A stretch of 64,000 nt of DNA from Botryllus schlosseri (lineage: Eukaryota). Shown here in pieces: positions 1-64,000 of this stretch. Each line of letters opens with the position of its first letter. Positions within the stretch are counted from its first letter, which is position 1. Made by a program: the position numbers and the translations under genes. The notes below the pieces were generated by a model that saw only the letters and a list, made by a program, of their open reading frames with translations, was not told where the DNA came from and did no database searches. The stretch is from contig CM119372.1 in NCBI GenBank assembly GCA_051294905.1, positions 35,900,001-35,964,000 of the forward strand, in the 5' to 3' direction.

Positions 1-702
1 TTTTATTGCCCTCGATTTTTTGGGGAAAACGCGCTTTCCCCATTCACATGTTGCCAAAACTTCATATCTTCTGGTGCGGAAGGGGGTCGGACGGAAATAC
101 ATGAGAAGTATGTGCACCACAATCAGTACCTTGTAGCTGACCTGGTTTTGTCTTGTATTTGTGAGTGATACTGGTGATCTGACGCGATATATATATAAAT
201 AGGTACGCAATTTGATTCAACAAAATCCATGACAAACATCACCGCACTAATTTGCTATTCTAGGTCAATACTGAACAATTATTCCACTCTAAAATCTATA
301 ATTATATACTGCTGAAGTGCCTTTGAACAGCGCTCAGGTATACCAAAACAAAATATTAGTATTAACAAATTAACATGATTGTTTGTTTTCAACTTGGCTA
401 ATCCACATAGTACAGATGGTGATGATTAGCCTATGTAATCTATACGTAGCACAACTAAGCTTATGATGATTGTTTTACCCAGTTAAATTAATAGTCGTCA
501 AGTTACTTGAATGCGGGGAGTCAGCACTATTTCGGAAGTCGGCCGAAGCAGAAGCGTTCGAACACTTGTAGCGAACCAATTTCCGAATTGTGTCACCCAC
601 TGGTCACTGTACTGTACATCGTAGTTTCAATTTACTATCTCACTGCTGCGGGAAGAACATGGGGCCAAATCTTTTATTCATTTATTCGGTCTATTTTTGC
701 AG

Positions 703-838
703 ATAAATCCACGATTAAATACGTTGTAACGATCGCTGTGTTATCGTGCGTTGTAGTTGCCTTACTCCTTTTCATTGTGGCGCGCCACTTTCATTTAACG
801 ATTCCGTGCGATGATTTCAAGACAACATTTACGAGAAG
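703..838 (+). CDS. Transmembrane exon of a single-pass membrane protein (upstream exons not identified)
   Basis: ttttgcag acceptor, gtaaga donor; encodes DKSTIKYVVTIAVLSCVVVALLLFIVARHF...TR; ends in phase 2, matching the next exon. Confidence 0.75.
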
Positions 839-2599
839 GTAAGATTCGAAGAAGTCAAGTTTCATATTGCTTGGTCTGATTGGAAGTTGCCAATATATTA
901 ATTACCAGCAGCAGATACGTTTAGTAAACATTACTTGTGAGCTGTATTCCCGTCGTTATGCTTTCAGACTGATTGACTTTTACTTAAAGTTTTCTTCGGT
1001 CCGACTTCTTACCTTTTATCACTTATTATTAGGGCAAGTTTTTGTAACTTTTGCAACTTTTTTACAGCATCCGACAGCTTCCTAGATACTCAGAATTTAT
1101 GTACTACGATGTTTTAAGCTGTTTGAAGGGATTTTACAGTGCAACTATTTGCAACTTTTCCCTTCCCTTTTTCATGTCAATTTCTACTGAAACTTTTACC
1201 AAATATTGCGGTAAAACATGGTACCAAAAATCAACTATTTCTAGTATGGTTCTATTCTCTTTGATTTGCAAAACAAAGAGCAATATGATGGGTTAGCTGC
1301 ATCTCACTGTTATCTATAACACAATGGCTTGCAAGCAAGAAGTTCAACTACCCCTGCCAACGACCGTGCCCGAACAATATGTAAATAGTTCGCTTCAATT
1401 CTGTCGTTTGAATTCGAATTAGTTTCCCATTTCACGAACGCCCAGACGAAACTGCCGAAAATTACATTTTCACTGAGTCACCTTTTTCAGGCTATTGCTT
1501 TTGTTAAAGTCACCGAGAGTGAGTTTTCCTGTAATGCCTTGGGTCAGGTTTGCAGACCTAGGGGGCTTGGGGTGTGTTATTTGACTTGTTTTAGGGGGGG
1601 GGGGTTACAGCTATGCTGTTTGGCTCTTTAGGTGAAATTATTCCAGCATTGCGTAATTTTCTTGCTATGTGCCGCAGAAAATGTAGTTTTGGGAGGTTTC
1701 GCCAGACCGAGCGTTACATGGCCATTAAATAACAAATTTGACAGCTCTGCGGGAACTAGGTTATACAACGGAACCTTCCGAGTATGTCATACCCTAATAA
1801 TTCAAAAAATATATATATGCAACTTTTTACTGCAGCTTTTGTTAAAATTCAATGAAACTTTCTCGCGAATTAGTGCAGCAAAAGCTTGCCCTACCTATTA
1901 TTTAAAATACTGAAGATTTTTAGAATATCCAATTTTTGGCGGAGGCGTGGCCTGTAACGTACGTGTTGTAGGCAGAACTGATCAGCAACAAAGTACTTCT
2001 ACTTTATTGAAATTCTTCCCTACTTGTGACATTTACTCAGTGGTAATGCTTTTAGAGTCCTTTCACTTACACTGAACCTTTTTCTTGGATTTGAAATGAT
2101 AGAAAGCAGTTTTGGGATAAGTTTAAATCACTTTCATTAGGACAGTTGTCATATTTATCGCTTGTAATAGCCACAGTATCACGGCAAACGAAAATATTTA
2201 CAAATATTCCATGTATTCGTAGTCTCATTACTAATGTTTCCTCCAAGCTGCGCATATGTGCAGTGCTGACACGGTATCTGCGCACAGAAAATCTAGGTTG
2301 CGCACAAAAAATTCGAAGTGATGACCTTTTGTTTTAGTCGTTACGCACTGTTTTCCAAGGGTCTGCTCAGTGACTTTGTGAGTGTGCGCAGACTCTTTCA
2401 ACATTAGACGGAACATTGCTCTGTAGTGATTGTGGGTTAGTCGCAAATATACTTCCCGATAATTCGGTAGTATGCCTAGCCATCTTCGTGTAACTGCTAA
2501 AGGTGTGTGTATTGTGTATCCGCGACCAGTACTACTTTTTGTAACTACTTATAATTCGACATGAGTATCACTGTTGACTACATCGACCTCTGATTGTAG

Positions 2600-2771
2600 C
2601 TCAAGCGATGACGAAAAAAGTCAGAACGGTTCTTTATCAGAAGATGAAGATAATTCCAGGGATAAATCCGACCCTCTTCTGGTGGAAGCCGAAGAGGGAA
2701 CTGACGAAGTCGGCGAACTTGAGAAGAAAGAAGAAAGGCCAAGTAAAGATAACCCTTCGTCGGAAGAAGCT
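2600..2771 (+). CDS. Acidic cytoplasmic exon of the same gene
   Basis: ttgtag acceptor (phase 2), gtaagt donor (phase 0); SSDDEKSQNGSLSEDED...NPSSEEA, open frame. Confidence 0.75.
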
Positions 2772-3545
2772 GTAAGTTTGCACCGCTTGAAGACGTCATC
2801 ACCTGACCTGGCATTTGATTTCCTTTGTATTCCTAATTGCCGATCCATTCCCAATATATATGCGGAGGTGGTTATATAGTCAGCCTTCCTATTTGAATAA
2901 AAGTAAATGTAGCACCTATTATTTCAACTCAATCACTAGTAGAAGTAGCGATTTTATAGATGTAATAAAACCACGTATAAAAGATATAGGAAATTAGGGC
3001 ATGAAAATGCTAAATTAAGTTGCTTCAAGCAGTCGGCCGAGATACATCGCCTACTTCTAGCTGCTAATCTGAAGCGGCTACATTCGAACAGTCAAGGTGA
3101 AGTCCCTACAAATAGACGCGGTCACAATTTCAGTGATAAAGTATTCCGAATTCTACTAACAGTATTCCTAAAACTACTGAATTAAAAAAGTGTAAAAAAT
3201 TAGGTTGAGTTCCCTGAAAACCCGTCAGGTAAAAGTGGAAGCGGTCGATAAACATCGCTACTTCAGTAAGTGCTACATGTAATCGAATTTCAAATTTGAA
3301 CTGCATAGATTTTATTTTTGTAAGTATGGCTTCGTAATGCTGGTATTCCAGTATTCCATTTTACTTTGGATCGAATCAGTGAAGCAATCAATTTCGCTGA
3401 AGCAACCACAATCTGACAACCAACACCTGTAATCGCTATGAGTAGAGCCCAACTGATATCGTTTATTTTAGTTTATACCGATAAAACCGATGACTAGAAC
3501 GCCAATATATTTTCAGCAAGTAATAAAAATATATAGCATCTAGCT

Positions 3546-4620
3546 CAGGGGTCACCAACCCGGTGCCCGCGGGCACCAGGTAGCCCGCGAGGACTAGATG
3601 AGTAGCCCGCGAGCCCATTCTAAAAATAGGTTGAATAGCAGCATTTACCAATATTCGTCAGATTATTACCAGTGAGCTTTTGAATATATATATATTTATT
3701 TATTTATTTATTCAGCTATTCTTGTTTAAAACACACTAACATGTAACTTACATATATCAACACTTGAAAATATCTTCAATGACAATTAGTAATATATAGA
3801 TGTAGGCCTACGTGACAGAATCGCCAGAAATTCAAGATACGGCGCATTGCCTATAAAGGCGACATGACGGAATGCCGTCCACGGTCTTCTTGAAATGGTG
3901 GGGGGGGGGGTCCGTTACGATAGCTCGACGACCAGGACAATGCCAAAGTAGTAAACAATATTACTATTCGGAGTCAGATAGACGTGAAGTACTAGCAGAT
4001 TTTCAATATATGTATACCCATTACGTATTGCATCTTTTTGCACAGCTTGTTTCTGTTATACTCAACACAGTTTAATATACCATGTTTCTAACTTTCTGTA
4101 ATCGTTGCTGCTGTCCGGTATAATGAAATCTTGTAATTTCTGGATGCTGAACAGTTGGAGATTGAAATTGTAACACTGCAAAATGACCCCCACCTCAGTC
4201 TGCAGCAAATGTTTGGTGCATTGTTGATACGGAAAATTACAGTGGTGTATGCGCAGCAGCTATGAAGGTTGCAAGCGTCTATGGTTCAACTTCTCGTTGT
4301 GAATCAGCCTTTTCGGACATGAACTGCATCAAAAACAAACACAAAGCACTCTCAATCAATGCACATCTGGAACACTCACTCAGAATTGCAGTGTCAAGTT
4401 ACATACCAGAGTACAGCGCACTAGTTGATATCATACAATGCCAGGCATCCCACTGACTGCTATAGAAACAGATAACATGATGTCCAGTCCTGCCCAGTGC
4501 TATGAATATCAAAGCGGAAATTCAGTGTGGTACGGGTAAACGACGGGAGTAAATAGTAGCCCGCCGAATCAATCATTACGCAAAAGTAGCCCTCGGTTGC
4601 AAAAAGGTTGGTGACCCCGG
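3546..4620 (+). mobile_element. hAT-Charlie/Buster deletion derivative with transposase C-terminus
   Basis: TIRs CAGGGGTCACCAACC / GGTTGGTGACCCCGG; remnant GSTSRCESAFSDMNCIKNKH...QCQASH typical of Charlie transposases; lies in an intron. Confidence 0.85.
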
Positions 4621-4963
4621 AATTGTAGCTTATTGCGAATGCATAAAACCTTAGAGCCTTTGCTATGCTTGGCACCCAAAAGCTATAAGAAATATATGAA
4701 TATTCCGAGACTCACAGTCACAAATTACAGTTCTCGTACTCCATACAACTGTGAAGTCACAGAAATTACAGATACTTTTTGCCTCAAATGGACGATACTG
4801 ATATTTCAATATAAGTGTGATACCGACTCGATGTTATGGGCGAACCATAAATAATTGGCGGTCGGGTTCTAGTTATGAGCTCGTGGTCAATAATGTTGTA
4901 CCCATTTGATTGTGTGACAAGCTAACACCCTGGTTTTCAAATCCCTAATATTCTCATTTTTAG

Positions 4964-5104
4964 CTTGAACGCGACACACCTAAAGTTTTCAGAAATGCCT
5001 CCAGCAGAAGATCATCCAGAATAAGTCTCCCAAGACCATCGCACCCTGCGCCGCGGTCTCCGCCGCCTGTATTTCCTGCGCCGGTGCTGGATAAATTCCG
5101 TTGA
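4964..5104 (+). CDS. Terminal Pro/Ser/Arg-rich exon of the same gene
   Basis: ttttag acceptor (phase 0); LERDTPKVFRNASSRRSSRISLPRPSHPAPRSPPPVFPAPVLDKFR-stop (TGA 5102-5104). Confidence 0.7.
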   Translation, partial: LERDTPKVFRNASSRRSSRISLPRPSHPAPRSPPPVFPAPVLDKFR

Positions 5105-6034
5105 CTGCGCTTTTCGTTGTATATTGTCCTTGCGAATCTGGTGATTTATTACCTTGTCAGTGAGAATCTCATATATGCATTTCTGTTTGCTTCTACCTAT
5201 TTCACAACGCTTCGATTGTTTCAATCGCTTCAACTATTTTCAAACGGGGCACCAATATTACACTTCATGATATTTTGCGGTGTAGTAATGTTTTCGTCTG
5301 CTAATCATCCTGTAGCCATTTACGGATACTATGCAATGACAACTTATTGAGGAATGAAAATAGTAACTCATGCGTCCTGATTCCATGACTTCTTCAACAG
5401 CGCGGATGCAAGTATTGCGGGTATGCATGTCATTTCCCGAAGGAAACCCTGAAAGCTACACTTGAAATAGGATATTGATATGAACCGGAATATAGCTGAG
5501 TCGTGGTACAGAACTTGAATATAGCTTTCAATACAATATCCATTGTATAATAATATTTATTAACTCGAAGACTTTTCGGGTGCCTCTTTTCAAGGGTTAA
5601 CGGCACACTAAAAGGGATTTAAACACATTTAAAAGCAAAACCAAAAAGGCAAAGTCTGACGCAACAATCAAAATCACAAACCATGAAATTCGCATTGTAC
5701 CAATGGCAACAATAACAAACTATGAAGTATACGGACATTCGGTACTATAGTAACTACGCAATTCGTAAATAAACAGTTACACGCACGAAACACATGCACT
5801 AATGAGAAATTTGTAGGTTATAGAGGAAATCTGTTTGTCTACATAAAATAGGTTTGTTCAACTGAATAATAGTAGACTCCAGCACTTTTAGATGAAACAA
5901 AGATCTACCACGCGCAATGACAGTGAACATATTGTCATCATAGTGCTGTGGACAGCAGTGGCGTAGCAGCCACCTGGCGGTTCTGGCTCTGCGCCAGGGG
6001 CGGCAGGCTCCAAGGGGGCGGCAAAATTAGGCTG

Positions 6035-6395
6035 CACAGTGCACACCAATTCTTTAATTATGTATTATAGTGGTCCCCACCGTAAGTACTATTTTATTCA
6101 AATCCAAATTTTTCGACGGCAATAACTCTGCTTCCACTGTCTGGAATTTAACAAAATTTGGTGAACATCGTTTCTATAGACAACCTAACACTTTCATGGG
6201 GTGAACAGAAAATTTTCAAATTTTTTGTTATTTATTTTTATATAATGAATAAAAACTTTCTTCTCCTGTAGCAATGCGGCTACTGGTTGGAATTGTACCA
6301 AATTTGGTGTGTAGGCTTAAATTAAGCAACCTAACAATTTTATCAAGTAGCCAGTGCGATTGGAGAAAAAAAGTCATTTTTGAAGAGCCCTAGTG
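6035..6395. mobile_element. Possible Transib-like MITE
   Basis: Ends CACAGTG... and ...GAGCCCTAGTG; absent from the sister hAT copy; similar CACTAGGGCT end at 61590; TSD unclear. Confidence 0.4.
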
Positions 6396-6854
6396 CACAG
6401 TGTACACAAAACAGCCGGCTAAAAGCAGCGTAATTGGTAGTCCTATATAGCTGGCGTCCCGGGAGCTTAATCAGACTGGTCTCAATCGAAAGCTAGTGTC
6501 GCGCTGATTTGGAATATGTTAACATGACAATGGAACCACTCCTAACAATCGGAACACAATGACCAATCGACCGTGATAATGGAAATTATATCGTGCGATT
6601 ATTCGGAAAATTGCCGATTTTCAAACCAGGATTTAAATTGTATTTCCGGAATCAGGGCAACGATAGCTTTCGATTACGATCAGTATTGTTAAATTTGACC
6701 GCACGGAGGGCCTGGCCAACTATAGGATGACCATGACCAATTATGCTGCTTTTGACTGTCTCATCAGTAGTGTCTGGGTAGTGGGTATTCAAGTGTGACA
6801 ACTAAGTTGCCCACCTATATCCGTAGGTTAGTGATCTATACTTTGGGTTACGAT

Positions 6855-7367
6855 TGGGGTTTGGCAAAATCGAGTACCTGAGTGATTCGATTCTGAATCA
6901 CTTATTAATAATAATATGCTTCGAGTCGAGTCGAGTCGAGTATTCCAATATCCCTCTATATGAGGTCAAAACAGAATGCCATATGTCATAGTTAAAATAT
7001 GTACCTTTTATCCCACCACAAAGAATAGAATGCCTGTTATACATCACAATAAAGATACTTTGGTATTTTTTCGACCATACTGAATTCGTTGCATTTTGTG
7101 ACAATTTTGAGGGGTGATCATGACTTCTGAAATGTGGTATTTCCACTAAACTTATAACTTCTGCACTACATGTTTTGTATGCTGCGATACGGCCAATCAA
7201 TGTTTCAAGGCTTCCACAGTGGAAAATAGTATCGAAACTATAATTATCGTTGATAAATTAACATCAATGGCGAGCAGCGTATAATTTCAGTACTCGAAAA
7301 AAATCGTATTTTACTACTCGACTTGAGTCATCAGATTGGAGTACTCGAATCATTGTGCCCAGCCCTA
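6855..7367. mobile_element. hAT-type MITE with GACTC/GAGTC subterminal repeats
   Basis: Right end TGCCCAGCCCTA; 8-bp TSD GTTACGAT on both sides. Confidence 0.7.
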
Positions 7368-10300
7368 GTTACGATTTGGTACAGCAGACCGAGATAGCTG
7401 TGAAGGTAAACCGGTCCTAGTAACTGTATAAGTTGGTTATAATTGTCGGATTGACAGATTGGGCTTAAATTTATACAAGTGTTAATTAAGACTCGAAAAT
7501 GAAATACATTCGTTCGCTATTTCTTGTCTTCATTATTTTTGGCGTTATTAACGTTGAGACGGCGAGGCTGAGACGCGGCATATTATTTGCAATATATTTT
7601 TTGAAAAGATTGCTTGAACATGAATCTATGTAAAAATTTGATGCGGTCTACTGAGGGGGGCGGCATTTTAAGCGAGAGCCAGGGGCGGCAGCACATGCTG
7701 CTACGCCAGTGGTGGACAGGCGGGGTTTTCACTCAAATGCTGACCGATTGACGAAGCATATGCTTGGTAATCGTCATAGCAGTCTGTTTTGGCAGCCAAT
7801 TTGCCATGACGTGCAAGCTCCGTGCGAGTATTTGCGCATGTTTTTGACCGAATCAATTTTGGGATATGCTGCTTAATACGCTCAAAATATCTTTGAGATG
7901 TACTGTACGTCCTACATACCTACTATCACAATCACAGTGGCACTTGTATTGGTAAACAACATCACTTGCATTAAAGGCAGGAAGTGCATCTTTTCGAGAG
8001 TTGGGCAACAAGGGTTTCGTTGTGTACACCACATGGTTGTTTACGCTGTAATAACAACGGTGAACAGCCAATTTAATGAGTTTTTCAAAACGGTTAGACA
8101 AGTTACCTAGCCAAGGTAAGTGTAAAAATGCCGGGCTTTTTTCTGGTCCGTATTTGGGAGCTATATCCGATTTTTTCAAAACCCTAGAGATGGAGCATTT
8201 TAATATGTGGTCTGGATAGCCATTTTTGGACAGAATCAAGTGGATATCATCCAATTCGCGTGACAGTTTTTCCGGTGAACAGATGCGCAGGCCCGATTGA
8301 CAAGAGCTGAAATAAGGTTTAATTTACGCCGCTTCAGGCAAAATGAATCCCAACGGATATAATGACCAGTGAAGGTAGGTTTTCTGTACACCGACGTTTA
8401 AAACGTTTGTCCTGATCTCTCTACTAAGACGTCTAAAAAGGGAAGGGCAGCATCAGTTTCCTTTTCCACGGTAAATTGTAGAGCTGGATGGAGACAGTTC
8501 AATTTTTCGAAGAAATTATTACACTCTCGCTCATTTTTAAAGGCAACAAAGGCGTCATCGACATATCTAAAATAGAGGAGAGGTTTTGCGACGTTTTCAA
8601 ACAATTTCTTTTCATGGTATCCCACGAATATATCGGCCAAACCAGGTCCCAACGGTGAACCCATTGCAATACCATTACATTGGCGGAACATCGTGTCATT
8701 GAAGCTGAATTCAACGCAACTAGTAGCAGTTAGCAACAATTCGAGAAATATATCACGTGGTAATTTCGGAGGTTCAAGCGGATCGGCACAACATAATTTA
8801 GCTAAATGGCTCAACACCGTCATTGAACCAGTTCGACTTTTGTATACGCATCACCGTCTTCGCGACTCGTTCACGTTTGTAGAAGAACTAAAGCGCGCTA
8901 AATTAAATCCGTCCAATGTATTTCTTAGCTCATTTGATGTGAAAAGTCTTTTTACCAACGTACCACTGTCGAAAACTTTCGAAATCTGCGCAGACGCGCT
9001 TTATGATGGCACGCTTGAACCTCCGAAATTACCACGTTCAGTTCATCCAATCGGTTCAAGTGATATATATAGCCTGCGTGTTAAAGGCCTAATTGCTGAA
9101 GCGGTGACGATGTCGAGGGTTTCATTCTTACCATGTCGTAGGCTATGTGTCGACTATTTCGTGTGCAAATCGTCCGTGCTATATGATTTTCGAAAATATC
9201 AAGACAGGTTGCGATCGAATTATATAACTTTTGGGAAAAAACATAATTTTGTTTTTTCTAAATGGCATTTGTTTAAAACAACCGTTTGTTTTAAATGCAA
9301 CCCTAAGTATAGAAGATTTCAAATATGTCTGTCATGTTTATGCGGAACAAAACGAATCTGTATTCGCGAGGAGCATTGGTTTGATATATTGCATTTATTT
9401 GGAATAGGTGCCCCTGCATATAGGCTACTTGTCATCGGATCATCAATAACTAGATAATAATTTTGATTTCGTCAAGACCAAGAATTATATGACTTAGTGA
9501 TATGTGACAATGCAGCAGGTCGATAACTAGTCCACTGAACTGTTGCTTCAATGAGCGTGAGCACGGTGCGCAACATCATGTAACATCATTTGAATGATAC
9601 AACCAGTGTTGGGCAGATTCGATTCCACTTTTTCACATGACTTGACTTGACTGGAGTAGGGTTTCAATACATCCTTCTTTATGAGGATTGGTCCTCATTT
9701 TTCAGGAAATTGGAAATGTCCTGCGAGGACACCTATATGTCCTTATTTTTGACAATTCATATTCCTTTACAGCTTTTAGAACTTAAGTAATGGACAGGGT
9801 CAGCTGATAATCGGCAAAAACGACGCGAAATAGGTGGTGAGGACGATCGAGTGTCGATTCAGGGTGCTGACCCTTTTTTAGTAAACATCACAGAAGTAGC
9901 TTAAAAAGTGGTTAATTCGGGAGTCGAGTTATAGTGATGACTAGGGCGATTTTTTGACATGCCAAAAAAGTCAAGATTAGGTCAAAATTGTAGCGTTAGG
10001 TCAAAATTTTGTCAAATATTTTTACAAAGTTAAATGCGCACATACCCGACACTTCATATTCCATTATACACAGACGCGTGTCGCGTTGGGATACAGCCGG
10101 CACGCTTTTTCGCCGAGTGACGTAGGGCATTTTTTCCCTGCACGAACATCAGTTCGCCCGCCGCGCACGTGTGATCACTGATGCCGCCAGACAACAGCGC
10201 GAGGTCCTGCAATGGCGGTTTGTAATCGTAGTTGAGGGTGCGGTGTTAGTTGAGTTCGCGGATTAATCGCGGTTTACTGATGTTCAAGCAAGAACATAGC

Positions 10301-10509
10301 TATAGCGGAGTGCCGAAAACTGAACTTTGCATGCTAATTTATAATTATGCTTCGTATAAAAACATAGTTCAGGCATACGGTTACTTGATAGACCGTAGTT
10401 TTCTGTCGGTCATATCGTCAGCCGTAGGTACATGCGTGATTTCTCGAGTATAGTATTCATCTGTTCCTTATTAATTAATGGCATGTGCAAGTATGCTTCC
10501 TTATCCACA

Positions 10510-12720
10510 ATGACATGTCTGACGATCACCAATCAGTGTTCCTTGTTAACATGTCAAAAATATTAGTGTTTGGTAGAATGCAGATTTCTATTGATCATGA
10601 GGTCGTGGCATGCACACAGCAAATCGTGGACTCCAAGGGTTCATTAATTTTCTACTCTATTGAAGCAGCTGCAGTTCAGTATGCCTAAATGTCGAAAAAG
10701 ACACCGATTACTGTAGCTTACAGTAGGACATGGACTGCTGCGACCAGGTTATTCAAGCATGCAGGCTTGAACTAACAAAAACGATGAAATTTTACAGTTT
10801 GAAGATATTAATAGACCAGTATCAAGTAAGTGTTTAATTTTATTCAGTTCTGGATTTGAATTTCATGAATAACATGGTATTGGCATCATAATGTTTGTGT
10901 GATGTCAATTTTCGAATCAAGCTCTTTTCTCATGCCTGCTTTAATACATGAATTACTTTATCAACAGATGGCCGTAACAGTACAATGTTGGATCAATTTA
11001 AGGATGTCACTCCATTGCATGCAGAAACGGCTGTTATTGCCACTCTTTCTGATTCAACTCCCTATGAGAGCTCGGACACGGAAGACCGCCCAACAATTAT
11101 GTTATCTGATGTTTCATTGTGTCTGCCTCAACTTCGAAGCAAACTTCGCAGTTCCTATCCAAGAAAAAGCGGGGAGGTCTGTTTAATTACAATCTGAAAA
11201 ATAATTCGATACGTGACTATGTATTTCTTCCTTTAGTCACCTCAACACAACGACGTCCTGAGAGGCACCACGTAAAGACGATTTTGGAAGGTTTGTTAAA
11301 CATTTTGTACTCCTGAGATGTTGCTTGCTTTGTAAAATTATTATATATTTATTATCAATTGTTTATCCATTTCCATAGTGTTAGTTTCACTCCAACTTGT
11401 ATTTTCTGCAGATATTGATGATTCTGACAATGAAGTAGTTCCTGCTGATACTTAAATTCATTCTCAACCATTGTCTGCCTCAACTTCGAAGCGAACTTCG
11501 CAGTTCCTATCCAAGAAAAAGCCGGCAGGTCTGTTGAATTACAAGTTGAAAAATAATTCGATATGTGACTATGTATTTCTTTCAATAGTCACCTCAACAC
11601 CAAGTCGTCTCGAGAGGCACCAAGTAGAGACAACTTAGGAAGGTTTGTTCAACATTTTTTTCTCCTGAGATGTTAACTTGCTATCAATTATTATTTATTT
11701 ATTTAAGGTTGCTCTTCGTTCGAAATGTCTACCGACAGTGTATTCCACAGGCGAAACGGCTATTCGGATGACGGTACGTTCTGAGATTCATATTTTTATA
11801 GGAAGTATGGCATTTGATTCACTTTTACATATTACGCTTCCCAGAACTCAAATTTATATTATAAGGGGTCGAGCTTTGAGACATTCATGGGCATGTCGTT
11901 ACACAATAATTGATGATTTTAATGTACGTTTGTCAAATGTGCGGTATAGATGACTTTTAATTTTATTTAGAAATCATGAAGAAAATCTTGATTTGTGTGC
12001 GAAAGTAGATGAAAATCAAGCGTATCTCGTTCGACAAGATGTTGGAAAACGTATGCAATGGCAGTCAAGCACGCAGAATTTCAAGTATTTAATCAAGAAA
12101 CCTGCAACTAGTGTGGATGAATTAAAAGGCATAGATGCGAAACTTCAGCAGGGGGAGCAAAATATGCCGCAGTAAGTAGTTGTTATAATTACCAAACCCA
12201 TTAATTTTCGATATACAATTGCGAACATTTTTCCCAGCTGATCAAGTTAAATGACTCTCGGTGTAGTTTTTCATTCACTGTAAAAATACTGTTACAACTA
12301 GAATTGGTCGGGATATAATTTGACAGAGTGCTGTTGACACCTGTTTTTATGATTTTTACTGGATTTCTTGGTTTTCCAGATATCGTATATTTGTCGGTAG
12401 TTGGTGGACAAACTGTGACCGCTACAATTCGAGGCGTGTTGGACAAAATTGCAACCAAGTTTCTACTTGCTCAGTATTCCAAAGACGGACAAAAAGGAAA
12501 GCATAAGCATCGCTTCAAATACCATGAAATGATCTGTAGCCTTCTGATATGTGAGTATTGAAGTTAGAGCAACGCTCCCAGACAGTACAAGGTCTAATTA
12601 ACTTAGCTCCAACCCTATCTTCTTGTAGCTATATGCAGAAAGACCCACAGCAAAGTAACGGAGAAAGAGAAACGCACATCGGTGAAGTCTTCAAGCCCTA
12701 CCCTCATTATCTCAAGAAGG
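10510..12720 (+). pseudogene. Degenerate multi-exon DUF4806/BEN-like gene, probably the accessory ORF of an EnSpm/CACTA-type transposon
   Basis: Spliced fragments KKPATSVDELKGIDAKL, YLSVVGGQTVTATIRGVLDKIATKFLLAQYSKDGQKGKHKHRF, ETHIGEVFKPYP; frameshifts and stops. Confidence 0.55.
11115..11675 (+). repeat. Duplicated ~210-bp segment containing two small exon-like pieces
   Basis: cattgt..tgcctcaacttcgaagc...ctcctgagatgtt at ~11115-11322 and ~11470-11674. Confidence 0.85.
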
Positions 12721-13627
12721 TACAGTTTGCTGTTGGTTAATCATTCTGATATCCCTCTGCTATAAAAAAATCAGTCATAGGTGCTGGTGCATTAAATTAC
12801 AATTATTGTTATGATGCGCATTCATGTTGGTGTCATATCTTATTTAGTAACAATCATCATTTTCTAGTGTGCCTTGCTTTGTATTTATACCCTGTGTTCT
12901 GTGATCTACTCTCCTTTGTTTATATGCCCTCTGGATAGTAATTGCATGGTGCTTGCTAGTCTAAAGTAATTCTGCTGAACAGGATTAAATACATTGGATT
13001 CTTATTACAAGTTCTTCGTATAGGTTTACTGTCCTACCATGACCTAGAATATAACAATGAACTTCTTGCAGCAATCATCAAGACCACAGGATGGACGCAC
13101 TACTAGTGAAGAATTCGCCGTGGATGAGGTATGCATTTTTCAAACTTGGTTTTAATGGGACACGTGAAATCATCCAGATTGAAATAGTGGGAAATTTAAC
13201 ACTGTTGATCCCGCAACACCATTTCTTACATATTCTCAGCATGGGATTCTGTTTTGTTTTTGTTTAGCTGTTCCAACACAGCTCTTGTACATTAAATTGA
13301 TGTGATATAGTGCTAGCTTATTGTCATCTATTTCTGACTTACCCACTGTGACTTCTTGATTTCAGGAATGATAAATGGTGTGCTTTGATGAGCTGCTGCC
13401 CATTTGAGAAGAAAGAGGTGGACTAGTGAGCTTGAAAGTTACGTTTAATAGTCTCAAAGAAGACGTCATACAGTTCTTGCAGCCAAGTGCCACCTTATAA
13501 GGTGAACAGCGGACATCCAGGCACCATGTACTGGTGTAATTGCCTGCATTTAACCAAGAATGACATTCCTGCCTGATTTCGCTGACATCGGCTACGCAGT
13601 TTTGCATTTCTTTATTTGTCAGTATCG

Positions 13628-14013
13628 TAGGGTTACCATATGTCCTCTTTGAAAGAGGATTTGTCCTTTTTTAAAGTGTCCTAGCAGGACGCCCAAATGT
13701 CATTGTCCACGTTTTGAAAATTTTGCGTAGATGTATGTTAAATTTAACTGCGATAAAGCAAGCTCAAGTACCGGTTAGGTGGGTCTTACAGGAGTTGTGC
13801 CAGAAAAACGACCTTTTGTTTTAGTCATCTAAATGAATATTCATAGAAAGTGTGTAATTTGGAAGTTGAGTCGGAAAGATGACCTTCTTACAGTCAACAA
13901 ACTACAAACTCGCAAAATGTTTACCAGTTTTACCGGATGTTACTGCTGTATTGTAAGGCCGGAAATTTTTATTAAGTGTCCTCTTTTCAGATTCCCAAAA
14001 TATGGTAACCCTA
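13628..14013. mobile_element. hAT-Blackjack-type MITE
   Basis: TIR TAGGGTTACCATA / TATGGTAACCCTA, perfect TSD CAGTATCG; related left end near 9657. Confidence 0.9.
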
Positions 14014-15299
14014 CAGTATCGTAAATTGGCTCACGGAAAGTGTTTGAAGATTTTACTTGTGATGGTGCTAACACCGGCTACGCAGTTTCTTCATTTTTTA
14101 TGTATCAATATCCTGCCATTAGCTTGCTGCCAAGTGTTTCTTCAAGTATCCCTGCTTCTCCATTACTAATGTCCTGTCTGTCTAGACACATCTAGGTAAA
14201 ATCCAACAATAATTGCTAGTCAAATTTATCGTAGCTCTGCTGTCTAAGGGGGTAAAGCGTTGCTGCAAAAGCAGAACTAGCAATATCCAAGGCATGTTAA
14301 ATTTACTTGGTACTTAAAACTAGTAGTTAAAAAAAATGAAGGCATTGAAAGTAATTGAGCTGGTAGTTCGAAAACTTCGATTCAGACCAGGTGTCGCATT
14401 CTTTTAGCAGTTGTTAAGTGGTAGCCACTTTTGAAATTGTTGCTTTCGTGTTAGTGACTAATATGATGCTACGTCGATTTTCCGATAATATATAAATTCA
14501 GTTGCTGACATTATTGTTATACTGATTAAATTGTGACAAGTCATTGTGAGAACGACAACCATATTTCACAAAACTAATTTTAACATACAAAATCCGAAAT
14601 GAAAAAGTCAGTATAGTTTTCCTAATAGTACGTGAAGTAGAAGTGGTATATAACATCACCCCTAGAGTAAGTAGTGCAAGTAGCCAAACCTGAGTACTAA
14701 AATCAACGGTACTTAGTTTAACACCTCTGGTTAATATGAAAGTGTGTCTGATATTTGAATTATTGACGTCGTAGTATATTGCTATGTTGGTTATACCTTG
14801 ATATGTTAGTCCTGTGATTTTTGTTTGATTGCATGTATTCTGTAATATTATTTATACCTCTGAGCTCAGTACCTCAATGATACAAAATTGCAATATTGGT
14901 GTTGGAATATTTTGCACAATGCTTGCCTTCCACTCTTTGCACCATTTATGACTGTGCGCCATTTATGACTGTGTGTAGAACTGGGCCTAACGACTTGTTA
15001 TCTTTTATTGGCAATAAACTCATTGTTCCTGAAGTATTGTGACTCGGTATTATTGCATTAAGAGCTAGTTTGAAAGGCAGCATTTAGCAACTTGGTCAGG
15101 ACCAACGTGGTTAAAGTTGTCGTTTCAATTATGCCATCAGAAACGTCAGCTCATCGCTACCTATTGTTCACAGAATGTCGCAATGGTAACGTGGGCGCCA
15201 AACGTTCAACGTTCCATAGTTAACGTAATCGTAACGTGACAGGCGCGTGATCTTGTTTGCGGGGAACGCTTTTGAAACCTGCCTTTCGTTTGTATCGTA

Positions 15300-15720
15300 G
15301 ATTTCGCACTGTCGGTGAACTTACCACTTGACATTTTACAGCTTGTAGCCTACTTAATAGGCTTACCGTTGTAGATGGCCAATTGTCTGCTTATTGTGCA
15401 TTAATAAACATTCAAATGAAACAAATAGGTTGACATGGTGGTATGCTAAACGTTCCGCAATATCCCAACTGAAGTAAGATTGCATGGGCATTGCATGGTT
15501 CTTATATCACGAAGCGCATGATGAAAAATTGTAATGTAGACACCATTGCCAGTATGAAGCACCACGGTATGTCACCAGCAGTGTACGCATAACTTCAGTG
15601 TTGGCAGCCAACAACTGCTGCTGTTAAACGTTCTTTCTTCATTCTTGGCAAGCTACTTAGTAAGGACAGAAACTTTTTTACCCCAGAATGTAGAAAAGTA
15701 TCTTTCGTTGTAATATAAAT
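15300..15720 (+). mobile_element. Decayed hAT-like transposase C-terminus (inverted homolog at ~27480-27900)
   Basis: QPTTAAVKRSFFILGKLLSKDRNF-like remnant; clear nucleotide identity to the reverse complement of 27480-27900. Confidence 0.55.
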
Positions 15721-16291
15721 TGTTTAAATTATTTCTACCATAATACGTGATGTAACAACTGGAGTTCTTTACAGGGGCGGATTCCGTTGAAATAAAGTTT
15801 TTTCAAGAAAAAATTTACCAGTTTTTGTGGCAAAAAAAAATTTCAGGCCACTTTGCAAGACCGATTCGACTTGACTGGACTCAATGTTGAAAAACATTGA
15901 TTGACTCTCAAATCGAAGCGAAGTGGATTCGATTTCGTCTTTTGAGTGCATTGTTTTCGACGCGCAATGTGCCCTGACCAATCAGTCATTCATTTTGCGA
16001 CTCTGACTCCATCGTAATGTCTCGAATAAATTGATTGTTACAGATAGAGCTTACGTTGGCTGTTAGTAATCTGTATATGTTCTATAAAATCATCTATAGC
16101 ACCATATATCTTATCTATCGACTGCTTAGTGCTTCAAAAGATTGACTTGAATTGACTCGAGTCAAAATTGTTCATTCTTAGAACACCGGGAGGAGCACCA
16201 GTAAAGTCGTAAATTTATAGTAACCTGCAAAGAATAGTAACAATCAAGAAGTATTATAGTCGAAAGAAGTTTTGTCTGCAATCCTGTAAAC

Positions 16292-16605
16292 CAGTGGTTC
16301 TCAACCTTTTTTTGACGCGCCGCCCTTTATGATAGTGAAAAATTTCGCGCCCCCCTTATCGTCATATCAGAAAATCCAACTGGGATGCTAGCAACCCCAA
16401 CAGATTGTTTGGTGGTACGGTCGGTTATGAATGTTGATGAGAGAATAAAAAATATGAAATTGGATCTATAGAGAGAAACACGTCCGCATTGGAGGCAAAT
16501 CGCGCTGAGCGCGAAAAATGTTTTCAGATGACCGCTTCTTCGCGCCCCCTTCAGATGTTTCACGCCCCCCCCAAGGGGAGCGCGCCCCCAGGTTGAGAAC
16601 CCCTG
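16292..16605. mobile_element. hAT-Charlie MITE
   Basis: TIR CAGTGGTTCTCAACC / GGTTGAGAACCCCTG, TSD CTGTAAAC. Confidence 0.9.
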
Positions 16606-17484
16606 CTGTAAACTGTTAGGCAGATGTTAAAGTAGTCTGCAGTTGTATCTACTTGAGTATCTATTATTGCAACAGGCAAATTGAAATTGATTCATTCGAT
16701 AAAGTAGGTATACTTTGTTACTGATCGTGGCGAAATCAGTAGCCTATACGCTGAAACAAATTTTATAGGCGTTCTTCTGCATAGGGTATGGGCGATCTGT
16801 TGAGGTAGTAAACCGATTTGAATAATATTCCGAACAATGTTGATGATGTCGAGAACAGTGAACTCATCATCAACGGCTTTATCCAGAAAAATGAAGACCA
16901 GTTGATTTTTCCCATGATCACCCGTTTTGAGAAACAATATTAGGTTTTCGTCGATCAAAAAATGGTCATTACTAGGGATATGATGCGAGCATGATGTTAT
17001 GATAAAACGAATTGCGCTATTAGGAACGGTGCTGATTCGTATATCGCTGTACACTGACTAAGTCACTCAACCAATTATAAATCGACAAAACTTCTGCAAT
17101 ATCAAATCATAATATAAAATTGCCTCTGGAGTCACAGCGTCGGTAAATTTCTTTCCACGATTCCGCTATATATATCTCGTCTACTGCACGTAAATTCTGA
17201 CTGTGCTGTATTTTAAAAGCTCATTTGTATATTGTGCCGATTACTACTCGTGTTATTTGCGTATACACAAGTTTACTGTGATTAAAAAGGATCATAAAAT
17301 CAATGACGAGAATGCAATTATATTTTTTGGAAAAGTAACATTATTACCGCTTGAAATGGAATGAAACTGATGCCAAAGGTTGTATTGAAGAGCTGAAAGG
17401 TATCTACAAAATAGTTTCCTGGTTTGTCCCCCGAATCTACCGGCTCCCGGGGAACTATTGATCTTCTTACAGCCAACATACTGG

Positions 17485-18474
17485 TCACGATAAACCTCTG
17501 GTTTGAGTGGTAGGTATCCCAACCTGCGGAGACGTAATCGTATTTGCAGCTTTAGTAGCGACTATTTGCGGTTTTGCAGTACGTTCATGATGGAATGCCT
17601 TTGGGTGTTGAATACGCCTCCATAAGGAAACCGCGGGCGCGAGCCTGGATCTCCGACCGACCAATATTAGATTTACACAGATCAGGTTGATGATTATGTC
17701 CAAATGAAGAAAAGTGAAGCGAAAGTTCCGAATGCTAGATCCGATCGCAAATGTGATTGCGGTCGCCGTATCGGATACTATGCATACCACCGTCAGAATA
17801 GTGACTCTTTTCATCAGTCGAACATATTTACGGTGATTCTGTAGGCTCGATTTCCGATTATAATGTATTACTTTAACTAATGGATAGATGAATAGCATAA
17901 GCAACGGAAACTGAACGGCCCAAGGAAGTACCAATAGCGCACACGTTGTTGAAAAATACTGCAACGGTTGCAAACGGACGATCCAGCCTATTCCTAACAA
18001 GCCTATGATTCCCATATAAATAGGAAAATATTTACTGATGAATTTTGATATGTCATTACTCAGATGAGCCATGGCTGAAATCCGGTAAATAGTTCTCTGT
18101 CTCATCCATATGACAAGATACACCGTCGTGAACACAAATCCCCCGACAATGGTTAAACCATTCTGTAATTTGTCTTCAGTGTTCAGGGCAAGTCCACAGT
18201 AGTCCGTGTCAGTGGCGTTCGTCGATACGTTTGATATGCAGCGGTCGGATAAGCAATTCTTGATACGCACAGAAACAACCATTTCAATCACGAGTGAAAC
18301 AAGCAGTAAGGAACAGCTGACCGACAAAAAAATGCTTTGAATAAAATCTTTCGAAGTCTTACAGCCCTTCAGGAGATGCTCCCCAATGAAGTAAGTCCAT
18401 TGAGAACAGCATAGGTAGACAGCGCCGCAGCAAAATACTGATCCACAAGCGATGACTGTGTCGATGTACTCCAT
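17485..18474 (-). CDS. Intronless orphan 7-transmembrane (GPCR-like) protein, 329 aa from first ATG
   Basis: Long intact ORF with seven hydrophobic segments, Cys before TM3, WMRQR after TM3, QFPLLMLFIYPL in TM5, CIVSD in TM6. Confidence 0.8.
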   Translation of the reverse strand: MEYIDTVIACGSVFCCGAVYLCCSQWTYFIGEHLLKGCKTSKDFIQSIFLSVSCSLLLVSLVIEMVVSVRIKNCLSDRCISNVSTNATDTDYCGLALNTEDKLQNGLTIVGGFVFTTVYLVIWMRQRTIYRISAMAHLSNDISKFISKYFPIYMGIIGLLGIGWIVRLQPLQYFSTTCALLVLPWAVQFPLLMLFIYPLVKVIHYNRKSSLQNHRKYVRLMKRVTILTVVCIVSDTATAITFAIGSSIRNFRFTFLHLDIIINLICVNLILVGRRSRLAPAVSLWRRIQHPKAFHHERTAKPQIVATKAANTITSPQVGIPTTQTRGLS

Positions 18475-19033
18475 TCCACTTATACAGCTACAGCGAATTA
18501 ATATACTGAATTCTGTACTGAATGGCAATGAACATATAGCTCGAATGTAATATGTAAATACTAAATCTGTAAAATGGTTAGGCTAAGAAGGAATCGGAAA
18601 TAGGTAAATGTATGCGTAGGTCTAACTATGCTTTTTGAGTCTTATTTGTAGGGGAGCTGATATTAGAAATTACCGCCATCTTAGTAAAATCCCAGCGTGC
18701 CTTGCAAAGTTCTTCGTATCGTGTTTCGTAAATCAGTACATTTCTTAGAGATCCGTCCATATACGATTCACATCTACAAATCAACATCATGTAGTTTGCA
18801 AATGATAACTTTTTCTCAATATCCAGCATATAATTGTGTACCAGGCAAGTAGACGTTAAAGCACTATTATAAGAGCTGATGCAAATTCTCCTAAATTGTG
18901 AGTTAAGTCACAGATATCCGGGATTGGAGCAATAATAACTTGACTTAGATTAACTTAAATTTCTTGACAATCAGTACTTGTGCAGCGGTACCTTACCAAA
19001 CTATGATGCAGCCGGCATTCGAAATAGTTTGGT

Positions 19034-21013
19034 CAGGGCTGTGGAGTCGGTAAATTTTACCACCGACTCCGGCTCCGACTCCACACGTTTTCAATATACC
19101 GACTCCTGAATCTTTAAACGTACCGACTCCTACTCCGACTCCGGCTCCACACATTTTCATTTTACCGATTCCGACTCCAACAGTATTGCCAATTTACTTC
19201 GAAAATTATGTGCCATACAGTGACGGTTAGATATCTATGATATAGCCATTAAACATATGCAAACATATGATTAACGGTGGTGTGAAAACTTGCTACATTG
19301 TGGCATAGCTCGAATTATTCACTATGCAATTAACATGAAATAATGCCTTTCTAAATTGAAATGCAGCTCTTGTATCTGAGTCAGCAACTAACACAGAGAT
19401 TCAACTTACCATTTTTCTCATTACACACCACTAGACTGATTACAAGAACACACTCTTACTACTGATAGACATTAGTCATTATTGCAATTTGGGGAGTAGT
19501 CAAATAGCATTGCCTATTTCTAGTCTTCATGTACCTAGTCAAGTATTCAAGGACTAAGACTTGCAGTCTGTCATTTGTCAGTCGGTCCCTCATTTGTTCG
19601 ATCCAAGCAGCTAAGCTACACTACAAATATTTTCGATTTTCGATTTTGAATTATATAATAGGTTTCGATGGGAAACATCCTTTGGTTATATTTACATCGA
19701 TTTTAGGAAACCAGACGATGCCTTTGCTCTGTCACAGGATCACGGTATAATTCCAAAGATTGCATCAATTTGTGACTGCATCGCGAATAAGCATATAGCG
19801 ATTTTTTTCCTCTATGCAACTGAATTGTAATTTGCAAACAATGTCAAATTTTATGTAATATCAGAGGTGGCCAACCTTTTCGGCCAAAGGGACACATGAG
19901 ATTTACGAACCATTACGCTGGCAACTGGAATGTTGATCACGTTTTTATTATTCGTCCGATAGGATTGCATCAAATTAGATATTTGAAGAGCTTCTTGGAG
20001 GTACAGAACTTCAATATACAATTAAATAGTATATTCATATTGAAATGAACCAAACAAGACCTATATTACTACGCTTTGAAATTGATAACAATTATGTCAT
20101 TCAACTGTGCAGTGTGCAGTCATGACCCGGTCACGCGAAGCGCGAATTTTTTTCAAAAGTTTTGAATGAATTCTATCAATAAATATGTTACCTACATATG
20201 TTGTAGGTCGCATCTGTACACCACTGGACTCATTTGAAAAGGACAGCATTATTAGGCGTTTAGACATAGCAATATCGACGGTTTCGGTGAACATGCCTCC
20301 GCCATTTTGCGCAAATGTTTGCCCGCCGACGATCTCGCTGCGTGCGCACAAGCGAAGACGCATATTGGACGACACGTTATCTCCTAATTGCGAATATAGT
20401 TAGACTCAATTCTGTGGATAATGCGTATTTATAATTTCAGGGGGCTCCAATATTGAATGCAAGAAATCTAGTGACAATAAATCACGCGAAGTGCTGAGAA
20501 AAATTTGAAGTCAACTAAATCTGCTACGAAATATTCTGCTTTATCGTCATACGAAGATCTGCGATCAATGTGGCTGGCCCCTGGTTACGCCTATGCGTCA
20601 GAACTGATGTTTTTGTCATCATCCAATTTTGCGGTCAGGCTAATCAAATTTTGGTCGGCCCTGCAAGTTTACCTGATGTTATAAATAATTTCGAGAATTA
20701 CACACAAAACCTTCTCGTGGGTCACATTTGGTCTGCGGGCCACGGGCTGGCCGCACCTGATCTGTATCGTTGTTAATAACAGTAATTGATGGTACACAAA
20801 AATCCTATTGAAAATCTTTTGGAAGCAATTGTTTTCATGATAAAGAAGTTGGAGTCGGAGTCGGAGTCAAGGTAATTTTGACAAACTCCGACTCCGACTC
20901 CAGTCAGTATTTTTTCCACGACTCCGACTCCGACTCCAGCTATTATAGTTTTCACGACTCCGACTCCATCAAGCGAAAATTAGTCAAACCCCGACTCCGA
21001 CTCCACAGCCCTG
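19034..21013. mobile_element. MITE with (GACTCC)n subterminal repeats (partial copy at ~42359-42510)
   Basis: TIR CAGGGCTGTGGAGTCGG / CCGACTCCACAGCCCTG; imperfect TSD. Confidence 0.85.
19862..20759. mobile_element. Old hAT-Charlie MITE nested in the previous element
   Basis: CAGAGGTGGCCAACC ... GGCTGGCCGCACCTG; interior resembles the reverse complement of ~29870-30140. Confidence 0.6.
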
Positions 21014-21102
21014 GTTTGGGCTACATTCTCTCGAGTGGGGCTTTTGGCTCAATATCGGCCGAACGGGTCCGTGAGGCGAGAAAAGGTTGGTACCCACTAC
21101 TC

Positions 21103-23730
21103 CAGTGGTTCTCAACCGGGGGTCCGCGAAGCATTTTCAGGGGGACCGCGAGACCTCTAAATTTGCAAAATGATTGTAAACGAATTTGTAACTTTTTTAA
21201 ATTAGGGAAATCACGAAGCAGTTTCGCTTCAAACTGCTAATGCTTCAGTAAGCACATCAATAGAATGGCCGTATGAGATTAAATATGCTACTGTGTAAAC
21301 CAGTGGTTCCCAACCTTTTTGTCTTCATTCCCCACTTCAGATTTATTCCGAGCCTTCATTCCCCACCAGGACCGTAACAGCACTTCGTCAGCCCCGCCAA
21401 AAAAACGTTGGTCTTGGGCCCCCAGAACACCCTCAGCCCCGCTGAGCCTGTACGCATTTTCCCTGCAACTTATCAGCTACATTGGGACTACTGTTTGTGC
21501 GTCGCCTTACTTCGACTAAACGCGCGAAGCGCGAAAAATTTATATAATTCGTGTTTGAATCGATCAATATGATCGGGAATTGCTTATATTTTGCTATCAA
21601 TTTTTTATCCCCTCTCTGCTCACGTAAACCAGTTTACCGGTAGAGCTGAGTGAGGTGTGTTAGAAAAGGTAGCACCCCTAAATAAGAATTGAACATGTTC
21701 GGGAGGACCCGTTGGTATATTGACTTCGTTACATTATGCTATTTCGTGACCTTCTATATCTGCTATGTCAAAAGATACGGAAATCGCCCAAACTTAAAGG
21801 CACACACGATATCAAATTGGTATTGCTTTACTGGCAAATAATTTTTCCCTGCGGAATGGCATTAGTCCTGTGGGGTTCAGATTGCCAGGACAGAAACATT
21901 CGGCGCCAGCCATTGAGCCAATTAAACATCGAAGTTTTGGGTCACCACAAGGGCATTCCTTCTCGACCAAGGTCTTCTCGCTGCTGATCGTTCTGAGACA
22001 CTTCTCGGAGATGCATGTTACATAGCCTATAACTTCATATGCCTTGGTGCGTCGTGGCGCAGTAATGGCCGACGCAGAAGTCATTATTTCAATAAATTCC
22101 ACGTATTTTCGTGGGTAAAGGTAACCAATAATCAGATATTCAGCAATAATAAGTCGCGCAGCCAGCGCGAAATTTTTTTGAAAAAGTGGCATAAATTTTT
22201 AAAAAATACTTCAATTTATGTTAATTCACGAAATACTTTTGGGCTCCTTCAAGCTCGCCCACCCCTAATTGGGGGGTTTGGGGTGCGGCAGTTACGGTCC
22301 TGTTCCACACTACCCAGCACTTTTGTCATCACAGTGCAGCTATTTGCTGGTTTGACTACACAAGACAACGACACCAGTATACGCAAGACAATCGCCTATA
22401 ACTGCAACATAAAACGTATTGTGAACTGATACCAGTAACGCTCAAAATTTCTCGAAAGCGTTATTTCACGTCAAACTAGACGTGCTGGATCGTTTGTGAC
22501 GCCATAATTAGCCATCCAGAGTTAAAATGAGGGTTTGTGAACAACACGCAATATAATTTTCGATACATACATTCCAGAGCAGTTGACTGGTAACGCTAAT
22601 TGCGCATTTGTCTCCGTGAATATGTAGACTGTCCTGTATATAATTTTTAACAAATGCGTCTATTCCCCACCAGAAACCATTGAATTCCCCACCAGTGGGG
22701 AATTCCCCACTATTTGGGAACCACTGGTGTAAACCAAGGTTGTCAAACTCAAATTACGTCGCAGGCCGGATTCAAAAATTCTAAATGCTCGCGGGCCGCA
22801 CGCTTTGCTTTACACTTGAACACCTTGTTACCAAGCATATATAGATAATAGCATATTACAATTGTATCTCGGATCATAAGGGCTCTATTCTAGCAAGTAG
22901 CAACACCATTATTGGCGAGCAATGGAATTTGCGATGATGATTTGTTGGTTGAATCATAGAGATTGTAGTTGAATACACATATGAAACGCTGCTAAAACAG
23001 TGGCGGTAACGACGATACAAGTTTACTTATTTCTATGATCCATTTGCCTAAGTCGTAATCTGGCGTTAGCCGTGTGTATGCGTTGTGAAGAATACAAAAT
23101 ATTAAACTGTAAACGCGGACTTTTGAATTTGTTGTATTCTTATTAAATCACGATTCAGGTTCCTTTAGATTCCGGGTACCTTTTTAGTCAGAAATGATAC
23201 AGCACCGCGACCATGCACTAATATTTGAATTACATTTTTTGTGTATATAATATAATATTATCCATGTTAACTTCATATAACAGTCCGGCATCGTCTTTTA
23301 GGCACATTATTCCATAAAACTCCACTCAGTGTGCACTTATCGCTCAAAGGTGTCGTCGGAAGCGTCAGGCGTCAATATTACATTCGCCGCCAGCTACCTT
23401 TGTGGAAATGGATTTTCGGCACCTGTACATATCAAATCGAACGCGTGAATTTTCAAGACACGACCACATATTTCAAGAAACAAGAAATACAGCTGCAGAA
23501 GTCCCTTCGAAATAATAAAAGTCTATCCATATTTCTACATATGGTATGATATTGTTTTCAAGAACTGTCATTTTGTTGCTGTTTATCACTATCCTATAAT
23601 TGATATTCGCACCAGATAGATGACGGTTGCACGACAATTCAGCTAAATTTGAACTGAAACTTGAGGGGGTCCGCGGGATCCGTCACGGTACAAAAGGGGT
23701 CCGCGAAGACAAAAAGGTTGAAAACCACTG
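21103..23730. mobile_element. hAT-Charlie MITE containing nested MITEs
   Basis: TIR CAGTGGTTCTCAACC / GGTTGAAAACCACTG, perfect TSD CACTACTC. Confidence 0.9.
21301..22726 (+). mobile_element. hAT-Charlie non-autonomous element (ATTCCCC subterminal repeats)
   Basis: TIR CAGTGGTTCCCAA, perfect TSD GTGTAAAC. Confidence 0.9.
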
Positions 23731-25329
23731 CACTACTCTACATTCAATAAAATATACTTTGGCGTCTTCCCGGTGATTTTATCGCGTGGAAATATTTCTC
23801 GGGAGCAATAATCATCCTCGAAAATTGTCTGCCATGTACTCGCCTAAACCACTGTACAAGGTTGATGTTTTAAACATGGTTTTGTAAAGATATTTTTAGT
23901 TTAAATTCATTGTAGAATGTAGCATCGTAATATTGCGTGTCATTATATTTAAATATTTGAGATCATTTTTTCGGACTATTGTTTTCTCGCTGGCGTTTGA
24001 CCTCTAAAATGTAGGCCTACGCATATATCAACATAACAGTGTGAGATTACGCATATACCGGTGACCAATCCGACGTAGGTTATATTTTGATTCATGGTCC
24101 CCGTTCTCACCAAGGTTTTCATTCCTCTTAACAACTAAGAATTATGCACAACTTCTAATCTAATTACAGAGAAGAAGAACGGTTTAAACCCGATAGGTTA
24201 ATTTTTTTTACACGAGTATATTCTGCAAACTTACTCTAGCTCAACTGGTTGGCTATGCTGTCTATTGTCATTACATTGCTGTAACCTGATATAGAAAATT
24301 CATACAGTGTTGTGCGACATGCATGGGTATTCATATAAAGTATCTTTGAAATTCTTACAGCCGATGAATTTCCTGGATCGCAAAGCTCCATCAATAAAAA
24401 CAGCCCTTACCATAAAATAAATTCTACGTTCGACGCTGCTAGGTTACCAATAACCTATGCATATTAAATCCGCCGCATTAACGCTGGATTTCTCGAGACC
24501 GGAAGTATACACATTACAACGAATCCGCAAGGAGACAGCAATTACTTCCGTGGCACTATGACGTCATTACATACAATCGATTACAGTGGGAGACGACGTT
24601 CCTGGCCGTACAAATATTTAATGTTTCTATGATTACAGTAGTGAGGCAGCTAAAATATGGTTTTACTCAATCTAAATAAATCAACGGTGACGCCACAGGC
24701 ACACGGAGCATATAGGAGTAGTACATGGTCAAGTTGCTGGTTACAGCCCCGTTTTTCAACTAAAATGTGGGAGATTGAAGGAAATTTAGGAACATCAAAA
24801 TGGATCCGAATGGTGTTGCGCTATATAAGAGCAGCAGTGATTTGACCAACTTTGTCTACAATCCTGCGATAGAAGGAAGTGTGACCTACCAATGACACAG
24901 AGGAAAGTCATCAGCTTCATTACGAGGATTCTGACTAGCAGCGTGTTCCTTCATATTAAATGGTGGTGCTCATTGATTAGTATGTCATTACCTTTTGGAT
25001 GGATGAAACCCGCGTTTTGCAATGTATAATATTTCCATGGTTGGGCACAGTGATTCGCGTAGCCGAATTTGGATCGAGTATAAATTCAAATGATTCGAGT
25101 GGAGTAGTGGGAGATGATTCTTCGAGTAGGCCTACTGAAATTATACGCCCCTTACCCGTAATGTAGGTATTTTCTCAACAAAAATCTTTGTTTTAATGTT
25201 ATTTTCTGCCGTAGGAGTATTGAAACCTCGTTTAATCGTATCACAGCACACATAACACTTAGTAGAAAGTTTCACCCGGTTGTGAGAATGACACTTCTGT
25301 TCAGCCATGGTCGGTCCACGGCATTGAGT

Positions 25330-25591
25330 GGCAAGATTAGTGTAGTCGTATAATCCACAGCTGCAGCACCCATTGTATGCGGGTTAGAGTCCGACCGGGC
25401 TCGACTCCCGAAATTCCTACCCAAGTGTTGGAAGTTCATCTAGACCCCCCCCCCCCCCGCCATCTCATCGACGTCAGAGGTGTCCCAAAAGTAGACCGTG
25501 CTACAGGTTAGCAGCTACGTAATCAATATAGCGATAATCGGTCTAGTGTAAGTAACCATTGTAGTTGACAAACACCATGAATAAAAAAAAC
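25330..25591 (+). mobile_element. tRNA-derived SINE copy
   Basis: Degenerate A/B boxes, shared body aattcctacccaagtgttgg...gccatctcatc, tail gacaaacaccatgaata. Confidence 0.75.
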
Positions 25592-28565
25592 ATCAAGAAC
25601 AAAAATCCACGGCATTGTCATGAAGTGCAATGAAATAGGTATAGGCATGGTCATAATAACACCAAGTTATCTTTATTGTGATGTAGGACTGGCAATATAT
25701 TCTTCCACATCTTCCATGTTGTTATGATGTCATATTCAGTGACACTCGAATACTCGACTGGACTCGGAGTTTTCCCTGTCCTAATTATTTCTGAACACGT
25801 ATAATGAATATTAATCAGGTGTCATTGACAAATCCAGCCGAGAAGATGTTGAAACAGCACGAATGGTTAATGTATAGTTGTCATTTTGATCTGGATGAAC
25901 AAGGTTGTTCGCATACTTTGCTGCTTGTTGATTTCTTTTGACACGCCGGGCCAACCGTGTATTATTAACTCGACGTAACACATGACAGTCTGTATTGAAA
26001 TACACATAGACATGCAATTCATTCGACATACTTCGAGCAGGACCAAGTCACAAAATGGCATAATCACTTTTTTGAACGAATTCGAGATATAGTCCATTTA
26101 AAATTGTTAGTGAAAGTACGGGTTATATTTCCCTCACCATGGGAAAATTAAAACAGTTACCATAGTATAGCAATTGAACAAACGTTCAGAATTTACGTTT
26201 GTGGCTTTCAGTTTAGACACATATACTGGTGCGGAGCATGGACCCGAGCCGGATTAGATCTCCGGCAGGATTTATTTCAATTTTAGCCGTAGTCGGATCG
26301 GAGCCGGATCAGTACTTTTCCTGATACGGTCTGAGCCGGATCGGATCCGGACTAGAGAATTGAAAACCTTACGGAGACGTGCAATTGGAACTGCGGTCAT
26401 TAGCAGCCTAATAAATGCCAACATCCGACTGTACATGCGCATAGCGCCAATATTTTTATGAAGGTCACCCGACATGTTATTCAGTCGCATTATTTTTAAT
26501 TGTCAGTAAGTTATTGTGATTTGTGATTCTTTGGGATTATTTCACACGAGTGTATATTTGTGATGCAGTGTTGTGATGACTCGAGTCATGACTTGACTCG
26601 ATTCAGACTCGAGTCACCTTTTTCTTATGACTTGACTTGACTGGAGTCACTATATCTCACCACTATAACTCATTTCAGTATACCAGACGCGAGACACAAT
26701 GACAAATAGCGTTATGCTTACCAGCGCAGTTTAAAAAGTCAATTATGACATCTCTGACATCAAGCTGTGCTACAGTCGGTGTCAGATGAGGAGTTGCACT
26801 CTTCATATAGCGGTCTATCGTATAAAATGGATAATGTAAATGGTTTATTAATTTACAAAAGGTGATATTAATAACAATGCAAGTTATGAAATGAGATAAT
26901 TTTTATGCTTGCCAAACTGACGTCAAATCAGTGGTTCATAAATTTTGTTCCATATAACATGGTCAAGCACACATTCAACTCATACATATTCATACTCATA
27001 CACAATTCCACTACACTGACGCAACTGTCTTCGCCATCATTGATTGCGGGCGATTATAGGTGCGTTCAGTATAGTGGAATTGTGACTCGTGTGGTGATGA
27101 TCGCAGTTCTAAACTGGTATCGTGTAGGTAACGGCAGACGTCATGCACACTGACGACTAAGGCGATTCTTTTTTTGACATTCTTGATCTACAAAAACACT
27201 ATATTTTTCCCAAATTTGATCCCGCGTATGCAAATTAGGTGTTTTCGCACATAATGTTACAATTGTTTTACTTATCTTCATTTCTGGTTGGAACCGTCTG
27301 TCCTTACGAAGTGGTTTGAACTGAAAAAAACGTTTTTGACTTGAAAACTGACAAGTTTACATAAAAAAAAAACTTTATTTCTACGAAATCTGACCCTATG
27401 AACAATTTCAGTAGTTACATCACGTATTTGGTAGAGATAATTAAAAATTGTTGTAGTACAACGAAGGATACTATCCCACATTCTCGGGTGGAAAATGTAT
27501 GTCCTTAGTAAGTAGCTTGCCAAGAACGGAGAAAGAACGTTCAACAACAGCAGTTGTTGGCTGACAACACTCAAGTGCATACACAGCTGGTGACACACCG
27601 TGTTGCTTCATTCTGAAAATGTTGTCTACTCTACATCACAATTTTTCATCATGCGCTTCATGATATAAGAACCATGCAATGCCCAAGCAGTCTTTCTTCA
27701 GTTAAGATACAGCGGTATACGATGACCATAACATCATGTCAACCTATTAGTTTCATTCGACCGTTTATGGTTCACAATGAGCAGATAATGGACCGTTTAC
27801 AACGGCCGGCCTATAAAGTACGCTACAAGCTGTAAAATATCAAATGATAAGTTCGCCGACATAAAAAATCTACGATGCAAACGAAATGCAGGGGACAAAT
27901 CAATTTTGACTTTGTAAACAATTTTGACAATTTTTGACCGAACGCTTATATTCTGACAAAATTTTGACTTATTTTGACATGTCAAACAAATCGCCCAACT
28001 GATGACTGATTTGCAATAAACATTCATAATGTTTGGGTTTTGTTCTTTTAAGGCCATGTTGATTGTTGATGCGCAGTTCATTTGTTCGATCGGCATGGAA
28101 AGAGTAACAACCATGTAACGAACTCTTACTGAAACGTGCAATTGAAATGTGAGAACACAACTATACATATAGACAGTCAACATCATTTTAAATCCGAATA
28201 CGTTGTTCATCCGTCCCAACATTCAGCTGAATGGTATATTCATATTGAAATAAAACCGAATATTTTCGACTGACATTCGTCAAGTGAAATCGTCGTTAAA
28301 TATGAATATACAATTCGATTGTACATTCAAGTCCTATAAGTCCAAGAAGCTCGCCACACTATGGTCCATGATATAATGCGCCAATTTGGAGACTAATAGT
28401 AAGTTTTCGGAAGGTTGTGCTTTTCTTTGTAGTTATCTCAGAGATAACATTATTCGAACTCCCCTTATAACCATTTTGTGGCCACGAATGAACATCCTGC
28501 TGATTTTTAGATTTGCTTTAGATTCACTGCAGTAACAATACCTGAACACCAAGAAATATAATATA

Positions 28566-29206
28566 CAGACAGACAGACAGACAGACAGACAGATTCTTTA
28601 TTCGTACGATGATTGTTCACACAAATATGTAAAAAAGACAAACACAGCGATATGACCACATCAAGATGTGTAGTCTTCAAGTCAGCTGTAGTCAAGGCGT
28701 AACGTTAGAACATTTATATCATGCAACTGTCGGTCAGTAACACTTCAACAAAAGATTAAACAACAAAACGCAAAACAGTGGTAGTAGAAAAAAAAAAAAA
28801 AAAACTGTAACACTAGTTCAAAATAAATACCAGATTATACTCTCAGGTCTCAATATGTAGAAATGAGCTGAGACTTAAAATTCCGACAGAATGATGCAAA
28901 TGACAAACCTCTGTGCTCTATTGATAAGGAGTTCCAAATCCTTGGACCAACAAAAGTTAAGGATCTCTGGCACACACTAGCGGCTAAATTCTTTATAAAG
29001 ATATTTCCAGCGGTGGCAGATCTAGTTCCGTGAGAGTGGACACCGGCAGATGGTGTAAAGATGCGGCTAAGAGCAGAAGGGAATTCACCATGGTGATGTC
29101 GGTACATGGTCTTGGCAATTTCATAAGTGCAGAGGTCGCGCACTTTCAATATCCCTGGGGATTTATATCTTGGAGAAAGACGCTCGTATCGGCCCATTTT
29201 TCGCAT
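28566..29206 (-). mobile_element. 5'-truncated CR1/L2-group (Crack-like) LINE
   Basis: ORF2 C-terminus ILKVRDL...HSHGTR...SLTFVGPRIWNSL...FK; 3' UTR ends AATAAAG then (CTGT)n tail. Confidence 0.85.
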
Positions 29207-30226
29207 ACGTGCGAATAAATGATCTGCTCAAGTAAACCTTCTCCGATCTCACGTCACGATACTCAAATTATATTCGAAAAGTCTAATTTCGAGTCAAACA
29301 AATTCGAGAGCTGTTTACATGCGCAAAATTGCACGTGCGCAACATGGTTTTTGTGGTCGAAATCCACATCAAGAGTTTGTCCACGAGTTTTATTACACGT
29401 TTATAGTCTTCTCGTAAGTACTCGTTATGTCTTGCTACAGAGACTGAGACTTTAAAAATAATCTCGCGAAAGTGGTAAAAATATAGTTGTGATTATTACG
29501 ATTGACGGATAGCGCATAATAGACGCTTGCAAGACGGCGCGTCATCAGGTCCTGAGTTCTAGTCACTATATGGTCAGACCAAACACTAGTTTGTGGCTAT
29601 GCACACGTGGTCAAAGTCGTCATCGTTGATACTCAAGTAGAAATAATGTCATTAATTTCTACTGAAAACTAAAGGTAATAAAGGCCTGGGGCAGGGGCGG
29701 CCAACCGGGGGTCCGCGAGAAGGTTTTGAGTGGTAATCCTCGACTTGAGAATTATCAAAAAAGTTAGTTACCCGGGTGTTTTAATCTGAACTTGCAAGGA
29801 GAACCAAAGATTGATTAGCCTGACCGCTAAATTTAGGATGTTGATGACTAAAAGATCAGTTCCAACAAATTTATGTAGTCAGGGGCCAGCCATATTTTTC
29901 CGTAGATCTTTGTGGATGACTATAGAGTAGAATATTTGGTGACTCGATATTTTTCTTGGCACTTCGCGCGATTTGTTGTCACTCGAATTCTTGCTTTCAG
30001 TTTTGATGCCCCCTCCAAACTATTAACAATTAAAAATACCCTCAATTTACAGAATTGAGTCGAACTATATCTCAAATTATGAGAGAACGCATCGTCGTGT
30101 CTGCACCCACCTAAAGATCATCGGCGGTGAAACCTTTGCACAAAACGATAGACTCCTATTCACTGAAATCTTCGATGTTGGTATGTCCAATCGCCGAATA
30201 ATCCTGATGAGTCAGGCAGTATACAG

Positions 30227-32021
30227 CAGTGGTTCTCAACCTTTTTGACCTCGCGGCACACTTTGAAAATGAAAAATAGTTCGCGGCACACTAGCACAGT
30301 GGTTATGAACTCTATTGGCTTAAGGCAAAGGCAAGTATCAATTGACATGGGGATTGTTTTCAATTCTCCCCAAACATTTTTTTACAATTTTATTGCAGGC
30401 AGGAATAAGAACTTTCTTTGATTCCGTGTGAGGTTTTGAATTATCAGCTTTACCTCTGTTACCACGTAACTGGCCTGCTGGGATATCGTTTAAACTTCAG
30501 GCTGAGGTTAATTTCATAAGATTGGCTTGACAATAAAGTCTGCCCACTGCCTCAATGTCGATGTATTCAACCGTCGCATCGAAGAGTCCAATCACGATCG
30601 CCTCTAACAAATACAGAGGCGTAGAGGTGTATGTATTGTATATACATTATACAATATAATGGATTCCATGCAGATCGTGTAAGGTCCTGTGATGATAGCA
30701 ATACCTCAATAGTCCTACTAGCAACCAGCCGCTGTTAATTGTAGTTCTAACAAACCGGGATAATAAACCGCAGCGTCGGTGAAATTTGTTTACTGATATA
30801 ATTTGATCAACTTCACTTCTCAATTCTCAAACTTGTCCCCTGCAACATTACGTTGCGCCCTGAGCCTACATTCTACCTGCAGTGCTGGCACGCTACCTAA
30901 CAATCGCAATGTGAATGGCTATGCTGACAATTCTAATTTGTAAACGTGAACATCACTTACAATGAGTTCATTTCTCGATGGTGGGAATGCCTTCCTAGGT
31001 GTTAAGAGGTTTATATAGGCTTCTACTCGTCCTCCGATCCGCAAAAGTAGTGTCTTACAAACAGTGGGCCGTGCTTCTAGTTGGCATCTCAGGAATCGAA
31101 ATAAGTAATATCGGCATGGTGAAAAATGATCATCGACGACGAAGACATGGGAAGAAATACGACTACAAACAGAAACAGAAAAGTTCATCAACCTGCGTCA
31201 TGTCCCTGTTCTGCCTCCGGTTCTGATGGGGTGACAAGTAAAAGGTGAACACCTTCGGCCACACCTCAACATCACGGTCCAATTTCTCGAGTTTAGTTAT
31301 CTACCACCGTCCTAAATGCTAGAATATGTGGGCAAACTAGCGTATCACAGCCATTGACGGTGGAGACCCCAGTTTTATTCATGACAGTTACGGCAAGTTA
31401 CGAAGCGTCGCAGATTTATGAGATTCTCCAACGTTGCTATGCTCGGAGCGTCTTTACAATAAAAAGCCAGAGAAAGACCAAATCTAATGGGGATGCCTGA
31501 TTCAGATACCGTAACTGTGGTCGTCTCGAGATCCTTGTATCTGTTCACTGCGTCAGATTATAGCCTAGATCGCGCGTTTGTGTGTTTGGGGTATTCATGG
31601 TGTTTGTCGACTACAACGGTCATTCACACCAGGCCGATTTTGTGCATTTATGATTCCGTATCTGCCGACGCACGGCCCACTTCTAGGCTTTTTGTAAGAC
31701 ACCTCTTACGCGGATGAGATGGCGAAGAGCCTAGCTAAATATACCTACAACACTTAGGTAGGAATTCTATAGTCGACATCGGTCGGACTCGAACCCGCAA
31801 CCCATTGGTGTTGCAGCCGTGGAATATACCACTGCTCTATCTAGTCACCTCCCACGTAGCGTGTCTTGATATGGTATATTCAATAGAAAAACCGACAATG
31901 ACACACTCAAAATTTGGATTTTTGTTATACTCCGACCTATTTTACCACATTTGCTCGCGGCACACCTGATCAGTCCAGTTGGCACACTAGTGTGCCGCGG
32001 CACACCGGTTGAGAACCACTG
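30227..32021. mobile_element. hAT-Charlie non-autonomous element with nested SINE
   Basis: TIR CAGTGGTTCTCAACC, perfect TSD GTATACAG, GCGGCACAC subterminal repeats. Confidence 0.9.
31575..31850 (-). mobile_element. tRNA(Cys-like)-derived SINE
   Basis: Minus strand: TAGAGCAGTGG A box, GGCTGCAACACC anticodon-like arm, GGTTCGAGTCC B box, then family body. Confidence 0.8.
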
Positions 32022-33561
32022 GTATACAGAGACGACGCGCAATATATGCCAGTATCATTATCTTTATCCGAATTCATTCATTACCTATGAATAAATTTCG
32101 CGTTTCGCCCGGCTAAGACATCACCGCGCACCAAATTTTCATTACATCATTGTCATCGATTTTGATGCGTGGTAATATAAGTCTTATTTTCACCGTTACC
32201 TAATCCGCTTCGCTCCTATCGGACGACAAAAAAGGCCATCAACATTCCAGTGGCGCGCACAATGGTTCATAAATCGTTTGTGGCCCGTGGGCCGAAAAAG
32301 TTGGCCTCTTAGTCTAGGGATAAATACGTTTATTATAATCGATCGATGATGATTACTCTCGATATATCAGGAGGCATCTTTACGATTAACGCCAGATCAT
32401 TACTAACGATGTACAATGTATACAAATTGGTTCAATTTTCGATAATATATTCAGTTCGCATGCTACAGGGACTATATTTCAACCCGTCGTCACGGTGATT
32501 GTGATTAAAAGTATCCCCAAACTATGCTTTCTACTTCACAAAATCCAAAGTCTGAAAAGCAGGGGGACCAAGACCATGACCAGCCAAGCATCGTGAACGT
32601 CCTTGAGTTTGCGTCAGGATTCGAGGACGGCGGGAAAAAACTCCTGCCTCTATGCAGACTTGGACAACTAGAAGATTTCAGCTGTCTGATTAGACTAGTT
32701 ATAAATGCCGGTAATCTCATTCTGATCTAATTTGTAGGGAAATGTTTTTATGCTATTTTAATTTCAATGTGACTTTTGGTTTTCATGCAAATGCTGTATA
32801 AGCAGTAACAACTTGCGAAACAAGCAGACACTTGCCATACTTATGTGTTTGAGAAAGAATCTGATTTATTATGAACTGATCTTGATATTAGTTTTATTTC
32901 CTTGTAATTCGGAATTGATTTCGATTTCCTTGTTTTCGTGAATACAGTATTTCTAATTCGACTATAATTTAAAAAAATGTGTAGTTATAATTCTAATTCG
33001 AATCTAATCTGGAAAATCTGAACATTTCCTAGTTGTTGAGCTCTGCCTCTTTGGTGGATCGAACACAAATGACGCCAGACACGCCGCACTGACAAATTAC
33101 AAGGAAAAATTTATGAACGCCCGTTCGCCTTGTCGCAAGTCCGAAATATGCATCGCTTCCAAATGAATGGAAATTCGTGACATGGTGTTTCAGAGAGATC
33201 TTTACAAAGTCTCCGTTTCAATTCACAATCCTTCTGTGCAAGATGCGCGTGGAGATGATTTTAATCATTCTGCACAGATTTTGCTGCATTTCGCTTCAGG
33301 ACATTTTAATTCTCACGCATGACGGAATTATATCGTCTGTAGACGATGGTAATTTTATACGTCATACACCTCTATTTTTCATCACGCAATTATCTGACAT
33401 CGGTGATTATACATGATAACGGATTAGCAGAAACTGAAAGCGGGACCCTGCATTTACATTAGAGTAGAATGTGCGAGTTGGTCGGCACGAGAAACTAAAA
33501 CTATGCTATGGTAGAAAATAAATTCGCTACACTAAAATCGATATATATATATATATATATA

Positions 33562-36400
33562 TTTACCTATTAGGCTACTTTGGGAGACAATCGTACTTAT
33601 TTTCGTAGCAGTTGGGGGACGAAAAAAATTGTGAGACAATTTTGTGTCCCCCTAATTCTTGGCGACATTTTTCCCTCAGTTGTTATCGTCTGTTAAGCAA
33701 ATCCGTTTGGGACCACGCTCATTAGTCCCTCATGTGTCCCTTACAAAAGAAATCAAGCCATGAAGTAGCAGGAATTTTGAGTTACAATGGCGACATGTTG
33801 ACCCCTGTATAAACCCCGTATTTTGAAAAGTGGCATTAAGTCGACAACCAATAGGGGGATTTTCTTCCACTTCTCGCGTGTATAAAATGACACTGCTTTC
33901 CATACATGATAGTTTTTGTTTAGGATTCACTCAGTTTAGACCATTCCGGTATATATAGGGATTTTAAGCATTTATGCACTGTGTTAAAAAATGACGACAC
34001 AAAAATGCTGACCACCATTGTGATGAATCGACATAAGTTCTAGTTGCGATTTTGGTAGACGCCGCGGGTAGTACGATTTTAATGTCGACTCCTAATATTT
34101 GGGCCCTTATTAGCTCTTAGCAAAGGCGAAAAGGCACTACATCATTGTCACATGTTGTTGTTTAACACTCGTGATACACAGTGTGAAAAAGAATTACTGC
34201 TTTACCTTAATACAACTCCATCTATATGTATTGGTTATAGCATGATAAATATTCTGTAGTATTTCTCGCACCCAATATATTGAGCTGATAGGTCGTTGAT
34301 TTGCTTGTGTCAAGGCCGCTTGAAGATGCTCTGTCAGTTGCGAGCATAAGGAATATACCTTATGTCAGTTATTCTCAACCTTTTATGTCCTTGCGGACCC
34401 CCTTTGGACAGTCGCGAGCCTTCGCAGACACCCGACTTTTATTTCTAATTTAGCTCCAAATATTGTTTCCGCTCAAGCCAGACAATGTACAGTGCGGTAT
34501 GAAAGATGCATTGCGACATATTGAACAGAGAGGAGAATGATGAAACTACGAAGCACGGTATTTATTAAGGGTGCCAAAAATTATTTCGTGAATGAACAAT
34601 ATTTATACGCTATTTATTTGAAAAATTTTGCAGCTTTTTAATTTTGCTCGCACTGTACGCGATTTCATGTAGATAAATGTTTTGATTATTAGGTACCCTT
34701 CCTCCACAAAAAATACGCATCATTTATGAAAGTAGGCATCTAAGCGTTGGCCATTACCACGCCAAGATGTAAGAAGACATATGAAGTTTGGGCCAACATG
34801 GGTCTCATAGAAGTGTGCCAAAAAGATCGTCAGCGAGAAAACATTAGTCGAAAAGGATTGCCCTTATGTTGACCGTAAACTTCGATATAAAAATGTATTT
34901 GTACGGGTGCCTAAAGTGCTGGCACCGAATATTAATGCCGTGGCAATCTGGACCCCACAGGGCAACTGACATCCCATCCCGAATTATTATTTAACAGTGA
35001 AGAAATACCAATTTTGAATCGTGCGCTTCTTTTAGTTTAGTAGCCTGCGTATAGGCGAGTTCAATATCTTTTGATTACATACCGCACAGGAAGTCGCACT
35101 GAGAGGATACAACATTTATAGTAATATACACGCAATTATCAATATTATTGACCTAATCAATCATTAATTATACAAAAATTTTACCAGGTCCACGTGGTCG
35201 CATCTGAATGGAGACTGCATAGGTCAAAAGTGCTACATTCGGTCAATGTGGCGATCACCAAATAGATATAGGATTCTCAACTGTATCAATGTGAGGCGAG
35301 ATGCTATGTAACAGTCCCTGGATTTATGGCTTTTACCTATACAAGAGTAATATATTGCTCAGAACGCAGTCGTCAAAGCAGATGACTATAAAATGTGACC
35401 TAATATGGCCGCGGGTGTAATCATCCCCTCTCCACATCCACAACAATTTCGTTGCTAGAGAGAGGAGAACAGCACCAACTAGCATAATAAATAACAATAT
35501 ATCTCGTCGTAATTTTCGAATTATAGGCAAGGTCCAACGGACCATGTGACCTCAAACAGCTTTCCATACCTTTGTAAGTTTGTTGCAATTCCATAAATTA
35601 TTGTAATCACCCTATCATCGTCACCAGAAACACATATCTGAGTTGAAAACGCGTGATATCAATCAAGCGTACGTTTAACATTAAATTCAACTAAGTAGCT
35701 CATGTCATCCGCTCATACCATGCAGCAGTGTTGATCGTAAAGTCGAGCTGGTTTATTCGTCATCACATACACGGATAAAATGACTCTGCAAAAGCTAACA
35801 TAAACAAATAATGATGATCAGGCTGAAATGTGGCAACATAGGATTGGAAAGCAGCCAAGTGCAAGTAGTAAATTAGTTGACTTGTTTTGTCATTTCATAA
35901 CGTCACAATGCTGCGGCAGGAGAGCGTCAAATCAAACACTTATCAAACATATTATGGTATCAGCTATAAATACCCAGAGGATCGAATTCGCACAATGCGT
36001 CGGTTACAACGCTCAGTATAGGCTTACAGCCCACAATCCTACATTATATACGTTGCACTAACTAATAATTCCACGAGTACAGATATTTTAGTTTCCTTAT
36101 AATAAAAAACGGTAAGAAGCAGTCAGATTCGGGTATCAATTACGACCCCCGTCAGTTCAAGCCAAGTCAAGGGCAACATTACATATATTGACTGACTGAT
36201 GTTGAAGAGATCAGAGCGTATAACGTCATCATCGTTGCTCATTATGGCAGACTAGGGAGTGATATTCACATTTGCGTGTGGTTATAATGAAGCCTCCGCA
36301 GTCCGCATGCACTTATCGGTCACGCATTGAACAGCTCGACGGCAAATTCATTGGAGTGAGTTGTCAGCTATCTTGACGTCTCGAGATTTTGGATGCAGCC
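33562..36400 (+). mobile_element. One end of a large (TA)n-inserted element, same family as 54585-64000; far end not found
   Basis: Terminus TTTACCTATTAGGCTACTTTGG after (TA)n; 35970-36390 matches the reverse complement of 63640-64000. Confidence 0.6.
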
Positions 36401-38807
36401 GTTGTGAAGCGTAAACGGCGTAAAATCAATCTCATGTTTGTTTGTTTTGTTAAGCTAGTTCACCCCTCAAATATTCTAAACGTACACATTTATAACCTTT
36501 CACAAAAAGAGCATTCGAAATCAGTATTGATGCATGGCGTCGTAGGTTCGTGCTCACATCGAAAGATCGCGTGTACAGGAACCAGAACCTTTCAGGGGTT
36601 TGTCCTTTGTACCATCCCCATTACAAATGGATTTGTTCGGTATGAGAGGCAGAATGGTCAGCGTTATTTAAAATTCTTTGGAATATATATAATTTGATTA
36701 GGTACATCAATTTATTCTGCCGTCAGCTGACATAATATTTTACTCGAATATTTACTTCACTCCGCAACAAAACAATTGTAAGACAAGACAGTTCAATAGT
36801 TTCGTAACTTGCAAATTTATTCCTTACGTCGTAAAACCGGTATCGCCCCCTGTTATGTTGGCAGCTTGCTCTCAGCACTTGACTTGAGCACTGAGCAATG
36901 ATCAATTATAAACCAATGGACTCAGTTTCGCGCTTTTGAGAGCATTGAATTTGCGCATATCAGCGTATTTAAACATTTGAAGTTCCGTCACTAATTTTCA
37001 TTCGTACTCACCGATTCGATGGAATGGGATTTATAGCCCCGAACTTTACACCCGCTACCTCCATAGTCACGACGAGCACCTTCCCAAGATGCCAGACCCC
37101 CAAATGAGGATGACTGTTATAGGCAGTCAGAAGTACCTATTACAGTTCAATAGTGATCCCTGACAGAAAATACAAACTTTGTAGTCAATAACGTCAGGCA
37201 CGACGACGACAAGAATAAAATGGAATATATTTGATTATTTGAACTCGCTCCGAAGTCTGGAGACTTCGACTGTTTCATATGCTGTGCATTATCTTCAGCG
37301 CAAGAGCACACTTCATCGAGTTCGGACACCTGATCCTAATTAGTACTGTATCCTTCGTAAATTATTTTTCATTTTAGTGTCTCCACAAGTTGAAGATGCC
37401 TGGAAGCTCCTCGACCGAGAATTCTATGTCAGGTCAGTAGATGTTGCAAAGGCGGGATTTACTAAAAATTAGAACTCGTACTCATTGTTTCATTTAATAG
37501 CCAATTAATTTATCAACTCATACATATGGTTCGTGATTACAAGCACGTGTCGCCCGTCATTGGTTGAGCGCAATTAGAACCGATCAATATTCGAATAGTT
37601 TATGTTGTAGTCATAGCCTACGGTATTTGCAGTGGCGTATACGCAGGTTATATTGGGGTTCGAAATCAAAACCCCGTCCTTACGAAATATCGATTCTAAT
37701 TCTAATATTTATTAGCTCGTTTGCATTTACGAAAATGGTGTCACGCTGTTGCTTTACGGCCGAACCACATTTAAATCTTTCTTCTCGCAAATGTGACCAA
37801 GTGAAACTTCATGTCACTGATTGATTTACTGTGACGATAATCGTTCAATCATTCCGAACGAAGTCACCTCAAATTTGTATCTTACAAAGTACAGAAAGTG
37901 TTACTACAGCAAGTATAATTAAATATGTCATTCTATTGCATATCGTAATATCCTGAGGAGTGCCTATATCGATATTCATTTCCTTCCTGAATCGATCATG
38001 AACTAAAATAGAAATCAAATCATGCAGTTACTTGTCCAGACGCGATCGGCGTTTTTTTACTATTTGTTACATCTGTTAAACCAATTTTCAAAGGCATTCG
38101 AAAATACCAGGAACGCTATAACTGTAATCAAGATATATACAATTTATATGACTATGATCCCAGTAACTTATATTTTGTACAGAAAACCGACTTACCCTTA
38201 TTATACGTAGCCTACCGTCTATCGCCAGTTTGCAGACGTGAATAATAATAATATGTGTCTTTATTCAGAGTTATTTGTCTTTCAGAGAACAGATCAGAAG
38301 GTAGAAGATCAATAAACTCCAATCTCTAAAAGATTAAAATTACCCCATCATTATCCAACAAAATGATGCGAGTAGATTGAGCTGACAATTTTCGCGCTCG
38401 ATGTATGCAGTTGAGAATTCGCCAAGTCGTGATCGGGATGTTATTTATATTCGTCATTTTACAATTTTGTTACGAAAAGAATTTGGACAAAGTCTGACAG
38501 AACGTCGAAAACAATAGTCACTGCTCCATATTTTCAACGGGCATAAATTTCTGGTTTTGAATGAAAATGTTCTTTTACTTAACTTTGATACTGTAATGTA
38601 AGAATTTTTAGGTTAGTGCTGATTCTCTCGCAAGTTACAATGGAAAGACAGATCTATTGAATGAGTATGATGTTTTTTTTATATGGTGAGTAATTGTCGC
38701 ATTCCTTGTTTTGTAGTAGCCACCGGGGTTGTGTTTCAAAATCGAGATTGGTTGAAGTCGATAAAATGTAGGAGCAAAAATAAAATCATAAATTTAAAAT
38801 CGCTGGT

Positions 38808-39190
38808 TCGTGGTACAGAAATTGAATATAGCCTTTAATACAACATCCATTGTAGTAAAATATTTATTAAACTCGAAGACTTTTCGCCAATACATATTAG
38901 CTGCCATAACAGATTGTTATGAAGATTACCAAGCATATGCTTCGTCGATTGTTCAGCATTTGAGTGAAAACCTCGCCTGTGCGCAACATTATAATGACAA
39001 CATGTTTACTGTCATTGCGCGAGGCAGATCTTTGTTTCATTTAAAAGTGGTGGCGCCCACCATTATTCAATTGACCAAGCCTATTTTATGTACAGTACAG
39101 AAAAAGAATTTCTCCATAACTTACAAATTTCTCGTTACTTTGTTCTGTATCGTGTTTGTACTGTAATTGTTTATTTACGAACTGCTATGT
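38808..39190 (+). mobile_element. Penelope 3' fragment with inverted terminal segment
   Basis: SSIVQHLSENLACAQHYNDNMFTVIARGRSLFHLKV, same family as 5500-9037; preceded by an inverted copy of the element 3' end. Confidence 0.8.
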
Positions 39191-39197
39191 TCCTACT

Positions 39198-40006
39198 GAT
39201 TTCCAGTAAACTCGGCCGCGGTAAATTCGGCCCGGTTAATTCGGCCCGCGGTCACTTCGGGCGTCGGTAAATTCGGCCAGGGCTAGAGTAACAATAACAG
39301 TTACAATACCATTACCTAACCTGAACCCTAGCCCTAATCCTAACTTAACCCTAATCCTAACCTAACCCTAATCCTAACATAACCCTAATCCTAACCATAA
39401 TCCTAACCCTAACCCTAACTCTAACCCCTACCTACGTAACCTTAACCCTAATCCTAACCCCTACCTACCTCACCTAACCCTAATCCTAAACCTAACCCCT
39501 AACTTCCGAATCACTTGATAATATTATAATTATGTAATCTAATACACATTATTAGTTGGTAATACAATTTCAAACAAAGTTCTACGAGGGCGGAATATAC
39601 CGATTAAATTCGGCTGTCGGTAAATTCGGCCCCGTAAACATCTGCATATATATACTTATATATATTTATACGCATACCCTGTTCTCCAAATCACTTGATA
39701 ATAATATAATTATGAAATTAATTCACATTAATAGTTGGTAATGCATTTAAATACAAAATTCTCCGAGGGCCGAATTGACCGAGTAAATTCGGCACTCGGT
39801 AAATTCGGTCCCCGTGAATATCAGCGCTATCTCCCGCGATTACGCGATCTACGCATGTCCTGACATCCAAATCACTTAATAATGGTATAATTATGTAATT
39901 AATTCATGTTAACGGTTGGTAATACATTTTATTAAAATATTCTCGAAGGGCCGAATTTACTGATGTCATGGGCCGAATTTACCGCGGGCCGAGTTTACTG
40001 GCAACC
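39198..40006. mobile_element. Non-autonomous TIR element (Merlin- or Mutator-like) with internal telomere-like tract
   Basis: TIR ..CCAGTAAACTCGGCC / GGCCGAGTTTACTGGCAACC, perfect 8-bp TSD TTCCTACT, (CCTAAC/CCTAAT)n at ~39315-39503. Confidence 0.85.
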
Positions 40007-40478
40007 TTCCTACTATATAGTACCGTATACTTCAAAGTTTGTTATTGTTGCCATTGTTACAATGCAAATTTCATGGTCTATGATTTTGATTGTTGCTTCA
40101 TACTTTACCCGTTTAATTTTGCTTTTAAACACTATGACTCAGACTCAACCCTCTGCTCGATGACTTGGACTCGGACTTGATTCGGTGCTGAATTGAAAAT
40201 GAGTCGACTTGACTCGAGTCAAAACTATAATACTGAGATTGACTTGTGACTCGGAGCATTGTGACTTTCTTACAACTCTGCTTTCGATATCGATATGTCC
40301 AGGCGCCGAATAATCAAACTGAGCCCAGCAAAACACAGCAGACCCTTTATATACTCAATGTAACAATAATATTGACCAATAAACTTTGAAAATTTTTCGC
40401 GCCTGGTGCGGCTAGTGGCCCGCGCGATGGTTCGTCAATGGAATGTGGCCCTTCGGCCAAAAAGGTTGGCCACCCCTG

Positions 40479-41927
40479 CAGTGGCGTAGCAGCCACTTGG
40501 CGGTTCTGGCTCTGCGCCAGGGGCGGCAGGCTCCAAGGGGGCGGCAAAATGTGGCAGCACAGTGAGAGAGAGAGAGAGATATGGTATTCTTTTTCGCCTG
40601 CACCATCGAGATGCTCTGACGACGGAGACGCGAGACGGACTTGTTTTTATAATAAGGTCATCTAGTCTGCACCCCCGCTTTCCCCCCTGTGATTGCTGAG
40701 CGCCTAGCTGGATAACCGCGGATACCAGTTTTCGAGTCTTTGGTCTGATCGGCCGATCAAGAAGCCGGACGCATCACCATTACACTATCTCGCTCGGTAG
40801 TCCTATGGCTGGTAGTCCTATAGCTGGCGTCCCGTGAGCTAAAATTTAATCAAACAGATCTCAATCAAAAGGTACTGTCGCGCTGATTCCGAAAACACGA
40901 ATTAATATGTTAACATGACGATGGAACCACCCCGAAACAGCCGTCAATGCCGATTGTTCGGAGAGCTCGCAGAAAAAAGAGAATGCATGGCGAACAATCA
41001 GAAGATGCTGGCCTTGATGTTGTTGAAGAAGTTAGACGATGCATGTTTCAAGCTTTGGACAGATTTAAACTTGAAGCTGAAACTAGGTTTACCGGCATGC
41101 ACCACTTAAATGATATGTTTGGATTTTTTAATTCCCACGCGCTGCTGCAAAGCGATAGTCACAATTTATTCACCAGCGCTTTTAGAACCACTTATGACAA
41201 CGAGGTGGACTTTTTGGAGTTCGCTGCGAAAATTGTGCCTCATTCCTTCAAATTAGGGATCATATAAATCAGATGATTGCTAGCTTTTCGTACAAACCAA
41301 TATGAGGCCTCTAGGACGAACACAAATTAAGATATGATCATATGAAGTTGTTCAACTGGCGATTTTAAAAGGGTCAAGAGGGTGGTGCGGAGCAGTGAAA
41401 CCACGTTTGATCGTAGTGAAACAGAGTTTGATGTTTTACAGTGGTTAGTGAATGCAAAGCTACTTGATTCGACACCATATTTATGCTCGTGTCAGAAACT
41501 TATCTGACCATTGGGGTTTCAATTGCGAGCTGTGTGAGGCGAGCTTCTCAAAGCTCAAACTGATTAAGTCTTCTTTACGTTCTACCATGAATGATAGTCG
41601 GTTATCAGCTCTATCCATTCTATCTATAAAAAGAGACTACGTTCAAAAACTTGAATTTGAGGATATTATCCCTGATTTTGCTTTGAGGCGGCTATTGATT
41701 TTCTATTTGCGCAATACAATCGTTCGCTATTTCTTGTCTCTATTATTTGTGGCCATATTAACGTTTTGAGACGGTGCGGCTGAGACGCGGCATATTGTTT
41801 GTAATTATTTTTATTAACAAGGTTGCTTAAACATGAATCTATGTCGAAATTTGCTGCGGTCTACTTAAGGGAGGGGCGGCATTTTAGGCGAGAGCCAGGG
41901 GCGGCAGCACATGCTGCTACGCCAGTG
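40479..41927 (+). mobile_element. hAT (Tip100-like) deletion derivative with transposase remnants
   Basis: Same TIRs as 5956-7711; TSD CACCCCTG/CACCCCTT; CEASFSKLKLIKSSLRSTMNDSRLSALSILSI dimerisation motif. Confidence 0.9.
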
Positions 41928-43182
41928 CACCCCTTCTCTACAAGATAACAAAAATTGAACTAAGAATTATCCTTAATAATCACGCACATCTGAAAACTAT
42001 ATGGACCATGTGGAGGGGATGTTCCGTATGCGTCGTTCTACTGTACAGTGTAGAATTCTTCAACTTTACTGCGTGACTTGGCTTACAGTCGTATAAATTG
42101 CTATTAGTAAATTTACATTTACAATTTACAACAGCATCACCTGAAGTGACGGATCGAAATGAAATTACAATCGCCTTTTCCTGGAGAAAGTAACTCAAAT
42201 AATTATTGATTCCGTTCCCCATCTCAGTTCAACATGTCCTCTGCATCGTAAATAACAATCGAGAGAACAGTGGGTGTCAGTAAAGGCCTTTTGGGGCCCT
42301 ACCAATGATACGGAGAACCCGATGTTGCAGATATTTCAGTGGTGAAGTGCATTATTACTAGGGCTGTGGTGTCGGTAAATTTTACCACCGACTCCGACTC
42401 CATACATTTTTAGTATCCCGACTCCGACTTCGACTCACGAGTCTTTAAACGTACCGACTCCGACTCCGGCTCCGACTCCTGAGTCTTTAAACGTACCGAC
42501 TCCGACTCCAACAGTAACACCAATTTACCATAATACCATTAACAAGTTATACAGTAGCCTAGCCAACACCCCAGATTTGTTTTTAAGACATAACAAACAT
42601 ATCAAATCAAGATTGATCCCATACGCCTGCTGGATTTTTTAGACTAGACAAGGACGTATTCTTTATAACAATCTCAATCAATAGGTAAATAAGCATTCGC
42701 TGATGACAAATGTAGTCCATCTCGTTCCTGATGTTGTGTGATTGCGGGTGAAGCTCACAGCAGACAGTCTCACAGAATATTCACAAACGGAAAACTGAAT
42801 ATTTCGAGCAAACACCAAAAGAAGCAATTTTTTTGGCAAGGTGCGTGATCGTTTAGTGTTGATTTTTGTTATGCTACAAGCGTCCTGCATAGAGTGGTCC
42901 GAAGTTGAAATGCAAAGACATTGAACAAAGGATGGTATAATTGCGTGAAACATTGTAATAAATGAAAAAGGTTCAGAGTGCCGGACCTACCAAGGTACGC
43001 CTGTGAACGTGAACCTCTAAATTTCTGAGCTATTCACACACCGAACGGGAACATGAACCTCACTTTCACACCATCCCTACTGCCTACCACTGACGAGCAT
43101 CGGACGGACTCTGATCTCATTCAGACCGTATATGGGTCAATTTTGTGGCAGTCAGATAGGATTCGGATATTATCACATATAA

Positions 43183-45038
43183 CACTGGTCAACAAAATGA
43201 AAAAAAAAATTTTAGGCAGAACATCTGAGAGCCGTTTCTGGGGTTTTTGAGGTTGCTGATTACGAATATCACATTAGTTTTGTCAGATTGGCTCTTTGCC
43301 AGGAGATATTTACACCCCTAAAAAAGCTCAAAATTACTGTTTTTGCCCCTAAATATTTCACTTGTTACGAAGAAAATCGTAGTTTTTTCTAATGTTATAC
43401 TGCGTATAAATAACTAGTTGACTATAAAGAATCCTCATGTCATTATAAGTCGTTCTATCAATATTAACATGACATGATGCGAAATATTTGTTTGTCAAAA
43501 AAGCAGTTTTTGAAGCCTAAAATTTGTACTTTTGCACAACGGAAATACATATTCTCCTGTATAAATTGGTCATTCTATCAAGATGAAAGATGAGTATAAA
43601 ACTATAAAATTTGTCCTTGGAAGGCTTAACTACAATACTCATATGCGTCTCCTTTCTTTCGACTGGTAAATTGATAATTTTCCGCTGAGTCAACAAAGTG
43701 GGTATAACATTATCAAACGAGAAGCGTGAATCTGGTATCTGGTATATTCGAATACCGATGAAAGATTCCAATTTTACATTAAGAAGGAGTTCACTGCATG
43801 TAATTTCTCCTAACATGTAGTAAATAAAGCATTTTAGATTATCATAAAGCACCCAATAAGAAACAGTTGGTCCGAAAATTCGTATCTGCATATCGAACAC
43901 TTGAGCACAAACATGAGCATAAAAGTTCACTTCCTGATCAGAAATCTTGATATATTTCCTGATCATCTTGTTGATTAGAAAGGGGAGAGGTTCTACCAAG
44001 ACATCAGAACAACAAAAGAAAGATATCAGGGCAGATGAGATGAACAATTGAACATATTATGTCAGACGATTGCCGCAAACTTTCAACAAACTGCACTAAA
44101 TAGCTTACAGGCGAAAATCTTACAAAAACAACAATTGTGATTTAAAATATATCAATAATATTATATACCAACTGATTATTTCAACTTTACAATAGCTGGT
44201 TGACGTAAAACTGATTGAATTAATGCCACGTTATTTGAGTGTCAAGGTAAATACCTATGTACCTGACTGGAGTTTATTTATGTACATGATATCCGTGAAA
44301 ATCTGTAACTATGATAAATCTATTACACCTAAATATAGTCCTGTTGTTGTATTTTGATTCAAAAGAGTCTTCTGTGTGTAAAAATAACAAGTAGATTGAT
44401 TTCCTAAACTTTATAGTACGACTGAGCCGATTTTATATGGTTCTATACCAATACCGAGAAAACCATTACCGAGAATGGACATTACCGAGAATGTCATTAC
44501 CGAGAATGGACATTAGCGAGAATGGACATTACCGAGAATGGTCATTACCGAGAATGGTCATTACCGAGAATGGACATTACCGAGAATGGCCAATGTCAAG
44601 AATATAGCTTACTGGGACTGACGTTGCCGCGAAATTTGTACCTGAGCATCGATACCGAATGTGGCAACGCCGTGATGCACTCACACGACCTGTGCATATG
44701 CATACCATGCCTGCATTGCATATATTGCATTCTCGGTAATGTCCATTCTCGGTGGTGTCCATTCTCGGTAATGTCCATTCTCTGTGGTGTCCATTCTCGG
44801 TAATGTCCATTCTCGGTAATGGCATTCTCGGTAATGGTTTTCTCGGTATTGACCGGACACCATTTTATATCTAGTCATTATCGCGAAAATGGGAGATTTC
44901 GGTCAAAATATCCCCATGGGTTATCTCCACAACAAGAGCCAATTTGAAAAAAAAACAAGGTCATATTCAGAATCAGTGCCCTTCAGAACCCCCAAAACCA
45001 CTCTTACTTTGTCTGCCTAAAAAATGTGTTGACCAGTG
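43183..45038 (+). mobile_element. Chapaev3 (CMC) deletion derivative
   Basis: TIR CACTGGTCAACA, 3-bp TSD TAA; remnant NMSIKVHFL..LDIFP..KGERFYQDI...RYQG at ~43900-44040. Confidence 0.85.
44439..44861. mobile_element. Foldback/Mutator-like MITE with 15-bp subterminal repeat arrays
   Basis: (ACATTACCGAGAATGG-type)n left and inverted right; perfect 9-bp TSD ATTTTATAT. Confidence 0.9.
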
Positions 45039-45394
45039 TAATCATTCGGATATTGTCGGATGGTTGTAACTTTTGATACGAATATTTCTGGGTAGTTAGT
45101 AACAGAAGTGAGTTTTGATTACAGGCCAACATTATTTAGTTATCAACTCGATAACCACACACAGACAGTTGACACCTTGCGATATGACTTTAAAATATTT
45201 GTCAAGGGTCCAAGCAAATAGAAATCGACTGACACCACTACCAACGCAGAGTAGAAAATACTATTAGGGCAATCATAATATCACATTTATTTGGTAAAAC
45301 ACATTATCAATTGTAACATATTTGCAACACTTTTGATATATAAAAATTGATCTGATAAGAAATGGTATGATTGAGATTGGACATAAGCTTCCTT

Positions 45395-45712
45395 GACCGC
45401 GTGACAATGGAAAGCTGCTGCTGTCCTGATTACGAAATTATAAATTTTATTCTGCTCATGGTCCTGGAACCTCCCAAAATATGCCTCGAATTTTGCATTG
45501 TGATCAAGTTTTAACAATGTGACGCAGCAATTCCGTCTGGCAAAACGAGAGTGAAGCTAAGAAGAAAAAGCAAGGCAGCCTTGTTGCGCCACAATTCAAA
45601 ACTCAATCGCAATGCAAAATTCGAGGCTGGTTTTGGGGTGTTGCAGGACCATGAGCAGAATAAATTCATATTTTCGTTATCAGTACAGCAGCAGCTTTCG
45701 ATAGATACCCGT
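45395..45712. mobile_element. Palindromic MITE-like inverted repeat
   Basis: ~45410-45512 is a diverged reverse complement of ~45598-45699 (AAAGCTGCTGCTG...TGCTCATGGTCCTG...GCCTCGAATTTTGCATTG). Confidence 0.7.
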
Positions 45713-48700
45713 TTCATCGAATTTAGCGCTCGGCAAGCCGGTCAAAAATGGCCGTAAAGTTGCCTTTGACCAAATGAAAAGAGTGACGAGACCAATTTCA
45801 CTGAGCCGTGAGATTTGCTTGTCTCCACACCATATAGGACACTATGGTTCATTTCTCGAATCTTATCAAACTACTTATCGTCTGATTGTCGATTTCAGCA
45901 CTGACTTTGCCAAATGAGGTAATCGCTATGTTCAAGTGAAACAACACAAGTTTGCAAGGGGCACATCGCACCGCACCTTGGAAACCACATCCGAAAGGCC
46001 AAGGACACTGTACAGTTGAAGATGAGTTTCCTCTCTTCCAATAAACAAGTCAGCGAGTCAACTACGGATCTGCTACTGGAGAGGAAATTTGGACGAGGTG
46101 CTTTTGTGGTACGGCATGATGAATATGGACATTATGTGTCAGTCGACTATAAGCATTGTGCCCCGAACATTAAGCTGATTTATCAAAAGTATTATAAGCA
46201 TCACATCATGCAACATGTTGCAAGTGAGCAAGCTAGCTTTCACGCCTTTCCACAGTTATGGGCTAAATGCGGATTATCTGCATCCAATGTGGACCCTCTT
46301 ATAATTGTAAAATTACATGGTAACAATTAGCTTATATTACTTCTTGATATTTATTGGGAAATATGGTTCAATGTTTGGTTGTTCATTGCCCAATAATCTG
46401 CCCCTTTTCGCTTGTTTTCGCTCCGAGATGCAATTTCCATTCGCACATCTACTTCAAACTATTGTAGCGTTAGTTCCGTTAATGTTCCAACACCAAAAAT
46501 TCCAACTACCGTGTTTTTGTTCATTCTATTAATACTATTAGTGATCTTCTCGTGCAGAAAGTATCTCAGTTCAGTTGTACAATTGATATTCTGCGATAAC
46601 GTTATTCGATATGGATTTTTAGGATTCTTGGATGACATTTTCGGATATAGTCGGATAATTGGATGAGACTCTTCGTAATCGGATGGATGGTTTCACAGAC
46701 ACGCAACCTGTCGGACGGATTCGGATTCTCAAAAGCCATAACATCCGCTCATCACTGCTACCTAAACCCTACGCCCTACACCCACTACTCAATCAAGTGA
46801 TTGTATTTGGTATGGGTGATGCGAACGCTCGCTTCACGTTCACGTTCCCATTCGAAGTGCGAACATCGATAATTCAGCAGTTTGTTTTCGCAACCGAGCC
46901 ACGGTAGCGTAGCGTCTTTTTAGGGGAATGAAAGAAAATCTCGCTAATCTCAACATCCGTGACAAATACTCCTCCAATCTCATCTCAACATAACTCATGT
47001 GCCAGTAAAAAAGAAAAACTCAACACAAAAGTGACATACCGAGCGTAGTCTAAATTTGTGCTATACTTGTAAATACCACGCTTTTCAGTTTGTGAATTAT
47101 CATATACTGACTCGTATCGGCGAGTCAGCCAGTGCGAGATCGTCAGCCTTTATTCCCGCGAAGTGCTAGAGTTGGTGCTACGACTGATACCACAGTATGT
47201 TGTAGGCTATTTATGTATCGTTGTGCGAAATTGGTCATTGGCTGCCAATATTGTCTCCGAAAATTTTAGGGATGCCGCACAGAACCAGGCGGCCTCTGGC
47301 GCTCTACAAGGTCAACTTAAACTTGCCTAAGATATGATGAAACGTCACTAATGAGTTAGGCCTACTCCATAACATCGTATGAGAATACGTTCTCTCCTAG
47401 TATCCTTATAACTCGTGACGAGTGACATATGCGCATTTTGATAATGGACAGCCACCGTGACGTTTTCTCATTATACAGACAGGGGCGTATAGAAATGAAG
47501 GAAAGTGAGCTTTTCAACACTATATACTCCCTTTGAAAATGACGATGGAAATCCCAGATATCGGAAACAAAAATGCGGATTTATTCTGGTTTCGACAAGC
47601 GAGTTCCAATCTCACTAAACAAACGCACAGTACCCATGCCAAATGTATGCAGCTGCTCGAAAGTAGCTTGGTAATAAGTGTCACGCGTCCTACATTTGAT
47701 CTAATCCAATCATTATTTACCCTCTACGTTAATCATCACACTTTTGATCCCGTCCCCTTGCCAAGTAGCACTACGCCAACAGTATTCGTCAGTTAGATGA
47801 AGGGGCGTTGAGGCAAGGATAGCTCTTCCTGCAAGTAGAATAGCAATCATGGCGAACTCCTATACGTGCCCTTAGCGACGCATGAGATCTATCAGCGAGC
47901 GTGATACGGTGCATATTCGTAACCCGAACAAGTCCTGTTGTAGTTTGTGATCCGCATCGACCAATAAAATTAATTAGAAGTGGTGGATAGTGGTGGTTAT
48001 TAGAGGTCAAAATTATCGCATGTTCGTGCATTGCAATGTGCGAATACATGTTGTATGCAGTCTCCGCAGTGCGTGTAATGTCGGAAATCCCTCATGTCCT
48101 GAAGCTTCAAAACCTGTTAAATTTTTCCTTTTTGGGCGCTCGTGACCTTTAAAGCTCCTTGTATGTTATGAATGGCAGCTGCCGTACCCCGGACATTGAT
48201 GGTGTACCAGTGTCAGAGTGGGCACATCTGATGCTGCAGCTTTGTCATGCTATAAGCTCGTATAGCGTATAGGACGGAATCTAATTAGGAACAGGTGTGC
48301 GTGTGTGTGTGGCACACCCAATACCGCGGACAAGTGGTCACGTAGCGCAGGTTCACTATAATAATAAAATAAGGTGTCTGACCCCTCACAAAACCTGTTG
48401 AGTTGATTTCAATTCGGAATAAGCAGCCACGAGTGGCCTACCTCTGATGGTAATATTCTCGTAAGCCTTCCGGTCATATTGCTTTGTAGGTATGACGGGA
48501 CTGGACTGATTGTATACATTCGACATTGCACCAGCCACTCCCTAATGGTAGCATCTTGTGACAGCTTCCAAACAATATTACATACGAGCTGTCAAATGAT
48601 CTACTGTAGGCTACTCTCAGCACAAATCGTAAACGAACCTGACCCTGATGTCCGAAATCAGAAGTTCGTCGATATATAATACGACGTGGAAAGGATAATA

Positions 48701-48837
48701 TCTTCTGCAATTTCGTGTCCAATGTTCCTATTAGCCTACCCAATTCGAAATCTTGAGATTGAGGTATTTTTTCATGAAATACAGCCTAGTTGTTCTCGTT
48801 AGTTTAATTTCATTGGCATATTTGATTCGGCATCATC

Positions 48838-48840
48838 ATG
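48838..48840 (+). CDS. GPX4: Probable GPx start codon at the end of exon 1 (ATG|gtgagt)
   Basis: Strong phase-0 donor directly after ATG, in frame with exon 2; resembles the cytosolic start of vertebrate GPX4. Confidence 0.5.
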
Positions 48841-49682
48841 GTGAGTGAATTTACTGAAATGCGTTACTGTGGAGCGATCCTTGATCTAATTGGGCTACCA
48901 ATTACTCTGTTATTCATATTATATAGAGGTCATAGTGACAGCTTGAAGCGTATGTAACCAGATGGTTTGAAGTCGACACTGTCGTACATGGTACGACGAA
49001 TATTAACAGACCATCGTATTTGATGACTTCTAAAGTAATGACTGAAATATCTGTTGCTATAATATTCGGTCGGTCCGACTCTAACCTTCCAGCAGAAGAG
49101 GGCATGGTTCCATACACAATTTTAGTGGATATTCCATTTCGAACCGTGTTGACACCTCGCACGTTGATTTGCTAAGTGTCTTTTGTCTCAATACAACCTA
49201 TAATGATGGAGAATATGCCTAAATCCTGTAAGTTTAGGGGTAATTTTTCTAACTGAATTCATCCGACGAATTATTACATAACCTGCTATAAACATGATTT
49301 ACACGGCCTGTAATGGCACTGATTGCAACGTTTCCAATAGTGACCAAATTGTTAACTAAGATTCGATTGTTGTACATACTTGATGGTGGAAGGTATGCCT
49401 CTAGTCAATCTAGATACTCGCCTTGTTCACATAGCGACTACCTCGCAGCGTGGAAATCTGGATACTCGCCTTGTTCACATAGCGACTTCCACAGTTGAAA
49501 AAAATTCTTGCTAATGTAATGGCTTTCCATCGGTTATCGTAAGTTGGTTTTATGCTAGGAAATTACCCAGACGATTTCTGAACTGCATCTTGCTGGATGT
49601 TGTCATTCGTTTCAAGTTAATCTATTCTATCATACGGCTTTGAAGCGAAGTTCGTTAGTATTCCAATATGTTCATTTCACAG

Positions 49683-49783
49683 GCCTGTGGCGGCTCTAGT
49701 GACAACTGGAAAACGGCAAAAACCATTTACGAGTTCAATGCTGATGACATAGACGGCAATTCCGTTTCTCTGGACAAGTACAG
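49683..49783 (+). CDS. GPX4: Glutathione peroxidase (GPx4/PHGPx-like) exon 2
   Basis: tttcacag acceptor, gtgatt donor; ACGGSSDNWKTAKTIYEFNADDIDGNSVSLDKY(R). Confidence 0.92.
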
Positions 49784-50194
49784 GTGATTGTTCGAATGAT
49801 GGATTTCTTGCATTGCATTTCCCCGCCTTTCACTGATGAGTCCACTCCTTGGTGGTGGGAGACCCGATATTGTTATGGTTTGCTATTAACACTGTAGGGC
49901 TCCGACATCTACTCTACAATGAATGGTGTTCTCCGTGGTGACAAAGTTTAATAAGGTCGTGATTTTCCTACAGTCGTAACTTCAAATTGTTCCGGACGGG
50001 AATGGCTCATAACAGATTTATTTTAGTCGGCTCATAACAGATTTATTTTAGTAAAAAGAACGGCAGCTCATGCCTATTATCCCAATATGTCTTCGCCCAA
50101 GACGGATGAAGTTGCACTAGCATCGCATCATTTTAAAAATAAAATGTTTTCGAAAATAGTTTGATCTTGTCAGCTTCAGTACGTTCGTATACAC

Positions 50195-51400
50195 GAGTGG
50201 TTCCCAACCTTTTTCGACTCATCGCCCCCTTCTGAAGCTCCACACCGATCATCGCCCCCCAAATATTGGGAACCGAAAAACAGCACTTTGTCAGCCCCCG
50301 CCCCAAAAAAACGTTGGTCTTTGGCCCCATAGGGTGACAAACCAAACCCAAGACCCCCCTCAGCCAGTAGGCCTTCTGTCGCTACATATCAGCTATACCC
50401 TATTTCATGTAGGCCTACTGTTTGGTGAGCCACCGTATTTCGCCTAAAATCGCGAAGCGCGACAAAATTATATAATTCATGTTTGAATCGCTCAATATGG
50501 TCGGGAATTACATATATATTGCTATAAATTTTTCATCTTTCTGCTCGCGTAATCAGATTTATCGGTAGAGCTGAGCGTGGTGTGCTGGAAAAGGTGGGAC
50601 CCCTAAATAATAATTGAACATCTTCGGACGGAATCGTTGTTATATTGACTTCGTTACATGATGCTATTTCGTGACCTACTATATCTGCTATGTCAGAAGA
50701 TATGGAAATACGGAAATCGTCAAAACGTACCAAAATAAAATTCGCGCATGATATCAAATTTGTATTTCTGTACTGCCAAATATTTTTTTCCTTGCGGGAT
50801 GGCATTTGTCCTGTAGGGTTAAAGTCGCCAGGACAGGAACATTCGACGCAAGCCGTTGAGGCGCCTATGGACAATGAAACATATGTATCGAAGTTTTCGG
50901 TCAGCCCAAGGGCATTCCTTTTCGGCCAAGGTCTTCTCGCTGATGATCGTTCTGGCACACTTCTCGGAGTCGCATGCAACATGGCCTCTAACTCCACATG
51001 TCTTGGTGCGTCGTGGCTCAGTAATAGCCGACGCCGAAGTCTCCTATTTTCATAAATCATGCGTATTTTAGTTGGGTGACGGGTAGGCCTACCCCAAAAT
51101 CAAGATATATTAAATGATTAAATCGCGCCAGCGCGAAATTTTTTTGAAAAAGTGAATAAATTTCTAAAAAATTACTCTATAATTTTGTGCCCCACTCGAG
51201 TTCGGGTCCTCACCCCCAATTGGGGAGTTTGGGGTGCGGTAGTTACGGTCCATACTCCGATATAGCCGTTTTAAAGCGCCATCGCCCCTATCGCCCCCTT
51301 CATCCGATTTCGACCCCCTATCGCCCCCTTCGTTATTTTCGCCCCCTGGACCGCCAAATCGCCCCCTGGGGGGTGATATCGCCCACGTTGGGAACCACTG
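50195..51400 (+). mobile_element. hAT-Charlie non-autonomous element in the GPx intron between exons 2 and 3 (ATCGCCCC subterminal repeats)
   Basis: TIR (G/C)AGTGGTTCCCAAC, perfect TSD GTATACAC; body shared with 21301-22726. Confidence 0.9.
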
Positions 51401-52072
51401 GTATACACCTTCATTTCATTACAGTTAATGATCCTCTATAAGGGTACTCAACTGGCGGACCGCGGTCCAAATGTGAACTTGTGAGCGGCTGATTAAGATC
51501 TTATCTTTCTCAGTATACACTCGAAGATTTTCAATAACGCGTAATTCATTATCGGACTCTCGCGGATACGCCGACATTTTATTGGCCAGGCCCGACGTTC
51601 TTGGGATGCGACACGTTCTGATATTAGCCTGTCCATCTCAGTTTCAATTTGATTTTTCAGCAAAACCAAATCCATTATCCTTATCCAACTCGTACAGATA
51701 TGCCAACATTTTATTCAGTAGTCCGACTCCTGAACTAAGTGACACCCGTAGCATAGAAAAGATCAGCGCCGAAAAAGATAACAAGGTTTTGGCACAGCAG
51801 CAAAAGTTGTATCAACAATGATGCAAGAGCGCTGCCAGATGACATGTATCGCAGCTGAATATGTCGGAAGTATTATATTAGGCACACAAGCCAATTTCCA
51901 ACTTCTGCATCCTGAAGTTAGCTGAACATGATTAATTATTCCTGTCGTGATGGCTTATGTCTACTTTCCCCGTGGTACGGAGATATACCAGCAATGCTTT
52001 GACCACACATGATATCGACGTATCGCCTTTTCTTTTCAAATTCCATTTCTGAAATCGTCGCATTCAATGCAG

Positions 52073-52217
52073 GGGCCAGGTCTGTATGGTAGTGAACGTC
52101 GCGTCTCAATGACGCAAGACGAAATCCAACTATCAACAGATGGAACAACTTTTTGAAAAGTACTCGTCAAAAGGCCTCAACATTTTAGCTTTTCCGTGTA
52201 ACCAGTTCGGTGGTCAG
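52073..52217 (+). CDS. GPX4: Glutathione peroxidase (GPx4/PHGPx-like) exon 3 with selenocysteine TGA at 52110-52112
   Basis: Phase-2 join; [48 protein letters not shown]; GPx signatures NVASxU and LAFPCNQFG. Confidence 0.95.
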
Positions 52218-52529
52218 GTGGGTGTTAAAATACAGTTACAGCTTGTTTAGCAGTTTTTAGAATACAACCTTAGCTCTCTGCAACTCCGCACTATCAGTTG
52301 ACGAGGTTAATCTTCGTGCAACAATTGCGAGGGTTTCAGACGGTCAGATTTTTCCACAATTAATGGGTAAAGACAAGTTTCTCATTCTTTAGAAGCGATA
52401 TATCTTCCAAGTAGTTGGTAGTACTTGCGGTGTCGGTATCCTTCAATAATTGACGGCCATGCTAGTAGTGAGGGTATCTACTTTTATTGCAGGCCAATCA
52501 AATTTCGCCACGTCGCCTTAATTGCCACG

Positions 52530-52760
52530 CCTACATTGCCACATCATCCGCCCATTGCCGCACCTATAGCACACCTATTGCCACATCATCCGCCCATTGC
52601 CGCACCTATAGCACACCTATTGCCACATCATCCACCCATTGCCGCACCTATAGCACAGTGCACACCCATTGCCACATCATCTGCGCAACATCATCAAGTG
52701 CCACGCCTATAGTGCCACATCATCCATTGCCACATCATCACCGCATTGATTGCCGCATCT
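52530..52760 (+). repeat. ~42-bp minisatellite
   Basis: ATTGCCACATCATCCGCCCATTGCCGCACCTATAGCACACCT x3 plus degenerate units. Confidence 0.9.
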
Positions 52761-53583
52761 ATACGGTGCACAGCAGCCCATCAACCAGCGCGATGTCGAT
52801 TGCTGCACCTATGTCACTCATTGCCACATCAAAACTTACCTTAGCTAGAATCGAACCTGGTTTGGTTGGGTATAATTTCATGTCGCTCACCACCAGGCTA
52901 TTGAGCAAACTAGCCGTATTGAGCTGTTTTGAGAATATAACCGCCGATTCTCTCTTAAATTCCGAGACAACACCTTTTTCGAGTAATAACACATAAATGT
53001 AAGACTATGTTTGTGTGTACTATAACAACTGTGTCATCATTAATTAGTCAATGATTTTGAGGAATTCTGCGAATGCAACTTGATAATGCAGATATCGCCA
53101 CCATAAATGTCTACATTGACGCGAAAGCTCACGCGCATATTGCCGAATACTATTCCAAGAAATTGACGCGTGTAAATATGACACGAATATAGTTGCTTAC
53201 GATTCCAAGAAGTCGGGCCACATCGACAATATGAATTAGAACATTCTAAATATAGTTGCGATTCCAAGAAGTCGGGCCACATCGATAATGGGAATTAGAA
53301 CATTCTAAATATAGTTGCGTTTCCAAGAAAACGCCGCGCTGGCGTTACGAATTAGAATGTTTAGTTCCGACGTAAAGCAATTCGCATTCTGAAAACTTCA
53401 CATTTCTATTACAAGTATTGCCATGTGCGCAGGGATGCAGGTATCACAGATGAGGTAAGACCAATGTATTTTCGTGTCAATTTAAACTCAATTTAGCTAT
53501 AATTTCTCGATGCAGCATTAGCTTACGCGAATTGTGAACGCAGATTGAATTACGTTGAGATTTCTCCAATAGCTAATAACGTA

Positions 53584-54570
53584 ATAATGAGTTCTGTGCG
53601 CGGCTATAATGTCAACCAGCAATATAGCCGAAGTCGCATAAATTTGAATGTATATGCAAGTTCTTTGTTAAGGGTAGACTATCTGGCCTCGCTTAATACT
53701 CGAATCTCGCTGTGGTTACAAATTCGCCATGCTAATGCACTGATTTTGAAGCTAAAACATCCTATTTCATGCAGCCAAGAAGACTAGCACCGCGAGCCCG
53801 GAACTAGTTACAAGCATATAATGACAAGGCAGATTACGCAACACTAAAGGTGGGCTATTTCATTTCTTGACTATATTGAAAATCGACAGCGTACCGCGTA
53901 TAGCTATAATATAATAATGAGTTCTGTGCGCGGCTATAATGTTAACCGGCAATATAGCCGAAGTCGCATAAATTTGAATGTATATGCAAGTTCTCTGTTA
54001 AGGGTAGACTATCTAGCCTCGCTTAATACTCGAATCTCGCTGTGGTTACAAATTCGGCATGCTAATGCATTGAGTTTGAAGCTAAAACATCCTATTTCAT
54101 GCAGCCAAGAAGACTAGCATCGCAAGCCCGGAACTAGTTACAAGCATATAATGACAAGGCAGATTACGCAACACTAAAGGTGGGCTATTTCATTTCTTGA
54201 CTATATTGAAAATCGACAGCGTACCGCGTATAGCTATAATTTTCCCGATGCAGCAATGCACTTCAGATTAAGATATATATATATATATTTGAATGTATAT
54301 GCAAGTTCTCTGTTAAGGGTAGACTATCTAGCCTCGCTTAATACTCGAATCTCGCTGTGGCTACAAATTCGGCATGCTAAAACATCCTATTTCATGCAGC
54401 CAAGAAGACTAGCACCGCAAGCCCGGAACTAGTTACAAGCATATAATGACAAGGCAGATTACGCAACACTAAAGGTGGGCTATTTCATTTCTTGACTATA
54501 TTGAAAATCGACAGCGTACCGCGTATAGCTATAATTTTTTCGATGCGGCAATGCACTTCAGATTAAGATA
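53584..54570 (+). repeat. ~330-bp tandem repeat, two full copies and one partial
   Basis: Near-identical units (same MSSVRGYNV...CSQED translation twice); third copy restarts after a (TA)n run. Confidence 0.92.
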
Positions 54571-55056
54571 TATATATATATATATTTACCTATTAGACTA
54601 CTTTGGTGGACAGTCCTGTTTTGAAGCAGTTGGGCGACAGTTATCGCCAACAGAAGGAGACAAGCTAGGCGTCTGAAAATAACTCGATTGGTTTTGGAAT
54701 ATCGATTCCGCGCTTTGTCACTGGTGATTTGCGGTTTATATCGCAGCGTTTAGAATATACACGAAATGTCCTCCAACTGCGGTCGCCCTAATTTTTCCCA
54801 ACTTTTTCAATATCTAATAGACCACTTTAGTGGACATTTGTTACTTAAGGAGACAATTCGCCATTTTGAATTACCAGACCATGACCATTGCTGTTACTGA
54901 ACTAAGGTGGACATTGACGTCGTATTATATGACAAGGTTCGGGAACCAGTTTCGTCAAAAGAGTCATTTACCAATGACAATCACTTTTGACGTCACTATT
55001 TGAAATCCACGACGTCATCCTTGTACGATATCGATGATCGCGATATATAATTCGCC

Positions 55057-55321
55057 GTTTGTTTGTTTTTTATTCATGGTGTTTTGACTAATTTCGTAGT
55101 TTTAGAGTATGCCTACATTCATTTTTTGATTCCGTATTCACCGACTTTTAGCACAGCCCACTCCTAGGCTTTTATAAATCACCGCTTACGCGGATCACAG
55201 GATGACGACGAGCCTAGATAAACCTCCAACACTTGGGTAGGAATTCTCGTGTCGTCCTCAGCCGGACTCGAACCAACAACCCATTGGTGTTGCAGCTGTG
55301 CATTATACCAATGACCACGCC
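55057..55321 (-). mobile_element. tRNA-derived SINE copy (3' fragment also at ~56600-56730, +)
   Basis: ggactcgaacc..cccattggtgttgcagc head and body match 31575-31850. Confidence 0.8.
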
Positions 55322-56219
55322 ATTTCACCACGCACATATTTGCGTTTGAAAACTGCTGTGAAAATACGGAACATGTGTCTTTATAAGAAGCTACAGTTGG
55401 CCATGCTGCAGATTAGATCACCAGTTTTTTACGGCTAGTATCCAAATCACTATGACATTCGTTGGCCAGCCGTGGCTACTCTGTCGCGATAGCAGATCCA
55501 AGTTCTAATTAGGTAATAAATATATTCGGTTTAATATAAGCAGCCCTAATATCCCTCGGAAGTATAACGTCTCATGGACCATACAGTCTACTAGCAGGTA
55601 TGAGGCAATTTTTCCCCTAAGGCACTGTACACTTTTTGATCCAATATTACCGAATAAAGACCACTTTAACATGTCTCTAAACCGATCTCAGACTCTCGCC
55701 ATGTTATAGCCGCGTCAAATTGTAAGGAGTTACCGTATAAACTTCGCTCCAAATTCATGTTTCTCTTAAAAACCCTACAGCAGATCACATTGAATCTTGA
55801 TTCGTGATAATCTTGGGCACTTGATAATTGCTAACTTCCATTTGTTTTAAGCCATACGCCAACTTGTTCACTGTTCAGTAATTCGGACCTCGAGCAATAC
55901 GGCTACGCCCCATGGTGAGCCATGGGTGCATCCTCCAGCCAATGCTGAAAGCGGCCAAAAAATCGTTCGATTCTACCAATGTCAACCTGCTAAATCACAC
56001 CAAGAAATGAAATAGTTCGAAGCATGCGATCGAAACCAATTTATCAAAACACATTCGCAACAAAATGTTGTGAAGAGAATGCAACGAAAATCATGAAACG
56101 AATTGTACATTTAAAATTGCCACCAGGTACTAAACGAAATTGCTCAATCGTAATCTACAGTCGTCAGTGCTAGAGATCACTGACGCTACGTGCTGAAAGT
56201 CTGATGTCATAGTCCATGA

Positions 56220-59200
56220 CTATTCGTGCATTTGTGACATCCCCTTATGCAGTGCAGAGCGGCATCTTTTTCTCTCATTGAAGATTTTGGTTTTAACCAT
56301 TTTTATCCTCTGCATGTCCGGTAAACCTTTCAGGATGTCACTGCTTTCCACAAATTCTCCAATTTCTTTGTACCCTAAAAAGACACGAGCATATTTCATT
56401 AAATCTATAATTTGGGCAACTAGCTGCATATAACTATTGTAAGGTTCAATGGTATTTCAACGACGACGGTCAGAAGAAATCATATAACATCGAAGGTTGG
56501 CCTAGCTCGGAAGTAGGATCCAAAGAAATCGATATCTTCACTGCCATGATCAATAACTAATAAATGTATATTACGCGAACACACAGCATCAATTTACATT
56601 CCCCCTCGCCATCTCATCCCTGTAAGCGGCGTCTTATAAAAGCCCAGAAGTGGGCCCTGCTAAAAGTCGGCAATTATGGGGGGAATGACCATAGTAGTCG
56701 ACAAACACCATGAATACCACAAACGAACAAACCCATTCCACTCTACCTGGCAAGCTGCCTTTGTTGCTGTCTCCTTCCTCATAAATTACATCCTTGAATC
56801 TGTTTAGGATTTCAGCTGTTTCTTCACGAGTCCATCTATGGCGCTCTTGACGCTCTTGAAACGAGAAACCAAGTTTAACCCTGGCAATTCTGGCAAATTT
56901 TCAATTGGGAAAGACGGCTTTTTCTTTCACAGACCGATGGCATCTGCAGTTGTAGCATTTTTTTGTTGTGTTGCATGATTGCTTGCTTCTTTAATAAATC
57001 GAATTTGAGGAGCCGTAATTTTCCACTTAAAGCCAGAGCTTCTTTGACTTCATCTTCCTCAGGATGCTTATTTATTAAATGTCGGTTAAGTTTCGTTTGG
57101 AACTTCTTGCAGTAAAGGCATGGCCTTGCCGTTTTTTTCTTCGGCCTTGCCCGCTTTTTCTTTATCCTTGAAGTCACAGCTTTCTTCTTTGGCGTTGAGG
57201 TTTCCAGGTCTGTCCACTCACAATCAGAACCATCTGGAGCCCACGTTGATGACTGTGAGCCACATGAGATATCCATGGCTGCCTCATTATTGCTGTTGAT
57301 ATTGGTGTCGCAACAGTCTGAAGTGGATGACTTTTGCTGAGATGTTGCGGGTTACCGGGTTTTCTCTTCTTCCCTGCCATCATCGCTACTGAAACTGTCC
57401 GTAGTCGAAGATGAAGACTGTGGCTCATATTCCGAAGCTTCACTGATACATGACTCCTCAAAGTCTTCGTCTAGTTCCTCGTGCGCATCTGGGTCCATTT
57501 CATAATCTGAAAAATGATGCCTTAGGTATTTATTCATTTCCTGCGGGATAGAGGAGTTCTGTGTGTAACGTTTCACTAATCCTACCGACCATGTACAATG
57601 TACATTGTACCTATATGCTAGAACGATAAATGTATTGGAATAGTAATACCACTACGAATTAATAAATTGTCATCAATATATTTTGGTACTGTTGAATATG
57701 AGAATATTAGGTTGAACACTTATGTTGAAAATGAAATGTGGCAAAATATTGTAAACTCACCCTCTTCATGTCCACTGGGTCCAGCCTCTCCGTCGTTATA
57801 TTGACGATCGAGTGATTTTAGTCTTTTATTCATAGGAGGTGTTTCACATGAGCCACCTCTATCATTCTGCATCTCATTTTGACTGATGATATGTAGCGAA
57901 GATCCAAGCCTCTTCCGGGCATTGACATCATCTTCATTATCAACAGTATCTGAAAGATGCTTGTTCCGATTAGCTGTGATGAAACGAATTTGCGTAGGTT
58001 AGACTATCGTGTTGCATGTATCATGTATCGTGTTGTCTGTCATTTTAGATTCAAGAGTGACTGATGCGTCGCATTTGAATAGATAGTTTTGGTAAAAGGA
58101 GTGCCCATACTGTATTTAACATTAACAGTGAGTAACTGGTACGCTACATGCAGATGTATGTGATGCTGTAGACAATTTTACAATCATATAAATGTATCGT
58201 ATCATTTTGAGATGTTGGTTGAGTTCACTCGAAGGTGTCAAATTAAATAATTCTCGAGTAGCGTGCAATCGCCCATAACATGATACCTTCCTTACAAGGT
58301 AATCAATCTTCGAAAATTTAGTCGCTGATGATGACCGAGAAATGACTGCGAGATAATTCACATTATAGTGCGCACACCTCACCGTATTTGCCATTATATT
58401 ACTGGAGATTGTTGGACCAGCGTGAACTCAAAGGTGGTGTGGACACTCGGAAAACCACGTGACTGTCAGGCCCAGATACCTTTGACGACTTTGTTATTGT
58501 CGATCCGTCTGCAACAGTAATTAAAGGCAAAGTCGCTATTGCTCTTCGTTGATTTTAACTATGTTCCATATCGATTTGGGTGACATAATTTCGTATGGTA
58601 TATTTTGATGCTGTCATCTTGCGCTGTACCAATTTTGAAGACTATGGCTATATGACTAGCATAGTAATTTCGCTGTCGAAGTCGAGTATCTAGTAAATTA
58701 GCGCGCGCCGATATAATGTCGACCAGCGCACGCAGACCCTGGATACGCGAATTTGATAACGTACTTACTACTGTAATTATAGAGTCACACCCTTGAAACT
58801 TGGTTAAGTATTAGATTCCTTCATCAAGATATACAATATGAATTTGATTATCCATAGCCGTATGAAATATATTTAAATTGTACACATACCAATACTGGCT
58901 TTTGCAGTAAAATCTGCTATGCGGCAGGCTGAATGCCAAATCAGCGCGCACCCTGACATACGCGACTTTAATCACGAAATTGCTACCGTAATAATTGAGT
59001 CACAGCCTTAAATCTCGATACAGTGCTAGATGTCTCCATCAGAATATACAATACGATATTTGTTATCCCCCGCGGGATAAAACACATTCAAAACCTACAT
59101 ATAGCATTATAGCAATTTCGGCTTTTGTGAAAAATCTATCATGCGGTAGCCTAGATGGCAGGTCAACGATGTACTTGATATACTCGACTATCATAACGAA

Positions 59201-60790
59201 ATTACTATCCTGATCACCGAGTCACACCCTCAAAAATTGGTTCAGTGTAAGATGCAATCACCTGACCTTCAGCCTACCGCATAACTGATTTTTCACGAAA
59301 AACAGTATTGGTATGTGTACATTTTGATTGTTTCCTATATGGCAAAATTTCGGATTGTATATCTTCATGATGGCATCTAACATTGTATGAAGATTTAAGG
59401 CTGTGACCCAATAATTAAAGTAGTAAGTACGTTATCAAAGTCGACCATATATTGGCGCGGGCTGATTACTAGATGCTCGACTTTGACAGCGAAATTACTG
59501 CGCTAGTCATAAAGTCATAGTCTTGAAACTTGGTAAGATGACAGCATCAAAATATACCATACGAAATGATGTTCCCCAAATCGATATGAAACATAGTTAA
59601 AATCAACGAAGAGCAATAGCGACTTTGCCTTTAATTACTGTTGCAGACGGATCGACAATAACAAAGTCGTCAAAGGTTGGACTAGGTTCGTGGACTAGGT
59701 TCTATTACGGACTTGAAAAAATTCTATTGTTTGCGAATAACGGGTTTGATAGAGTATAACCGCATCATACATGGGCTGTATAATTGAGTATTCAAGTGCT
59801 CAACTGAGGCGTTGATTTTGAGGTAACATTTTTGATTGATGTAACTGGTCCGCCCCGCGAGCGATTTGAAGGTCTGAATCCGACCGGCGAAGCAATTCGA
59901 GTTTGACACCCCTGGCTCATGGTACACGGTAGTAATAAGGGAGCGAACACATCACGTAATATCCTTGTCAGCAAACCGTAAACATATTGCACAATGTACA
60001 TTGTACGTGGATAACAACGCTATTTGATGAAATATACCATATCATCGATCATCGAAACATTGCGAAACATTACTCCTCATCAAATTGACTCAATTGATAA
60101 TAGACATAATGATGAATGGTTCGTTTTCAAAACTTGGCGTCAGCATTGGAATTATTTCGGGCTCGAATCAATAATTTAAAACTTTGTATCATTGCTCTGT
60201 TCGAATAGTAAATTAACTGAAATGTGGTATAGACATTTGATAGTTGAGTAAAGAGTAGAGATAATACTTCCAGTTTCGACTTCAACATAGATATAGGCCT
60301 ACTGTAGGCCTGCTTCAAGCGAAACAACTAATATTATGCTACTCGTGTAAGAAGCTGTATGATCATATCAGTAAACTGAATCATTCATGATGGTACAGGG
60401 AAGAAACATACCAACACTATGCATAATTGTATACGCACATGACACACATTTTACATAAATTACGATGACCGAAACACATGGCGTATAGTCCCTATGTCTC
60501 AGAAAGCCCAACGAACGAGCCGTACCTTGATGTATTTGTCAAATGTAAATTTGCGATTATAATTTAATCGAAAGATTGTTATACCACCTTTCTGTTGTCC
60601 TTTAATACCCTCTAGACTATTTCCACTTGTTCAATATATAATTAGGAACCACTGATATATTGAAATACATGTAATCATACGGAAGTACATGGTACGTACC
60701 TTTGTCAGAAGAGGCATATCTTCCGAGCTTTATTGGCTTAGGATCAAATGCTTCGTTGTCGCAGTCAGAGTCGGTTAGTATATCCATCAT
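56220..60790 (-). pseudogene. Six-exon antisense gene with zinc-finger-like and C-terminal Myb/SANT-like motifs, centrally deleted
   Basis: Exons 60790-60700, 57949-57761, 57506-57356, 57292-56875, 56854-56747, 56374-56220; four GT-AG introns with matching phases; the exon 4/5 join is a stop plus a bare acceptor; RPCLYCKKFQTKLNRHLINKHPEEDEV; RWTREETAEILNRF...LPG...VKTKIFNER. Confidence 0.75.
58478..59677. mobile_element. Long inverted-repeat (foldback) insertion
   Basis: ACCTTTGACGACTTTGTTATTGTCGATCCG... and its near-perfect reverse complement ending at 59677; similarity continues about 300 bp inward. Confidence 0.85.
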
Positions 60791-61011
60791 ATAGTCAGAC
60801 TAGTCAAACCTAATTCTAAACAGATGCGTGTATGAATATTCTGCTTGATACCGAAGAGAACGCACCGCCTGAAATCCAGCAAAGCTAACACAACATTCGC
60901 CTGTACTCGGAGACACGTCTAGATCTCGAATTCAAGGGCACTCAATTTGTGAGAGCGTCGCGAGAAAACGTAGTGATATGATCCACAGTTGCGATACCAG
61001 CCAGTTGCGGT

Positions 61012-61575
61012 TTCGAACCTCCTTAATTACCTTGGCGCATGATGAGATAATCATCATTGTAAACGAGGTATTGCATGCGACATTATGTGATTTATTAGGC
61101 TCCAGGCTCCACCTATGTCTGCAGGCCTGTGCTTCAAATCCCGCATTAATCATAAATGTACGTATGTGCTTGTGCACTCGTACTGTACATTTACAAGTAG
61201 AAATGTACGTGAGACAATAGCATTTCATTATGATATCTCTAGATATTACCATCCCGGCCACTTACAAAGTATTTGTCTCCGCCAAATCAACTAACGGTTT
61301 CGATTCGCCCATATGACTTCCTTTGGTAATAACCCTGCCCGATCAATTATAATTACAATTATCAACATGGCCAAAGCGCCAAACCCTGTATAAACTAATC
61401 CCAACCTATCTTAATTTCGAATTGCGAACCTCCTTGATTACATTGGCGTTTAATGGGGTCATCATCATTGTAAACGAGGTATTGCATGGCATGCGACGTA
61501 ATATGATTGAATAGGCTCCAGGCTCCGCCTATGCCTGCAGGACTGTGCTTCAAGTCCCGCACTGATCATAAATGG
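61012..61575 (+). repeat. ~150-bp direct duplication
   Basis: cgaacctcctt..attac...gtaaacgaggtattgcatg...aggctccaggctcc...atcataaatg at ~61014-61158 and ~61425-61574. Confidence 0.8.
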
Positions 61576-64000
61576 ACTGTACGTACGTACACTAGGGCTG
61601 TTCAAAAATAAAGTAAAATTTCGGATTCCAGCCATTGACTTATTAAATTGTCAGGTTACCCTAAGAACACTGCACACCAAAGTTGGTTCAATTCTAACAA
61701 GTAAAGGACTCCGCAGATCAAATTAAAAATTTTAATTTATTAGGTGAAATTTTGAAAAAGAATTCGAATTTTTCTGCCAACCCCATGAAATTGTTTAGCT
61801 GTCTTCAAAGACGATGCAAACCAAATTTGACTCAATTCCGACCAGTAGAAGCGGAGTTATGTGAGTTTTTCGATTATAATCCTCGGATTATCCTGGATCG
61901 GTGGATCATCCGAGAAGTTCACGTTTTTCATAGGCGGCCTTTTCGAGGTTCCGTCTCGGTCGTTCACACCACTGGGCCACACGAGGTACCGCTGCGTTCG
62001 TCTTCGGGCCCCGCGTAGACCGATACCCGATACGATCGTATCGGACTTTCAGCCGACTCGGGATCGGCCTTCAAAAAACAGTGTATAGCGCTTTTTTCAC
62101 AGTTTTTTTAATCACCGATTTCTCGCCAACCGAATATCGTAGCCGGATAAATTTGGTACCGGCAGACGCGTAATTCGATTAAGATTCCAACGATACCCGG
62201 GAAATGGGGCTGAGACGCGTAGAAAAAAGTTTTCTTCCAAAAACCCGTGATGGTACGCCAATACGGGTTACGCAGTAGGTTTTTCGATCGGTCGGTATCA
62301 GAACATAGATCGAAATACCGATCGACAACCGCTGGTCTTAGGGGTTCGACAGAGTTATCCCCGTTTTCCTCTCGTCGAACTGAACGCGATGATATCCGAT
62401 TCAACGGCTTGGACACGGGGTTGGCCCGGTATTGGCGTCTGAAAAGTCGGTTTTTGTCTCCCAAAGGCTACCGAATTCGCAGAATATACAGATCGATCAG
62501 TAGCTTAGGAATAGCCTACTTTTATCACAAAAAATTTAACATGCCGCCTTTCTTACAGAGATAGGCACAATTCACAATGTTGAATTAGGTCGATGACTTT
62601 TGTATTGTATACGTACGCGCGACCAATTGCGTGCCATCAACTGGTAAGGTCTCATGTCCGCTGTCATCGAGTGATTGAAAGATTAGTTTCAGCGTATTAG
62701 CAGGTTATTGTAAATGGACGTTACTTTGGACGATGGACTAGCAGATGATGTAGAATGATGCAGAAGATGTATTGGCACCTCATGGCCCTAAAGTTTCATG
62801 ACAAGTATATCAGCATGAATCCTTAACACGAATCTTATATGAAAAGTTAAAGACGCAAACATGCGTGATGGAGTTACTTCCCAATCAGTGTTTTCATCGA
62901 ACGATTCGTTCTGTGTATTGAAGAGTATTCTACATAGCTGCTGAATTCTGCGTACAATAGCGTACAAATTTGGATCGCCACGCTGACTCCTTTTCCATGA
63001 CAAAAAGTGAGTATTCAGTATAGAATGCATTTCCCTTCTGTTGTAAGTATTATATTTCGTTAACTACGTCACGCGGAAGGGTAAGTACTGGACAGAACAG
63101 TCGCCAAACGGAGGCTGCGTCCTGTGATGTTTCCCTCACTAATTCAATCCGTGCCGTGGTAGATTTTCACTGCGTAACGTGCTTTCTGACAGATTATTAA
63201 ACGTCTATGTGAGTAGCAACGGATTTAGAATCGTCCTTGAAAAGGTGTTCACAGAACTCAATTAGTAAAATGTCGACTTCACGCTCAATATATCTGGGAA
63301 TAGGCCTACTTTTATCGCGTAACGTTAACTTTATATTGTTTCCCGATTAATTTCAAATAATTCAACTAGCTAGATACTTTCTAAATATTGATAAATCGTA
63401 TATATACGCTGTGTGAGTGAGCACATAGTTACGATAACATCTGCCTTTTCGTTTCATTGATTCAAAATCAAGTGTGTGGCCTATGATAAAGCTCCATCTT
63501 GATGAAGCAACCTATCATGTTGCATTTTTGTTTTGAAATTTACTGGAGTTGTGTATAATCTTCAAACGTATGTACTGTGCATGGAGCTAACAATTTGGCA
63601 TTAGATCGCTGCCTTGTTTTTCAGCCACTGCAAACAATCGAGACGTCAAGATAGCTGGGAAGACACTTAAATGAATTTGCCGTCAAGCAATTCTGATCAA
63701 AGTGCCTGCGGTCTCCCTAGTCTGCCATAATGATCAACGATGATGACGTGACGGTCTGATCACTTAAACATCAGACTGTCAATGTCAATATATGTATTGT
63801 TGCCTTGGCTTGAACGGACGGGGCCGTAATTGATAGCCGAATCTGACTGCTTCTTACCGTGTGTTAATATAAGGAAAATAGAATATCTGTACCCATGTCT
63901 TAGTTAGTGCAACGCATATAATGTAAGATTATCGGTTGTAAGCCTAGATTATACCGAGCGTTGTAACCAGCGCATTGTGCGAAACCGACACTCTGGGTAT

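Follow-up and report, generated by a model that had tools for sequence, protein, structure and literature searches.

Two defective copies of a young DNA element beside (TA)n tracts in Botryllus schlosseri, probably of a tyrosine recombinase-moved family

Introduction

To our knowledge, target-specific DNA transposons are rare in eukaryotes. Microsatellite-targeting elements moved by tyrosine recombinases (YRs) are known mainly from a Repbase report cited in PMC8869645, according to which insertion specifically into microsatellites is a feature of some CryptonV families (Kapitonov & Jurka 2012, Repbase Reports 12:2034). The sites recognized by YRs consist of two inverted repeats of 11 to 13 bp around a spacer of 6 to 8 bp; Cryptons are proposed to move as excised circles, and the classical Cryptons are described as having no terminal inverted repeats (TIRs) and direct repeats of 4 to 6 bp or none (all PMC3212892). 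On the ends of CryptonV elements, the available text of PMC3627910, PMC4455052, and PMC5753468 contains nothing.

Simple-repeat targets are also described for other systems. Endogenous nimaviruses carry zinc-bearing YRs for telomere repeats as well as YRs targeting 28S, and the nimaviruses of sesarmids combine a Ginger2-type integrase with a 46-bp TIR and an (AT/TA)n target (PMC10871703). Ginger2 termini have the form TGTNR (PMC2836005). MuTAnT of Medicago truncatula, a plant Mutator family with a mudrA-like DDE transposase, has variable TA-repeat flanks and is mostly non-autonomous (PMC4486113). Our literature search, with Repbase and subscription journals outside its scope, found no description of the family reported here or of tunicate TIR-bearing, (TA)n-targeting YR elements.

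Here, we analyze a window of 64,000 nucleotides of repeat-rich eukaryotic DNA (about 40% GC) from the tunicate Botryllus schlosseri (GCA_051294905.1, contig CM119372.1, positions 35,900,001 to 35,964,000), which holds two oppositely oriented element copies: copy A, at 33563, and copy B, at 54586. The best protein matches likewise suggest a tunicate-like host. The element is real and young, comprises two subfamilies, has imperfect inverted ends beside (TA)n, and contains the remains of a YR gene.

Results

Two (TA)n tracts adjoin the same end

The window contains six AT tracts of at least 10 bp, the longest two of which, (AT)11 and (AT)9, are each followed by TTACCTATTAG-R-CTACTTTGG..GACA...AGCAGTTGGGSGAC (Table 1). 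With the tracts removed, the ends of A and B align over 58 and 53 bp, respectively, at a score of 52, against a maximum of 28 among 1,256 window tiles. Identity is complete over the 11 bases that follow the tract (12 if the last T of the tract is counted) and covers 21 of the first 22; over the full 53 to 58 bp, the identical 12 bp give way to a gapped alignment. The end sequences read TTTAC/TTACC, and the left flanks of the two tracts are unrelated (score of 20). Each end has, within its first 300 nt, three occurrences of GG[AC]GACA (0.045 expected), a motif picked after the ends had been inspected.

The copies also share an inverted block: 35970-36391 and 64000-63631 are 81 to 82% identical overall, with one piece of 82% (35970-36259 versus 64000-63713, E 5e-80) and a second of 86% (36334-36384 versus 63688-63638). 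These results bear out three claims of the initial annotation: that both tracts lead into the same end and diverge beyond it, that 35970-36390 is inverted relative to 63640-64000, and that the TIRs are imperfect and about 55 bp long, the measured length being 53 to 58 bp given that the ends of A and B belong to one family. An inverted copy of the end is absent from the window at up to five mismatches per 22 bases, and in neither copy are both ends visible. Among metagenome contigs, the terminal 21-mer has 0 matches, and an index search yielded no look-alike of the end of A, of A as a whole, or of the zinc exon of B. End-like matches of 10 to 11 bp at 42690, 18609, and 48722 in the window were set aside as chance, the remainder of the end being missing there.

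Table 1. Features of the two element copies and their surroundings, by position in the window
Position	Strand	Feature	Evidence or remark
33541..33562	.	(AT)11 tract adjoining copy A	
33563..33620	+	Family 5' (left) end, imperfect terminal inverted repeat; outer arm of 11-12 bp as in the end of B	Depth climbs from single-copy to plateau here
33563..36384	+	Copy A, 2.8-kb 5' fragment of the family	2-3.5% from contigs of its own subfamily
34570..35042	-	Older repeat fragment carried within the family, ~70% like window repeats 21790-22247 and 50728-51085	Depth spike
35970..36391	+	Block common to A and B, inverted, A side	
36381..36384	.	Right break of copy A, probable deletion junction	TCGA fits family and flank
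52074..52217	+	Selenocysteine glutathione peroxidase exon, upstream of B	PF00255, E 5e-19, in-frame TGA at 52110
54273..54288	.	(AT)8 tract in neighboring tandem unit, upstream flank of B, no element	
54568..54585	.	(AT)9 tract adjoining copy B	
54586..54638	-	Family 3' (right) end, imperfect terminal inverted repeat	Downstream of the last exon of the gene
54586..64000	-	Copy B, runs off the window	Predicted length ~11.8 kb
55120..55330	-	Nested, putatively tRNA-like SINE fragment	B-box-like GGTTCGAGTCC
56229..56375	-	Last exon, second half of YR-family C-terminal module	P0171 residues 817-853, E 1e-4
56746..56856	-	Exon, first half of C-terminal module	P0171 769-814, E 0.005; P0011 from 655, E 5e-5 pairwise
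56857..56882	-	Junction: zinc module breaks off mid-motif and meets the intron preceding the C-terminal exons	~550 residues, including the recombinase core, absent
56878..57590	-	Exon, acidic stretch and C2H2-like zinc module (56878-57351), one in-frame stop	HMM E 1e-30
57761..58109	-	Possible upstream exon with AG/GT contexts and a single stop	No database match
58478..59677	.	Nested foldback/MITE-like insert, 1.2 kb	143-bp arms, 97% complementary
60700..60800	-	Possible upstream exon, acidic and with a GT donor	No database match
63631..64000	-	Block common to A and B, B side	Contains the 24 letters marking the B-type subfamily

A multi-copy family in two subfamilies

Contigs from 4 of 24 runs (X1, X3, X5, and X12) were placed on positions 33100-39100 at 80% likeness, leaving out 33531-33572; summed contig depth is no copy number and serves here for boundaries and ratios only. 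The flanks have single-copy depth on both sides (about 5 to 15 in X1, about 35 to 110 in X5, and 0 to 3 in X3 and X12). In all four runs, depth stands tens of times above the flanks from the bin with 33563 through 36384; this stretch is a multi-copy family that begins at the tract.

The contigs form two subfamilies. Those of the A type differ from copy A by 2 to 3.5% (7/283, 12/339, and 6/286 letters), and those of the B type span 36259-36334 with 24 letters identical to those of copy B in all four runs, at depths of 176, 18.9, 1820, and 15.4. In three of the four, a contig at B-type depth spans 35945-36019 with 57 to 62 letters on its shorter side and thus reaches left of 35970, the equivalent of the window edge in B. 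Variants at B-type depth recur farther left at 35486, 34742, and 34680 in all four runs and at 33939-34222 in X12. At 33778-33797, close to the end of A, total depth compares with the sum of the A-type and B-type depths as 500 versus 493 to 500 in X1, 48 versus 50.5 in X3, 45 versus 47 in X12, and about 3500 versus 3815 in X5. B-type copies therefore most likely carry the end of A as their other end, and the far end of B is predicted near 66.4 kb, reading ...CTAATAGGTAAA(TA)n, for a length of about 11.8 kb; the initial annotation had placed this end about 2 to 2.5 kb past the window.

Two families that merely share a terminal motif, the inverted block of 420 bp being an independent repeat present in both, would also yield some of these observations: no contig with the letters of B spans from the shared block to the end of A in the four runs, such that the link is one of matching depth, and depth within the TIR (at 33604) exceeds that of the adjacent interior by a factor of 1.4 to 6, so the end may also occur in other families. 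We nonetheless regard two families as highly improbable, since the shared block shows no depth spike and is part of the plateau beginning at 33563, the B-type variants extend leftwards at constant depth in every run, and total depth near the end equals that of the two types together. The initial annotation had proposed that A and B display the left and right ends of one family. This proposal is partly supported: the family starts at the end of A, the B-type subfamily passes the window-edge equivalent, and the depths sum. A single 33-kb element with 2.8-kb arms, in which the end of A would pair with sequence past 64000, is ruled out, as its two sides are separate multi-copy subfamilies.

Copy A, in which no coding match was found, has a broken right side: family contigs stop at 36384, single-copy flank starts at 36381, and a single-copy contig from X5 (5,625 nt) joins the window at 36381 from its own position 3232, with TCGA fitting both sides. 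The simplest reading is that a deletion took the rest of A plus some flank; an insertion in the X5 allele is a possible alternative.

Copy B holds the remains of a YR-family gene

Judged by its sequence relatives, copy B holds a broken gene of a eukaryotic YR family that points at the end of B, a feature new to this analysis. Three segments of a Styela clava protein with YR motifs (P0171, 864 aa) match B in order and on one strand: residues 133-218 (E 4e-15), corresponding to the zinc exon, and the two C-terminal segments given in Table 1, whose exons in B have GT/AG contexts. Another S. clava protein, P0170, has an additional N-terminal SET domain. In an unindexed search, the zinc piece retrieved 190 relatives with E values of at most 0.001 (a word-indexed search with the 91-aa piece returned 0 of 96 candidates), and the YR motif N-x-R-R-x-G-E is present in 20 of the 59 relatives of at least 500 aa among the 150 listed of those 190. 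For the predicted model of one relative, P0011, the top structural matches are XerH, XerA, integron integrase, and Cre (best E value, 8e-4); on this modeled structure, the relatives of the gene have the YR fold. Among 80 metagenome loci with related YRs, the zinc module of B is matched in 75, its last exon in 7, and the preceding exon in 1, and the matches to the last two exons always lie downstream of the YR core. In the Atlas, unnamed eukaryotic clusters appear at 0.93, as a lead only.

The YR core itself is absent from the window (best E value, 0.22), and an HMM built from 21 YR relatives finds, among 2,933 window fragments, the zinc exon only. The zinc module ends mid-motif at a frame change near 56878, which looks like the trace of an internal deletion that removed about 550 residues, including the recombinase core. 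Counting against a deletion, the S. clava protein P0002, which is the best single match to the gene, combines three zinc modules with the same C-terminal module but has no YR and indicates that YR-less genes of similar shape exist. Pfam assigned no family to the four gene pieces (one match, E value of 0.15), and 30 further open frames of A and B gave one weak, unrelated match and no transposase family. Both copies are defective and 2.4 kb of B lies beyond the window, so the absence of a transposase is weak evidence.

DDE elements typically have TIRs of about 50 bp with subterminal repeats. The ends described above fit that pattern and could stem from a (TA)n-targeting family of the cut-and-paste (DDE) kind, comparable to MuTAnT or to the Ginger2-type integrase of sesarmid nimaviruses. 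The YR-family piece of B would then be a passenger, either the relic of a nested element or a captured gene in which a YR core was never present. The sesarmid elements share with those here an (AT/TA)n target and a TIR length of about 46 to 55 bp, and their 46-bp TIR contains, by eye, the reverse complement of an 11-mer in the arm (PMC10871703); this common 11-mer is an unexplained lead that may be due to chance. MuTAnT elements likewise are DNA elements with variable TA repeats at their flanks and are mostly non-autonomous (PMC4486113). Several nested inserts in B and the YR-less gene of similar layout in S. clava would suit a passenger as well. Yet we consider a DDE family unlikely. None of the 30 open frames matches a Pfam transposase, be it a DDE gene as in Ginger2 or a mudrA-like one as in MuTAnT; the ends, unlike those of Ginger, do not fit TGTNR; and the 11-mer sits in the printed TIR at the end opposite to the TGT-like start. 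Moreover, the gene remains are collinear, lie on a single strand, and point at the end, and their break in mid-motif at a frame change resembles a deletion from a YR gene.

Within copy B, a second piece of the SINE-like repeat listed in Table 1 lies at 56606-56732. The initial annotation had called B intronic, which is plausible: a glutathione peroxidase exon lies upstream and no next exon of that gene was found downstream within the window, so B is probably located in an intron.

(TA)n as a probable target

Both ends with known flanks, the two in this window, abut (TA)n (2/2). Just upstream of B, a tandem unit carries the same flank and an (AT)8 tract followed by TTGAATG, with no element. Tandem units 2 and 3 are nearly identical (2 differences in 236 aligned bases), and ATTT fits both sides of the junction at 54273; the (AT)8 site could be an empty-site paralogue, or it could be a junction that arose by duplication once the element was in place.

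These data bear on whether (TA)n is chosen at all, given that the tracts could be element-borne or could have grown by slippage from a short TA site after insertion. With only two flanked ends, and with an apparent empty site that could postdate the insertion, as the near identity of the tandem units and the ambiguous ATTT would allow, such an origin has some appeal; it is still distinctly improbable in light of the unequal tract lengths (22 versus 18 bp), the tracts adjoining opposite ends of the family within unrelated flanks, and the neighboring unit that has the same flank and (AT)8 in the absence of an element.

Discussion

Comparison with known YR elements

The element most likely belongs, by analogy, with the microsatellite-seeking Crypton-type transposons, its likeness to CryptonV being one of behavior. 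It compares with the known YR systems as follows.

(i) Like the CryptonV families that insert in microsatellites (PMC8869645), it would be a YR-family DNA element of an invertebrate animal, and its two known ends adjoin a microsatellite. Its copies here, unlike CryptonV, are without a YR core, and the likeness is by description, not sequence. CryptonV proteins have SET and zinc modules.

(ii) With the classical Cryptons A, F, S, and I, it would share mobilization by a YR, a proposed circular intermediate, and non-autonomous derivatives (PMC3212892), whereas its ends, given one family, are inverted repeats of 53 to 58 bp. In contrast to CryptonA, the YR family here is not of the DUF3504 type. 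Of the 30 relatives scanned, only P0025 matches PF12012, at residues 1585-1749 and thus in a region well away from the zinc match; weak matches to PF00589 were obtained instead for P0011, P0015, and P0019.

(iii) The YRs of endogenous nimaviruses resemble it by description in their C2H2 zinc domain and their insertion into simple repeats (PMC10871703), and weak SAM-like matches occur in 4 of the 30 scanned relatives. It differs from their telomere- and 28S-targeting YRs in its putative (TA)n target and its inverted ends, and from these viruses, whose large genomes carry core viral genes, in its predicted size of about 12 kb and in that no viral gene was found: the scanned frames of A and B match no viral Pfam family, and among viral contigs 11 pattern matches included 0 confirmed relatives.

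A proposed mechanism

A and B are probably defective members of a single family of YR-moved DNA elements, CryptonV-like in behavior, that recombine into (TA)n by way of short inverted arms. On the best reading, A is a 5' fragment and B is a near-complete copy viewed from its 3' end that has lost its catalytic core; both would be non-autonomous and movable only in trans. The association of gene and ends is known from copy B alone. Counting against this reading, the 80 metagenome loci with related YRs, most of them short or interrupted by repeats, show no clear microsatellite-flanked inverted ends, and the 11-mer has 0 exact matches and 13 one-mismatch matches in their 562 kb, of which none lies next to a TA tract. 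The data also revealed neither an intact driver nor a circle junction or an empty allele.

In such a family, the recombinase would bind the identical outer arms of 11 to 12 bp, aided by the repeated inner GG[AC]GACA motifs, a possible arm-type binding site. Excision of the element would yield a circle whose two arms are juxtaposed with a few TA units between them, as in a lox- or dif-like site. The circle would reinsert by a crossover inside the TA repeats of a host (TA)n tract, an event that would leave (TA)n at either side and create no genuine target-site duplication. Since (TA)n reads alike on both strands, either orientation of insertion would be allowed; A and B are oppositely oriented.

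Possible, if doubtful, is the more specific proposal of a recently amplified, tunicate-type YR family with TIRs and (TA)n targeting, whose ends make up a lox-like site with a self-complementary microsatellite as its spacer. The element would then insert in either orientation, and subterminal motifs read by the zinc or the C-terminal module would have to supply the direction.

In its present state, the locus amounts to two dead copies of an already named, thinly documented kind of element. What makes the circle-and-recombine model testable is that the family is young, that its ends are defined and its identical arms short, and that an empty-site paralogue is likely present. For annotators, the locus is also a warning that a DDE transposon should not be inferred from TIRs next to (TA)n alone. 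Because copies are only 2 to 3.5% apart, an intact driver may survive in the genome; if it does, it would be the first characterizable eukaryotic recombinase with a dinucleotide microsatellite as its attachment site.

Termini and neighborhood of the element copies

The 11-bp outer arm (window 33563-33573), the sequence at the element ends that is identical between the two defective copies, A and B, also matches by eye part of the 46-bp TIR printed for the endogenous sesarmid nimaviruses that insert into (AT)n (PMC10871703). This putative correspondence could reflect either chance or a common binding motif. Copy B is preceded by tandem units that are 97 to 99% alike across their common part.

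Features located in the window
Feature	Position	Strand	Remarks
Glutathione peroxidase, first exon	49683-49784	+	Read by eye
Glutathione peroxidase, second exon	52074-52217	+	Pfam-confirmed
Tandem repeat, three units of ~330 bp	53569-54567		Immediately upstream of copy B
Foldback insert, 1.2 kb	58478-59677		143-bp arms, 97% complementary; internal 215-bp repeats

Other repeats and genes

A repeat with CAGTGGTTCCCAAC-type ends, which we take to be hAT-like, occurs at 50187-51401 and 21293-22300, and the element family of copies A and B incorporates a 70%-alike piece of it at 34570-35042. Also in the window are a 300-bp palindromic element (45407-45702), an element carrying a 16-bp unit in two inverted arrays (44447-44854), and frameshifted reverse-transcriptase-like frames (7853-9457) with a YFRYVDD motif, which are those of an old non-LTR element. 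Within the glutathione peroxidase gene, an in-frame TGA at 52110 marks the selenocysteine position. A 365-aa open frame on the minus strand (17485-18582) contains several hydrophobic stretches and is possibly a single-exon membrane receptor.

Relatives of the tyrosine-recombinase gene

Among relatives of the broken tyrosine-recombinase (YR)-family gene inside copy B, the one on metagenome contig L056 lies ~8 kb downstream of TTAGGG repeats (contig positions 185-239). Another, P0002 (Styela clava LOC120341162), is an annotated gene whose product combines three zinc modules with this YR family's C-terminal module and lacks the recombinase core; it is possibly a domesticated derivative.
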